Shown: positions 1 to 54,554 of the stretch, in pieces
How the letters are laid out: the number at the start of each line of letters is the position of its first letter
Numbering within the stretch: the stretch's first letter is position 1
Assembly (NCBI GenBank): GCA_003158735.1
Contig: PMLB01000182.1
Location: 30,479 to 85,032 of the forward strand
DNA length: 54,554 nucleotides
DNA from: Myxococcales bacterium
Lineage (GTDB): Bacteria > Myxococcota_A > Polyangia > Fen-1088
Direction of reading: 5' to 3'
The notes under the pieces: model-generated
Databases searched by the model: none
Seen by the model: only the letters and a program-made list of their open reading frames with translations
What the model was told of the DNA's origin: nothing
Translations under genes and position numbers: made by a program

Positions 1-1860
1 CGCGCTTCGCGCGCGCCCCTCGCGGCCACTACCACGGCTACGGCCACGACTCGCCCCTTCGCGGACTATGCCGGCAGCAAAGTGCGACCCGCATCGGATT
101 CGCGGACAGCCGCACAGCCGACCGCTGCCGCCATTCCCCGCGCGGCTGGCGACTTGGCAGGATTGCCCTCGCTGGAGTCCGGAGAAATGAGCACGGGCGT
201 GGTGATCACGACATCTGCAACCTTGGGCGGACGCCTCATTGTGGTGGAAAGGGAAGCATCGTCACCTGCGCCAGCCACTGTTTCCGCCGCCCAGGCTGAT
301 GCCGCGAGCGCGGCTGATGGTTCTGTGCGGGCCGCGCTGGCTTCTGCGGAGACGGCCACCGCCACGGCCTTCCCCTTCGGGGACTTCGGGTCCGACAGCT
401 CGCCCCACCTCCCCACGCCTGCTTCGCACGCGCCCCTCGCCCCCTTCGGGGACTTCGGGTCCAACACCACACCCCGCCTCCCCGCGCGTGCTTCGCACGC
501 GCCCCTCGCGACCACGCCGAGTGGATCGAGTGCGGCCCAGAGCTTTGTACGAACCACGGCGGATTCAGCCGCGGTCACGGCGGCGGTTCGTCCCTTTGCA
601 CGGATCGCGTTGGCTCGTGCGCCGGCCACGACTACGGCCACAGCCACGGCTGCAACCACGCCCTTCGCGGGTTTCGGGTCCGACAGCTCGCCCCGCCCCC
701 CCGCGCCTGCTTCGCACGCGCCCCTTGCGGCCACGACTAGTGGATCGAGTGCGGTTCAGGGCTCTGCACGAACCGCGGCGCATTCTGCGGCGTCCACGGC
801 CACCGGTGCAACTGCGACCACGGCTGCCAGTATCGCACCAGCCGCCGACCAGGCTAGCGAGCCCGCCGAACTCGCGCAGACAACACACGACGATTCCGCC
901 GCATCGAAGAACGCACCGCCGCCTGTAGCTGGCGCGACCTCTCGTTCTGACAAGCCCGAATCGCCTGTCCCGCAGCCCGCTGCCCCGACGACAATTGTCA
1001 ACGCCCAACCCGCCGTTGATGCAAAAGCGACGACCGGGCCGGCCCTTCAGCCCCTGGCCGAGGGGCCCACTCAGACCAGCGCGGTCCGCACGGAAAAGCG
1101 CACGCGCACACAGGACCGCGCGCACGATTCCGACCCCGAGCCATCCTCATCACTGCCAAGTTTCGTCGCAGCCCCGAATTCCACCACGCCTTCCGTCCAC
1201 ACCCACAGCCAGCACTCAACCGAGACGGCCGCGGTTCCAGAAAATCGCCCCGCGCTGCCGATCGGCGAAGGCAAACAGACGACGGACCATGCGGCCCCTG
1301 CGTCGTCCCTGCCGGCCCAGATAGCGCACCAACCTGGCCAAACCGCTCTTGGGACTGAGGCGCAGGTGACCACTACCTTGCCGCAGGCCCTGCCGCAGGT
1401 CGCGCTGCCGCTTCCTACGCCGGCAACCAGCGCAGCAGCCGCCGACCTTCGCGCGGCCGCTCACCTGCCGGCTCAGGCCGCACCTCTGGCCGCCCAGGCG
1501 GCGCGCGACGACGGGCTCAGCATGAACGTGCTACCGCATTCGGCGCACATGGCCATCGAGTCGCCCGACGGAGATCTGGATTTGCACATGCGCGTGCGAC
1601 AAGGCAGCGCCGAGATCACGGTGGGCGGATCCATGGCGCATCTCTTCGAGACGCGCGCGCCCGAGGCCCGTGCGGCCTTGGCGGGCGAGGGTCTTGCCTT
1701 GGGTCGTTTCGATTCTGGCCAACAAGGCGGCGGGCAGCAGAACCAGCCGACGCCCGAACTCCCGGAAACGACGGGCGAATCGCCCACCGCCTACCGGCCC
1801 CACCAAAGTGCCCCCTTGCCGGACGCACCAGCGGACGGCCGCATCCACGTCACCGCGTGA
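1..1860 (+). CDS. fliK: Flagellar hook-length control protein FliK, 5-prime partial (continues left of the window)
   Basis: The frame of the listed ORF (82..1860) stays open back to base 1. Bases 1-81 encode [27 protein letters not shown], another copy of the internal repeat, so the gene is cut by the window edge. The body is Pro/Ala/Thr/Ser-rich and low-complexity. The C-terminal segment ([53 protein letters not shown]) looks like the FliK C-terminal (Flg_hook) domain. It lies directly upstream of flgD-flgE. Confidence 0.7.
372..509. repeat. Two perfect-register tandem 69-nt (23-codon) repeats inside fliK, with a third dispersed copy at ~660-728 and a partial copy at 1-24
   Basis: 372-440 and 441-509 both read ccccttcggggacttcgggtcc...cttcgcacgcgcccctcgc, encoding PFGDFGS(D/N)..[10 protein letters not shown]. 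The follow-on segments ~493-590 and ~709-806 are also homologous ([23 protein letters not shown] vs [23 protein letters not shown]). Confidence 0.85.
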
Positions 1861-1871
1861 AGGAGATCAGC

Positions 1872-2567
1872 ATGTCCATCGAAACATCGACCGCCACCAG
1901 CGCCACTCAGGCCACGCAACAGCCGGCCGGCGCCCAAGGATCCGATACCCTGGGGAAAGACGAGTTCCTGAAGATCCTGACAACGCAGCTCGCAAATCAG
2001 GATCCCACCCAGCCCATGGACAGTAACGCCTTCGTGGCGCAACTAGCGCAGTTCTCTGCCTTGGAACAGGCGCAGAACACCAATGACACCCTCACCCAGA
2101 TGCTCACTCTGCAGCAGGCGTCCAGCCAGTCTGGAAGTGCGTCGGTAGCCGTGGCTTCAGTGGGCAAAGAGGCGACCTACAACGCGAGTCAGATGACCCT
2201 CAGCACAGATGGGAGCATCGGCGTCAACGGCATCCTGCCTTCGTCGGCGGCTGACGTCATCATGGAAGTCGACGATGCCAACGGAAGCGTGGTGCGAACC
2301 CAGCACTTCGGCGGCATGGCGGCCGGCAGCCACAACCTGACCTGGGACGGGTTCAACGAAGCGGGTGTGGCCCAGGCACCCGGAACCTACACGGTCAGGG
2401 TGTCGGCCGTCGACATTTCCGGCAAGCCCATTTCGGTGACCCAGCAGGCGTGCGGCCTGGTCACCGGGATCACATTCCAGAACGGAGCCACCCAACTCAT
2501 GATCGGCAATACGCCAGTCTCACTTAGCGACGTCATCTCAATTCAGCAAGTCAACAACACGCAGTAA
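1872..2567 (+). CDS. flgD: Flagellar hook capping/assembly protein FlgD
   Basis: Contains the [39 protein letters not shown] motif typical of FlgD. I chose the ATG at 1872, preceded by AAGGAG at 1860-1865, over the listed GTG at 1857. It sits between fliK and flgE. Confidence 0.9.
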
Positions 2568-2588
2568 CGACAAGAAAGGAAGAAAACC

Positions 2589-3905
2589 ATGAGTCTTTTG
2601 ACCGCAATGTATTCCAGCGCCAGTGGCCTCAGCGCAACCACCGACGAGCTATCGGTGGTTGGCGACAACATCGCCAACAGCCAAACCGTGGGCTTCAAAG
2701 CCTCTCGTACCGACTTCGCAGACGCCATGACCCAACAGCTCATCGCGGGCCAAGGCGAACAAGGTCTGGGCGTGCGTACGCTCACTGTACAGAAACTGAT
2801 GGCTCAAGGAGCCTTCACCACCACCAACCAGGACACCGACGTGGCCATCGAAGGCAATGGCATGTTCGTGCTCAAGGGTGCCTATGGCGGAACCAGCGGC
2901 ACCTTCTACAGCCGCGCTGGCGAGTTCACCATCGACAAGAGTGGCTACCTGGTCAACGCGGAGGGGCTGCGCGTGCAAGGCATGCAGGCTGACACCACCG
3001 GCGACGTATCCTCAGGGCTCTTGGGTGACTTGCAGGTTGGCAATGCTTCCGCGCCCGCCAAGCCGACTGACGACATCACCGTGCGTGGCAATCTCGATTC
3101 CACAGCCTCCCCGACAGAGAATCCTGTAGCCGCAACCGGCTACGCGGGCTGGACCGTGACCGATGCCAAGAACACCTCGAATTTTTCGACCAGCATGGTG
3201 GTGTACGACTCGCTCGGCAAGCCGGTGCAGCTCGACGTCTACTTCTGCATGGATAGTGTAGGCGATTGGCACTATCACGCGGTCACCGACGGCGCCAACC
3301 TGACCGCCGGCGTGGCCAATACGCCCACTGAGGTCGCCACCGGTGAGCTGAAGTTCGACACCGAGGGTCGGCTGGTTTCCAACACCACCACCACGAACAC
3401 TTTCAATCCTGTCAATGCCACCAACCCGCAGCCTCTCACTTTCAATTTCGGCACCGGCACCGCCGCGGGCGGCAGCGGCCTGGACGGAATCACGCAATAC
3501 GCGGCGGATTCGGCCATGAGCTTTGTCACCCAGGCGGGTTTCACCTCCGGCAGCCTCAGCAGGCTCAGCATCGGCAGCGACGGCAAGATCACCGGCGGAT
3601 TCACCAACGGCCAAAGCCGGGTGTTGGGCCAACTCGTGCTCGGCAATTTCAAGGCCCCTGACGAGCTCGCGCGCATGGGTGGGTCGCTGTACCAGGAAAC
3701 CCCCAATTCAGGACCCGGCACCCTGGGCACGCCAGCCACGGCGGACCGAGGCAGCATCAGCGCGGGTGCGTTGGAGCAGTCCAACGTCGACATCGCGCAA
3801 GAGTTCATCAACATGATTGCAGCCCAGCGTGGCTTTGAAGCCAATTCCAAGACCCTGACCACCGCCGACCAGCTCCTGTCCGATCTCATGATGATTCGTC
3901 GCTAG
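2589..3905 (+). CDS. flgE: Flagellar hook protein FlgE
   Basis: N-terminal rod/hook signature (MSLLTAMYSSASGLSATTDELSVVGDNIANSQTVGFKASR) and C-terminal signature (LEQSNVDIAQEFINMIAAQRGFEANSKTLTTADQLLSDLMMIRR). Confidence 0.93.
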   Translation: MSLLTAMYSSASGLSATTDELSVVGDNIANSQTVGFKASRTDFADAMTQQLIAGQGEQGLGVRTLTVQKLMAQGAFTTTNQDTDVAIEGNGMFVLKGAYGGTSGTFYSRAGEFTIDKSGYLVNAEGLRVQGMQADTTGDVSSGLLGDLQVGNASAPAKPTDDITVRGNLDSTASPTENPVAATGYAGWTVTDAKNTSNFSTSMVVYDSLGKPVQLDVYFCMDSVGDWHYHAVTDGANLTAGVANTPTEVATGELKFDTEGRLVSNTTTTNTFNPVNATNPQPLTFNFGTGTAAGGSGLDGITQYAADSAMSFVTQAGFTSGSLSRLSIGSDGKITGGFTNGQSRVLGQLVLGNFKAPDELARMGGSLYQETPNSGPGTLGTPATADRGSISAGALEQSNVDIAQEFINMIAAQRGFEANSKTLTTADQLLSDLMMIRR

Positions 3906-3916
3906 CCTTGGGCGCT

Positions 3917-3978
3917 CGGGCTGCGGCGATCATGCCCAGCCCGCCGGGTTTCGGCGCCGGCGCGCCGCTTCTCTTTTT
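3917..3978 (+). terminator. Candidate attenuator/terminator between flgE and flbD
   Basis: Hairpin CGGGCTG(3917-3923)/CAGCCCG(3937-3943). A short GC hairpin follows, GGCGC(3953-3957)-cggc-GCGCC(3962-3966), and then the T-rich tract ttctcttttt (3969-3978). Stems are short. Confidence 0.3.
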
Positions 3979-4006
3979 CGCAAACTTCTTGTAGGGACGC
4001 CAACCC

Positions 4007-4240
4007 ATGATCTACGTCACCCGTCTCGATCACAACACCATGGTGGTGAACGCCGAGCTCATCGCCACGATCGAAAGTACGCCCGACACCCTGATCACCC
4101 TGAACAATGGTCATCAGTTCCTGGTGCGAGACACTGTCCAGGACGTGGTGGCTCGGGCCATCGAGTATCGGCGCCAGGTCAGCGGCGCTCTGCGCGTGCT
4201 CTCAGCGGCGCCCGACCCAGACAAGCAAGGAAACACGTAG
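4007..4240 (+). CDS. flbD: Flagellar protein FlbD
   Basis: A 77-aa protein whose start (MIYVTRLDHNTMVVNAELIATIESTPDTLITLNNGHQFLVRDTVQDVV) matches the FlbD family pattern. It has the classic position between flgE and motA. Confidence 0.85.
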   Translation: MIYVTRLDHNTMVVNAELIATIESTPDTLITLNNGHQFLVRDTVQDVVARAIEYRRQVSGALRVLSAAPDPDKQGNT

Positions 4241-4243
4241 CCC

Positions 4244-5011
4244 ATGGACATCACGACAATAGCGGGCATCGTGGTTGCCATCGGCTTTATCCTCGGCGGG
4301 CAACTGCTCGAAGGGGGACACGTCGGGTCCATTGTTCAGGGTACGGCCGCGCTCATCGTTTTCGGCGGCACCTTCGGTGCAGTGTTGGTCAGCTTTCCCC
4401 TGAAGGACGTGAAGCGCGGATTGCAGCTGGCGGCCATGGTCCTGCGGGAGAAGAAGAGCGACCTGGACCAAATCGTTCAGCAGATCGTGGAATTGGCGGG
4501 TGTCGCGCGGCGGGATGGCGTGCTGGCACTGGAGCAGCGCCTGCCGGCCCTGCAGGACGACTTTCTCAAACGCTCGGTGGGCTTCATCGTGGACGGCGTG
4601 GACGCCATTGTCACTCGCGACGCGCTGGAAACAGAGATCATGCACCATTTCGAGGGAGACACGGTGGGGGCCAAGATCTTCGAGTCCGCAGGTGGCTACG
4701 CTCCCACCGTAGGCATCCTGGGTGCGGTGTTGGGGCTGATTCACGTCATGGAGAACCTCAATGATCCCTCCAAGCTTGGGGGCGGCATTGCGGTTGCTTT
4801 CGTGGCCACCGTGTATGGTGTGGGCAGCGCAAATATCTTGTTCCTGCCGTTCGCGACCAAGATTAAGCGCAAACTGGGCCTGGAGAAGGAGCGACGCATC
4901 CTCATTGCCGAGGGCGTGCTCTCCATCCAAGCCGGTCTCAACCCGCGCGTGCTGGAAGAGAAGATCCGCGCCTACGCCGGCGGCCGCGCCCCGGCTGCCA
5001 AGAAAGGATAG
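4244..5011 (+). CDS. motA: Flagellar stator protein MotA (MotA/TolQ/ExbB family)
   Basis: Multi-pass membrane protein of 255 aa with a conserved C-terminal channel region (GYAPTVGILGAVLGLIHVM...AFVATVYGVGSANILFLPFA). It is followed by motB. Confidence 0.88.
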   Translation: MDITTIAGIVVAIGFILGGQLLEGGHVGSIVQGTAALIVFGGTFGAVLVSFPLKDVKRGLQLAAMVLREKKSDLDQIVQQIVELAGVARRDGVLALEQRLPALQDDFLKRSVGFIVDGVDAIVTRDALETEIMHHFEGDTVGAKIFESAGGYAPTVGILGAVLGLIHVMENLNDPSKLGGGIAVAFVATVYGVGSANILFLPFATKIKRKLGLEKERRILIAEGVLSIQAGLNPRVLEEKIRAYAGGRAPAAKKG

Positions 5012-5014
5012 ACC

Positions 5015-5791
5015 ATGGCGAAAAGGCGGGAGCACGCTGAGGAACACGAGAACCACGAGCGCTGGCTGGTCTCCTATGCCGACTTCATGACCCTGCTCTT
5101 CGCCTTTTTCGTGGTCATGTACTCGGTCAGCCGCATCGACCAGAAGCGCATGGTCGACGTGGTCAAGGCCATCAAGTTCGCCATGCACTACAAGGGTACC
5201 GGCGGTTCTGACCAGATTCCCATTTTTGAAGGGCCAGTTTCCGAGGGAGGCTGCGTGACCAACGTGGGGGACAGTGCCCCAAGTCGCCAGGAGGCTGAGG
5301 CCATCGAGGCGGTGCGCCGCCGCATCGAGAAGAAGCTGAAAGGAATCCTGCTGGAAAGGCCTGAGAATCCCCCCACCGTGATCATGCACACCGAGGGGCG
5401 CAAGCTCATGATCCGCCTCTCAGCGTCGCACTTCTTCGATCCAGCGCAGGCCGCGCTTCGCCCCGAAGTGATTCCTGTGCTGGACGCCATTGCCATCGAA
5501 CTGGCGCAATTCCACCGGCCCATCCGCATCGAAGGCCACACCGACGACCAGACCGGAGGACGCACGCGTTTCCGCGACAACTGGGATCTGTCCGCGTCCC
5601 GTGCTGCATCCGTGGCCAGCTACATGCAGGGCGCCCACCACATCGAGGGCAAGATGCTCATCGCCGCCGGTCGCGGCGCGACGGTGCCCATTGCCGACAA
5701 CAGCACGGCCCTGGGCCGCGAAGCCAACCGGCGGGTCGAGCTGGTGATCGAAGTCAAGCCCGAGGACGCCTTCGAATCCATGGCGCGGTAG
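5015..5791 (+). CDS. motB: Flagellar stator protein MotB with OmpA-like peptidoglycan-binding domain
   Basis: N-terminal plug/TM region (ERWLVSYADFMTLLFAFFVVMY) and a C-terminal OmpA-like region (IRIEGHTDDQ...NWDLSASRAASVASYM...GREANRRVELVI). Confidence 0.88.
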   Translation: MAKRREHAEEHENHERWLVSYADFMTLLFAFFVVMYSVSRIDQKRMVDVVKAIKFAMHYKGTGGSDQIPIFEGPVSEGGCVTNVGDSAPSRQEAEAIEAVRRRIEKKLKGILLERPENPPTVIMHTEGRKLMIRLSASHFFDPAQAALRPEVIPVLDAIAIELAQFHRPIRIEGHTDDQTGGRTRFRDNWDLSASRAASVASYMQGAHHIEGKMLIAAGRGATVPIADNSTALGREANRRVELVIEVKPEDAFESMAR

Positions 5792-5806
5792 CAAGAGTCG
5801 TTGGTT

Positions 5807-5826
5807 GGGGCGACCTGCGGTCGCCC
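5807..5826. repeat. REP-like palindrome GGGGCGACC-TGCG-GGTCGCCC
   Basis: Perfect 8-bp arms, 16 nt after the motB stop codon. It belongs to the family also seen at 11178-11282, 18453-18473, 18710-18730, 46319-46338 and 46535-46557. Confidence 0.85.
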
Positions 5827-5852
5827 GCGCAAGACGGGGGCTCTGCACGACA

Positions 5853-5920
5853 GCCGGATTCAGCAGGTTCCGCATCCCGTCGTAGTCGAAGGCGTCCACA
5901 GCATGCTGCGAAGCTCGGTG
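5853..5920 (-). pseudogene. Relic of a second copy of the kinase 3-prime end (encodes ..AVDAFDYDGMRNLLNP)
   Basis: About 65 nt are clearly homologous to 6058-6125, the 3-prime end of the hybrid kinase (..MADVFDYDGMRALLNPRS). There is no upstream reading frame with kinase features. Confidence 0.6.
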
Positions 5921-5934
5921 GCCAGATTTCCGGT

Positions 5935-5964
5935 CCCCTCTCCCCGCTCGCGCGGGGCGAGGGG
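5935..5964. other. GC-rich hairpin (13-bp stem, one mismatch)
   Basis: CCCCTCTCCCCGC-tcgc-GCGGGGCGAGGGG. It lies between convergent motB and the hybrid kinase. It may be a bidirectional transcription stop or an RNA-stability element, but no U-tract follows. Confidence 0.35.
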
Positions 5965-6050
5965 AACGGAAACGCCCAGTCGGCCAAAACCCGCCGAGAC
6001 CAGCGAGCCGATCAGGCGCCCAGTCGCGCCTATTCTCCACCGTCATCTGG

Positions 6051-8657
6051 CTAGCTTCGCGGATTCAGCAGGGCCCGCATCCCATCGTAATCGAAGACGT
6101 CCGCCATCTGTCGAAGCTTGGTAGCCGTGTTCGGATCCGCGACCCGGATGGTTTCGATTGTCTCGACTATCTCGTCGTAGCGCGCTGCGATCACCGCCTG
6201 GCGCAGCCGATTCAGCACGTCCGGAGGAATGGCTCGCAGAGCATTCCTGTCCAGCGGTTGCGCCTTCATCTCGGCGTCGGCCGTCAGCGCTGGCTCGTGC
6301 CCATTGGCAGGATTGGCGACGTCGCTGTCCAGCACTTCGCGGACCTTCTTCGTGAGATCCGCCGCACTGAACGGCTTGCCAATGAAGTGGGTTCCCGGTG
6401 CAAGTGTGCCGTGGTGAAGAATGGCGTCGTCGGCGTAGCCCGACATATAGATCACTTTGATCCCCGGACGCGCCAGCACCAAGCGCTCGGCCAGCACCCT
6501 GCCGCTCATCTGCGGCATCACGACGTCGGTCAACAACAAGTGGACCTTGCCCTGATGTGCTTCGCAGGTCAGCAGCGCGTCGCTCGCAGTCGCGGCGGTC
6601 AGCACGGTGTATCCGGCCTCGCCAAGAATCCGCTTGGCAATGTTGCGCATGGCTTCTTCGTCTTCAGCCACGACAATGGTCTCGGTTCCCGTTGACGGGG
6701 TCGGGACCGCCGCCAGTCTGCTGCCGGTCACCCTCTTGCTGGACGAGAGATCCCGCGGCAGATAGATTTTGAACGTGGTCCCCCGGCCGGGCTCGCTGTA
6801 CACCCAGATGTTGCCGCCGCTCTGCTTGACGATGCCGTACACGGTAGAGAGTCCCAGGCCGGTTCCCTTGCCTTTCTCCTTGGTGGTAAAGAAGGGCTCG
6901 AAGATCCGCGTCTGGGTCGCAGCGTCCATGCCGCAGCCGGTGTCGCTGACCGCGAATTGGACGTAGCGCCCGGGCTTCACCGCCACGTGGCGTGCCGCAT
7001 ATTCCTCGTCGAGATCCACGTTGCGGGTTTCGATGGTGAGCTTGCCTCCCTTGGGCATGGCGTCGCGGGCGTTGACCACCAGGTTCATCAGCACCTGCTC
7101 GATCTGGCCTGGGTCGGCCCGCACCATGCCGAGGTCTGGCGCAAGTACCTGGAGATAGTCGATGTCTTCGCCGAGGATCCGCCGGAGCATCTTCTCGACC
7201 CCAGCGGCAATCTGGTTCAGGTCCAGCACCACGGGTTGTAACACCTGCTTGCGACTGAAGGCCAGGATCTGCCGGGTCAGGGCCACCGCACGCTCGCCGG
7301 CCTTCTTCACCTGCAAGAGCTCTTCCCGGACGTGGTCATCCTCTCGCACGCCGGCCATTGCAAAATCCGTGCAGCACAGGATCACGGAGAGCAAGTTGTT
7401 GAAGTCATGCGCAATGCCGCCCGCGAGGCTGCCGACGGCCTCCAATCTTTGCGACAGGCGAAGCTGCTGCTCGAGGCTTGCGCGTTCCGTGTCGGCCCGC
7501 TTGCGCGCAGAGATGTCCACAATGCTCGCAATGAAGCGGGGCGGAGTCCCCTCCACGTTGTGAAGCAGCGTTGCAGTGGTGCTCGCATCCACGCAATGTC
7601 CATCCCGGTGCTTGTATCGCTTCTCCATTGCGAGGGATGTGCGTTCACCGGCGATGACAGAGCGAACAGATTCCCAGCTTTTGGCGATATCATCAGGGTA
7701 GGTGATCTCGGTGAGAGTGCGCTGCTGCATCTCCTCGATCGAAAGTCCCAGCATGTCGGCAAACGCCCGATTGACTTTGATTAGTCTCCCATCATGGCCA
7801 GTTATCGCCTTGCCGATGGTTGAGCGTTCAAATATGTCGCGAAAGCGGGCTTCGCTCTCGCGCAGTTCGTCCTCCGCCTGCTTGCGTGCGGTGACGTCGA
7901 CATGTTCGGCTTGGTAACAGACCAAGTTGCCGCTGATGTCCCTAATCTCCCGCGCCGACACCAGCACCACCAACCGGCTCCCGTCGCGTCGGACGACGGG
8001 CACTTCCCTCGGTTCCATGACCCCCTTCTGGGCAAGGATGCGCATCACCTCGGTGCGTTCATCGGAGTTCGCATACAGTTGAACCCCAATATTGTCGACT
8101 GCGGCGATCATCTCCTGGGGGCTCGCGTAGCCATACATTCGCGCATACGCTTGATTTGCGCGAATCAGGCGTCCCTCCGGGGAAGCCTGTGAGATTCCCA
8201 TGATGGCGTTATCGAACAGGCTGCGATACTCCGCCTCGCTGTGCCGGAGCTTCTCCTCGGCCTGTTTGTGCTCCAGCCGCACACGCTGTCGCTCCAGCGC
8301 ACTTCGAACGGCCGGTCCCAGTCGTTTGACGTGCTCCTTGATGACGTAGTCCCACGCCCCGGCTTTCATGCACTCGACTGCCGTGTCTTCGTTCATCGAG
8401 CCCGTGACCATGATGAAGGGCACGTCGGGGCAACGCTCCAGCGCGAGCTTGAGCGCGGTCAGGCCATCGAGCTGGGGCATCTTGAAATCGGAAACGATGA
8501 GCCCGGGGCGGTACTCATTCAGAGCCGCGAGATACTCTTCGCGGGTCTCCACTCGGCGGAACTCGCACGAGTGGAGCGCCTTGCGGACCTCCCGTTCGCT
8601 AAGCTCGGCGTCCGAGGGTAGATCCTCGACGATCAGGACACGAATGGTCTCACTCAC
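6051..8657 (-). CDS. Hybrid sensor histidine kinase: REC - 3x PAS - HisKA - HATPase_c - REC - unassigned ~90-aa C-terminal module
   Basis: N-terminal receiver (VLIVEDLPSD...VSDFKMPQLDG...VIKEH). PAS-like repeats are separated by coiled-coil linkers. H-box LAGGIAHDFNNLL. G-boxes DTGCGMD and GTGLGLS. Second receiver (VVAEDEE...LTDVVMPQMSG...GKPF). Confidence 0.88.
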   Translation of the reverse strand: MSETIRVLIVEDLPSDAELSEREVRKALHSCEFRRVETREEYLAALNEYRPGLIVSDFKMPQLDGLTALKLALERCPDVPFIMVTGSMNEDTAVECMKAGAWDYVIKEHVKRLGPAVRSALERQRVRLEHKQAEEKLRHSEAEYRSLFDNAIMGISQASPEGRLIRANQAYARMYGYASPQEMIAAVDNIGVQLYANSDERTEVMRILAQKGVMEPREVPVVRRDGSRLVVLVSAREIRDISGNLVCYQAEHVDVTARKQAEDELRESEARFRDIFERSTIGKAITGHDGRLIKVNRAFADMLGLSIEEMQQRTLTEITYPDDIAKSWESVRSVIAGERTSLAMEKRYKHRDGHCVDASTTATLLHNVEGTPPRFIASIVDISARKRADTERASLEQQLRLSQRLEAVGSLAGGIAHDFNNLLSVILCCTDFAMAGVREDDHVREELLQVKKAGERAVALTRQILAFSRKQVLQPVVLDLNQIAAGVEKMLRRILGEDIDYLQVLAPDLGMVRADPGQIEQVLMNLVVNARDAMPKGGKLTIETRNVDLDEEYAARHVAVKPGRYVQFAVSDTGCGMDAATQTRIFEPFFTTKEKGKGTGLGLSTVYGIVKQSGGNIWVYSEPGRGTTFKIYLPRDLSSSKRVTGSRLAAVPTPSTGTETIVVAEDEEAMRNIAKRILGEAGYTVLTAATASDALLTCEAHQGKVHLLLTDVVMPQMSGRVLAERLVLARPGIKVIYMSGYADDAILHHGTLAPGTHFIGKPFSAADLTKKVREVLDSDVANPANGHEPALTADAEMKAQPLDRNALRAIPPDVLNRLRQAVIAARYDEIVETIETIRVADPNTATKLRQMADVFDYDGMRALLNPRS

Positions 8658-8689
8658 GCAGCTACCTCCTCCACATCACTGTCGACCCC

Positions 8690-9133
8690 TCATCTCGGGG
8701 GCTGGTTCACCAGAAGCCAGTACAGGCCGAGGCTGCTCACCGCTTCGGCAAAGGCGTCGAACTCCACCGGCTTCACCACATAGCTGTTGGCCCCGAGGCC
8801 ATAGGCGGTCTTGATGTCCGGATCCTCGCGCGAGGAAGTCACGACGACCACGGGGATGACACGGGTCCGCTCGTCCTGCTTGAGAGCGCGCAGAACCTCC
8901 AGCCCGTTCACCTTGGGAAGCTTCAGGTCGAGCAGTACCACCTTGGGCGGATGGCCGACGTCTCGCGCTGCATACTTCCCGCAAGCGAAGATGAAATCCA
9001 GCGCCTCCGCGCCATCCTCGATCACAATGACCCGATTGGCCAGGTTGTGTTTCTTCAGCGCCCTGATGGTCAACTCCGCGTCCTGCGGATTGTCCTCGAC
9101 CAACAAGATATCCACTGCTTCCGAATGGTCCAT
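8690..9133 (-). CDS. Single-domain response regulator (receiver only)
   Basis: [13 protein letters not shown]...[12 protein letters not shown]...VVVTSS...VVKP. I chose the ATG at 9133, with GGGGAG about 8 nt upstream, over the listed GTG at 9139. No output domain. Confidence 0.85.
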
Positions 9134-9135
9134 GG

Positions 9136-11076
9136 TCACGCTCCCCGTTCTTGAAGGGCAAAGGAGAAGGTCGCGCCGCGGTCAGTTTCCCCTTCAGCCC
9201 AAACCCGTCCACCGTGGCGATGAATCACGCGTTGGACCAGGGCCAGCCCCACGCCGGTGCCTTCGAACTCCTTGCTGCTATGCAGGCGCTGGAACACGCC
9301 GAAGACCTTGCCGACGTATTGCATGTCGAATCCCGCGCCGTTGTCCTGCACGGCATAGACGCACTCGCCCGGTTGTTGCTCGGCGCTCACTCTGATGACA
9401 GCCCGTTCCCGCTTGGAAGAAAACTTGATGGAATTCGAGAGCAGGTTCATCCACACCTGGCGCATCAGCGTCGGGTCCGCGACCGCGGGCGGAAGGTCCC
9501 CGACTAGGAAGTCGATGCGCACCCGGCTCTCAGGCGTGGTCAGCTCGTGGAATATCGAGTTTGCCATGGTCCCCATGTCGATGCGCGAGAGATTCATCTC
9601 GGCGCGGCCCAGGCGGGAGAACGCCAAGAGATCGTCGATCAACCGGCTCATCTTCCCCGTATTCTCGCGAACCACGGAGCAGAGCCGCTTGCCTTCCGTG
9701 TCCAGATGGGAGGCGTAGTCGTCGGCAAGAATGCGGGTGAATCCGTCAATGGCCCGCAGCGGTGCCCGCAGATCGTGCGAGACCGAGTAGGAGAAGGCCT
9801 CCAGCTCTCTATTCGAATCTTCGAGCTGGGCGGTTCGATCGCGGACGCGTTGTTCGAGCTCGGTATTGAGCCTGCGAACCTCATCTTCTGCGCGCTTACG
9901 TTCGGTGATGTCGGTGCCGATCCCTATTACGCCAATAACCCGACCGTCTAGATCGTGATACGGCGATTTGGTGAAGAGATAATCCCAGCGCCCCGCAGCC
10001 CCATCGCCCGTCTCTTCCACCGTTTCAGAGTCGCCACTGGCCATGATGCGGCGGTCATTCTCCACGATCTCCGCAGCCTGCTGTGCGTCGGCGACCAACT
10101 CCAGATCGCTCTTGCCGATGATTTCGGACTCGCGCTTGCCGATGAAGCGGGTCATCGCCGAGTTTGCGATGATGATTCTGCCTTGTTGGTCTTTCACGCA
10201 TACCAGGTTTGTCGTCCCTTCAATGACAGCCCGGAGAATTGCGTTGCTCCGGCGCAACGCATCCCCTGCGCGACGCTCCTCGGTCTGGTCGCGGAACACC
10301 AGCACAACGCCGGTGGTCTCACCCTTTTCGTTGCGGATGGGCGCGCCACTATCGGCGATGGGGCGCTCGCTGCCGTCCTTGGCGATGAGCAGGGTGTAGT
10401 TGGCCAGGCCCACCACAACCCCTTCACGCAGCACGCGCTCGATCGGGCTCTCGACTGCGGCCCGTGTTTCCTCGCTGACGATGCGGAAGACCTCTTGCAG
10501 CGGTCTGTCCCGGGCCTCGGCCTCGGTCCAGCCGGTAAGCTTCTCGGCCACCGGGTTCATCTGACTGAGACAACCATCTGCAGTAACGGCGATGACGGCA
10601 TCGCCGATGCTGTACAAGGTGGCGCGGTTGCGCGCCTCACTCTCGCGCAAGGCATCCGCGGCCTGCTTGCGTGCGGTGAGGTCACTCCCATACACGTTGA
10701 CATAGCTGGCGCCATGAACCGGCACAACTGCGAGTGAATAGGAAATGCCGCCCACGCGGGCCTCTACCTCCCGACCGGCCCGGGTTGAATACGCCTCCAT
10801 GATGGTTCGGCGCATCTCGTCTGGAGGCCGGCCACCGATCTGGCAGCGCCACTGGTCGAGCAGAGCCGCGCTGCTCGCATTGGCGTACAAGAGCGTGCCG
10901 TCGGCGGCAAAACGCAGCACCGGGCTTGGGTTCTCGTCAGGGAACTTGACCGCGTCGCCAATACTCTGAAGCGTGGCCTTGAGATGCTCCGATTCCGCCT
11001 CCAGCGCTGCCACCCGGCGTCGAAGTACCTCGTTCTCGTGGACCAGTCGGTCGGGCTCTACTGTCCCGTCGCTCAT
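9136..11076 (-). CDS. Cytoplasmic multi-PAS sensor histidine kinase
   Basis: No TM segment is evident. It has several PAS-like blocks and an H-box ([19 protein letters not shown]), then HATPase_c (QDNGAGFD...[18 protein letters not shown]). The RBS AAGGGA precedes the ATG. Its stop overlaps or abuts the downstream receiver gene. Confidence 0.88.
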
Positions 11077-11177
11077 CGCTCTGTCCCTTCGCCGCTAACT
11101 TGAAGGACGGAAGTATCCCACGCCCACGCAAATCGCGCACGCGCTCATTCACAGACGCTAACTGGTACCGTTCGCGT

Positions 11178-11282
11178 GGGCGACCGCTGGTCGCCCCTAC
11201 CTGGGAACGCTCCCTTTCTGGGGTAGGGGCGACCTGCGGTCGCCCCGAACGTGATGCCAGGGCGACCGCTGGTCGCCCCTAC
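11178..11282. repeat. Cluster of three REP palindromes
   Basis: GGGCGACCGCTGGTCGCCCCTAC (11178-11200), GTAGGGGCGACCTGCGGTCGCCCC (11223-11246) and GGGCGACCGCTGGTCGCCCCTAC (11260-11282). Together they fill the gap between two kinase operons. Confidence 0.9.
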
Positions 11283-13516
11283 GCCGAATCTCGCTCGCCG
11301 CCAATTGGCAACCGGATGGTGAAGGTGGTTCCTTTGCCCACCTCGCTCTCGAAGGTCAGCGAGCCGTGATGCTTGGTCACCACGATGGAGCGGGCGATGG
11401 ACAGGCCCTGGCCAGTGCCTTGGCCCACTTCCTTGGTGGTGAAGAACGGGTCAAAGATGCGCGGGCGGATGGCCTCGGGAATTCCTGCTCCCGTGTCGGC
11501 AATGTCGATGCGCACCTGGTCGCCTTCTTGCGAAGTCGTGATGCGAATCGTGCCCTTGCCCCCGCTCTTGCCCACCACATCGCCAATGGCGTGGGCCGCG
11601 TTGACGATGAGGTTGAGGAAGACCTGGTTCAGGTCGCCCACGTGGCAAAGCACGGGCGGCAGGTCGCCGAGCTCGGTCGTGACGTCAGCCACGTACTTGT
11701 ATTCGTTCTTGGCCACCGCCAGCGTAGTCCGCAAGGCCTGGTTCAAGTTAGCATCGCCCTTTTCCCTCTGGTCGGGGTGTGCGAACTCTTTCATCGCGCG
11801 CACGATGGTCGTAATGCGGGAGATGCCATCGTGGCAGCTCTCGAAGCTGCCAGGCACGTTTGCGTCGAGGTAGACGAGGTCGATCTCCTCCTCTATCTTT
11901 CGGATTTCGCCCAGCAGCGCCTCGTGCCCGCCGGCTGTCGCAAGAACTTCCACGGCGCGCTGGTACGGGACGACGAGCCGCTGGTAGCTTTCAAATGCCT
12001 CTTTCAGGAAGTGTACGCCGTCACCCACGTACTGGGCCGGCGTGTTGATCTCGTGGGCAATGCCCGCGGCGAGCTGACCGACCGCCTCAAGCTTGCGCGC
12101 GTGTCCCTCCTGCCGGGATAGGTCGCGTTCCACGATGTACCTGCGCAGGGCATCTCGCATCTCGCCGAGGGCGATGGACAGAAGATCTAGCTCGCCGAGG
12201 TGGGAGCGCACCGGTGCGGTTTCGGTCAGGTCGAGTGAGGCGATGCGACGGCTTTGCGCGGCCAGCTCGGCCAGTGGCTTCGAGAACCAGCGGGCAAGGC
12301 TCAGCGCCAGGCCGGCAGCGATAAGCAGGGTCAGAAGTCCGACCCCGACGATGAACCACTGATTCTGGCCGGCCACCGGAATGAGGTCGGACTCGGGCAG
12401 CAGCACGCCGATCCAGAAACGGTGGCCGGAACCGATTTCGAACGGCGTGAATCCCGCCCACCAGGTTTCGCCGTCAAGCGCGAGGCGAAAGCGATCGGGC
12501 TGGCCTCCGTGGTCGGCCTGCCAAGTCGCCACCGCCTCCGCGACGTAGGGAGAGCCGCCTTGAGTAACCGGTTGCAGCGCGGGCACGTCGGCATCCGGCT
12601 TGTTGTCGGTCAGGGCCTTTCGCGGCGGACCGAGCAATCTTCCGTCGTCGGTCAACACAAACATCGTCCCGCGCGGCGAGGGTCGCACGGACCTCGTGAA
12701 CTGCGCGATCTCATCCAGGGGCAAGTCGTAGCTGACGATCAGGATTTCGCCCGACGGGTCGCGCGCGGCGACGGCCGCTGAGATGCTGGGAGCCTTTGTC
12801 GTGAAAAGCGAGTAGACCCCTGTCCAGGCTATCAGACTCGATGCGGCGGCCTGCGCCTCGGGCAGGGTTTGATCCCGAAACGCGGCCATGGCTGCCTTGT
12901 ACCAGGGGCGCTGGCGAGCGTCGTAGCCGGACAAGGACAGATTCCATTTCTGCACGATCCGGCGTCCAGCCTCCTCCCACAGTACCCAGTGACTGGTTTC
13001 ACCCCATTCGGCGGGCCGGAAATCCCGCATGACGAATTGCAAACGGCGGCGATCGGACGCCGGCAAACGCTCCGCCACAGTCGAAAGCAGCGCGGAGCGG
13101 CGGACCAGTTCACTGTAGCGCTGGATGAGAAAATGCCCACCCTCGAGATCGGCGAGCACCATGGCATCGACCTTGGGCAAGGCAAACATCCCCGGAATCA
13201 GCAGTTCCCGCCGCGCCTGTGCGTCTTTGACCGAGTAGCGACCCTGCCGGATCGCCGCATAGTCCTCGATCATTTTTTGCCGGGGTGGTTCGAACAGGTC
13301 GTGCAGCCGGAATTCCGCATCTCGCCCCAGCGCGAACATGAGGGAGCCGGCCACGTGGCGCGCCATGTGCGCTGTGCCGATAAGCGACGCCGTCAACAAG
13401 CTGCCCACCACCAACACCACGACCAGCGCAAAGGAAATCAGCAACCCTCCGCGAATACTGACGACCCGGCGGGGCGGACTTTGCTCAGGCCGATCGTTCG
13501 CCGTCGATGTGGTCAT
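11279..13516 (-). CDS. Membrane sensor histidine kinase: TM - ~330-aa periplasmic (Cache-like?) domain - TM - HAMP - HEINTP-type kinase core
   Basis: TM1 is [23 protein letters not shown] and TM2 is [25 protein letters not shown]. The HAMP-like linker follows. H-box [20 protein letters not shown] boxes [25 protein letters not shown]. The ATG overlaps the stop of the upstream kinase (ATGA). Confidence 0.85.
11307..12107. repeat. Copy 1 of the 801-nt kinase-core repeat
   Basis: Aligns without gaps to 13550-14350 (offset 2243). The first ~560 nt are near-identical: the antisense shadow ORFs 11373..11873 and 13616..14116 differ at 5 of 166 residues. The remainder is more diverged. Confidence 0.9.
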
Positions 13517-15915
13517 GCCCCGCCTTGCAAATTGGAGCTGTCTCCAATCGGCAACCGGATGGTGAAGGTGGTTCCTTTGCCCACCTCGCTCTCGAAGGTC
13601 AGCGAGCCGTGATGCTTGGTCACCACGATGGAGCGGGCGATGGACAGGCCCTGGCCAGTGCCTTTGCCCACTTCCTTGGTGGTGAAGAACGGGTCAAAGA
13701 TGCGCGGGCGGATGGCCTCGGGAATTCCTGCTCCCGTGTCGGCAATATCGATGCGAACCGAGTCGCCTTCTTGCGAAGTCGTAATGCGAATTGTGCCCTT
13801 GCCCCCGCTCTTGCCCACCACATCGCCAATGGCGTGGGCCGCGTTGACGATGAGGTTCAAGAAGACCTGGTTCAGGTCGCCCACGTGGCAAAGCACGGGC
13901 GGCAGATCGCCGAGCTCGGTCGTGACGTCAGCCACGTACTTGTATTCGTTCTTGGCCACAGCCAGCGTAGTACGCAAGGCCTGGTTCAAGTTGGCATCGC
14001 CCTTTTCCCTCTGGTCGGGGTGTGCGAACTCTTTCATCGCGCGCACGATGGTCGTAATGCGGGAGATGCCATCGTGGCAGCTCTCGAAGCTGCCAGGCAC
14101 GTTTGCTTCCAGGTAGGAAAGATCGATGTCCTCTTCTATCTCCCGGATCTCGCTGACCAGTGCCTGCTGCGCGCCCGCTGTCTCAAGAACTTCGACGGCG
14201 CGCCGGTACTGGCCCACCAGCCGCTGGTAGCCTGCAAATGCCTCCCTCAGGAAGTGAACGCCATCGCCGACGAACTGGGCCGGCGTGTTGATCTCGTGGG
14301 CAATGCCCGCGGCGAGCTGGCCGACCGCTTCGAGCTTGCGTGCGTGTCCCAGATCAATCTCAAGCTGTCTCTGCTTGGAAATGTCCCTGACCGTCGCCTG
14401 GAGGAACGGCTTTCCGCCCTGTTCCATGCGGGTCAGAAGCACGGTGGTGGGAAACTCCTCACCGTCGATCCGCTTGTGCGTCCATTCAAAATAGGCGGAG
14501 CCTTCGCGCATGGCCGCCATAATTCCTTCCATGGCCGCGTCGCCGGATGCGCGTCCGTCTGGCTGTTTCTCGGGCGACAGATCGTAGGGCCCGCGCAAAG
14601 TGAAATCCGCAACACTCTTCGCTTTGAACATAGCCAGGGTTGCCGGGTTGCCGTCGGTAAATTTCCAGGTGGGTGGTTCCAGCGTCATGATGGCGTCATG
14701 GGCGGAGTCGAAGAGACGGCGAAACTTCTCCTCGCTCTCCTGCAAGGCCGCCTCGGACCGTTTGGCCTCGGTGATGTCCTCGAACGCCGATACAAAGTAG
14801 TCGAGCTTGTGGCCAGCCTCGTCTCGGACCGTGGCCACGGCAAGTTTGATCCAGACGATGTCCCCATCTTTGTGGACGTAGCGCTTGCACCTCGAAAAGC
14901 TGGCCATCTCGCCTGAGCGCATGGCGCGGAGCGCGACCAGATCAGCCGGCAGATCGTCAGGATGCGTGAGGTCCTGAAAGCGTAGCGTGAGCAGCTCGTC
15001 GGCTGTGTACCCGACCATCGCACATAGGCGGCGGTTTACCTGAATCATCTTCCCGTCAGGGCCGACGATCGCCATGCCAATGGCGGCCTGCTCGAAGGTC
15101 GTTTGAAAGCGCTTCTCGCTCTCGCGCAGAAGCGATGTGCTCTGGCTCAACTCGTGGTTGGCCGCTACCAACTCGGCCGTGCGCTCGCGCACCATGCGCT
15201 CCAACATCTGGCTCTGCTCTTCCTGCTGCTGTTGCTGACGATGGACTTCTGCGACCTTGCGCGCGGCCAACTTCCGCAGGTACCACACGAGAAGGTAGGC
15301 GAGGAGCAGCGCCAGCAGCGCGACGATGGCGACGTGGCTCCAATTGTCCTTTTGGTTCAGCGATTCCCAGGCGGCATCCTGGTTCGCGCCGTCGAGGGTG
15401 ACCATGAGGACCGCACTGCAATGCCTATCGATCGTGTCAAGGTGCTCACGAGCCTCTCGTGCCATCTCCTGTCCCGCGGCTGACCCGAGGATCTGATCGA
15501 TGAACGCAATCCAAGCCGTGATGTCGGCCGCAAGCGCCGCGCGGTGCTGGTGCTCGGCCGGCGTCAAAGCCGTTCCTTGCAGGAAGTCTTGCGACAAGCG
15601 CAGCAACGCAGTTGTCTGCTCCTGCAGCCCCTTCTCGAGCTTGGGCCGGTCCTGCGGTGGCGCCAACCATCGCTCAAGCAGGGTGACGTACGTCTTGCGT
15701 GTGTCGCGCCGGATGCTGGTCAGGGGCTCGATGCTATTGCGCTCGGCTGAAATACGTTGCGAGAACTGCTCCCTCTGTTTGTCGAGGGAACGATCGAGCA
15801 CCGCAAGGCACGCGAGGCCCAGCAGCATGAAGAGAACCGGCAAGATGGCCAAGAACCGCAAACCGCGCGCGCGTGGAGCACCTCCAGATGAATCATTCGC
15901 CGTCGAGGTTGTCAT
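13513..15915 (-). CDS. Membrane sensor histidine kinase: TM - ~150-aa periplasmic helical domain - TM - coiled coil - PAS repeats - HEINTP-type kinase core
   Basis: I chose the ATG at 15915 because the protein then starts MTTSTAND, exactly like the downstream paralog, and GAGG lies 6 nt upstream. The listed GTG at 15927 is the alternative. TM segments are [19 protein letters not shown] and [19 protein letters not shown]. The C-terminal 190 aa are almost identical to the 11279..13516 product. Confidence 0.85.
13550..14350. repeat. Copy 2 of the 801-nt kinase-core repeat
   Basis: See copy 1. It has the same length and no indels. Confidence 0.9.
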
Positions 15916-15923
15916 GTCCCGCC

Positions 15924-18353
15924 TCACGCACCCGGGCTGTCACCGACGGGCAGCCGGATGGTGAACGTGGTCCCTTTGCCGACGTCGCTTTCGAAGGTCA
16001 GCGAGCCGCGATGCTTGGTCGTGACGATGGAACGGGCGATGGCCAGGCCCTGACCGCTGCCCTTGCCCACGCCTTTGGTGGTGAAGAAGGGTTCGAAGAT
16101 GCGATGGCGGATTACCTCGGGGATTCCTGCCCCGTTGTCCGCAATATCGACGCGCACCATGTCGCCTTCACTGCAAGTCCTGATGCGAATCTTGCCCTTG
16201 CTCCCTCCCTTGCCCACCACGTCGCCAATGGCGTGGGCCGCGTTGACGATGAGGTTCAAGAAGACCTGATTCAGGTCGCCCACATGGCAGACGACAGACG
16301 GCAAATCGCCGAACTCGGTGGTGACCTCAGCCACGTATTTGTACTCGTTCTTGGCGATGGCCAGCGTGGTTTGCAAAGCCTTGTTCAGGTCCGCGGGGGC
16401 CATTTCCTTTTGGTCGGGGTGGGCGAACTCTTTCATGGCGCGCACGATTGTCGAGATGCGAGAGACGCCGTCCAGGCAGCTTTCGAAGCTGCCCGGCACA
16501 TTCGCTTCCAGGTAGGAAAGATCGACATCCTCCTCGGTCGCGTGGATCTCGCTGACCAGCGCGTCCTGCCCGCCCGCCTTCTCGAGGACTTCCACGGCGC
16601 GCCGGTACTGGCCCACCAGCCGCCGGTAGCCTTCGAATGCTTCCTTGAGAAAGTGTACGCCATCACCCACGTACTGGGTCGGCGTGTTGATCTCATGGGC
16701 GATGCCCGATGCCAGCTGACCCACCGCTTCGAGCTTGCGCGCATGTCCCAGTTCGGTTGCCAGCCGCGTGTGGTCGGTGACGTCGCGGATCACTCCCACC
16801 AGAAAGCGTTTGCCGGTCGGATCGATGTAGCGGGTCTTGCGCGTGACGATGGTGCGCACCTCTCGAGTGGACAGGTTGCTGAGAGACTCCTCGTTCACGT
16901 TCTCCTCGCCGGTTTCCAGGACCTTGGCATCCATTTCCCGGAAGACCGCGACCTGTTCCTCGGGGAACATATCGTCGCCATCTTGACCAAGCAGGGCCGC
17001 TCTCGCACGACCGACCATGGCGCACAGTGCACTGTTGACGAGCACGAAACGCCGCGCTTCATCCTTGACGAAGACCGGGTCCGCAATTGCGTTGATGACG
17101 CTGTCGAGAAAGGCTCTCGTCGATCGCAGTTCGTCCTCAGCCTGCTTGCGCTCGGTGATGTCGCGAACAATCCCCACGGCGCACGGTTGGCCGTCGATCT
17201 CCGCGGGGGCCAGCGACAGCTCGATGGGAAACTCCTCGCCGGTTTTTCTGATCGCCGTCAATTCGATGGTCTGGTGCAGGGCGGCCGTCTCAGCGCTGGC
17301 CTGAAACGGCAACAAAGCCTGGCCATGCGCTCCCTGCAACCGGCCCGGCGCGATGAGCGCGTGCAGGTCGCGCCCGATGACCTCGTCGCAGGTGTACCCG
17401 AAGATGCGTTCGGCGGCCTGGTTCCAGTGCCAAATCGCATCGTCCTGGCCGATGCCGATGATGGCGTCGCTCGCGGCAGCGCTGATGACCTCCAGGTACT
17501 TGTTGATGCGCTGCTGGTCGATCATGGCCTCGTGCAGGCGGATCTGCATGCGCACTCGCGTGCGGACCTCATCCATGTCGAATGGCTTCTTGATGTAGTC
17601 GGTCGCGCCAGCAGCAAGCCCCGCCTTGACGTCACCTTCATCCACTCTGGAACTGACCAGCACAACCGGCACGTGAGCCGTGCGCGGGTGGTGTCTTATC
17701 CTGCGACACAGCGCAAGGCCGTTCATGCCGGGCATTTCCACGTCCAGGAAGATCATGCAAGGCAGGCTTTTCTCCAGCAGCGCAGCCGCCTGCGCCGCGT
17801 CCTGGGCGGTGAGCACATCGAGGCCGTCTCGGGACAGAATCTCGCCCAGGATGCGCAGGAACTGGAAATCGTCATCGACGACCAGCACGCTGTGGCGCGA
17901 GTGACGGGCATACGAGGCGGCGCGGGAAATGAGATCCGAATGCAACCGCCTCAGACGCAAGTGAGTCTTGATCCGTTCCAGCACCTCCTGCTCCTGGAAC
18001 GGCTTGCAGACATAGTCGACACCGCCAGCGCGAAATGCCTCGACCTTGTCGTCAGCACCCTCAAGGGCGCTGATGAAGATGACTGGAACATCGCGCAGGC
18101 GCGGGTCCTGCTTGAACTGTCGGCAGACCTCCAGGCCGGACATCTCCGGCATGAGGACGTCCAGCAGGACGAGATCAGGAGGGTCCGCTGCTGCCGCCTC
18201 GATGGCGAGTTTGCCGCTGGTAACCGGTCGCGCCACCAGACCACCGCGGGTCAGAATTGCGCTCAAGAGTCGCAGACTCTCGGGAGCATCGTCCACGATG
18301 AGGACGCTGCTGCCTTCAACTTCATCGGTCACTGTGTCCCCCTCTTCCTTCAT
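15924..18353 (-). CDS. Hybrid kinase: REC - REC - PAS - PAS - HEINTP-type kinase core
   Basis: I chose the ATG at 18353 (MKEEGDTV...). The listed upstream extension to 18497 runs through a REP palindrome. Receivers: VLIVDDAPE...LLDVLMPEMSG...CKPF and VLVVDDDFQ...FLDVEMPGMNG...IKKPF. H-box [18 protein letters not shown]. Confidence 0.85.
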   Translation of the reverse strand: MKEEGDTVTDEVEGSSVLIVDDAPESLRLLSAILTRGGLVARPVTSGKLAIEAAAADPPDLVLLDVLMPEMSGLEVCRQFKQDPRLRDVPVIFISALEGADDKVEAFRAGGVDYVCKPFQEQEVLERIKTHLRLRRLHSDLISRAASYARHSRHSVLVVDDDFQFLRILGEILSRDGLDVLTAQDAAQAAALLEKSLPCMIFLDVEMPGMNGLALCRRIRHHPRTAHVPVVLVSSRVDEGDVKAGLAAGATDYIKKPFDMDEVRTRVRMQIRLHEAMIDQQRINKYLEVISAAASDAIIGIGQDDAIWHWNQAAERIFGYTCDEVIGRDLHALIAPGRLQGAHGQALLPFQASAETAALHQTIELTAIRKTGEEFPIELSLAPAEIDGQPCAVGIVRDITERKQAEDELRSTRAFLDSVINAIADPVFVKDEARRFVLVNSALCAMVGRARAALLGQDGDDMFPEEQVAVFREMDAKVLETGEENVNEESLSNLSTREVRTIVTRKTRYIDPTGKRFLVGVIRDVTDHTRLATELGHARKLEAVGQLASGIAHEINTPTQYVGDGVHFLKEAFEGYRRLVGQYRRAVEVLEKAGGQDALVSEIHATEEDVDLSYLEANVPGSFESCLDGVSRISTIVRAMKEFAHPDQKEMAPADLNKALQTTLAIAKNEYKYVAEVTTEFGDLPSVVCHVGDLNQVFLNLIVNAAHAIGDVVGKGGSKGKIRIRTCSEGDMVRVDIADNGAGIPEVIRHRIFEPFFTTKGVGKGSGQGLAIARSIVTTKHRGSLTFESDVGKGTTFTIRLPVGDSPGA
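15949..16749. repeat. Copy 3 (more diverged) of the 801-nt kinase-core repeat
   Basis: Same 801-nt length and register as copies 1 and 2, with visibly more substitutions. Confidence 0.8.
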
Positions 18354-18452
18354 TGCCCTTGGCCCCCTTGGTTGTTTCGGCAGCGAGACACGAAAAGTGG
18401 AGCCATGCTTGCCGAAGTGCGTCGCAAGCGTCCATGTCTCCGGCGCGCCAGT

Positions 18453-18730
18453 GGGCGACCGCAGGTCGCCCCCTCTTGGGGCATAGGTGCTAACCACGAT
18501 TCTCTCGGGACTTGACGGCCGCTGGCGCCATCCGGAGTCTCACCACAGAGGCCACAGAGGCCACAGAGGCCGGAAGGAAAGGGTTCCGGATCCGGCTCCG
18601 AACCCTTCTCTCCTTCCGATCCGTCTCTGTGAACTCTGTGCTCTCTGTGGTGAAATCCGAGGCAAACCTGCGGGAAACTGTGGTTAGCACCTATGCCCCC
18701 CCTGGGGGGGGGCGACCTGCGGTCGCCCCC
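18453..18730. repeat. 278-bp nested-palindrome (MITE-like) intergenic element
   Basis: Roughly 45-bp terminal inverted repeats: GGGCGACCGCAGGTCGCCCCC..GGGGCATAGGTGCTAACCAC (18453-18497) and its reverse complement (18680-18730). Each arm contains a REP palindrome. The core has 3x tandem CACAGAGGC (18544-18570) mirrored by CTCTGTG repeats (18626-18650) around GGTTCCGGATCCGGCTCCGAACC. Confidence 0.9.
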
Positions 18731-18733
18731 AGG

Positions 18734-18760
18734 TCAAGCCTCGTGCCGTTCTGCCGATGC
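18734..18760 (+). promoter_or_regulatory. Candidate sigma28 (FliA)-type promoter
   Basis: TCAAGCCT-N11-GCCGATGC against the enteric consensus TAAAGTTT-N11-GCCGATAA. Spacing is exact. It lies ~85 nt upstream of the REC-HDOD start codon. No experimental support. Confidence 0.4.
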
Positions 18761-18845
18761 ATCACGTGTGGCTGAACGTGGGAAAGGGACTCAGGCCAAA
18801 TAGACGGACTGTCGGAACATCGACCGTGAGGGGTTAGGGCAAGAC

Positions 18846-20024
18846 ATGGGACAGACTGCGAATACCTTGAAGCGAGTCCTGTTCGTGGACGACGATCCCA
18901 ACGTCCTCACTGGGCTTCGCAATGTTCTGCGCACCAAGCGCCACGAATGGGACATGGTCTTCGCCATTGGCCCGGACGAGGCGCTGGCCAAAGTAGCCGA
19001 AGGGCCTTTCGACGTCGTGGTCAGTGACATGCGCATGCCCCGCATGGATGGCGCGACTTTGCTTGCCAAGATCAAGCAGCTACAGCCTCGTGCCGTGCGT
19101 ATGATTCTTTCGGGCCAGACCGAGCTTGAGAGCGTGATGAAGTCTGTGTTCATCGCTCACATGTTTCTGTCCAAACCCTGCGATCCGGCCTTGTTGCAGC
19201 AGGTGGTCGATCGGGCGTGCCGCCTGCAGGCCATTCTGAACAGCGATGAATTGCGTGCCAGCGCCGGCAAGGTCGAAATGCTTCCGGCTGCGCCCAAAAC
19301 CTACGTCGCGCTCAATGAGGCGTTGATGGCGGCCAATTGCAGTGTCGCTGTTGTTGCCCGGATCATCGAGCACGACGTCGGCCTGTGCGCGAAGCTCCTG
19401 CAACTGGTGAACTCGGCCTTCTTCGGACTACCAAGAAGGATCTCCTCGTTGGGCGAGACCGTCACCTACCTCGGGATCGTGACCATCAAGAATCTCGCCC
19501 TGGCCCTCGAGACCTTCTCCACCGCAGCCGGAGGATCCGGGCTTTCGGAAGCGGCCCTGCTGGCCCTGCAGAACCACTCGCTTCTGACCGGGCAGATTGC
19601 GCGGCAAATTGAGGCAAAGGATCCCAAGAAGGCGGAAGAGGCCTTTCTGGCCGGCGTGCTGCACGAGGTGGGCTGGTTGGTGAAGGTCAAGGATCCGCCT
19701 CCTGTCAAGCCCGTTGATCGCACACTTCTGGGCGCCTATCTCCTTGGCCTGTGGGGATTGCCCCACCCCATTATGGAGGCCGTCGCCTACCACAAGGAGC
19801 CGCGCCTGCTTGCCCATTCCACGGCGGAGTTGGTGGACATCATCTACGTCGCTGACCACCTGGCCTACGAAATGGGAGGCAGCCAGACGGCCGAGCAGAA
19901 GCTGGATCTCGCCTATCTCGCCGGCATCGGCATCGACGAAGCCCAGCTTTCAGGAATGCGCGCAGTGGCGACGGCGGTTGCCAAGACGACAATGGACGAT
20001 GCCAGCGAGGACCGACATGCCTGA
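18846..20024 (+). CDS. Response regulator with HDOD output domain (REC-HDOD)
   Basis: RpfG-style receiver (VLFVDDDPNVL...VVSDMRMPRMDG...LSKPC). The HDOD-like region is IIEHDVGLCAKLLQLVNSAFFGLPRRISSLGETVTYLGIVTIKNLALAL...AGVLHEVG. Confidence 0.8.
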   Translation: MGQTANTLKRVLFVDDDPNVLTGLRNVLRTKRHEWDMVFAIGPDEALAKVAEGPFDVVVSDMRMPRMDGATLLAKIKQLQPRAVRMILSGQTELESVMKSVFIAHMFLSKPCDPALLQQVVDRACRLQAILNSDELRASAGKVEMLPAAPKTYVALNEALMAANCSVAVVARIIEHDVGLCAKLLQLVNSAFFGLPRRISSLGETVTYLGIVTIKNLALALETFSTAAGGSGLSEAALLALQNHSLLTGQIARQIEAKDPKKAEEAFLAGVLHEVGWLVKVKDPPPVKPVDRTLLGAYLLGLWGLPHPIMEAVAYHKEPRLLAHSTAELVDIIYVADHLAYEMGGSQTAEQKLDLAYLAGIGIDEAQLSGMRAVATAVAKTTMDDASEDRHA

Positions 20025-21198
20025 GCAAACCCATATCCTGTGTGTTGACGATGAGCCCAGAGTGCTGGAAGGACTGGTGTTGAACCTGCGCCGGTACTAT
20101 CGGGTTTCGACCGCGATCAATGGCCAGAAGGGATTGGCCATCATCGACGGAGACGATCCGCCTGCTGTGGTGGTGTCGGACATGCGCATGCCGGAGATGG
20201 ATGGCGCGGCTTTCTTGAGCCAAGTCAAGCAGCGTTCGCCCGACACCGTGCGGATCTTGCTCACCGGACAGGCCGACCTCGACTCCGCGATCGCGGCGGT
20301 CAACCACGGGCAGGTCTTTCGATTTCTGACCAAGCCCTGCGGTCCCCAGATCTTTCTTTCCGCCATTCAGGCCGGAGTTGACCAACATCGGCTGATCACC
20401 GCCGAGAGAGAGTTGCTGGAAAAGACCCTGCGCGGAAGCATCAAGGCGCTCACCGAGATTCTATCTCTCACCAACCCGCTTGCCTTTGGGCGGGCGATGC
20501 GCCTCAAGGGCCAGGCGTCGGATCTGGTGGCTGGTCTCGGCGTGCCGCTCACCTGGCAGATCGAGGTGGCGGTCATGCTGTCGCAGATCGGCTGCGTCAC
20601 CCTTCCGGCCGCAACCAATGAAAAGCTGTACTACGGCAAGCCGCTCAATGCCGAGGAAACTGAGCTGACCCAACGTCTACCGGCCTTGTCTCTCCAGCTT
20701 CTGGAAAGCATTCCGCGGCTTGAGGCGGTGCGGGCCATCTTGCAGGCGCAGGACCAGAATTTCGACGGCTCGGGCGCGGCACACAGTGCTGTGCAGGGCG
20801 AGTCGATCCCTTTGGGCGCTCGCATTCTCAGGCTCGTCCTCGACTATGACACGCTTGAGGCGGCAGGCAGCGATCCCGCTCTCGCCATCGGTACCTTGCA
20901 GGGCCGAAAAGGCCGCTACGATCCAAAACTGCTAGAAGTCTTGGCGCGCCTGAAGAGCAAGACGGTCACGCAGGGGCTGAGTGAGGTCGGACTGGCGGCG
21001 GTGCGGCCTGGGATGTTCTTGGTCCAGGACGTGATGTCGACCACGGGCCTGCTGCTGGTGGCTCGTGGCCACGAAGTGACGCAAGGGCTTTTGTACCGTC
21101 TTCGCAATATGGCTTCGGGCAGCATACGGGAGCCGCTGGTGGTCTTTGCTCCCGCGGAACCAAAGAGAAGCACGCTGATAGGGCGAAGCGCAGTGTGA
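20017..21198 (+). CDS. Response regulator with degenerate HD-GYP-like domain (REC-HD-GYP*)
   Basis: The ATG at 20017 overlaps the upstream stop by 8 nt (ATGCCTGA). The listed longer ORF from 19714 is an out-of-context extension. Receiver: ILCVDDEPRVL...VVSDMRMPEMDG...ILLTGQADL...FRFLTKPC. The output domain aligns by eye with HD-GYP but the catalytic motifs are replaced (see findings). Confidence 0.75.
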   Translation: MPEQTHILCVDDEPRVLEGLVLNLRRYYRVSTAINGQKGLAIIDGDDPPAVVVSDMRMPEMDGAAFLSQVKQRSPDTVRILLTGQADLDSAIAAVNHGQVFRFLTKPCGPQIFLSAIQAGVDQHRLITAERELLEKTLRGSIKALTEILSLTNPLAFGRAMRLKGQASDLVAGLGVPLTWQIEVAVMLSQIGCVTLPAATNEKLYYGKPLNAEETELTQRLPALSLQLLESIPRLEAVRAILQAQDQNFDGSGAAHSAVQGESIPLGARILRLVLDYDTLEAAGSDPALAIGTLQGRKGRYDPKLLEVLARLKSKTVTQGLSEVGLAAVRPGMFLVQDVMSTTGLLLVARGHEVTQGLLYRLRNMASGSIREPLVVFAPAEPKRSTLIGRSAV

Positions 21199-21226
21199 AG
21201 ATCGTGGCGATTTCGGAAAGCTAGCG

Positions 21227-22630
21227 ATGCTTCATCGGTTGCTCCAACCGCAATTGCGTCAACTTGGGCTAGACGAAGAAACGCCGCCAAGCAAAGAAGC
21301 TTGGCAGGCGCTGCTCGATCAGATTGGCCGTGCCTACCAGGCCATCGAACGCGAGCGGGACCTGGCTGAGGACTCGGCCAAACTCGCATCGCGCGAGGTT
21401 CAGGAACTGAACACAAAGCTGTCCCGGGAACACGAGAAGTTTACAAGTGTTCTGCGGGCTACACCGGTCGGACTGGCCATCGCTGACTGGGAAGGCCGCT
21501 TCTTTGAGAGCAATAGGGCGCTCGAAGACATCATCGGGTTCTCGGCGCAGGAAACACTTGCCAAGTTTCTTTGGGAGTTCATGCCAGCCGAGGAAGTGGC
21601 AGCCACCCAGGGAGTGTGCAAGGAATTGATCTCGAGAAGGCTGTCGACAAATCGGGAACAGCGTCGGCTGATCGCCAAGGATGGACATGTTGTGCATGCC
21701 GACGTTGGGCTGACGGCGGTTCGGGACGATGAAGGAAGAGCGGCGTTCCTGATCGCAAGCTTCGTGGATGTCACCGCGCAAAACCAACTCGAAGTTGAAC
21801 TGCGCCATTCCCAGAAACTGGAGTCTATCGGCCAGCTGGCGGCTGGGATCGCACACGAGATCAATACGCCGATTCAGTTTATCGGGGACAACGTCAATTT
21901 TCTATCGGGCGCATTCGAACAACTCATCGCGCTGTGTGACAGCTACCGAACAGCATGCGCAAAGGCGGCCAGCGCCCCCCTGTCCGCAGAAGACCTCGCA
22001 GGGTTGAAGCGGGAGGAAGAAACGGCCGACCTCGAGTATATCCGGACGAATGTTGTCACCTCAATTGCCTCGACCCTGGACGGCGTCGGCCGGGTTGCGC
22101 GGATCGTGCAGTCCATGAAGGCTTTCTCCCATCCGGATCGCGGCGAGCGCGCCACGTCCGATCTGAACGCGGCATTGCGCGACACCCTGACAGTGGCCAC
22201 CAACGAGCTCAAGTACGTGGCCACGGTGGAGACGGATCTTGGAAAGATTCCGGCGATACCGTGCTTTGTGAGCGATCTCAACCAGGTCTTCCTGAACCTG
22301 CTGGTCAATGCCGCCCATGCCATTGGCGACGTGGTCGGCAAGACTGGACAGCGTGGTGTCATTCGGGTACGCACCTACCTGGAAGGAAGCGTGGTGGTCA
22401 TTGCCATCAGCGACACGGGCACCGGGATCCCCGAGGCCGTGCAAGGAAAGGTATTCGATCCGTTCTTCACCACCAAGGAGGTCGGCAAAGGCACAGGACA
22501 GGGGCTGACACTGGCACGCGCGGTGGTGGTCGACCGGCATGGTGGTTCGCTGACTTTCGAAACCGCGATGGGCAAGGGCACGACCTTCTTCGTTCGCATT
22601 CCGTTCGACTTTACTGAGGTCCAGGACTGA
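21227..22630 (+). CDS. Cytoplasmic PAS sensor histidine kinase, HEINTP-type core (fourth member of the family)
   Basis: Starts with an LLQPQLRQLGL linker-like motif, then a coiled coil and one PAS domain. H-box [18 protein letters not shown]. HATPase_c region: NLLVNAAHA, DTGTGIP, GTGQGLTLA. Confidence 0.85.
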   Translation: MLHRLLQPQLRQLGLDEETPPSKEAWQALLDQIGRAYQAIERERDLAEDSAKLASREVQELNTKLSREHEKFTSVLRATPVGLAIADWEGRFFESNRALEDIIGFSAQETLAKFLWEFMPAEEVAATQGVCKELISRRLSTNREQRRLIAKDGHVVHADVGLTAVRDDEGRAAFLIASFVDVTAQNQLEVELRHSQKLESIGQLAAGIAHEINTPIQFIGDNVNFLSGAFEQLIALCDSYRTACAKAASAPLSAEDLAGLKREEETADLEYIRTNVVTSIASTLDGVGRVARIVQSMKAFSHPDRGERATSDLNAALRDTLTVATNELKYVATVETDLGKIPAIPCFVSDLNQVFLNLLVNAAHAIGDVVGKTGQRGVIRVRTYLEGSVVVIAISDTGTGIPEAVQGKVFDPFFTTKEVGKGTGQGLTLARAVVVDRHGGSLTFETAMGKGTTFFVRIPFDFTEVQD

Positions 22631-22648
22631 AGACTCGGGGAGGCTCCA

Positions 22649-24955
22649 ATGGAGCGAGACTTGTATCGACACTTGTGGTCGGCTGCCGTACTAGCGGCAA
22701 GCATTCTGATCGCAGATGTAGCGGCGGCGAGGGGCGCGATTGCGGAGACGCCCAATGAAGCGGCGGCGGCCCCGGCCGAGGGGATGGCTGCGGCCAGCGT
22801 GCTACCTGCGGACGCCGGTGTGACTGATACGATTCCACCTGCCCCGGCCGGGGGGATGGCCACGCCCAATGCGCCATCTTCGGATGCCGGTGCGGCTGGC
22901 GCGATTGCGCCGGCCCCGGCGCAGGAAACGGCAGCTGCCACCGCGCCACCGGCAGGGGCGGCAACCGTGACCTCAGCCTCGCCCGAGGCGAGGAGTGCAT
23001 TCGATGACCTTTCGCTCTCGCAACTGCTCGACGTCAGCGTGGTATCGAGCAAACGTGCCGAATCGATCGCCGATGCCCCGTCATCGGTCACTGTCATCAC
23101 AGCGGACAAAATCGCCGCCTTCGGTTTGAGGACGCTCAATGACGTTCTTCAGTTGGTGCCCGGCTTTGACGTGCGTCGTTCCCGTCAGCAGCTCCAACTC
23201 ATAACCGTCCGCGGTGTCACCAGCGATCTCAACGAGCGCTTGCTCATCATGATCGATGGCGTGCGGCTCGGCAGTCTCAATGACGGTGGCACGGGCAAGA
23301 CAGTGCGGGCGATCAGCCTGATAGACGTGGAACGCATTGAGATCATCCGCGGTCCCGGCTCCGCGCTCTACGGCACCAATGCGTTTGTCGCCGTGGTCAG
23401 CGTTATTACCAAGAAGGGCTCGGAGACAGGCGGGGTACACGTCACCGGAGAGGCTGGATCCTATGCCACCAGGGCCGCGGACGTGACAGCCGGCCAGAAG
23501 TTCGGCGACTTCAACCTCAACGGTCACTTCGGCTACGCAGAAAGCCGGGGTGAGAACTTCTTCATCGCGCAGGACGGTGCCGGCGTGTCTGGCAACACAC
23601 GCGATCCCTACAAGGAGTTTGTAGGCAATCTCAAGCTCGGGTACAAGGACATGCTCCAACTGAACGTCAGCGGCGCCCATCAGGTGAACTCACAGTTCAT
23701 CACGGTTGGCGACGTCTTGGACCCGAACAGCAGTGAGAAGGCGACATGGTTGGTCACCAGCCTCGATTACCGCCAAGCCTTCAGCAAGGCTCTGAAATGG
23801 CAAACCCAGCTCAATTTCGCCTACATGGACTGGGGCCCCATCACCGCCTTGATCTGGCCTGCGGGAATGAAGCCTCCGTACCCCGATGGCATGTACGGGC
23901 ACCCCCATTCCAGGGACTTCCGCTATGGCCTCGACACCTACGTCAACTATGAGCCGATCCACGACCTGAGCCTCATTGCGGGTGCAGCGGCCGAACTCAT
24001 TACCACGGACGACGATGACCACGTTTCCAACGGTCCGGACGCCACGGGCGTACCCGCCACGAAGTTCTACAACAACCCAGGCCGCTACGTGCTGGCCGCC
24101 TATGCGCAGGGTGACTATAGATTCGTCAGAGGGCTGAAGCTCACCGCCGGCGTACGCCACGACCAATACAACGACTTCGGCGGAACCACCAATCCCAGGG
24201 TGGCCCTGGTGTACAACTACCAGGACAAGGTCTGGGCCAAGGCCCTGTTTGCGACGGCGTTCCGAGCGCCGACCTATCGCGAGCTGTGGTCCCAGAACAA
24301 CCCAGCGGTCAACGGCGACCCGAACAACAAGGCCGAGACCATCATGACCGAAGAGCTCGTGCTCGGCGTCGCTCCGTGGCGTCAGCTGACTGCGACGGTC
24401 AGCTTGTTCAACAGCAACGTCAAGAACATGATCTACGCAGCCCAAACAACCCCTGGCGTCATCCTGTACGAGAACAGGGGAACTCTCGCCGCTCGCGGCG
24501 TCGAGGCGGAGGCCAGATCGCAAGTTCTTCCGGGCTTGGAGCTCGCCGGCAACTACACGTATGTCTACGCTGAGAACACGGTTTTCGGTAACACCTACTC
24601 CGCGCCGATGGTCTCACGGCACTCTGCCAACTTCACCATTTCACGCGACCTTTACCATCACCTGCGCCTCTCCCTGCTCGGCGAGTACAGAAGCGCCAAG
24701 GCTCGCTACGTGGTGGCTGGTGACCCCAAGTCCGACCCGCGCGCGCCCGTTGGCGAGGTGTTCTTGATCGGTGCGTTCGCAAAGATCTACGATATCGCCG
24801 AAGGCGTGGCAGGTTATGTCAGGGTGTCGAACATCCTGGACGCCCAGTACCAGACGCCGTCCACTTATCCGGCCAAGGTCCCCGGCGTCATCCCCGACGA
24901 CATTCACAACCGCGGCTTCGAGGTCCAAGTCGGACTTACCTACAGCTTCCGGTAG
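22649..24955 (+). CDS. TonB-dependent outer-membrane receptor 1
   Basis: Signal peptide, then a ~100-aa Ala/Pro-rich linker. The plug follows (LSLSQLLDVSVVSSKRAESIADAPSSVTVITADKI...LNDVLQLVPGF...VRGV...IEIIRGPGSALYG). A long beta-barrel ends ..VGLTYSFR. It starts only 18 nt after the kinase stop. Confidence 0.88.
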   Translation: MERDLYRHLWSAAVLAASILIADVAAARGAIAETPNEAAAAPAEGMAAASVLPADAGVTDTIPPAPAGGMATPNAPSSDAGAAGAIAPAPAQETAAATAPPAGAATVTSASPEARSAFDDLSLSQLLDVSVVSSKRAESIADAPSSVTVITADKIAAFGLRTLNDVLQLVPGFDVRRSRQQLQLITVRGVTSDLNERLLIMIDGVRLGSLNDGGTGKTVRAISLIDVERIEIIRGPGSALYGTNAFVAVVSVITKKGSETGGVHVTGEAGSYATRAADVTAGQKFGDFNLNGHFGYAESRGENFFIAQDGAGVSGNTRDPYKEFVGNLKLGYKDMLQLNVSGAHQVNSQFITVGDVLDPNSSEKATWLVTSLDYRQAFSKALKWQTQLNFAYMDWGPITALIWPAGMKPPYPDGMYGHPHSRDFRYGLDTYVNYEPIHDLSLIAGAAAELITTDDDDHVSNGPDATGVPATKFYNNPGRYVLAAYAQGDYRFVRGLKLTAGVRHDQYNDFGGTTNPRVALVYNYQDKVWAKALFATAFRAPTYRELWSQNNPAVNGDPNNKAETIMTEELVLGVAPWRQLTATVSLFNSNVKNMIYAAQTTPGVILYENRGTLAARGVEAEARSQVLPGLELAGNYTYVYAENTVFGNTYSAPMVSRHSANFTISRDLYHHLRLSLLGEYRSAKARYVVAGDPKSDPRAPVGEVFLIGAFAKIYDIAEGVAGYVRVSNILDAQYQTPSTYPAKVPGVIPDDIHNRGFEVQVGLTYSFR

Positions 24956-25100
24956 AGATTCAGGACGCTCAAGTATCGACTTCACTCGGACCCGTACGAC
25001 AGCGGAGTATCGAGCTTTCCCTAATGTTTCACCCGGGTTTGGCCGATGCCTAGGTCTATGCGTGCGCAGAGTCTTGACGGACCTGACCGCCGCGTCGGGC

Positions 25101-25472
25101 ATGGGACCTTCGTTGCTCGACGCCTCGATGTATGACGCCACCGTCGCGCTTGCGCTGGCTGCCCTCAAGGCGTCGGTGGGCCTGAGCGACCCGAGCACGG
25201 TGACCGGCGCGCAGGTTCAACAGGCGCTTAGCCAAATCAACGACCCGAATGGAACGATAGTGCGCACGGGTACCGAGGCATTCAAGCAGGCGATTCCCCT
25301 GATCTCGGCGGGCGCCGCCATCAACTACGACGGAGCTTCCGGCCCGGTCGATTTCGATTCCAGCGGCAACATCTTCCAGAACCTCAGCCTATACCAGGGG
25401 CAGGCCGGCGCCTTTGTCGATGTTCAGAAATTCGACTGCGTCACCAGCCCCAGTTGCCTGGCTTTGCCGTAG
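25101..25472 (+). pseudogene. Remnant: C-terminal ~120 aa of a type-I (LivK/Peripla_BP_6-like) periplasmic solute-binding protein
   Basis: SLLDASMYDATVALALAALKA...VTGAQVQQALSQINDPNGTIVRTGTEAFKQAIPLISAGAAINYDGASGPVDFDSSGNI resembles the C-terminal lobe of Leu/Ile/Val-type binding proteins. There is no signal peptide or N-terminal lobe, and upstream in-frame sequence is non-protein-like. GC3-rich codon usage is retained. Confidence 0.5.
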
Positions 25473-25537
25473 CGGGCAGCTTTCTCGCAACGATCGGGCC
25501 TCCACCCTACTGCAGGAGACGATAGCGGGAGCAGAGC

Positions 25538-27724
25538 ATGAAAAACCACAGGACACGCTGGATCGCGATGGCTTCGATCTGTTGCTTTCTTCCCGTGTCC
25601 GCGTTTGCTCAGGAAGGCCCACCGGCCGCAAACTCGTCGCCGCAGGATCTCGAGAATCTGAGTCTGGAGGACTTGTTCAACGTCGTGGTGGTGACCGCCA
25701 GCGCCGGAGTCAAGGAGAGCAGCACGATGGCTCCGGCCAACGTGCAGTCGATCAGCGCGGACGAAATCGCTTTGCACGGATGGCGCTCGCTTTCCGAGGT
25801 GCTGTCCAACGTCCTCGGCCTGTACGTCATCGGCGACTTGGTCCAGCCATCGGTCGGCGTGCGCGGGGTGACGGGCGGCTACGGTGCGGGAACCCGCATC
25901 CTCAAGATCATGATCGACGGGACCGAGGTGACCTTCCGCCCCAGCTTGTCGGCGGCCATTGGTCCCGAGTACATTTCCATGGAGGCAGTCGATCACATTG
26001 AGGTGGCGAAAGGACCGCTGTCCGCGCTGTACGGCGCCAATGCGTTCTTGGCAACTGTCAATGTCATCACGCGCGACGCCTCGCGCGGGCTCTCGGCCAG
26101 TGCAGCGTTGCGCGGCGTAGTTCAGCAGGAGGCGCTGGGAGGCGGCCTTTCCGGCATGGTCAGCTATTCCAATCAGCGTCATAGCGCCCTGGTCGCGGTG
26201 AGCGCGGACCGAATAGACCGATCCGGGCTTTCCATCCGGCCGACCTTCAGCCAGAACCCGTCCCTGCCCCGCTACTCGGTGCTGTTTGGCCGCGAGAGCA
26301 GCAACGATCTTGCGCGTCCCATCGGGGTCTTCGCCAAGTATTCCTACACGGCCCCTTCGCTGGGCACGCTCTTCACCGAGGGTGGCCTGCAACAGAGCGA
26401 TGCCTACGGCGAGTTCCAGCCGAACTCGGTGTTCACCGGCCGCAGCCGATACCAGCTGCGCAACTACTGGTGGGCAGGCCGCTTCGACCACGCCTGGAAC
26501 TCGGCGATCGACTCCTCCCTGCATGCAGGCCTGTCCAGCGGCGCACCGACCAACAATGAGCAACTCTTTCTCACCGGCGCGAATGATAGCTACTACACCA
26601 GGAGGTTTTCCTATCTTGCCGGCGACGCCGCGCTTTCGCTCAATGCCAGGCTGGGCAAGAGGGTTATGATCACCGCAGGGGGCGACTTCAACTGCGAGCA
26701 CGATCACGTGCTGTATTTCGGCCAGACCTACCTAGCCAAGGTCGGAGCAATCCAGGCCGGAATTACCCTGGACCAGACGCAGCCGGGGGACCGGACCCAG
26801 GTCGATCTGCGAAACCTGGGCGCCCGCGTGCAGCTCACCGCCAATCCGCTCTCAGATCCCGAGAGGCTCAAGCTGTCGGGCAATTTTCGCCTGGATTTCC
26901 CCAATCTCTTCCCCACGCAGTATAGCTGGCGCGCTGCCGCGGCGTATCGCTGGACCTCCAGCCTGGTGAGCAAGCTGATTGTCGGTCGGGCGTTTCAGGC
27001 GCCGTCAGCTGTGCTGATGTTTGCCATTCCGGGCTTCGGAGCGGCCGCGAATATTGTTGGGAGCCAGAGGATGAGCAACGTGGCGCCGCTGGTGCCGCAG
27101 ACCATCCAGAGCGCGGAATTGGTCACGAGCTACGGCCTTGGCAAGCGAGCAGCGATCGAGCTGGCGATCTTTGTGCAGCAAGTGGACAGCGAGATCGAGT
27201 TCGTTCAGCTCAGCGGGAACTTCGTGCCCGTCAACCGGGGCCAGCAGCGGGGAATCGGCTTGGAAGCGAGCTTCCGCTCGCACCTTGGCATTGCCTCGCC
27301 CTACCTGCAGGGCGCGCTGAGCTGGACGACACTTGAGGATCCGGCAAGTCCGGCTCAGGGGCACCTGTCGCTGACGCCGCCGGCGCTCTACCCGGCAGTG
27401 AGCGGGACTGGGGGAATGAACCTGGACCTGTCGAAGTACTTCTTGCGCGGCAACGCGCAAGTGAGAGTGGTCGGCGCGCGCAGCGCTTCGCAAAGCAACA
27501 TCTTGCTCAACAGCAACAGTAGATATGAGCTGGCCCCCTACGCGATGATCGACGCTGCGCTGTCGAGCGCTGGTCTGTACCTGTTGGGTGCAAAGCGGGA
27601 GACCAGGTTCACGCTCTCGCTGCGCAATCTCCTGGGAACGCTGGTATCGGATCCCGGCTTCGTCGGATTCGATATTCCGCTGCCGGGCAGGACCGTGCTG
27701 CTCGAGATTCGCCAGTCCCTGTAA
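25538..27724 (+). CDS. TonB-dependent outer-membrane receptor 2
   Basis: Signal peptide (ASICCFLPVSAFAQE), then LENLSLEDLFNVVVVTASAGVKESSTMAPANVQSISADEI...LSEVLSNVLGLYV...VRGV...IEVAKGPLSALYG, then a barrel. Confidence 0.85.
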   Translation: MKNHRTRWIAMASICCFLPVSAFAQEGPPAANSSPQDLENLSLEDLFNVVVVTASAGVKESSTMAPANVQSISADEIALHGWRSLSEVLSNVLGLYVIGDLVQPSVGVRGVTGGYGAGTRILKIMIDGTEVTFRPSLSAAIGPEYISMEAVDHIEVAKGPLSALYGANAFLATVNVITRDASRGLSASAALRGVVQQEALGGGLSGMVSYSNQRHSALVAVSADRIDRSGLSIRPTFSQNPSLPRYSVLFGRESSNDLARPIGVFAKYSYTAPSLGTLFTEGGLQQSDAYGEFQPNSVFTGRSRYQLRNYWWAGRFDHAWNSAIDSSLHAGLSSGAPTNNEQLFLTGANDSYYTRRFSYLAGDAALSLNARLGKRVMITAGGDFNCEHDHVLYFGQTYLAKVGAIQAGITLDQTQPGDRTQVDLRNLGARVQLTANPLSDPERLKLSGNFRLDFPNLFPTQYSWRAAAAYRWTSSLVSKLIVGRAFQAPSAVLMFAIPGFGAAANIVGSQRMSNVAPLVPQTIQSAELVTSYGLGKRAAIELAIFVQQVDSEIEFVQLSGNFVPVNRGQQRGIGLEASFRSHLGIASPYLQGALSWTTLEDPASPAQGHLSLTPPALYPAVSGTGGMNLDLSKYFLRGNAQVRVVGARSASQSNILLNSNSRYELAPYAMIDAALSSAGLYLLGAKRETRFTLSLRNLLGTLVSDPGFVGFDIPLPGRTVLLEIRQSL

Positions 27725-28768
27725 CTACTCCAGCGCCTTGTCGATGTGCTTGAGGGCATCGGGACGCAGGCCGAAGTTGGCGCGAACCAACTTGACGTCG
27801 ACCACGGTCTTCACCGAAAGAGGCAGCTCCACGGGATGTGTCTCCACCTGCCAGTCGTTTTCCGATAGCTCGAACAAGAGATTGGCAGCCTGCAAGCCCA
27901 ATGCCTCGTGATCGGGCACAACCGCCAGCGTTCCCAGGGGAGAGCTGGGCTCGACCAGATTGGGCACGCCCACAATTAGTGGCAGTTTGGCGTCGCCCAG
28001 TTCCTTGCGCCACGCATCGTCGATAAATTCCGCGTCGCGAACTAGGCCATTGTCATTGAGCATCCAGACGGCGTCGACCTTGCTGCGCTCCGCAAGGTTG
28101 TGCAGGGCTTCACGCAGCCCAGCCGCTGTCACATCGTTGGGCACCGACACGGCAATGAGCTCGACGTGTTCCATGGCCGCCAAGGACTTCTGCCGTTCCA
28201 CGAAGCTGCGGAATGCCGGGCGATAGATGACCCCCACGCGGTTGATCGGGGCACTAATCACCGATCGAAGCTGCACAAAGGCGGTGACGCCAGGAACCTC
28301 ATAGGCGATGCCGGTTGACCGCCGAAGTTGGGCCTGCACTTCTTCCACCAGCGAGGCCATCAAGAGGACCGCCGGGGGCATGGCAGTGGCCGGATTGGCG
28401 GTCTGGTACTGGCGATACAGGTTCATGGTGGCGTTGTTCATCAGCACTACACACACCGGACCGGCGCTTCGGATGGCTGAGGCGAGATCTGCAACGGTGG
28501 TTCCCGGGCCTACGGTGAGAGTGTGGATGTTGAAGTTCTTTTGCACCTCCGATACCAGGCTCTTGCGGACTTCGACGAAGTTTGCTGAGTTCGGCATGGC
28601 AATGAGGAGAGCAGGCGCGCCGCTGCGTGCGGGCGGATCGACAATGGTAGGCAGGCCGGATGTGGCCGCGCCAGGCTCATTGCCGGTTGTGGCGCAGCCG
28701 GCAATAGACAGGAGGAGAGCCATCGACAGCGATGCCGCTCTCCAGTCAATGGTTCTGTGGGCAGTCAT
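27725..28768 (-). CDS. Lipoprotein, ABC_sub_bind (COG2984/PF04392-like) periplasmic binding protein with no cognate transporter
   Basis: Lipobox LLLSIAGC. Family-like blocks: TGIAYEVPGVTAFVQLRSV..INRVGVIYRP, VDAVWMLNDNGLV, LPLIVGVPNLVEPSSPLGTLAVVPDHEALGLQAANLL. The ATG overlaps the upstream stop (ATGA). Family assignment is by eye. Confidence 0.6.
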   Translation of the reverse strand: MTAHRTIDWRAASLSMALLLSIAGCATTGNEPGAATSGLPTIVDPPARSGAPALLIAMPNSANFVEVRKSLVSEVQKNFNIHTLTVGPGTTVADLASAIRSAGPVCVVLMNNATMNLYRQYQTANPATAMPPAVLLMASLVEEVQAQLRRSTGIAYEVPGVTAFVQLRSVISAPINRVGVIYRPAFRSFVERQKSLAAMEHVELIAVSVPNDVTAAGLREALHNLAERSKVDAVWMLNDNGLVRDAEFIDDAWRKELGDAKLPLIVGVPNLVEPSSPLGTLAVVPDHEALGLQAANLLFELSENDWQVETHPVELPLSVKTVVDVKLVRANFGLRPDALKHIDKALE

Positions 28769-29517
28769 TGGACACTCCAGGAGTCGATGCCCAAGAGGCG
28801 CTTGGTGGGCACGTCGAGATCTCGAAAGGATCTGACGACAAGTTCACGGACCGATGGATTCAATACCGCTACCGCAGGCAGACCCACTGGGCCACCCGGG
28901 AGTTGCTTGGTTTTGATGACAAGCCGAGTCCGTTCCAGCAGCCTGCCCAGCATGGAACTGGGAAGAACAATCCCATCGGCCGCGGAGAACTCGAGCAGGG
29001 GCAGCAGATCCTCGATCTTCGCCACTCGCTTGATCTTGATGTCCGTCGTTTTGAGCAGACCGTTGAGGAAAGTCTGCGTGCCATCGCGGCCGAGCAGGTC
29101 GACCACGCCGATGGTCTTTCCCGCCAATGAGCCATTCAAAGGCTGGTTGACCGAAGCAAGCACATACGGTTCGGCAGATCTTCCCCCGCGCTGCCCTTGC
29201 AGAAGCGCGGTTTTCCCGCGTTGTTCCAGCACCGGCGTAATGCTCAGCACCGCATCGGGATGGCCGTTGCTCAACCCTTCTTCAAAGTCCCGAAAGCGCC
29301 CGAACACGACAATGCCCAGTTCGGGCAAATGCTGCTGTAGTGTCTTCTCGACGGCGCTCGACTTGGCATCGAGCTGCAGAAAAACATGCACCACCGGCTT
29401 GCTGCCTTGGGCCAGTGCGGGTTGCGGCGGTTGACCCTGGTACGCCAGGCCCAGGCCAACCACAAGCCACGCGATAGTGCGCGGCAGCTGTTGGCGTCGG
29501 CTATATGAGTGTGTCAT
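28765..29517 (-). CDS. Periplasmic type-II (PhnD/PBP2-like) binding protein with no cognate transporter
   Basis: Signal peptide (TIAWLVVGLGLAYQG...ALAQG). A two-lobe PBP-like pattern follows (VVFGRFRDFEEGLSNGHPDAVL...SLAGKTIGVVDLLGRDGTQTFLNGLL...AADGIVLPSS). Assignment is tentative. Confidence 0.5.
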   Translation of the reverse strand: MTHSYSRRQQLPRTIAWLVVGLGLAYQGQPPQPALAQGSKPVVHVFLQLDAKSSAVEKTLQQHLPELGIVVFGRFRDFEEGLSNGHPDAVLSITPVLEQRGKTALLQGQRGGRSAEPYVLASVNQPLNGSLAGKTIGVVDLLGRDGTQTFLNGLLKTTDIKIKRVAKIEDLLPLLEFSAADGIVLPSSMLGRLLERTRLVIKTKQLPGGPVGLPAVAVLNPSVRELVVRSFRDLDVPTKRLLGIDSWSVQ

Positions 29518-29556
29518 CGGACTAGAGTGCCAGTATATCGCTGCTTCAGCGTCCTG

Positions 29557-31938
29557 CTAGAAATTGGCTGTCATGCGACCAAACACGCGTCTCCCTTCGG
29601 GCTTGAGAGTGCCGTTGACGTTTCCAGCATGTTCGCCGAAGGCTGGGAGATTCGGTTGTGCGTTCAGTAGATTCAGGGAGGAGATGCCGAATGAGATGGT
29701 ATTCCAGAATCTCTTTGTGCTGGCAGTGACGTCTACGAAGTAGGCGTCGGCCATCGCGTCGGCTCCGGCGAGCGTGGCGTAAGGGATTCCCGTGATCGAT
29801 CGCAGGTCAACGTTGATGTTGACGGTCTTCGCCACCACATATTCCGCGCCCACGAAGCTGGTCAACTCCGGGGCGAAGCGGAGCCTCTGTTGCGCATCGG
29901 CGGGCGGCGAAACACTCGTCGTAACGCCACCTACCGTGACCTCTCCGCGTACGGCACGGGCTCGGTTCCAGGAGCCGTTCCAGTAGAGCAAGAGCGGCGG
30001 GAGGACGCGATATTTGAAGTTCCATTCGAGTGCCCAGGTGCTGGAGTCTCCGACGTTCTCGAAGGTGTTGAAATTGATTCCTTGCGCGCGGTTGATGATG
30101 TTGGAAAGCGACTGGTAGGCCACCGTTACATCCGCCTGGATCTTCCTGCCCAGGCGACACATGGCTATCAGTTCGTGGGCTGAGGTAAATTCTGGGCGCA
30201 GGGATGGGTTGCCGAATTTCTCGTTGTAGGCCGGAGGTCTCTTGGTCGTGTTGTAGACGTACTTGAGGGTCGTCGAGCCGTGAGGGGTGTAGATGAGACC
30301 GAGGCGCGTCGCATTGACCAGCGTCTGCGAGTTCGAAGTCCAGGCATTGGCCGCTCCCAGTTGGCTGTTGTTGGCCTCGTCGCGGAGGTAGTCGAGCCGA
30401 CCCCCGGCGACGATGCTCACGTGATCGATGATCCCTGCGCTGACTTGGGCGAAGATGTTTCGAGTGTATGTTCTGTTGGACTGGTAAGGGGTGTCGAACC
30501 AGTTGATGGCGAAGTCGTCGTTGGCCCACTTGGTCGACATTCCGTTGTCGGTGTCTGTGAAACGACTCCAGAATTCGCCGCCGAGTGAGAAACGAACCCG
30601 TTCGCGCTCAAAAAGCGCGCCGTTTAGCTGTAGGCCAAGGTCATACTTGTTGTTTCGCGCTCCTGCAACGCCGTCCATCCACCATCCTGTCGCCGCTCCG
30701 TTGAAGTAGACGTACGGATCGAGTGCTTTGACGAACGACAGTCTTTGGGTGATTTCGTCGGTCGGAGCATGAAGCTCCAACCGCCAGCTGAAATCGGTCT
30801 CCCGATCAACAGGGTACGAGAACCCCCTGGCAGCCAGCGCATCTTCCATGCTTTGCGCATCGGTGAACCAGATGTGGGGTACCGGATGTGCCATCGACTC
30901 GTAGTAGAAGATGGCCTTGAGCGCCTTGTATTTGATGCGACTGGCGAGAATGTACGAAGGATCGATGCCGTTTGAGCGCCAAATCGGGCTGCTCTGGAAG
31001 GGAGCATCTGTCTGGGTATCGAATCCCTGTTGCTCATAGTGGAAACCAACGAAGAAGTTGTCATCCTTGCCGAGCTTCGCGCCGTACAAGACGTCCGTCG
31101 CTCGGCGGCCGTGGTCGCCCAGCTCGACGGTTGCCTCGCCGCCGTCCAGATCGTCGCGCAAGTTGTAGTTGACGAGTCCGGCCGAGGCATCGCGTCCCCA
31201 GGTGAGTCCGCTCGGACCGCGGGCGACCTCTAGCGACTGGAACAGGCGAGGCGCAAACACCGTGTGCCCATGGTCCTTGAAGGGCATGAGCTCAAGGCTT
31301 TGGCCGAATCTCCACGCCGAATATAGTCCGCGGGAAAGTGCGCCGTACTGGCCATACTGATCGATGTTGTAATAGGAATACCCGGGCGTTCGCTGCAGAG
31401 TTTCCAGAATGCCACGGGTTCCCCAGCGATTGAGCTCCTCGCGGGTGACTGTGTACACGGACATCGGTGCCTGCCGAGCATCCTCACGCATCTTTGAGAC
31501 GCCTGAAACCTCGGGCACGCGAATCGCCAAGAGATCAGCCAGCGACAGCTGGGCAAGGTCGTCGGAGATCGGCTGAACGCTAGCCCAAGGGGGCTCCGCG
31601 CCTGGAGCATCCTGGTCAGCCGGCTGGGTTGAGGGGCCAGCACTTTGCGAGGCCTGGGATGGGAGGGCCTCCGGGGAGGACTGAGGTGCGGCCGCCTCAG
31701 CGGCTTCGCTGGCGCTTGGCGCTGCCCCGGTGTCCGTCTGGAAACCAGCATCGCGAGAAGGCTGAACTGCAGTCTTTTCGGCAGGTCTGATCTTACCAGC
31801 GCCTGGCACTGCCCCGGTGTCCATCTGACCTTCGGGACCAGAGACCTCGCCAGCAAGAGCAAATTGCGACACGAGACTTGCAGGCCCGAACGCCACGCAA
31901 ACAGCTATGAGATGGAACCTGGTCGGTCGCGGTCCCAT
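29557..31938 (-). CDS. TonB-dependent outer-membrane receptor 3
   Basis: I chose the ATG at 31938 (MGPRPTRFHLIAVCVAFGPASLVSQFALAGE signal peptide). The listed start at 32010 adds non-signal residues. A ~130-aa low-complexity linker is followed by LAQLSLADLLAIRVPEVSGVSKMREDARQAPMSVYTVTREEL and then a barrel ending ..GRMTANF (terminal Phe). Confidence 0.85.
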   Translation of the reverse strand: MGPRPTRFHLIAVCVAFGPASLVSQFALAGEVSGPEGQMDTGAVPGAGKIRPAEKTAVQPSRDAGFQTDTGAAPSASEAAEAAAPQSSPEALPSQASQSAGPSTQPADQDAPGAEPPWASVQPISDDLAQLSLADLLAIRVPEVSGVSKMREDARQAPMSVYTVTREELNRWGTRGILETLQRTPGYSYYNIDQYGQYGALSRGLYSAWRFGQSLELMPFKDHGHTVFAPRLFQSLEVARGPSGLTWGRDASAGLVNYNLRDDLDGGEATVELGDHGRRATDVLYGAKLGKDDNFFVGFHYEQQGFDTQTDAPFQSSPIWRSNGIDPSYILASRIKYKALKAIFYYESMAHPVPHIWFTDAQSMEDALAARGFSYPVDRETDFSWRLELHAPTDEITQRLSFVKALDPYVYFNGAATGWWMDGVAGARNNKYDLGLQLNGALFERERVRFSLGGEFWSRFTDTDNGMSTKWANDDFAINWFDTPYQSNRTYTRNIFAQVSAGIIDHVSIVAGGRLDYLRDEANNSQLGAANAWTSNSQTLVNATRLGLIYTPHGSTTLKYVYNTTKRPPAYNEKFGNPSLRPEFTSAHELIAMCRLGRKIQADVTVAYQSLSNIINRAQGINFNTFENVGDSSTWALEWNFKYRVLPPLLLYWNGSWNRARAVRGEVTVGGVTTSVSPPADAQQRLRFAPELTSFVGAEYVVAKTVNINVDLRSITGIPYATLAGADAMADAYFVDVTASTKRFWNTISFGISSLNLLNAQPNLPAFGEHAGNVNGTLKPEGRRVFGRMTANF

Positions 31939-32066
31939 TGGATACTCCCGGGTTGTGGATTGCCAGCGTCCCAAATCAGCGCCTCCCGCCCTGTTCCGGG
32001 CGCAAACCATGCGCGATCAGACGACCCTACCGCGACTTGCGCTTTCTTTTCTCGAACCGAACATCG

Positions 32067-32417
32067 TCACTTGCGCCCCATGGCTTGAGTATCCGGTGCT
32101 ACCAACTCGGCATCGCATGGAGCGTGGATCGAAGTTGGCTGTTTCTCACAAAGGCCACAGAGAACGCGGAGCCGGATGAGAAAGGGCTCCAGCAAGACGG
32201 CCATCGAGAATTCAAACACGTTCTGCCCCGGCACGTGGCGGTCGATCACCTGCACGCCCGGTTTCCGGTCGGCCTTCACGACGATGGCGAGCTGTTTCCA
32301 ATCGTCGGCGCCCCCGGCTGCCCCTTGCCGCGTGGCGAAGCCCCAAGCCTTGTGCTCCTCGTCGAGGAAGAGTCCGTAGACCAGCTGCTTGTCTTCTTCC
32401 AGCGTGCGTTCCTGCAA
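32067..32417 (-). CDS. Hypothetical small protein, possibly 3-prime-disrupted by a repeat element
   Basis: The first ~80 codons have the GC3-rich usage of real genes here (MQERTLEEDKQLVYGLFLDEEHKAWGFATRQ...). The last ~35 codons run through the CACAGAG-type repeat (..RVLCGLCEK..). No recognisable family. Confidence 0.3.
   Translation of the reverse strand: MQERTLEEDKQLVYGLFLDEEHKAWGFATRQGAAGGADDWKQLAIVVKADRKPGVQVIDRHVPGQNVFEFSMAVLLEPFLIRLRVLCGLCEKQPTSIHAPCDAELVAPDTQAMGRK
32147..32192. repeat. Truncated solo copy of the core of the 18.5-kb nested-palindrome element
   Basis: CACAAAGGCCACAGAG..GGAGCCGGAT.AGAAAGGG against CACAGAGGCCACAGAGGCCGGAAGGAAAGGG in the full element. Confidence 0.6.
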
Positions 32418-32466
32418 GACTTCAGATCCTCCCAGGTTCCGCCGAAAGGGACATGATGAGGTCGTG

Positions 32467-33006
32467 ATGCCTGGTTATCCCCAAGAAGCGCGATTGTCTG
32501 AGCTTCTTGCCCAGTGCATGACCGAACTGCTTGCCGAATTGGGGGTGCGTCCCGAGCGGCTCACCGGGGGCCGGCAGCCGCCACCCACCGGCGAGAGCAT
32601 CGCGGCCTTCAGCGGGTTCGGCAACGATGACCTTCGGGGCTCGTTCACCCTCCTCGGCCCCAGCAAGCTCTTTGCGCGGCTTCATCCCTTGCCCCCCACC
32701 GTCACGCCACGCGACTTGACTGACTGGGCCTGCGAACTCGTGAACCAGTCGGTCGGCCGCTTTCACAATCGATTGCTGGCCTACGGGGTGAAGCTGGCTG
32801 TCAGCGTTCCGCAGAGTGCACTGGCCGCGGATTTGCGTCTGGCCTCCAGTCTCCAGCCTGCTCGCGATCCCATTTCATTCGCCATCGATGGTATGGTGTT
32901 GGAAGGCTGGCTTGAGCTGGACACAACACCGACCTTTCAACTGGCAGAAAGCCCTTTGCACGGAGAACGCGCAGCCCTAGAGGAAGGTTCTATTGTTCTG
33001 TTTTAG
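32467..33006 (+). CDS. cheX: CheX/CheC-family CheY-P phosphatase-like protein
   Basis: I chose the ATG at 32467. It has IAAFSGFGNDDLRGSFTLLG plus the DWACELVN...VSVP block (D-x3-E-x2-N ... P), as in CheC/CheX active sites. It lies directly upstream of cheY. Confidence 0.6.
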   Translation: MPGYPQEARLSELLAQCMTELLAELGVRPERLTGGRQPPPTGESIAAFSGFGNDDLRGSFTLLGPSKLFARLHPLPPTVTPRDLTDWACELVNQSVGRFHNRLLAYGVKLAVSVPQSALAADLRLASSLQPARDPISFAIDGMVLEGWLELDTTPTFQLAESPLHGERAALEEGSIVLF

Positions 33007-33024
33007 GTATGGAAGCGTAGAGTC

Positions 33025-33405
33025 ATGAGCAAAAAGGCCGTACTCATAGTGGACGACTCCCTGACGGTTCGGCAACAGGTCTCCCTGACGCTGAAGTCGG
33101 CGGGGTACCAGATCGTCGAGGCTTGTGACGGACGGGAGGGCGTGGATGCCTTGCGCGCGCATGCAGAAATCGCCATGGTCTTGTGCGACATCAACATGCC
33201 CCGCATGAACGGTCTCGAATTCCTCGAAGCCATCAAGGGCGACGCGGCTGGGCTGCCCTTGCCCGTCATCATGCTGACCACGGAAGGATCGCCTGACCTC
33301 ATCACCCGGGCCAAGCGCGCCGGGGCCAAGGGCTGGATCGTGAAGCCCTTCCAGACCGATCTTCTTCTCGCAGCCGTGCGCCGCATCGCGGGCGAGCCAG
33401 GCTGA
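33025..33405 (+). CDS. cheY: Chemotaxis response regulator CheY
   Basis: 126-aa single receiver: VLIVDDSLTVRQQV...VLCDINMPRMNGLEFL...VIMLTTEG...GAKGWIVKPF. Confidence 0.85.
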   Translation: MSKKAVLIVDDSLTVRQQVSLTLKSAGYQIVEACDGREGVDALRAHAEIAMVLCDINMPRMNGLEFLEAIKGDAAGLPLPVIMLTTEGSPDLITRAKRAGAKGWIVKPFQTDLLLAAVRRIAGEPG

Positions 33406-33440
33406 TCGGCCGGCGCAAGTAGCGCGCAGTATCTCGCGCT

Positions 33441-34304
33441 CTACGCCGCTTCCCGGGATTTCTCTTTCAAGTCGCTCGACAGGCGGGTCAGGGTCTCGTC
33501 GTCTATGCCCAGCAGCGAGCGCCCGATCATGATCAAGGCGTCGTTATCCTCGGCGCTCACCGATCCGGTGTAGATGCCCTGCTGCTTGACCACGGCGTTG
33601 GCAAAGCGCACGGCATTTCCAGTCGATAGCCGATTGGCCGGATCATAGTCGCCGCACTCCTCGATGGCCTTCTGGATTTCGTCGGGAAGCTGCCACTTCC
33701 GCGCCAACTCGACGCCGATGGGTCGGTGGCAGCGCTGAACCACGTCAATCCAGGTTGCAAAATCAATCCACAGCTTGGGATTGCGTTGCGCGATCTGGCT
33801 TTCCGCCTCCAGCAGAATCGTGGCAACCACCGGCTTGCCCAGGTCGTGCAGCAGGCCCGCCAGATAGGCGATGTCAGGATCCGACGCGCCGGAAACCACC
33901 GCCACCCGCTGCGCGAGTTGAGCCACGGCCCGGGAATGCTCCCACAGAGTCTTCACGGCTGTCGTGACCTTGGGATCGCGCGATTCGAGAGAGCGCCGAG
34001 ACGAGATCTCCAGCAGCACGCCGCGCAGGTTCTTGGCGCCCAGGCGAGAGATGGCTTGGCCGATGGTGTTACACGGCTCACGTGTGGCCACCGCGGCGCT
34101 CTTGCACAACCTGAGCACCTGCACAGCCAGCACAGGATCCTTTTCAATCAGGGACGTCGCAGCTTGCAGGTTGAAATCCGCCGTGCGGGTCAGCTCGATG
34201 GCCCTGATGGCGACTGCGGGCAGCGTGGGCAGGGTCAGACTGTCCTTTTCAATGCGACTCTTGACGATCCGTTCGAGCTGGTCGGCGAAATTCATGGGGT
34301 TCAC
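33441..34304 (-). CDS. Stand-alone HDOD domain protein
   Basis: LPTLPAVAIRAIELTRTADFNLQAATSLIEKDPVLAVQVLRLCKSAAV...ISRLGAKNLRGVLLE...AGLLHDLGKPV. Listed GTG start at 34304; the alternative ATG is at 34295. Confidence 0.8.
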   Translation of the reverse strand: MNPMNFADQLERIVKSRIEKDSLTLPTLPAVAIRAIELTRTADFNLQAATSLIEKDPVLAVQVLRLCKSAAVATREPCNTIGQAISRLGAKNLRGVLLEISSRRSLESRDPKVTTAVKTLWEHSRAVAQLAQRVAVVSGASDPDIAYLAGLLHDLGKPVVATILLEAESQIAQRNPKLWIDFATWIDVVQRCHRPIGVELARKWQLPDEIQKAIEECGDYDPANRLSTGNAVRFANAVVKQQGIYTGSVSAEDNDALIMIGRSLLGIDDETLTRLSSDLKEKSREAA

Positions 34305-35429
34305 CTAGGCCGCCGCGCGTGCCTGCTCGACTGATTGGAATAGGCGCAAAGACTTGGCATCCTGGAACCCCGCGATGACGACGGCCAGTTCGGCCGAACC
34401 CACCACACGCAGGCTGACGCCGCAATCCGCGGATGCCTTGCACACCTCGGCCATGAATTGCGCGGCCCGGATGGGCTGAACCAGCGGCAATTGGGTGGCA
34501 TCAAGCACGGCGCTGTCGAAACAACCTTCGGCAAGCTTGCCTATGGCTTGCTTCATCTGGGCGGAAAGCTTCTGGAAGTAGCCATCCAACTTGTCGTCGC
34601 GACCGCCGAAACCGGCCAGTCGGACGAAGGTTTCTTCGGCAAAAACCAGTTCCTGGTGGCCCTGAAAACACCTGGCGACCAGGGCTTCGACCGCTGGGCC
34701 GCTGAAGGGCTTGAACAAGACGTCATCAAGACCTTGCGCGCGCATCTCACCCGCGACGTTGTTGGCCGTGCGCAGAGCCATGGCCACCAGGACCGCTTTG
34801 GGCTGCAAGAGGCGCAGTTGCCTGGCCAGCGAGGCCAGGTTGGCGTCTGGCAAGTCCCCGTCGATCAGGATCAGGGCGTACTGGTTGGCGCGGCACAGGC
34901 CCAAGGCCTCCGCGGCGTTGAGGCTGGCATCAAGAGTCACCGACGCCGGCATCATCGACCGCACCTTCTTGTGTACGTTCTCCATGTCATCGATGACCAG
35001 CGCCCGCTCCCCAGGGGACGCGGCAGCGGGTGCAAGCGGCGCAGGGGCGCCAGCCGGCGCATAGTCCGCCGGAAGCTTGAGCGCCTTCAGGACTTTGCTC
35101 TTCAACTCATCGCCCTTGAATGGCTTGAGCACGAAGTCCGAAATGCCCAGACGCATGAGCGTCGACACGATGGCGGTCTTGGACTCCGAGGTGAGCATGA
35201 GCACCGGCGTCTTGCTTCCGCTCTCGCGCATCTTGGCCAACATGCCCGGGCCGTCGAGGTTGGGCATGGTGACATCCAGCACCACCAGGTCGTAGGCCGC
35301 GCTTTGCAGTTTGGCCAGGCCATCGATGCCGTCTTCGGCCTCGCCAATTTCGAAGCCCAACGGCTGCAGTTGTTTGGCGACAATCATCCGAATGGCACGA
35401 CTGTCATCTACCGTAAGAATGCGTGGCAT
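34305..35429 (-). CDS. Response regulator with two receiver domains and a C-terminal STAS-like domain (REC-REC-STAS?)
   Basis: I chose the ATG at 35429 (MPRILTVDDSRAIRM...). The listed ORF up to 36008 overlaps the cheX-like gene in another frame. REC1: VLDVTMPNLDG...LKPF. REC2: LVIDDMEN...LIDGDLPD...FKPF. The final ~110 aa have an alpha/beta STAS-like pattern (assigned by eye). Confidence 0.65.
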   Translation of the reverse strand: MPRILTVDDSRAIRMIVAKQLQPLGFEIGEAEDGIDGLAKLQSAAYDLVVLDVTMPNLDGPGMLAKMRESGSKTPVLMLTSESKTAIVSTLMRLGISDFVLKPFKGDELKSKVLKALKLPADYAPAGAPAPLAPAAASPGERALVIDDMENVHKKVRSMMPASVTLDASLNAAEALGLCRANQYALILIDGDLPDANLASLARQLRLLQPKAVLVAMALRTANNVAGEMRAQGLDDVLFKPFSGPAVEALVARCFQGHQELVFAEETFVRLAGFGGRDDKLDGYFQKLSAQMKQAIGKLAEGCFDSAVLDATQLPLVQPIRAAQFMAEVCKASADCGVSLRVVGSAELAVVIAGFQDAKSLRLFQSVEQARAAA

Positions 35430-35470
35430 TGGGAAGATCCTTCTGCTTTGGTCGTCATCCTGTTTTCCAT

Positions 35471-35944
35471 CTAGGCCGCCACCGTGAACTTCGTGATCGC
35501 TCGGCCTTGGTAGGCCCAGAGGGCAAGATCGATTTCCTTCGCCTTGAGCACCAGCGCCGGGTGCAACTCCGCCAGGCTGGTCAGCACCGAAGCGTCGGTC
35601 ACCACCTGCGGCAGGCTGAGCGCTTGGTCGAGCGCCATCTCCATCTTGAGCAGCCCCGCAGTCATGTTGACCAGCTCGCAAAGCGCATCGTCGATCATTG
35701 CGGCGTCCACCGCAGACGGTGGGCAAGAGAACAAGGCCGCAGTCAAGGCGAGACACCCTTGCTGGCTTGACGATAGACCGACGGTCAGGGGCCATGCGCC
35801 ATCGACCAGCATGACGGCAGTACGCCAGCAAGGGTCGGGATGGGCCTGGGCGCCGAGCGAAGGGACGAACGAGATTCCCAACATGGTCTGGGTCACACTG
35901 GAAACCAAGACAGCCAGTCGCTCGGACGGGGGAAGCTGTTTCAT
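35471..35944 (-). CDS. cheX: Second CheX/CheC-family phosphatase-like protein
   Basis: I chose the ATG at 35944 (MKQLPPSERLAVLVSSVTQTMLGISF...). It contains the DDALCELVNMTAGLL block with D-x3-E-x2-N. Confidence 0.6.
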   Translation of the reverse strand: MKQLPPSERLAVLVSSVTQTMLGISFVPSLGAQAHPDPCWRTAVMLVDGAWPLTVGLSSSQQGCLALTAALFSCPPSAVDAAMIDDALCELVNMTAGLLKMEMALDQALSLPQVVTDASVLTSLAELHPALVLKAKEIDLALWAYQGRAITKFTVAA

Positions 35945-36089
35945 GTGCGTCTGTGTGGGGGACAGGGATCCTGATGAGAGCCTGCAAGTCCGGGACCACT
36001 CGCGGCACATCGTGCTCCCGCGCCTACCGCAATGCGACCGTCGGTTTTCCGACGGCCACGCGCGTGGACGAACGTCAGAAAACGAATGG

Positions 36090-37951
<1,862 letters not shown>

Positions 37952-37959
37952 GATTGCGG

Positions 37960-39993
37960 CTAGAAGTCACGAAAAGCGGGATCACCATCAAGTGGAATGA
38001 CATTTTCCGGCTTGACCGTCGCAGGGCGACCGTTGCCCCCGTTGGGGCGCGCGGCCTTGGTCAGCGTCGGGACGTCCACTCGGGCGCGGGTCGGAACGCC
38101 ACGGATGCGCGCGAGCCGGAAACTGCTGACCATGGCGGCCACTTCTTCCGCTTGACTCGAAAGCTCCACGGCTGCGGCCGATGACTCCTCGGAATTGGCC
38201 GCATTCTGCTGCGTGACCTTGTTCATGTCCGCCACCGCTCGGTTGATCCGATCCACCCCCGCCGATTGCTCCTTCGCCGAAGCTGAGATCTCGTTCACGA
38301 TTCCACTCACCTTCTCGATGCCCTCCAGGATCTCGGTCAGCTTGCCCGCCATCTTCTGCGACGTCACTTCGCCCTCGCCCGCCTGGCGGACCGATTCCTT
38401 GATCAGCTCCTCGGTCTTCATCGCCGCTTCCTTTGAGCGCAAGGCCAGGCTGCGCACCTCTTCCGCCACCACGGCGAAGGCGCGTCCGGCCTCGCCGGCC
38501 CGCGCTGCCTCGACCGCGGCGTTGAGGGCCAGCAGGTTGGTCTGGAAGGCGATTTCGTTGATGTCTCTGATGATCTGCGAGGTCCCCTCGGCCGAAGACT
38601 TGATCTTGGTCATGGCCACCGACATCTGCTCGACCGCGCTGGTGCCGCTCATGGCCGCCTTCTTCGCGGTCTGGGCCAGGGCATTGGCCTGAACCGCGTT
38701 GTCCGAGGTTCGCTTGGACATGGCGCTCATGGATTCAAGCGCGGACGAAGTTTCTTCGAGCGAGCTGGCCTGTTGCGAGGCACCGTCGGCCACGATCTGA
38801 CTGGACGAGGCGATCTGGCCCGCCGCCGCCGAGACCTGGTCCACCGCACTGGACACCTGGGCCAGCGCTTCGTGCAAAGCCTCGGCGGTCTGGTTGACGG
38901 ATTCCTTGATGCGGGCGTGGTCGCCCGGATACTCGCCCTTCACTCGGGCGCACAGGTCGCGCTGCGCGAGCTGGTCGAGCACGCTGCGGGCCTCGCTCAT
39001 GGGCGCCACCATGGCGTCGAGCGTGCGATTCACGCCCTCCACGATCTTGCGGAACTCGCCCGCGTGGCAGGACGCATCCACCCTGACCGAGAGCTGTCCT
39101 TCGAGGGCCGACTGAACCAGCTTGTCCAGGTCAGTCACCACCGTGCACAAGTTGTTGCGCAGCCGATCCAGCTTTTCGTTGATGACCACCTGGGTTCCAG
39201 GCAGCTTCTCCATCACCGGAGCGAAGTCGCCCTCGGCGTAGCTGGTCAGGATGTCCAGAATGGTGAGAATCGTCCTGACCTTGGTTCGCACGATCTCGTT
39301 CACCCGGTGTGCGAGATCGCGATAGGCGCCGGCGAATTCCTCTTCATTGATTAAGGCGTCGATGAACCCGGCCTTCTGGGCCTCGTAGAGGTGGGCCGAG
39401 CGGGCCAGCACGGCGTTGAGGGCGTCGATGCAGGCGTTGAGGTTGTTCTTGAGGGTATTGAAGTCGCCGTTGTAGTTGTCGGAGATCTTGGGGGGGATGT
39501 CGCCCTTGGCGATGCGGTCGAAGCAATCGGCCGCCATGTGCAGCGGTTCGACCACGGCATCGAGCACGCGGTTGAAGCCAGTCATTACACCGGCGAACTC
39601 GAAGTGCACCTGCTTGGTGTCAGCGCGGAAGTCAAGTTCACCGCCCACGGTGGCCGCGACCAGGCGTTCCGCCTCGCCCTGTAGGCCTTGAATCGCGCGG
39701 CGGGTGCTACGATAGGCGAGCCATCCCAAGAGCGTCGCCAAGAGTACATCAATGCCCACGAGAATCTGGCTGGTCGGGATGGCCGAGTCGGCGGTGGTGA
39801 CGTCGGCCCTTGCCTTGGCCGACGGATCGAGGGCGGTGGCCGTGCGGTCAGCGGCTTCACGCAACAGGACCCGGTTGGATTGCTCAGCCTGGCGCTGCTT
39901 GGCCGAACTGTACGCCACCAATCCAACGTTCATAACCACGATCGCGGCCAGTGCCACCATCGCGTTGACACCTATCTTCGTCTTGGCAAACAT
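37960..39993 (-). CDS. mcp: Methyl-accepting chemotaxis protein with minimal periplasmic loop and poly-HAMP array
   Basis: Two TM segments flank a ~47-aa loop. About five HAMP-like repeats follow. The conserved signalling hairpin is [38 protein letters not shown]. The protein ends ..DGDPAFRDF. Confidence 0.9.
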
Positions 39994-40023
39994 CCCTGGA
40001 CTCCTTCCCTGTGGAAAACGGTG

Positions 40024-40557
40024 CTACGCCGTCACCCCCGGAACCCTTGTTTTCGCTGCGTCGCCGCTCAGCACCCGTCCGATGTCGAGCAAGAAGACTA
40101 CGCGCTGGTCGGCCTTGCCGATTCCCAGGATGAAATCGGCGCTTATGCTGCCGGCGCCAAAGCTGGGCGCTGGCTCGATCTTGTCAGCTTCGAGGGACAG
40201 CACCTCCTGCACCTGATCCACCAGTATGCCCATGGTGATCTCGCCCCGGGTGGTGGCGTACTGGACCACGATGATGACGGTCTGTTCGGTGGTCGGACAC
40301 GGCTCCATGCCGAACTTCATGCGCAGGTCGATGACTGGAATGATCTTGCCGCGCAGATTGATGACCCCACGAATGAAGCTGTCGGTGCAAGGCACCCGAG
40401 TGATGTCCACCAACCCAATGATTTCCCGCACCTCGAGAATGGCGAGGGCGTAGTCCTGGTTGGCCAGACGAAACGCCATGTACTTTCCCGCCAAATCGCC
40501 ATTGCTCGGGATGCCGGACACCTTGCCGTTCGCAGTCATTGGGGTTGTATTCGTCAC
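40024..40557 (-). CDS. cheW: Chemotaxis coupling protein CheW
   Basis: KYMAFRLANQDYALAILEVREIIGLVDITRVPCTDSFIRGVINLRGKIIPVIDLR. Confidence 0.92.
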   Translation of the reverse strand: MTNTTPMTANGKVSGIPSNGDLAGKYMAFRLANQDYALAILEVREIIGLVDITRVPCTDSFIRGVINLRGKIIPVIDLRMKFGMEPCPTTEQTVIIVVQYATTRGEITMGILVDQVQEVLSLEADKIEPAPSFGAGSISADFILGIGKADQRVVFLLDIGRVLSGDAAKTRVPGVTA

Positions 40558-40573
40558 AGTCTTCCCTTCTCAC

Positions 40574-42622
40574 TCACACAACGGCAGGCGCAGCTGCCGA
40601 GGCGCTGGCCGTCCCTGGGCGTCGCTCGACAGTGGTTCCCGCGATCTCTTCCACGTTTATGATCAAGCCGACCCGACCATCCGCCAGGATGGCGGCGCCG
40701 GAGAGAAAACGGGTGGGGCCCAGGCCCTGGCCCAGGCTCTTGATCACCACCTGCTGCTGGGTGACCACCTCGTCGACGAGAAGCCCCAGTCGGCGCCCCA
40801 CCCCCTCGATGATCACCACGATGGCCTGAGTGGGGTCGCTCTTGGCGTCGCTGATGTTGAACAGGCGGGCCAGGCGCACCAGGGGCAGGATCTGTCCTCG
40901 CACATTGAGCATTTCGAGCTGGCCAGCAAAGGCCACCAGCATGCTCTGGTTGGGCCGGATCGACTCGACCACAGAAAGGGTCGGGATGATGTAGCGGTCC
41001 TGGCCGCAGGCCACCATCATCCCGTCGATGATGGCCAGGGTCAGCGGCAGCACCAGCTTGAAGGTCGTGCCCTGGCCTGGCGTGGTGCTAATGGTCACGC
41101 GGCCGTGCATGGCCTCCAGGTTGCTCTTGACCACGTCCATGCCCACGCCCCGTCCCGAAACCTCGGTGACCTGCTTCGCGGTGGAGAAGCCCGGCGCGAA
41201 GATGAGCATGTGGATGTCCGACTCACACAGGGTGTCGTTGGGACCTACCAGACCCTGGTCGCGGGCTTTGGCCAGGATGGCGTCGCGGTCGAGCCCGCGG
41301 CCGTCGTCAGCCAGTTCGATGACAGTGCTGCCACCCTCGTGATAGGCGGACAGGCGAATGGTGCCCTCCTCGGGCTTGCCCGCTCGGCGCCGCTCGTCGG
41401 GTGGCTCCAGCCCGTGGTCCACGGCGTTGCGGATCATGTGCACCAGCGGGTCGGCGATCTGCTCGACCATGCTGCGATCCATCTCGGTGGCTTCGCCCGC
41501 AAGCACCACGCGTAGTGGCTTGCCACTCTTGCGACCCAGGTCGCGCGACATGCGCGCAATCTTTTGCAACACGCCCGCCACCGGCACCATGCGCATGCGC
41601 ATCCCCACGTCCTGCAGGTCGCGCGTGACCTTGGCCAGTTGGGACAGACAGTTGCGCACGCGCGCCGAGGCGGACTTGGCAATCTCAGGTGCGTTGCCCA
41701 CCATGGCCTCGACCACGACCAGTTCGCCCACCATGGCCATCAGGGCGTCCACCCGTTCGAGATCGACCTTCACGGTTTCACGCAGCTTGGTGGCCCCCAT
41801 CGCGTCTGGACTGCGGCTGGCGGCGGAGACAGAAGCCGCAGGCTCAATCGAAGTTGGCTCGGCTGGCGCTGCCGCGACTGCCGGAGTCGCATCTTCGCTC
41901 AGCGCACGCAAACGCTGCAGCAGTCCTTCCAGATTCTCGTGGGTTGCGAACGGCACGCTGTCCTGCACGGCCGTGCGCAACTCCGCCAACATCCGGCGCA
42001 CCGTGGCGGTGGCGTCGAACACGACCTCCAGCCGCTCGTCGGCCAGCTTCAGCGTGCCGTCGCGGCAACGGTTGAGCATGGTTTCGGTGGTGTGGGCCAA
42101 TGTGGTGACCTCGGCCAACTCCAAGAATCCCGCCACGCCCTTGATGGTGTGGAAGACACGGAACAGGCCATTGACTGCCTCGGCGCTGGCTCCCTCGTGC
42201 TCGGCGTGCATCAGGATCTGATCCGCGCGCCCAAGTCCTTCTTCGCTCTCACTGAGGAATTCGCCGATGAGACCAACTGTATCCTCGTCGCGCGTTACCC
42301 GCTCGGGCGAGGTCACGGACGCCTGCTTGGGCGATTTCGCGGTTGTGGCCGCGCATGACTGCAAACCTGCGACGGCCTGGGAGAGCGCACTCAATGCTTC
42401 AGCGTCGGTCTCCGCACCGGATGCCCCGAGTCGGGTTTCGAAAGCTATGCACGCGTCGGCCAGCGTAATCAATTCCTCCGACTCGCTGCCCGCGTGGACA
42501 GCCGTGCGCAGTCTCTGCAAGCAGCGACGAACGGTGTCGAGCGATTCTCGATCGTTCGCCTCGGTCATCACAACCGCCGCCGCAAGTTCTTCGATTACCG
42601 AATCGAGCAAGACCACTGCCAT
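40574..42622 (-). CDS. cheA: Chemotaxis histidine kinase CheA (N-terminal extension - Hpt - P3 - HATPase - CheW-like; no obvious P2)
   Basis: Hpt: FRVFHTIKGVAGFLE. P3: VKVDLERVDALMAMVGELVV. P4: HMIRNAVDHG...DDGRGLD...SGRGVGMDVV. P5 is the CheW-like tail. I chose the ATG at 42622 with the RBS GAGGTG 5 nt upstream. The alternative GTG at 42649 overlaps the fliD stop. Confidence 0.9.
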   Translation of the reverse strand: MAVVLLDSVIEELAAAVVMTEANDRESLDTVRRCLQRLRTAVHAGSESEELITLADACIAFETRLGASGAETDAEALSALSQAVAGLQSCAATTAKSPKQASVTSPERVTRDEDTVGLIGEFLSESEEGLGRADQILMHAEHEGASAEAVNGLFRVFHTIKGVAGFLELAEVTTLAHTTETMLNRCRDGTLKLADERLEVVFDATATVRRMLAELRTAVQDSVPFATHENLEGLLQRLRALSEDATPAVAAAPAEPTSIEPAASVSAASRSPDAMGATKLRETVKVDLERVDALMAMVGELVVVEAMVGNAPEIAKSASARVRNCLSQLAKVTRDLQDVGMRMRMVPVAGVLQKIARMSRDLGRKSGKPLRVVLAGEATEMDRSMVEQIADPLVHMIRNAVDHGLEPPDERRRAGKPEEGTIRLSAYHEGGSTVIELADDGRGLDRDAILAKARDQGLVGPNDTLCESDIHMLIFAPGFSTAKQVTEVSGRGVGMDVVKSNLEAMHGRVTISTTPGQGTTFKLVLPLTLAIIDGMMVACGQDRYIIPTLSVVESIRPNQSMLVAFAGQLEMLNVRGQILPLVRLARLFNISDAKSDPTQAIVVIIEGVGRRLGLLVDEVVTQQQVVIKSLGQGLGPTRFLSGAAILADGRVGLIINVEEIAGTTVERRPGTASASAAAPAVV

Positions 42623-42645
42623 GTGATCACCTCGAAGCGGACGGA

Positions 42646-44079
42646 TCACCCGTTGCTAGTGGTCTTGTAGGTGTTGCTGGAACTGCTGTAGAAGAGCTGG
42701 TTCAGGTAGTTGGCGGTCGTGTTGAGCGTGGCGACCGTTGATTCCATCGCGGTGAACTCGGAGGTCAGCCTGGTGCGCTCGTTGTCCAGATAGACCTGCC
42801 AGTAGTTGACCGTGTCGTCGAGGGCGGTGGTGCTGTTTTGTAGCAACGTGGTCTCGCCCTCCAATCCGCCATCCACGGACAGCGTACTTCCATCCGACAG
42901 AGTTACGCTCGACGGCTCGGTCTGCCGCTGGACCAGGGCATCGACCAGTGCCGCTATGCCTGTCTTGGTCGTGGTGAACAGCTTGTTGGCGCCGCTTGGG
43001 TCTGCCGCAATGGCCTCGGCAAATGTGTTCCCATGCGGAAGCTTGTCGAGCGCCAATGTCCCATCGTCCTGCAAACTCACGTTCAGGTCAGTTATGGTTT
43101 GCACCGCGCCGCTGCCGTTCACCTTGGTGGAGAGCCAGCTCTGCATGTCGTGTTCGATGGTAAGAAGATTGGTGCCAGCCAGGGGATTGTTGGTCGCCGC
43201 CAGTGACGGATCGGGCCGCAGTTGGCTGCTAAGGAGAGTGACGACGTCATTGTAGGCGGTGATGAAACCCTTGATACCCGAAGCGGACGAACTGGTATCG
43301 GTGGCGAAGTTGACGTTGGTAGCGACGTCGGACTGTCCATGCAGGGTCAAGCTCACGCCAGGAATGGCGTTGGTGATCGTGTTGCTCTGGCTCGTGACCT
43401 GGAGGTTGTCCACCTTCAGCGAAGCGTTTTGCGCCTGCTGAATGGTCTGCAGGCTCAGGCCGGCGCCGCCGATGACCTGCAAGGCCCCAGCCTGCGTGGT
43501 CGAGTATCCCGTACTTTTGCGGGTCACTGACAGGGCGTAGGCGCTGCCGGTGTAGACCACCGCTGCGGTCACCTGGGGAACTTTCTGGTTGATGGCTTCG
43601 GCAACAGCCGACAGGCTCATGCCGGTCATGTTGATAGCCGTGCTGGGACTGGTGACACCGTCAATGCTGAACTGAAGATTGCCGGTCAGGCCGAGCGCAT
43701 TGGGGTCCTGGGCGGACGAGAAGGTGGTGCTGCGCATCTTCGCAGCCTGCGCCATGGTTGCTACCTGAACCGTGTAGCTGCCCTCGGCGGGCGCGGAGCC
43801 GGTCGCGGAAAAGTCCGCGTAGGTCGAGTCAGCCCGAATAGGTGCCAGGCCCGCGGTGGCTAGGCCGTCGGTCGCGCTCTGAAGCGCCTGCAGCTTGCTG
43901 GTCAGGGTGGCCAAGGTCGAGATCTGGACCGAGTAGGCCGCCTGCTGCTTCTGAACCTGCAACATGGCCGCCGAATCAGCCGTGATGATGCTGTTGACGA
44001 TCGAGGTGGTGTCGAGCCCTGACGCCAGACCACCGGCCTGGAAAAGCGGACCTGTGGTCGATACGGGTGAGGTGGCCAT
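42646..44079 (-). CDS. fliD: Flagellar filament cap protein FliD
   Basis: FQAGGLASGLDTTSIVNSIITADSAAMLQVQKQQAAYSVQISTLATLTSKLQALQSA, with a C-terminal FliD-type segment (TSEFTAMESTVATLNTTANYLNQL). Confidence 0.88.
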   Translation of the reverse strand: MATSPVSTTGPLFQAGGLASGLDTTSIVNSIITADSAAMLQVQKQQAAYSVQISTLATLTSKLQALQSATDGLATAGLAPIRADSTYADFSATGSAPAEGSYTVQVATMAQAAKMRSTTFSSAQDPNALGLTGNLQFSIDGVTSPSTAINMTGMSLSAVAEAINQKVPQVTAAVVYTGSAYALSVTRKSTGYSTTQAGALQVIGGAGLSLQTIQQAQNASLKVDNLQVTSQSNTITNAIPGVSLTLHGQSDVATNVNFATDTSSSASGIKGFITAYNDVVTLLSSQLRPDPSLAATNNPLAGTNLLTIEHDMQSWLSTKVNGSGAVQTITDLNVSLQDDGTLALDKLPHGNTFAEAIAADPSGANKLFTTTKTGIAALVDALVQRQTEPSSVTLSDGSTLSVDGGLEGETTLLQNSTTALDDTVNYWQVYLDNERTRLTSEFTAMESTVATLNTTANYLNQLFYSSSSNTYKTTSNG

Positions 44080-44112
44080 GAAGAGAATCTCCTTAATCGG
44101 GTATCGACACGT

Positions 44113-44397
44113 CTAGCGCTGTCCTTGAGCCGGATGGCGATAGACCTGCGCCCGGTGACCAGAAGCAAGACGGTTCAGGTCTTCCACCACACGTTGCCGC
44201 AAGCTGGCCTCAGCAGCGAAACAGCGCTGAAGCAGTTCGCGCGCCTGTGCCACGACCGCCGGAGCGGGTCGCGCAGCGGATGGGGCACACAGGGCTTGCA
44301 GGCCCGCGAGCGCCCGCGCCGCTTCCTCAGCCTTGCCAGCCTGCAAGAGGCGAGCCCCTTGTGCAAGCGTGGTCAGCCAGGGATCGCTGGCTGCCAT
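44113..44397 (-). CDS. Small Ala-rich hypothetical protein between fliS and fliD (possible FliT-like chaperone)
   Basis: 94 aa. The start overlaps the fliS stop. The only argument is position inside the fliS-fliD operon. No family motif recognised. Confidence 0.3.
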   Translation of the reverse strand: MAASDPWLTTLAQGARLLQAGKAEEAARALAGLQALCAPSAARPAPAVVAQARELLQRCFAAEASLRQRVVEDLNRLASGHRAQVYRHPAQGQR

Positions 44398-44810
44398 TAT
44401 CGGCCCGTGCCCCCGACCGCCACCGCGGGTACGGCAGCTGCTGCGGCTTCACTGGCCACCGCCTGGTCGAACGCCTCGACAATGGGAAGAAACACGCGCT
44501 CGGCCTCTTCCATGTACTGGGCCGACATGGCCCCAACAGCCAGGGTCAGGCGGGCCACCACGAAACCGTAGACTGCGTCGAGCTGTTCGCAAAGGCTGGG
44601 CGCAAGCTCATGCTTGAGCGTGGCCTGAAGTCCCAGCACGATAGCCGACGCTCGCTCCGCCGCGTCGCCGCCGGTGCGGTAGTCGCCCATCGCGTACGCA
44701 GCCTTGCCGGCGCGCATGTGCCGCAGCGCCGTCTCGAAAAGGGTCATCATGATTCGGGGCGCTGATGCCGTGCTGACGTTGGCGTTGGTGTAGGTGCGGA
44801 AGGCTCTCAT
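44397..44810 (-). CDS. fliS: Flagellin-specific export chaperone FliS
   Basis: YTNANVSTASAPRIMMTLFETALRHM...AIVLGLQATL.. has the typical FliS four-helix pattern and size (137 aa). It lies downstream of fliC. Confidence 0.85.
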   Translation of the reverse strand: MRAFRTYTNANVSTASAPRIMMTLFETALRHMRAGKAAYAMGDYRTGGDAAERASAIVLGLQATLKHELAPSLCEQLDAVYGFVVARLTLAVGAMSAQYMEEAERVFLPIVEAFDQAVASEAAAAAVPAVAVGGTGR

Positions 44811-44892
44811 TGCTTTACTCCGGTTGCGGCTTGACTCGTTCTCTTCACCCTATTCACGCTGAGGATTCATGATTCCGGCCCCTGTAGTTACG

Positions 44893-44919
44893 ATCATCGG
44901 TGGGAAGTAATCGCATCTA
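44893..44919 (-). promoter_or_regulatory. Candidate sigma28-type promoter for fliS-fliD-che operon
   Basis: The minus strand reads TAGATGCG-N11-CCGATGAT against TAAAGTTT-N11-GCCGATAA. It shares the CCGATG core with the 18753 candidate and lies just downstream of the fliC terminator hairpin. Confidence 0.3.
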
Positions 44920-44923
44920 TAGA

Positions 44924-44966
44924 GGAACGACCGTCCCAGGCACCCGGCTCCCCAGGGCGGTCGTCC
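44924..44966 (-). terminator. Candidate fliC terminator hairpin
   Basis: Imperfect ~14-bp GC-rich stem (GGAACGACCGTCCCAGG / CCAGGGCGGTCGTCC) with an 11-nt loop, 33 nt after the fliC stop. The trailing sequence is only moderately U-rich. Confidence 0.35.
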
Positions 44967-44998
44967 AAAGCTCATGTTGCCGTTAGCTTTCCGTCAGG

Positions 44999-46222
44999 TT
45001 AGCCAAGCAACTTGAGCGCCAGTTGCTGCACTTGGTTGGCCTGCGCCAACACCGAGACACCGGCCTGCATCAGGATTTGGCTCTTGGACATGTTCGAGGT
45101 CTCTGTGGCCACGTCCACGTCGCGGATCTGGCTGTTGGCTGCCGACACGTTCTGAGACGTGGTGGTCAAGCTGGCGGCCGCATAGCCCAATCGGTTCTGC
45201 GCCGCACCGAGCGTCGCGCGCTGGCTGGAGATCCAGTTGTTCGCCGTGTCGAGAGCGGTGATGAGGCCGGTCGCATCAGGGTCAGTGGCGCCGGTTGCGG
45301 TGATCGCATCGGTGTTGAAACTGGTAATCGCAGTGGCCAGGCCGGTCATTGCCGGAGCCGAACCGCTGGTCAACCTGGTATCAAGCATGCTCACCGTGGT
45401 GGTGTTCGCAGTGGTCGCATCCGCGCCGGTCTGCAGCGTAGCTGCGCTGGAACCTGCCGAGGTAATTACCGTCTTTGTCGCCATGGCTGCGCCGATGGTG
45501 GCCCCGGTTATGGCGCTGAGGGTGGCATTGGCCAGTGAAACCGAGATGCCCAGAGCGCCAAAGTTCAGCGTGGCCGTGCCATTTGCTGGAAGGAGGGTTG
45601 CGCTGCTGACATCGAGAGTAACCGAGGGCTTCACGGTCAACGGGGAGCTCGTCTCGGCCAAGGTCAGCGTACCGGCACCGGTGCTATACGAGAAGGTGTA
45701 GGTCTGGCCTGCCTGCGCGCCTGAGACGTCCACACCCGTGATCACTCCGCCAGCCGTGATGCCGGTCTTTGCGGTGCTGGTCGCGGCCTGCTGGGTCACC
45801 AGTGATCCATTGAGCAAGCCCAGGCCGTTGAAAGTGGTCCGGTTCGAGATGTTGTCGATTTCGGACTTGAGCTGCTGGATTTCGACGTTGATGTCAGCGC
45901 GTTCCTGGGGACCATTGGTATCAGAAGCGGCCTGCACGGCCAGGTTGCGCATACGGACCATCATGGTCTGGACCTGATCCAACGCACCTTCAGCCGTCTG
46001 GATCATGGACGCGCCGTCGTTGGCATTGCGTACGGCCTGGTTGAGACCGCCGATTTGCGCCTGCATCTTTTCGCTGATGGCCAAGCCTGCCGCATCGTCG
46101 GCAGCGTGGTTGATGCGGAAGCCTGACGACAGGCGCTCCATGGACTTCTGCAGGTTGTTGTTGGTGGTAGTGAGGGCGTTTTGGGCGCTCAAAGCTGCGA
46201 TGTTTGTCTGGATGGAAAGCAT
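44999..46222 (-). CDS. fliC: Flagellin
   Basis: I chose the ATG at 46222 with AAGGAG upstream. N-terminus: MLSIQTNIAALSAQNALTTTNNNLQKSMERLSSGFRINHAADDAAGLAISEKM. C-terminus: ETSNMSKSQILMQAGVSVLAQANQVQQLALKLLG. The listed extension to 46444 crosses REP and hexamer repeats. Confidence 0.95.
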   Translation of the reverse strand: MLSIQTNIAALSAQNALTTTNNNLQKSMERLSSGFRINHAADDAAGLAISEKMQAQIGGLNQAVRNANDGASMIQTAEGALDQVQTMMVRMRNLAVQAASDTNGPQERADINVEIQQLKSEIDNISNRTTFNGLGLLNGSLVTQQAATSTAKTGITAGGVITGVDVSGAQAGQTYTFSYSTGAGTLTLAETSSPLTVKPSVTLDVSSATLLPANGTATLNFGALGISVSLANATLSAITGATIGAAMATKTVITSAGSSAATLQTGADATTANTTTVSMLDTRLTSGSAPAMTGLATAITSFNTDAITATGATDPDATGLITALDTANNWISSQRATLGAAQNRLGYAAASLTTTSQNVSAANSQIRDVDVATETSNMSKSQILMQAGVSVLAQANQVQQLALKLLG

Positions 46223-46305
46223 CTTCTGACTCCTTGTTCGTGTTTGCTGAGGGCACTGTGCCCGTGTTCGAGAAGGGGTTCGGCACGAATCCCAGAGGCT
46301 GATAA

Positions 46306-46338
46306 GGGCGACCCTCGTGGGGCGACCACAGGTTGCCC
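46306..46338. repeat. Degenerate REP (half-site + imperfect palindrome)
   Basis: GGGCGACC (46306-46313), then GGGGCGACCACAGGTTGCCC (46319-46338) with one arm mismatch. Confidence 0.7.
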
Positions 46339-46374
46339 GTCGACACCTGGCCGGCGGGTCGCGGCCCGCGGCTC

Positions 46375-46410
46375 GCGTGGGCGTGGGCGTGGGCGTGTTC
46401 GTGGGCGTTG
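46375..46410. repeat. Hexamer microsatellite (GCGTGG)x3 plus three degenerate units
   Basis: gcgtgg gcgtgg gcgtgg gcgtgt tcgtgg gcgttg. It lies in the fliC-flgL intergenic region. Confidence 0.85.
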
Positions 46411-46534
46411 CGCGGGAGGCGGAAGGGCGAGCCGCGGGCCGCACACCAGGCCGCTTTCCGCTGGCCGCTCACGCTACCGCTACCGCTCACTCGGGCCGAG
46501 CAACGCTGGCCCGGAACTCCCAGACCGGCCGCTC

Positions 46535-46557
46535 GTAGGGGCGACCGGCGGTCGCCC
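46535..46557. repeat. REP palindrome abutting the flgL stop codon
   Basis: GTAGGGGCGACCGGCGGTCGCCC, immediately next to the flgL stop codon (46558-46560). Confidence 0.85.
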
Positions 46558-47445
46558 TCACTTGTTCAGCAGGTTGACCAGCGAGAAATTGAGCGTCTGC
46601 GAGGCAGCCGTCAGCGTGGCATTGAGGGCATACTGGGCCAGGCTGAGCTTCGTGGAGGCGTCCATGACATCCGCATCTCCGAGCTCGCCGATGACCTTCT
46701 TCTCGTCGGTGATCTGCGCAGCGCAGGTGTTGACAGTTGCGGTGAAGATGTTGACCGATGTTCCCGCTTGCGATTGCGCCGCGGACACCTGATTGCTTCC
46801 CGCCTGCAGGGAGGTAATGCTGGCACGAATGGCGTCGGAGTCATTGTTGCGCAGGGAGGTCGACAGATCCGTGAGCGTCTGTAGAATGTCGACACCGCCT
46901 CCCACGCCCTTGGCCGTGACATCCGCGCGAATCGAAGCGTCCTCGTACACGCCCGGCGCGACCTCGACCTGACGCACGCCCGTGTCCCCTTGGTAGGTCC
47001 CGTCGTCGGCAAAAGGCGCCTGGTTGTCGCGGTATCCACCGAAGATGTAGCGATCGCCAAAACGGGTATTGAGACTACCCAACGCCTGCTTGTAGAGACC
47101 GTCGACTTCATTTGCAGCCGTGGCCCGGTCGTCCGCGGTGTAGGTGTCGTTGCCGAATTGCGTGGCCAGCACCTGCGCGCGGGCGAGCACGGTGCTCACG
47201 CTGCCCAGCGCCGAGTCGGCGGCGTTGAGCTCGTCGGCGGCACTCTGTGCCCCGTTCTGAATGGCGGTGGTTTGCGCTTGGTCGAACTTGTGCCGGACCA
47301 GCAGGCCAGCCGCTTGCGGGTCATCGCCAGGCGCCTGCACGCGCAGACCGCTTGATATCTCGCCCTGGGCTTTGCCGACCCTGGACAGGGCAGCGTTGGC
47401 CCGGTCAATGGTCTGCTGGTAAATCATTGCTTCGGTGACGCGCAC
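46558..47445 (-). CDS. flgL: Hook-filament junction protein FlgL (HAP3)
   Basis: MRVTEAMIYQQTIDRANAALSRVGKAQGEISSGLRVQAPGDDPQAAG, with a flagellin-like C-terminus. It lies downstream of flgK. Confidence 0.88.
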   Translation of the reverse strand: MRVTEAMIYQQTIDRANAALSRVGKAQGEISSGLRVQAPGDDPQAAGLLVRHKFDQAQTTAIQNGAQSAADELNAADSALGSVSTVLARAQVLATQFGNDTYTADDRATAANEVDGLYKQALGSLNTRFGDRYIFGGYRDNQAPFADDGTYQGDTGVRQVEVAPGVYEDASIRADVTAKGVGGGVDILQTLTDLSTSLRNNDSDAIRASITSLQAGSNQVSAAQSQAGTSVNIFTATVNTCAAQITDEKKVIGELGDADVMDASTKLSLAQYALNATLTAASQTLNFSLVNLLNK

Positions 47446-47454
47446 GGGCTTCTC

Positions 47455-48864
47455 CTATGATTTCAGCTGAATCAGGGTCTCGAGCATATCCGCGGCGGTG
47501 GTAATGACTTTGGCCAGGGCTTCGTAGGCGTGCTGCGCCTGCAGGAGGCCCACCATTTCGTCGTCGAGAGACACGCCGGAAACGGAGGCGCGCGTGTCCT
47601 GCAGATTTTGCAGCATGCTCTTGTTGAAGGTAGCGGCGTTCTGCGAATCAGCGGCTGCCGTCCCGAAATCGGAAACGATCTTGGCCAGCCCCTTCTGCAC
47701 ATCCAGCCCGTTCGAAAGCGGCGCGCTCTGGGTGGCAACCATGGCCGCAAGGTTGGTCGCATCCCCCGGACCCGAAATGGCCGCGCCGGCCGCGGCAAGC
47801 AGCGAAGGGTCGCTGGCCAGGGCCGAGTCCAGCGTGATGGTGTTGGCGGTGTTGGCCGGAGTGGCGCCAAGGGTGAACACGTTGCCTCCCCGGTTTCCGT
47901 TGAGGTCATAGCCCGCCTGGTTCTGCCCATTGATGGTCGTGGCAAAGCTGAAGGCCAAGTTGTCGAGATCTGTGCTGGCCGTCCCCAGAGCGCCGTCCCG
48001 CGCCGAAAGAAGGCCGCCGATCTGACCGCCCAGCTCGGACTGCTTGAGCACAACCGGAGCAGAACCGTCTGCCGGCGTGAACACCAGGTCGGTGTGGCCT
48101 TTGTTGGTAGCATTGCCTTGTACGGTCAGGGTTGCAGCCACTGACGAGCTGACCAAGGTGGTGCCGCCGGGAAGGACTAGGCTGATGTTGCCGTAGGCAT
48201 CAGGCACCTGGGTGGCCCCGATGAGCTGCGCCGCTTGATCCATGAGGTTGTGCCGCTGGTCCAACAAGTCGTTGGGCTGGCCACCCGAGGCTTCAATCAC
48301 CGAAATGCGCCGATTGAGCTGCGCCACTTGCGCCAGAGTGGAATTCACTTGCTGAACGGTGCTGGTGACGCTGGCATCGATTCCACTGCGCGCCTGCTCC
48401 ACCGCGACTGAAGTACGATTGAAGCTTGAGACGAGCCAGGACGCGGATTGCACGGCGGACTGCCGCAGGCTGGTGTCACCCGGGTTTTGCGCCAGCGCGG
48501 TCAGCGATGAGTAGAAGGCGCTCATGGCGTCGCTCAGATTGCCGTCGACGCCGTTGTTGAATGTGGACACCGAAGCCAAAGCATCTGACTCGGCTGTGGA
48601 GCTGGATGAATGAGAGAAGCCCGTGGGAAGCTGCGATTCGACGAACTGATCGCGAGTCTGCGTGACGTTCAGCAGGAAGACCCCACCGCCGATGTAGCCG
48701 CGGTTGCCGCCCAATGCGCTGGAGGTGGCCTCGGCCAGGTTGGCCTGTTGTTGGGCGTAGCCCGGGGTGTTCGCGTTGGCAATGTTGTTGCTGGTGGTGG
48801 CCGCCTTGGCCTGGATGGCTGAAAGGCCGTTGGCTGTGTTGTTGAGAAGGCTGATGAGATCCAT
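47455..48864 (-). CDS. flgK: Hook-filament junction protein FlgK (HAP1)
   Basis: N-terminus: LISLLNNTANGLSAIQAKAATTSNNIANANTPGYAQQ. C-terminus: VSLDDEMVGLLQAQHAYEALAKVITTAADMLETLIQL. Confidence 0.9.
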   Translation of the reverse strand: MDLISLLNNTANGLSAIQAKAATTSNNIANANTPGYAQQQANLAEATSSALGGNRGYIGGGVFLLNVTQTRDQFVESQLPTGFSHSSSSTAESDALASVSTFNNGVDGNLSDAMSAFYSSLTALAQNPGDTSLRQSAVQSASWLVSSFNRTSVAVEQARSGIDASVTSTVQQVNSTLAQVAQLNRRISVIEASGGQPNDLLDQRHNLMDQAAQLIGATQVPDAYGNISLVLPGGTTLVSSSVAATLTVQGNATNKGHTDLVFTPADGSAPVVLKQSELGGQIGGLLSARDGALGTASTDLDNLAFSFATTINGQNQAGYDLNGNRGGNVFTLGATPANTANTITLDSALASDPSLLAAAGAAISGPGDATNLAAMVATQSAPLSNGLDVQKGLAKIVSDFGTAAADSQNAATFNKSMLQNLQDTRASVSGVSLDDEMVGLLQAQHAYEALAKVITTAADMLETLIQLKS

Positions 48865-48867
48865 GAG

Positions 48868-49344
48868 TTAGGCCACTCGGCAGGCGGTCGAGATGTCATC
48901 CATTGGCCGACACGCGCCTCGTCGATCGTAGGCCACGGTTTGGGGAGCCAGTGCCGCCAAGTAACCACGCACACGAGAGAGGGCGCGTCCGCCCAACTTC
49001 AGGTTGACGGCGTCGATCTCGCGCAAGGCGCTGGCCAAGACACGCACATCCGCCATGCAAGCATCCAGGCGCTGCGACGCCTCGGGCGCCGCTTTGCGCA
49101 GGTCAACCAACGAAACCGCCGTGAGACCGAGTGCGTGGCCGGCTGCCTCCATGGTCTCGCTCAAGACGCGCTCAAGTTGCGCCAGTTGCGCGTTGAAAGC
49201 GCTGCGCTGGCGAGCGCGTTCGAACAACCCCTGGGTGTCGAGCGCGCGGATCAACAGCCGCTGGCCCCGCGCCTGCGCCAACTCGGCCTCCAGCATCGCT
49301 CGCAGGTGGTCGAGAATCTGTGCGGCACGGTCCAGCTCGTCCAT
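48868..49344 (-). CDS. flgN: FlgN-like export chaperone for FlgK/FlgL
   Basis: 158-aa helical protein (LDHLRAMLEAELAQARGQRLLIRALDTQGLFERARQRSAFNAQLAQLE) positioned between flgM and flgK. Confidence 0.65.
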   Translation of the reverse strand: MDELDRAAQILDHLRAMLEAELAQARGQRLLIRALDTQGLFERARQRSAFNAQLAQLERVLSETMEAAGHALGLTAVSLVDLRKAAPEASQRLDACMADVRVLASALREIDAVNLKLGGRALSRVRGYLAALAPQTVAYDRRGACRPMDDISTACRVA

Positions 49345-49347
49345 CGT

Positions 49348-49647
49348 CTAGCCTCCCAGCATGGCCTGCAGGCGGGCATCGATCTCGGCCGCAGACACCA
49401 GCCGGTCGGCCAGCTCGCTCGCGCTGGGCGCGTAGCTGCCGGTACGGATGGCGCCCTCGATCTGTGCCAGGCGCGCGGAATGCGACACGCCTATGTCGGA
49501 TTGCACAGCTCGCGCCAAAGCTGCCGCCTGCTCGGCATTCGCGGTGCTCACACGATCTGCCTGACGCCGTGGAGCCGTCGCTTCGGTTTGTGGTTTGCTT
49601 GCCGCGGGTTCAACCCCGCCTACTGATGTTGTGTTCTTGATCATCAT
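49348..49647 (-). CDS. flgM: Anti-sigma-28 factor FlgM
   Basis: 99 aa with a C-terminal FlgM-like segment (RLAQIEGAIRTGSYAPSASELADRLVS). Confidence 0.75.
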   Translation of the reverse strand: MMIKNTTSVGGVEPAASKPQTEATAPRRQADRVSTANAEQAAALARAVQSDIGVSHSARLAQIEGAIRTGSYAPSASELADRLVSAAEIDARLQAMLGG

Positions 49648-49979
49648 GGCCGATCCCCTTCGCCCATGGGGCTCTTACTGATAGGGGGATCGACACGCTT
49701 TTGAGAAGTAATAAGGGCAGGCTCTGCAGAAAGTTCGCCGTTGGCCTGGGCCAGGTCATCGCTCCCAGCCGGGAGCGAGTTTTCGATGAGACGCGCCAGG
49801 CCAATACCGCCGCCTTTTTCGACTGCGTCAGCCAGCGCTTCCACGAACATCTGGGAGTGAATTTGACTGCCGGCCGCCCCGCCGCTGCCCTTGAAGACCC
49901 CGCTGGCGTCGATGAGCTGGCGCAGTAGACAGGCTTCGATCGCCTGCGCGGCCTGAGTCGCGTCATGGATAGGACCCAT
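49644..49979 (-). CDS. flgJ: Rod-binding protein (FlgJ N-terminal domain only, no muramidase domain)
   Basis: AAQAIEACLLRQLIDASGVFKG...SQMFVEALADAVEKGGGIGLARLIE has the Rod_binding pattern. It is only ~111 aa. Confidence 0.75.
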   Translation of the reverse strand: MGPIHDATQAAQAIEACLLRQLIDASGVFKGSGGAAGSQIHSQMFVEALADAVEKGGGIGLARLIENSLPAGSDDLAQANGELSAEPALITSQKRVDPPISKSPMGEGDRP

Positions 49980-51079
49980 CACATCACCTCCAGGTCGGCG
50001 TCGATGGCGCCGGCTGCTTTCATGGCTTGCAGGACAGCTACCAGGTCACGTGCCGACACGCCGAGCAGGTTGAATGCCTTGACCAGCTCCTCGACCGTGC
50101 TGGTAGCAGGCAGCGCCACGGCTGGCTTGAGCCCTTCCTGAGCGTCCAGGGTCGCGACTTGCCCAGACACCGTCTTGCCTTGCTTGGAAAACGGACCGGG
50201 CTGGGAAGCCCAGGGCGTCTGTCGCACCGAAATGGAGAGACCGCCATGGGCCACTGCCACCGGCCGGATGCGCACGCCTTGTCCGGCCACCACGGTGCCG
50301 GTCCGCTCGCTGACCACGATGCGCGCCCGCTGATCAGGATCGACCTCCAAGGCTTCCAGCTGTGACAGCATGGCAACCACGCGACCCTTCCAAGACGCGG
50401 GAACCTTGATCTGTACCAGCGCTGGGTCGTTGGCCTTGGCGGCCTCTTCTCCGAGGGACTTGTTCACCGCTTCGGCGATGCGCAGGGCTGTGGTGAAGTC
50501 CGGCCTGCGCAGCCCGAGCACGATGGGCACTTTTTCCAAGTCAGGCGAAACCGTGCGTTCCACGGTCGCGCCCCCGGGCACCGTGCCCGAGGTCGGGTGG
50601 TTCTTCTGCAGACGCGAGCCTGCGGCCATTACGTCGAAGCCTCCCGCCTGTACCGGCCCCTGCGCCACCGCGTACACCATTCCATCCGACCCAGTGAGCG
50701 GCGTGATGAGCAAAACGCCGCCAGACAAGGATCGCGCGTCGCCCATCGAGCTGACCGACACATCGATTCTGGTACCAGGACGGGAGAACGACGGCAACTC
50801 CGCGGTGACCATGACGGCGCCCGTGTTGCGCACGCGCACGTCGGTGGGATTCACCCGGATGCCCATGCGTCCCAACATGCCGCTGATGGATTGCGCGGTG
50901 AAAGTGACCTGCGTGGTGTCGCCCGTGTTTGCCAGCCCCACCACCAAGCCGTAACCAAAGAGCGCGTTTTCACGCACGCCTTGCACATCCACCAGATCCT
51001 TGATGCGCACCGGGGCGCCGGCCGCGGACAGCGCGGGCAGCGTGAACAAGAGCGTGAGGAGAAGAGTTCGTGTACGCAT
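49979..51079 (-). CDS. flgI: Flagellar P-ring protein FlgI
   Basis: I chose the ATG at 51079, giving the signal peptide MRTRTLLLTLLFTLPALSAAGA. Then RIKDLVDVQGVRENALFGYGLVVGLANTGD...ELVKAFNLLGVSARDLVAVLQAMKAAGAIDADLEV. Confidence 0.93.
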   Translation of the reverse strand: MRTRTLLLTLLFTLPALSAAGAPVRIKDLVDVQGVRENALFGYGLVVGLANTGDTTQVTFTAQSISGMLGRMGIRVNPTDVRVRNTGAVMVTAELPSFSRPGTRIDVSVSSMGDARSLSGGVLLITPLTGSDGMVYAVAQGPVQAGGFDVMAAGSRLQKNHPTSGTVPGGATVERTVSPDLEKVPIVLGLRRPDFTTALRIAEAVNKSLGEEAAKANDPALVQIKVPASWKGRVVAMLSQLEALEVDPDQRARIVVSERTGTVVAGQGVRIRPVAVAHGGLSISVRQTPWASQPGPFSKQGKTVSGQVATLDAQEGLKPAVALPATSTVEELVKAFNLLGVSARDLVAVLQAMKAAGAIDADLEVM

Positions 51080-51084
51080 GATGA

Positions 51085-51795
51085 TTAGAAAGGCCACAAC
51101 CAACCGAGGGCGCGCGAGATCCAGCCTGGTTTCTGGTTATCGGAAAGCACGCCACGACCGACGAATTCGATCTGCGCCTCGGCGACCATGTAGCTCTGCA
51201 CACTGTTGTCCTGGTCGATGTCGATGGGTCGCACCACGCCCGAGATGTAGAAGTGGTGTTCCTCTTCATTGACCAGGATGACCCGATGGCCCTCGACGAA
51301 GAGGTTGCCGTTGGAGAAGACTTTGGTGACCACTGCAGTCACCGTGGCGGTGAGGGACTCGGAACGCGCGGTATCACCCGAGGTCTGCAAGCTGGACGTC
51401 GAACTACCGCCGATGTTCAGATTGGGATCGAGACTCGGTATGTGCTTGAGCAGTCCCAGGAAGGCATCGATCTTGGCTGCGCTGCTGCTGCTGCGGCTGG
51501 TGTTGGTGTCGGTGGAGTGCTGGGCATTGGCTTGTTCGGTGATCTTCACGACCACCAGGTCGTTGACCCGCAAAGCCCGCGCGTCGGTGAAGAGCAACGA
51601 GGCCGACCGGCCTTCATGCCACAGACTGCCGGGGGAGGCCGCTGTCTCATCGCCCTTGCTTTCCACGGGAAGCTTGTACTCGCGTCGCTTGGGCGTGTAC
51701 TCGCTGATATGGGCCTGGGTGCAGGCCAGCGCCAAAGGCGCGAGGACCAGGGCGCACAGGATCGCGCTGGTCGTATGAACCGATGACTTTGTCAT
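51085..51795 (-). CDS. flgH: Flagellar L-ring lipoprotein FlgH
   Basis: I chose the ATG at 51795. Lipobox LALAC. Then SLWHEGRSASLLFTDARALRVNDLVVVKI...NGNLFVEGHRVILVNEEEHHFYISGVVRPIDI. The listed extension to 52182 overlaps flgA. Confidence 0.92.
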   Translation of the reverse strand: MTKSSVHTTSAILCALVLAPLALACTQAHISEYTPKRREYKLPVESKGDETAASPGSLWHEGRSASLLFTDARALRVNDLVVVKITEQANAQHSTDTNTSRSSSSAAKIDAFLGLLKHIPSLDPNLNIGGSSTSSLQTSGDTARSESLTATVTAVVTKVFSNGNLFVEGHRVILVNEEEHHFYISGVVRPIDIDQDNSVQSYMVAEAQIEFVGRGVLSDNQKPGWISRALGWLWPF

Positions 51796-52427
51796 GGCAC
51801 ATCCACCAGCAGCCGTCCCTCTTCCAGGTGGCCCTCCACGTGGCGGCCCGAGGGCAGCACAGCACAGATTCGGCCCGAGCCGCAGGAAATGGCCCGCCCT
51901 TGCACCTCGATGGCCAGAGGCCCGCTCATGACGATGACCTTCACTGATTCCCCAGATGCCAGCGCGGCGCCGGCGACATGCGATGCCTGCAGCACGGTTC
52001 CGCGGGGCAGATCCCGCGCGGCCAGCGCGCCAGCCGGCGGCACGAAGGCAGCATGACCGCTCTTGATCTCGCGATCCTCGACGGCCAGCGCTGGTTGCAA
52101 TCGCTCGCCCGCGCGCACCGGCCGCGTGGTGAAAGCCGCGGGCGCCCACACCTCGAAACGAACCCAACCCCAACCCGTGCAAGCTTGCCCGTACAGCTTC
52201 ACCGGCAGGCGGCCCGATCCGGTGACCGTGCCGTCCAGCACCGCCTGGCGCAGGACGCAGCCTGCGGGCAGTTGCGGCGCCCAGCCCAGCGGCACGATGC
52301 GTGCCCCTGGGACAGCGAGTGCTCGAGAAAGAACCTCGCTCACCTCGGGGGGGAGGTTGGCGGCGCCGGTCGGATGGGACGCGGCAGCCGTCGCAAGGAG
52401 GAGAGCGAGGGGGAAATGGGGGGTCAT
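51792..52427 (-). CDS. flgA: P-ring assembly chaperone FlgA
   Basis: Signal peptide, then a SAF/FlgA-like C-terminal region (RDLPRGTVLQASHV...GESVKVIVMSGPLAIEVQGRAISCGSGRICAV). The stop overlaps the flgH start (ATGA). Confidence 0.8.
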   Translation of the reverse strand: MTPHFPLALLLATAAASHPTGAANLPPEVSEVLSRALAVPGARIVPLGWAPQLPAGCVLRQAVLDGTVTGSGRLPVKLYGQACTGWGWVRFEVWAPAAFTTRPVRAGERLQPALAVEDREIKSGHAAFVPPAGALAARDLPRGTVLQASHVAGAALASGESVKVIVMSGPLAIEVQGRAISCGSGRICAVLPSGRHVEGHLEEGRLLVDVP

Positions 52428-52434
52428 GACGTCT

Positions 52435-53220
52435 CTAGCGAAGGGCGGTCAGTTTCTGCAGCATCTCATCGGCTGACTCGATGATCTTGGAATTGAGCTC
52501 GTAGTTGCGCTGGGTGGTGATCATGTTGATCATTTCCTCGACCGCGGACACGTTCGAGCCTTCCAGGTTGCCTTGCGAGATACTGCCGGTTCCCTGGTCC
52601 CCGGCCTTGACCACGATGGGATCGCCACTGGAAGGAGTGGCGAGAAGCAAGTTGTTGCCGATGGCTTCCATTCCACCCGGATTGGCAAAGGTGGCAATCT
52701 GGATGGTGCCGATATTGGTCATGTCGGTACGATTGGAAAGTCTGGCCTGCACGATGCCGTCCGAGGTCACGGTGACGTTGGTCGCGTCCGTGGGAATGCT
52801 GATGCCTGGTTCCAGCACTTCGCCCAACTGGGTGACAATGCGTCCGGTGGCATCCAGCCGGAAACTGCCATCGCGGGTGTAGGCGATGTCGCCGTTGGCG
52901 CGTTGGATGCGGAAGAAGCCACCGCCCTCGATGGCCAAATCGAGCGGGTTCTTGGTCGAGATCATGTCGCCCTGGGCGAAGGAGCGCGATGTAGAGGCCG
53001 TGCGCACGCCCAAACCCACCTGCAGCGCCGTGGGCTGGCTGCCCCCTTGCGCATTGGGCTGCGTGGCTGCGCGAATGGTTTCTGACAAGAGATCCTGAAA
53101 ATCGGCGCGCGTCTTCTTGAAGCCGGTGGTGCTCGCGTTGGCCAGGTTGTTGGCGATGACATCCAACTTGGTCTGCTGGGCATCCATTCCGGTGGCGGCG
53201 GTGTAAAGCGATCGCAGCAT
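52435..53220 (-). CDS. flgG: Distal rod protein FlgG
   Basis: N-terminus: MLRSLYTAATGMDAQQTKLDVIANNLANASTTGFKK. C-terminus: LEGSNVSAVEEMINMITTQRNYELNSKIIESADEMLQKL. Confidence 0.93.
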   Translation of the reverse strand: MLRSLYTAATGMDAQQTKLDVIANNLANASTTGFKKTRADFQDLLSETIRAATQPNAQGGSQPTALQVGLGVRTASTSRSFAQGDMISTKNPLDLAIEGGGFFRIQRANGDIAYTRDGSFRLDATGRIVTQLGEVLEPGISIPTDATNVTVTSDGIVQARLSNRTDMTNIGTIQIATFANPGGMEAIGNNLLLATPSSGDPIVVKAGDQGTGSISQGNLEGSNVSAVEEMINMITTQRNYELNSKIIESADEMLQKLTALR

Positions 53221-53243
53221 GAATTCCCCCTAGTGGATCTCCT

Positions 53244-53954
53244 TCATTTGACCAACCCCACTTGGGTGGCGCGGTCGTCCAGCTTTCGATAGGTCTGGAT
53301 GGCCTGCATGGCCATGTCGAACTGGCGTTGCGCATTGATCATCTGAACTGTGGAATCGAGCGCACTCACGTTGCCCATCTCCAGCTCACCCACCCGCACG
53401 GTGCTGTCCGCCGTCGGGCTCATGCTGGAGCCAGCCGAAGGCTGAAGCAAGCTGGGCGCGATCTTGTCCATGGGCCCCTGGGCCTGGAAAAGCGCCAACG
53501 TGTCCACCAGCGTGTTGCGGCCCACGACTACGTTGCCGTTGCTCTCGATGCGCGGGTCAGCGCCGACCGGCACGGTCACCGGCTCACCTGAAGTGCCCAG
53601 CACGGGCAAGCCCGAGGCGAGCAACTCGCCGTTGGGGCCGCGCTCGAGGTGTCCGTTGCGCGTGTAGGCCATCTGGCCGGTCGACAGCCGCACACCCAGA
53701 TAGGCATCGCCCTCGGGCAAGACGTCGAGCGGGTTGTCCGTGGTGTTGGTAGGACCTGGTCGCATATCCACGCCGGTGGACACCACTCCAGCCAGGACCT
53801 TGTCGCTAGGTCCGGGCGGCAAGAAGGCGCGAAAGGCCGGGCGCGTGGCCTTGAAGCCCGGCGTCTCGGCATTGGCCAGGTTGTCGGCAATGGAATCGAG
53901 CTGGGCAGCGCGCGCCACCGCAGCAGACATTCCTACATATAGTCCATCGGACAC
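53244..53954 (-). CDS. flgF: Proximal rod protein FlgF
   Basis: GTG start preceded by AGAGG. N-terminus: SDGLYVGMSAAVARAAQLDSIADNLANAETPGFKA. C-terminus: LEMGNVSALDSTVQMINAQRQFDMAMQAIQTYRKLDD. Confidence 0.88.
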   Translation of the reverse strand: MSDGLYVGMSAAVARAAQLDSIADNLANAETPGFKATRPAFRAFLPPGPSDKVLAGVVSTGVDMRPGPTNTTDNPLDVLPEGDAYLGVRLSTGQMAYTRNGHLERGPNGELLASGLPVLGTSGEPVTVPVGADPRIESNGNVVVGRNTLVDTLALFQAQGPMDKIAPSLLQPSAGSSMSPTADSTVRVGELEMGNVSALDSTVQMINAQRQFDMAMQAIQTYRKLDDRATQVGLVK

Positions 53955-53980
53955 TTTGCGTACCTCTTGCCTGGTGACGA

Positions 53981-53996
53981 AGCAAGCGCGATGCCA
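53981..53996 (-). promoter_or_regulatory. Sigma54 (RpoN) -24/-12 promoter for the flgF operon
   Basis: The minus strand reads TGGCATCGCGCTTGCT. This matches TGGCAC-N5-TTGCW with exact GG-N10-GC spacing. It lies ~27 nt upstream of the flgF GTG. Confidence 0.55.
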
Positions 53997-54034
53997 GGCG
54001 CTTTTGTGGCGCGATCCGAATTTTCCACCGCTCA

Positions 54035-54050
54035 GGGTTCAGTTCTTGCT
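54035..54050 (+). promoter_or_regulatory. Weaker sigma54-like element facing the fliJ-like gene
   Basis: GGGTTCAGTTCTTGCT has correct GG-N10-GC spacing and a perfect -12 TTGCT, but a poor -24 region. It lies 23 nt upstream of the GTG at 54073. Confidence 0.25.
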
Positions 54051-54072
54051 GGTTCGTTCCGATAGAGGAAAT

Positions 54073-54489
54073 GTGAGCCCCAAAACCCGTCTCGACGCCG
54101 CCGTTAGGGTGCGAGAAGTTGCCGAGGATCGTGCGCGCATGACCCTGGCCGAGGCTCAGCGCCTGGCCCAGCGGACCGCGGATGCGGTACGCGAAGCAGC
54201 CCAGCGCGCGCTCACCGACGAGCGCTGCAGCGGCAGCGCGGCCGACTGGACCATCATTGAGTTCGCACACATCCGGGCGCTACAGGACACGCGGCGAGCG
54301 GAAGTTGAAAGGTGTGCTGCCGAGGAGAAACTGGGGGTTTCGCGTGAGCGTTTTCTGGGCGCGCGCACCCGTGCCGAAGCCCTGCGCCGGGTGCTGGAAG
54401 TGCGTCGCAGCGAGATGCGCGTGGCCGAGAGGCTGATGGAGCACAAGGAGATGGACGAGGTCGCGAGTCTGCTGCGGGTCCGCAGGTAG
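54073..54489 (+). CDS. fliJ: FliJ-like coiled-coil flagellar export protein
   Basis: I chose the GTG at 54073 with AGAGGA upstream. The listed ORF from 53734 overlaps flgF antisense. It is 138 aa and all-helical. The C-terminal pattern RAEALRRVLEVRRSEMRVAERLMEHKEMDEVA resembles the FliJ family end (..E..KEqDE.a). Confidence 0.5.
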   Translation: MSPKTRLDAAVRVREVAEDRARMTLAEAQRLAQRTADAVREAAQRALTDERCSGSAADWTIIEFAHIRALQDTRRAEVERCAAEEKLGVSRERFLGARTRAEALRRVLEVRRSEMRVAERLMEHKEMDEVASLLRVRR

Positions 54490-54554
54490 CACCGACCATC
54501 AGACCTTCGATTCACCGACGGCCGACGATTCGACCCGCTGACTGTGCCGTCGCT

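Follow-up and report, generated by a model that had tools for sequence, protein, structure and literature searches.

A Polyangia locus that is probably a partly dismantled copy of a sensory module conserved in its relatives

The window is a stretch of 54,554 nucleotides from a Myxococcales bacterium (contig PMLB01000182.1), and the genes of the region analyzed here are listed in Table 1. All genes reported in a first-pass annotation made from the sequence were found in place. The REC-HDOD gene opens a plus-strand gene string. It has no counterpart beside the TBDR1 orthologues in the related loci L040-L042 and therefore lies outside the ancestral module described below. The start of the REC-HD_5 gene is probably 20017, and its product is annotated with 393 residues in identical contigs. 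Read from the sequence, the 18-nt spacer between the PAS kinase and TBDR1 genes contains GGGGAGG, and the P250 and P347 genes are joined by an ATGA overlap. Promoter and terminator scans of the window gave counts at or below chance expectation, and operon boundaries were therefore inferred from spacing. The first-pass annotation had listed ABC, TonB/ExbBD, sigma/anti-sigma, and catabolic genes as missing from the window, and none was found among the ORFs scanned, three of which had no Pfam match at all. The locus adjoins chemotaxis and flagellar genes.

Table 1. Features of the locus, with positions in the window.
Feature	Position	Strand	Evidence or remark
REC-HDOD response regulator	18846..20024	+	Pfam Response_reg 1.4e-18, HDOD 2.2e-36
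REC-HD_5 (HD-GYP-type) response regulator	20017..21198	+	Pfam Response_reg 1e-18, HD_5 2.5e-28
PAS histidine kinase	21227..22630	+	Pfam PAS_4, HATPase_c
TBDR1	22649..24955	+	Pfam Plug (PF07715) 1.1e-23, barrel (PF00593) 7.8e-31
Peripla_BP_6/ANF_receptor-type binding-protein gene, relic	25077..25472	+	final 130 codons only
TBDR2	25538..27724	+	Pfam Plug (PF07715) 3.7e-14
P347, predicted lipoprotein, class I binding-protein fold (TrpX/ABC_sub_bind-like)	27725..28768	-	
P250, predicted exported class II binding protein (PhnD/PtxB/AioX-like fold)	28765..29517	-	
TBDR3	29557..31938	-	Pfam Plug (PF07715) 2.3e-7, OMP_b-brl_3 6.1e-8
Cognate receptor-kinase gene, relic	32197..32411	-	within ORF 32067-32417; part of periplasmic sensor domain only
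CheX-like protein, 179 aa	32467..33006	+	weak CheX match 1.2e-3
REC126, single-domain response regulator	33025..33405	+	Response_reg 4.7e-27

The three TonB-dependent receptors (TBDRs) all have a plug domain, and a barrel domain was matched in TBDR1 and TBDR3. TBDR2 has no barrel match of its own; its 89% identical orthologue in the related locus L004 carries PF00593, as does the L004 orthologue of TBDR3 (88-93% identity). TBDR1 has an Ala/Pro-rich linker of about 100 residues after its signal peptide, and the 793-residue start of TBDR3 yields a good signal peptide. A motif of the type LSLxxLL..V ahead of the plug is conserved in all three receptors. STN domains are absent from TBDR1-3, whose N-terminal extensions are low-complexity Ala/Pro linkers. 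A FecA-like transducer is ruled out, as the window encodes neither an STN domain nor a sigma/anti-sigma pair. The first-pass annotation described the receptors as three paralogues. Three TBDRs are present, but they are distant relatives only, with 24-39% identity that lies mostly in the plug, and this divergence rules out a recent triplication.

The fold labels that the first-pass annotation gave to P250 (PhnD-like) and P347 (ABC_sub_bind-like) are correct at the structural level, but neither protein has a Pfam match even at E ≤ 10. The PF12974 family profile was among those that failed to match P250 at this threshold, NCBIfam and PDB sequence searches gave no match to it, and a Pfam domain was present in 0 of its 120 listed homologues. 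P347 matched the NCBIfam TrpX model at 5.4e-7, far under the cut-off; PF04392 was present in about 15 of its 120 listed homologues, and searching PDB sequences gave nothing usable. Because the profile scans and PDB sequence searches were unusable, fold prediction was needed for both proteins. The AlphaFold2 model of P250 (pLDDT 85.5) had PtxB as its best Foldseek match (8.5e-12, TM ~0.6) and also matched AioX (6eu7, 4.7e-9), ArrX, BvgS-VFT2, and the XAC2383 structures 5ub7 and 5ub3 (E ~4e-9). The predicted structure is a class II periplasmic binding-protein fold like that of PhnD/PtxB. P250 belongs to a binding-protein family without a Pfam model that comprises 473 clusters at 50% identity. 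The top Foldseek matches of the P347 model (AlphaFold2 pLDDT 84.6) were 3lft (an L-Trp complex), 3lkv, and CD0873, with E values of 1e-13 to 1e-12, all from the PF04392 family. LuxP and XylFII were also among its structural matches. LivJ-type aromatic-acid binders appeared in the same fold search, and some sources label P347 homologues "ABC transport system substrate-binding protein." Export, which the first-pass annotation had assumed, is predicted for both proteins. In P250, the export features are a hydrophobic helix at the N terminus and an ALA-Q site, and P347 has the lipobox IAGC, whose Cys25 is nearly invariant. Pairwise dN/dS against relatives was 0.11-0.29 for P250 and 0.13-0.26 for P347.

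The pair was compared across about 30 related Polyangia loci and one gammaproteobacterium. P250 is followed by a P347 homologue in 24 of 24 species-level loci, and each of the 24 genomes yielded only one P250 locus. A sensor-bearing membrane receptor adjoins the pair in Pleionea and in some 17 of the 20 informative loci, with orientations that differ between loci, and the triad occurs in four or more gene orders; in the window, the receptor is reduced to a 215-bp relic. The receptors share the layout TM, single-Cache-like periplasmic domain of about 150 residues, TM, HAMP, and the sensor is joined to three outputs: a CheA-like kinase, a hybrid kinase, or a chemoreceptor. HAMP was present in all 23 receptors examined and Hpt in 21, five were HisKA-REC hybrids, and two were MCPs; a CheA-like Hpt-HATPase kinase was the most frequent output. 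This diversity was drawn from the fetched loci because only 11 fragments were obtained when the sensor region of the L086 kinase served as query in a word-indexed homologue search. A profile search against PDB sequences found no match to the sensor, and the only Pfam hit was a sub-threshold sCache_3_2 match in the Pleionea homologue. The module's sensor is a predicted divergent sCache-like domain that carries no annotation.

Module neighborhoods are enriched in Response_reg, GGDEF, Hpt, CheW, CheX, and PilZ domains. The recurrent neighbors in relatives are REC-GGDEF, CheX-like, REC, and PilZ proteins, TBDRs, and a Peripla_BP_6 protein, and no SusD-like gene was found in the locus scans. Orthologues of the CheX-like protein (57-92% identity) and of REC126 (63-94% identity, dN/dS 0.10-0.22) occur in L004, L006, L016, L020-L022, L040-L042, L085, and L086, the former beside the receptor kinase. 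The CheX match of the L004 orthologue is weak (2.7e-4). The CheX-like protein and REC126 are conserved module partners. Of the 22 informative species-level loci, 21 have TBDRs no more than 10 kb away. Three other species have orthologues of TBDR1 (69-83% identity) within the same module, adjoining its CheX-like/REC genes, and TBDR2-type receptors (28-43% identity) stand beside a Peripla_BP_6 gene in 12 species-level loci. TBDR3 lies between the receptor kinase and P250 in relatives. It is 85% identical to its L086 counterpart and the flanks are 92-96% identical, which indicates recombination. In L004, TonB_C and ExbD genes are found about 9 kb from the module. The gammaproteobacterium Pleionea sp. 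has the triad (sensor HMM 1.1e-31, P347 HMM 2.6e-72), and the 8 kb around it contain no TBDR. Elsewhere among the relatives, Ser/Thr kinases carry a fused P250-like domain, and one such fusion gene precedes a P347-like gene and a TBDR.

An ABC permease or ATPase was not detected within about 10 kb in any of the approximately 30 loci examined, and ABC-ATPase motifs and ABC families are absent from the module neighborhoods. The first-pass annotation had raised the prospect that orthologous loci encode a permease or ATPase; these genes were looked for there and are absent. Its view that the binding proteins serve signaling instead of uptake is supported by the relatives, where the pair adjoins the sensor receptor. 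The alternative is ordinary uptake, in which the binding proteins would hand a substrate taken in by the TBDRs over to an ABC transporter whose genes lie elsewhere, and the nearby signaling genes would be coincidental. P347 does resemble TrpX-type ABC binding proteins, and the database labels of its homologues agree with such a role, but the lack of transporter genes, the association of the pair with a single receptor sensor domain in two phyla, and the direct fusion of the P250-like domain to Ser/Thr kinases make uptake very improbable.

The window and L004 are syntenic, with 86.6% nucleotide identity over 7 kb, and the two gaps in this synteny correspond to the REC-GGDEF and kinase genes. 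The first-pass annotation overlooked the 215-bp relic of the kinase gene. This relic corresponds to residues 69-159 of the 741-residue L004 kinase (59% identity, tblastn), matches the sensor-domain HMM of the module (4.7e-23), and is flanked on both sides by non-homologous sequence in the nucleotide alignment. The binding-protein relic after TBDR1 had been recognized, and it is real. Positions 25077-25466 match residues 349-478 of the 479-residue Peripla_BP_6/ANF_receptor-type protein of L004 with 88% amino acid identity, and a clean loss of 1205 bp created the relic. This deletion is polymorphic at identical flanks: it is absent from contig L013, which matches the window with 100% identity over the adjoining 14.4 kb. 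Two deletions thus removed the REC-GGDEF gene and all but 215 bp of the receptor kinase gene, and a third truncated the Peripla_BP_6 gene. The kinase-deleted arrangement was found in eight independently assembled contigs from different samples, including two NCBI MAGs, and the nearest relatives with an intact kinase are L085 and L086. Sister lineages, known from metagenome contigs, have deletions of their own: 501 bp are missing in frame from P250 in L086 and L087, and 2111 bp of TBDR1 are missing from L087.

Metagenome assembly artefacts are an exceedingly improbable source of these relics and deletions. The compared sequences are all metagenome contigs, and the identity of L013 to the window drops from 100% to about 95% past the junction, suggesting strain mixing there. 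However, the recurrence of the arrangement in the eight contigs rules out a chimeric assembly, the P250 deletion was found with the same breakpoints in two samples, and the breakpoints in general are clean, with a relic that is diverged and not chimeric.

The window retains other kinases. The histidine kinases at 11279-13516 and 13513-15927 each have two TM segments and a periplasmic loop, and one of them carries dCache_1 and HAMP. The PAS kinase has no predicted hydrophobic (TM) segment, and its core is 55-57% identical to the cores of these two kinases. Co-transcription of the TBDRs with kinases, proposed by the first-pass annotation, applies at most to TBDR1, which starts 18 nt after the PAS kinase gene but is alone in following one. 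Even this link is lineage specific: apart from the window itself, it was seen only in L087, the nearest sister. The same annotation proposed a working pathway in which the binding proteins dock on either of the two membrane kinases and feed the receiver/flagellar network. The topology of these kinases, the intact state of the binding proteins and TBDRs (dN/dS 0.11-0.29), and the location beside chemotaxis and flagellar genes are consistent with the proposal. Against it, the kinases have no similarity to the usual sensor partner of P250-P347 (≤0.3 bits against the module sensor profile with filters off), they are never neighbors of the pair in the more distant gene-mapped loci, and the true partner is present in the window as a relic. 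We consider docking on these kinases improbable. P250 and P347 are orphans here because their linked receptor was lost recently, and not by design.

The genes that remain intact in the window are TBDR1-3, P250, P347, the CheX-like gene, and REC126. The surviving genes have no frameshifts, and their pairwise dN/dS against relatives is 0.11-0.29, with slightly higher values in the closest pairs, which does not discriminate between recent orphaning and continued function. These genes may still work, and "dismantled" may be too strong a word. One way for them to function would be rewiring, with P250, P347, and the TBDRs signaling through an unlinked receptor elsewhere that has the same Cache-like sensor. 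In its favor, the genes remain intact, with no trace of neutral drift, and the sensor is modular, being found on kinases, hybrid kinases, and MCPs. Conversely, each of the 24 species-level genomes yielded a single P250 locus, and sister lineages are losing P250 or TBDR1. These losses fit relaxed selection better than rewiring, which we regard as unlikely.

We conclude, with a probability of roughly 70%, that this region preserves, in partly dismantled form, a sensory module that is conserved among uncultured Polyangia (Myxococcota). The combination of TBDR, binding protein, and kinase without ABC components, to which the first-pass annotation drew attention, is conserved in relatives, but the cognate kinase of the window has been deleted. 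Similarly, the idea that binding proteins act as co-sensors behind TBDRs is well supported for the family by gene linkage, but in the window the cognate receptor is lost. For the intact relatives, we propose with a little less than even confidence an undescribed three-tier pathway in which TBDRs supply PhnD-like and TrpX-like proteins that jointly control a single-Cache/HAMP receptor, present in Myxococcota and at least one gammaproteobacterium. The intact module of these relatives comprises, for the outer membrane, one or more TBDRs, usually of the TBDR2 type paired with a Peripla_BP_6 binding protein. For the periplasm, it has two dissimilar binding proteins from overlapping genes, the PhnD/AioX-like P250 and the TrpX-like lipoprotein P347. 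The inner-membrane component is the receptor (TM, single-Cache-like domain, TM, HAMP), mostly with a CheA-like Hpt-HATPase kinase, and the cytoplasmic components are REC-GGDEF, a CheX-like protein, a single-domain REC, and PilZ. A ligand would cross the outer membrane through the TBDRs and then be captured by the binding proteins. Docking of the loaded proteins on the Cache-like domain would then switch the receptor, as in AioX-AioS and LuxP-LuxQ, and the output would be phosphotransfer to REC-GGDEF and a change in c-di-GMP. Gene linkage and domain shuffling suggest that P250 and P347 bind the receptor, and co-location points to a role for the TBDRs.

To our knowledge, co-sensor binding proteins are known from few systems and mostly singly. 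Here, gene linkage defines a whole co-sensor family consisting of P250, the divergent ABC_sub_bind protein P347, and a Cache-like sensor that travels with them. The tie to TBDRs in Polyangia would mean that a compound is sensed only after its active import into the periplasm. The window and its sister lineages are natural knock-outs of single components, namely the kinase, P250, TBDR1, and the Peripla_BP_6 protein, and a cultured member, Pleionea sp. CnH1-48, makes the idea testable. The locus also carries a caution: an orphan binding protein near kinases looked like a new circuit, and the relatives reveal receptor loss instead. A literature search found no description of a P250-P347 module, which is weak evidence of novelty given its incomplete coverage.

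The module is an undescribed variant of binding-protein-dependent signaling, and its parts resemble those of several known systems. Precedents for binding proteins as co-sensors have been reviewed, among them AioX, a protein of the PhnD/Phosphonate-bd fold that acts without a transporter as co-sensor for the kinase AioS, which has a single-Cache-like periplasmic domain (PMC8050422). The AioX-AioS-AioR system (arsenite, Agrobacterium/Rhizobium NT-26) shares with the module a PhnD-type fold and an sCache-like sensor. In contrast to AioX, P250 has no detectable PF12974 sequence similarity, and the module always co-encodes a second, unrelated binding protein, P347. Its kinase core is CheA-like (Hpt-HATPase) or varies by locus, TBDRs and a Peripla_BP_6 protein accompany it, and its output is REC-GGDEF, whereas that of the AioX system is a sigma-54 activator. 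The hybrid-kinase variants of the module (HAMP-HisKA-HATPase-REC-Hpt) share the architecture of the TorS/LuxQ type. In LuxP-LuxQ, TorT-TorS, and XylFII-LytS, a transporter-free class I binding protein docks on the periplasmic domain of the kinase. These binding proteins are of the Peripla_BP_1/4 type, whereas P347 is of the TrpX/PF04392 lineage, and the module differs further in having two binding proteins per receptor and linked TBDRs. In Xanthomonas citri, the PhnD-like periplasmic receptor XAC2383 reportedly works together with the diguanylate cyclase XAC2382. That pair and the module both link a PhnD-like periplasmic protein to c-di-GMP signaling, but XAC2383 contacts a membrane GGDEF protein directly, whereas the module interposes a kinase or MCP between its binding proteins and REC-GGDEF. 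Bacteroides BT1754 is a sensor that itself has a binding-protein fold. FecA-type transducers and the Bacteroides SusC/D and hybrid systems resemble the module in coupling a TonB-dependent protein genetically to signaling. The locus differs from them in lacking an STN domain and a sigma/anti-sigma pair, in showing no SusD-like gene in the locus scans, and in having its binding proteins as separate polypeptides.

The table gives the gene map of the window, derived from ORF listing and Pfam domain searches. The plus-strand genes from REC-HDOD through TBDR2 are tightly spaced or overlap, and the TBDR2 and P347 stop codons abut with zero spacer between them. Elsewhere the window encodes additional histidine kinases together with a Che cluster and flagellar proteins. 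The ORF lists and Pfam scans revealed no ABC, TonB/ExbBD, sigma or anti-sigma genes in the 54 kb, and the map confirms the locus as described in the first-pass annotation. The three TonB-dependent receptors (TBDR1-3) had been described as paralogues. Their pairwise identity is only 24-39% and is concentrated in the plug, which makes them remote relatives within the family and rules out a recent triplication. Stretches of about 100 aa rich in Ala/Pro/Ser/Gln and of low complexity separate the signal peptide from the plug in both TBDR1 (residues ~30-115, window 22649-23000) and TBDR3 (residues ~30-135, window 31500-31850). Transducer-type TBDRs have their signalling domain at this position. The start of TBDR3 varies with the gene caller (635, 781 or 793 aa).

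Features of the window.
Feature	Position	Strand	Remarks
ORF, 592 aa	82-1860		no Pfam match; immediately 5' of flgD, in DNA of 69% GC
ORF, 395 aa	4202-5389		no Pfam match
ORF, 208 aa	5420-6046		no Pfam match
Histidine kinase	11279-13516		sensor part dCache-HAMP
Histidine kinase	13513-15927		sensor part TM-PAS
Histidine kinase	15924-18497		sensor part REC-REC-PAS-PAS
REC-HDOD	18846-20024	+	Pfam/ORF map
REC-HD_5	about 20017-21198	+	Pfam/ORF map
PAS histidine kinase	21227-22630	+	no predicted TM segment
TBDR1	22649-24955	+	18-nt gap after PAS kinase, containing GGGGAGG
130-codon fragment	25077-25472	+	
TBDR2	25538-27724	+	
P347	27725-28768	-	347-aa lipoprotein; ATG overlaps P250 stop as ATGA
P250	28765-29517	-	250 aa
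TBDR3	29557-31938	-	
Kinase relic	32197-32411	-	inside ORF 32067-32417
CheX-like gene	32467-33006	+	
REC126	33025-33405	+	single-domain response regulator
Chemoreceptor, 677 aa	37960-39993		repeated HAMP_2/HAMP_N3 (poly-HAMP array); no recognised ligand-binding domain in Pfam scan

The two exported binding proteins, P250 and P347, have zero Pfam matches even at E<=10, and NCBIfam and PDB sequence searches with P250 were also empty. The AlphaFold2 model of P250 (pLDDT 85.5) has a class II periplasmic binding-protein fold, with the phosphite/phosphonate binders PtxB (E 8.5e-12) as top structural matches and further matches to the arsenite co-sensor AioX, to BvgS VFT2 and to XAC2383. P347 gives a weak TrpX match (5.4e-7), PF04392 is present in some of its homologues, and its model (pLDDT 84.6) best matches the solved PF04392-type structures 3lft (with L-Trp), 3lkv and CD0873, with LuxP and XylFII ranked lower. 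These matches bear out the earlier fold guesses, PhnD-like for P250 and ABC_sub_bind-like for P347. P250 has a signal peptide, and the lipobox Cys of P347 is nearly invariant across its family. The P250 family, which has no profile, forms 473 clusters at 50% identity among 1.8 billion representatives.

About 30 loci were gathered and mapped with profiles built for this analysis; the P250 and P347 homologues belong to uncultured fen and peat Polyangia/Myxococcales. P347 follows P250 in 24/24 species-level loci, and in about 17 of the 20 informative loci a membrane receptor directly adjoins the two genes. It lies upstream within their operon, upstream but separated by a TBDR, downstream in convergent orientation, or upstream in divergent orientation. 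The receptor has a conserved N-terminal module consisting of a TM segment, about 150 periplasmic aa, a second TM segment and HAMP. No Pfam model covers the periplasmic domain, but its Pleionea homologue matches sCache_3_2 at 4.4e-5. The outputs attached to this module are exchanged. HAMP is present in all 23 receptors examined, Hpt in 21 and HATPase_c in 20; the set includes five HisKA-HATPase-REC-Hpt hybrids and two methyl-accepting chemoreceptors. Two relatives have Ser/Thr kinases with a P250-like domain as their C-terminal part, and in one a P347-like gene and then a TBDR follow the fusion. Such fusions (L089 7455-14641; proteins P0318, P0360, P0329) place the P250-like domain at the C-terminus of Ser/Thr kinases (Pkinase-TPR-PEGA-P250 domain) and of a PEGA protein, and a P347-like gene and a TBDR come next. 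A further instance of the triad is in the cultured gammaproteobacterium Pleionea sp. CnH1-48 (HMM scores: receptor sensor 1.1e-31, P250-like 7.5e-51, P347-like 2.6e-72). A constant sensor that retains two binding-protein neighbours through changes of output typically marks a functional input unit.

Of 22 informative species-level loci, 21 have a TBDR within 10 kb, and in 12 of them it adjoins a Peripla_BP_6 gene. The commonest families among 163 other neighbour ORFs of at least 170 aa are Response_reg, GGDEF, HATPase_c, FHA, Hpt, CheW, PAS, CheX and PilZ. Permease or ATPase genes in orthologous loci, which the first-pass annotation held would refute its signalling hypothesis, were looked for in the relatives with a negative result. 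ABC families are absent from the complete neighbour list of the second batch of loci and from the top 25 families of the first, an ABC-ATPase motif search of related loci found zero, and the gene tables of L001-L007 and L085-L090 contain no permease or ATPase.

The window carries a reduced version of this module. The proposed binding-protein relic after TBDR1 is real. It matches residues 349-478 of a Peripla_BP_6/ANF_receptor-type protein of 479 aa at 88% identity. In relatives the gene for this protein lies directly upstream of the TBDR2 orthologue, and compared to contigs L013 and L087 the window has a clean 1205-bp deletion in this gene. The kinase relic had been missed. It corresponds to residues 69-159 of the relatives' 741-aa membrane kinase, part of the periplasmic domain only (59% identity by tblastn; sensor-domain HMM 4.7e-23), and its flanks on either side are unrelated in a nucleotide alignment. 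Compared to L004, 86.6% identical in nucleotides across 25076-32090, the window lacks about 1.9 kb comprising the REC-GGDEF gene plus the 5' end of the kinase, and about 1.8 kb comprising the remainder of the kinase. Assembly error is ruled out because the arrangement recurs in 8 independently assembled contigs, two NCBI MAGs among them. The earlier interpretation of the TBDRs and binding proteins holds in spirit for the family but is wrong for this genome, which has lost the receptor.

Close relatives record other losses. L085 (93% nucleotide identity) has the full gene set, with PilZ, REC, CheX-like and REC-GGDEF genes divergent from the kinase, P250 and P347, and TBDR2 convergent. L086 matches the window's flank on the chemotaxis side (92% identity), lacks REC-GGDEF and retains an intact kinase with TBDR3 after it; its P250 has a 501-bp in-frame deletion that is shared by L087 from another sample. 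In L087 the Peripla_BP_6 gene is intact, 2111 bp of TBDR1 are missing and the 3' end of the PAS kinase remains upstream. Over 14.4 kb L013 and the window are 100% identical, yet the 479-aa Peripla_BP_6 gene of L013 (14443-15981) is intact and identity falls to about 95% past the junction at window position 25076; therefore, either the 1205-bp deletion is polymorphic in the population or L013 is a strain mosaic. These comparisons give at least five deletions in five different module genes within one narrow clade, a pattern consistent with relaxed selection on the module once REC-GGDEF was lost. TBDR1-3, P250, P347, the CheX-like gene and REC126 are intact. Pairwise dN/dS of the surviving genes against relatives is 0.10-0.33, and 0.42 for TBDR2 against the nearly identical L086 gene, values compatible with both continued use and recent orphaning. 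The TBDR3 region (29336-32185) is only 85% identical to L086 in nucleotides with flanks at 92-96%, and TBDR3 is nearer to L004 (88-93% aa), elsewhere the more distant of the two, which suggests recombination or diversifying selection at the receptor.

The linkage of the PAS kinase to TBDR1, noted earlier, is a local rearrangement because TBDR1 orthologues in three other species (69-83% identity, same module) adjoin CheX-like and REC126 genes and have no PAS kinase upstream. The kinases at 11279 and 13513, suggested as docking partners, are true periplasm-sensing proteins, but none of the window's kinases resembles the module's sensor profile (<=0.3 bits, filters off). The four histidine kinases within 11279-22630 have very similar kinase cores, 90% identical over 282 aa between these two and 55-78% among the others; such similar cores under different sensor parts suggest that the catalytic half was recently duplicated or gene-converted. 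A near-complete flagellar set (82-3905 and 42646-53954: FlgD, FlgE, FliD, FliS, two flagellins, FlgK, FlgN, FlgI, FlgH, FlgA, FlgG, FlgF) is accompanied by CheA/CheB/CheR and an MCP. Relatives of this genome are annotated as Polyangia/Myxococcales, whose cultured members glide rather than swim; flagellar genes in uncultured Myxococcota are reportedly mentioned in existing papers.

In the intact module, ligand would enter the periplasm through the TBDRs and be captured by P250, P347 and perhaps the Peripla_BP_6 protein. The binding proteins may then dock on the Cache-like domain of the receptor and control a CheA-like kinase that would phosphorylate REC-GGDEF and REC126, with the CheX-like protein as putative phosphatase and PilZ as candidate c-di-GMP effector. 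We found no description of the P250-P347 module in the literature, our coverage of which is incomplete. Binding-protein-dependent receptors are an established kind, and the closest precedents are AioX-AioS, LuxP-LuxQ, TorT-TorS and XylFII-LytS (PMC8050422). The P250-P347 family differs from these in having two unrelated binding proteins, an unannotated sensor domain, a membrane-anchored, CheA-like kinase core and a consistent linkage to TBDRs in Polyangia.
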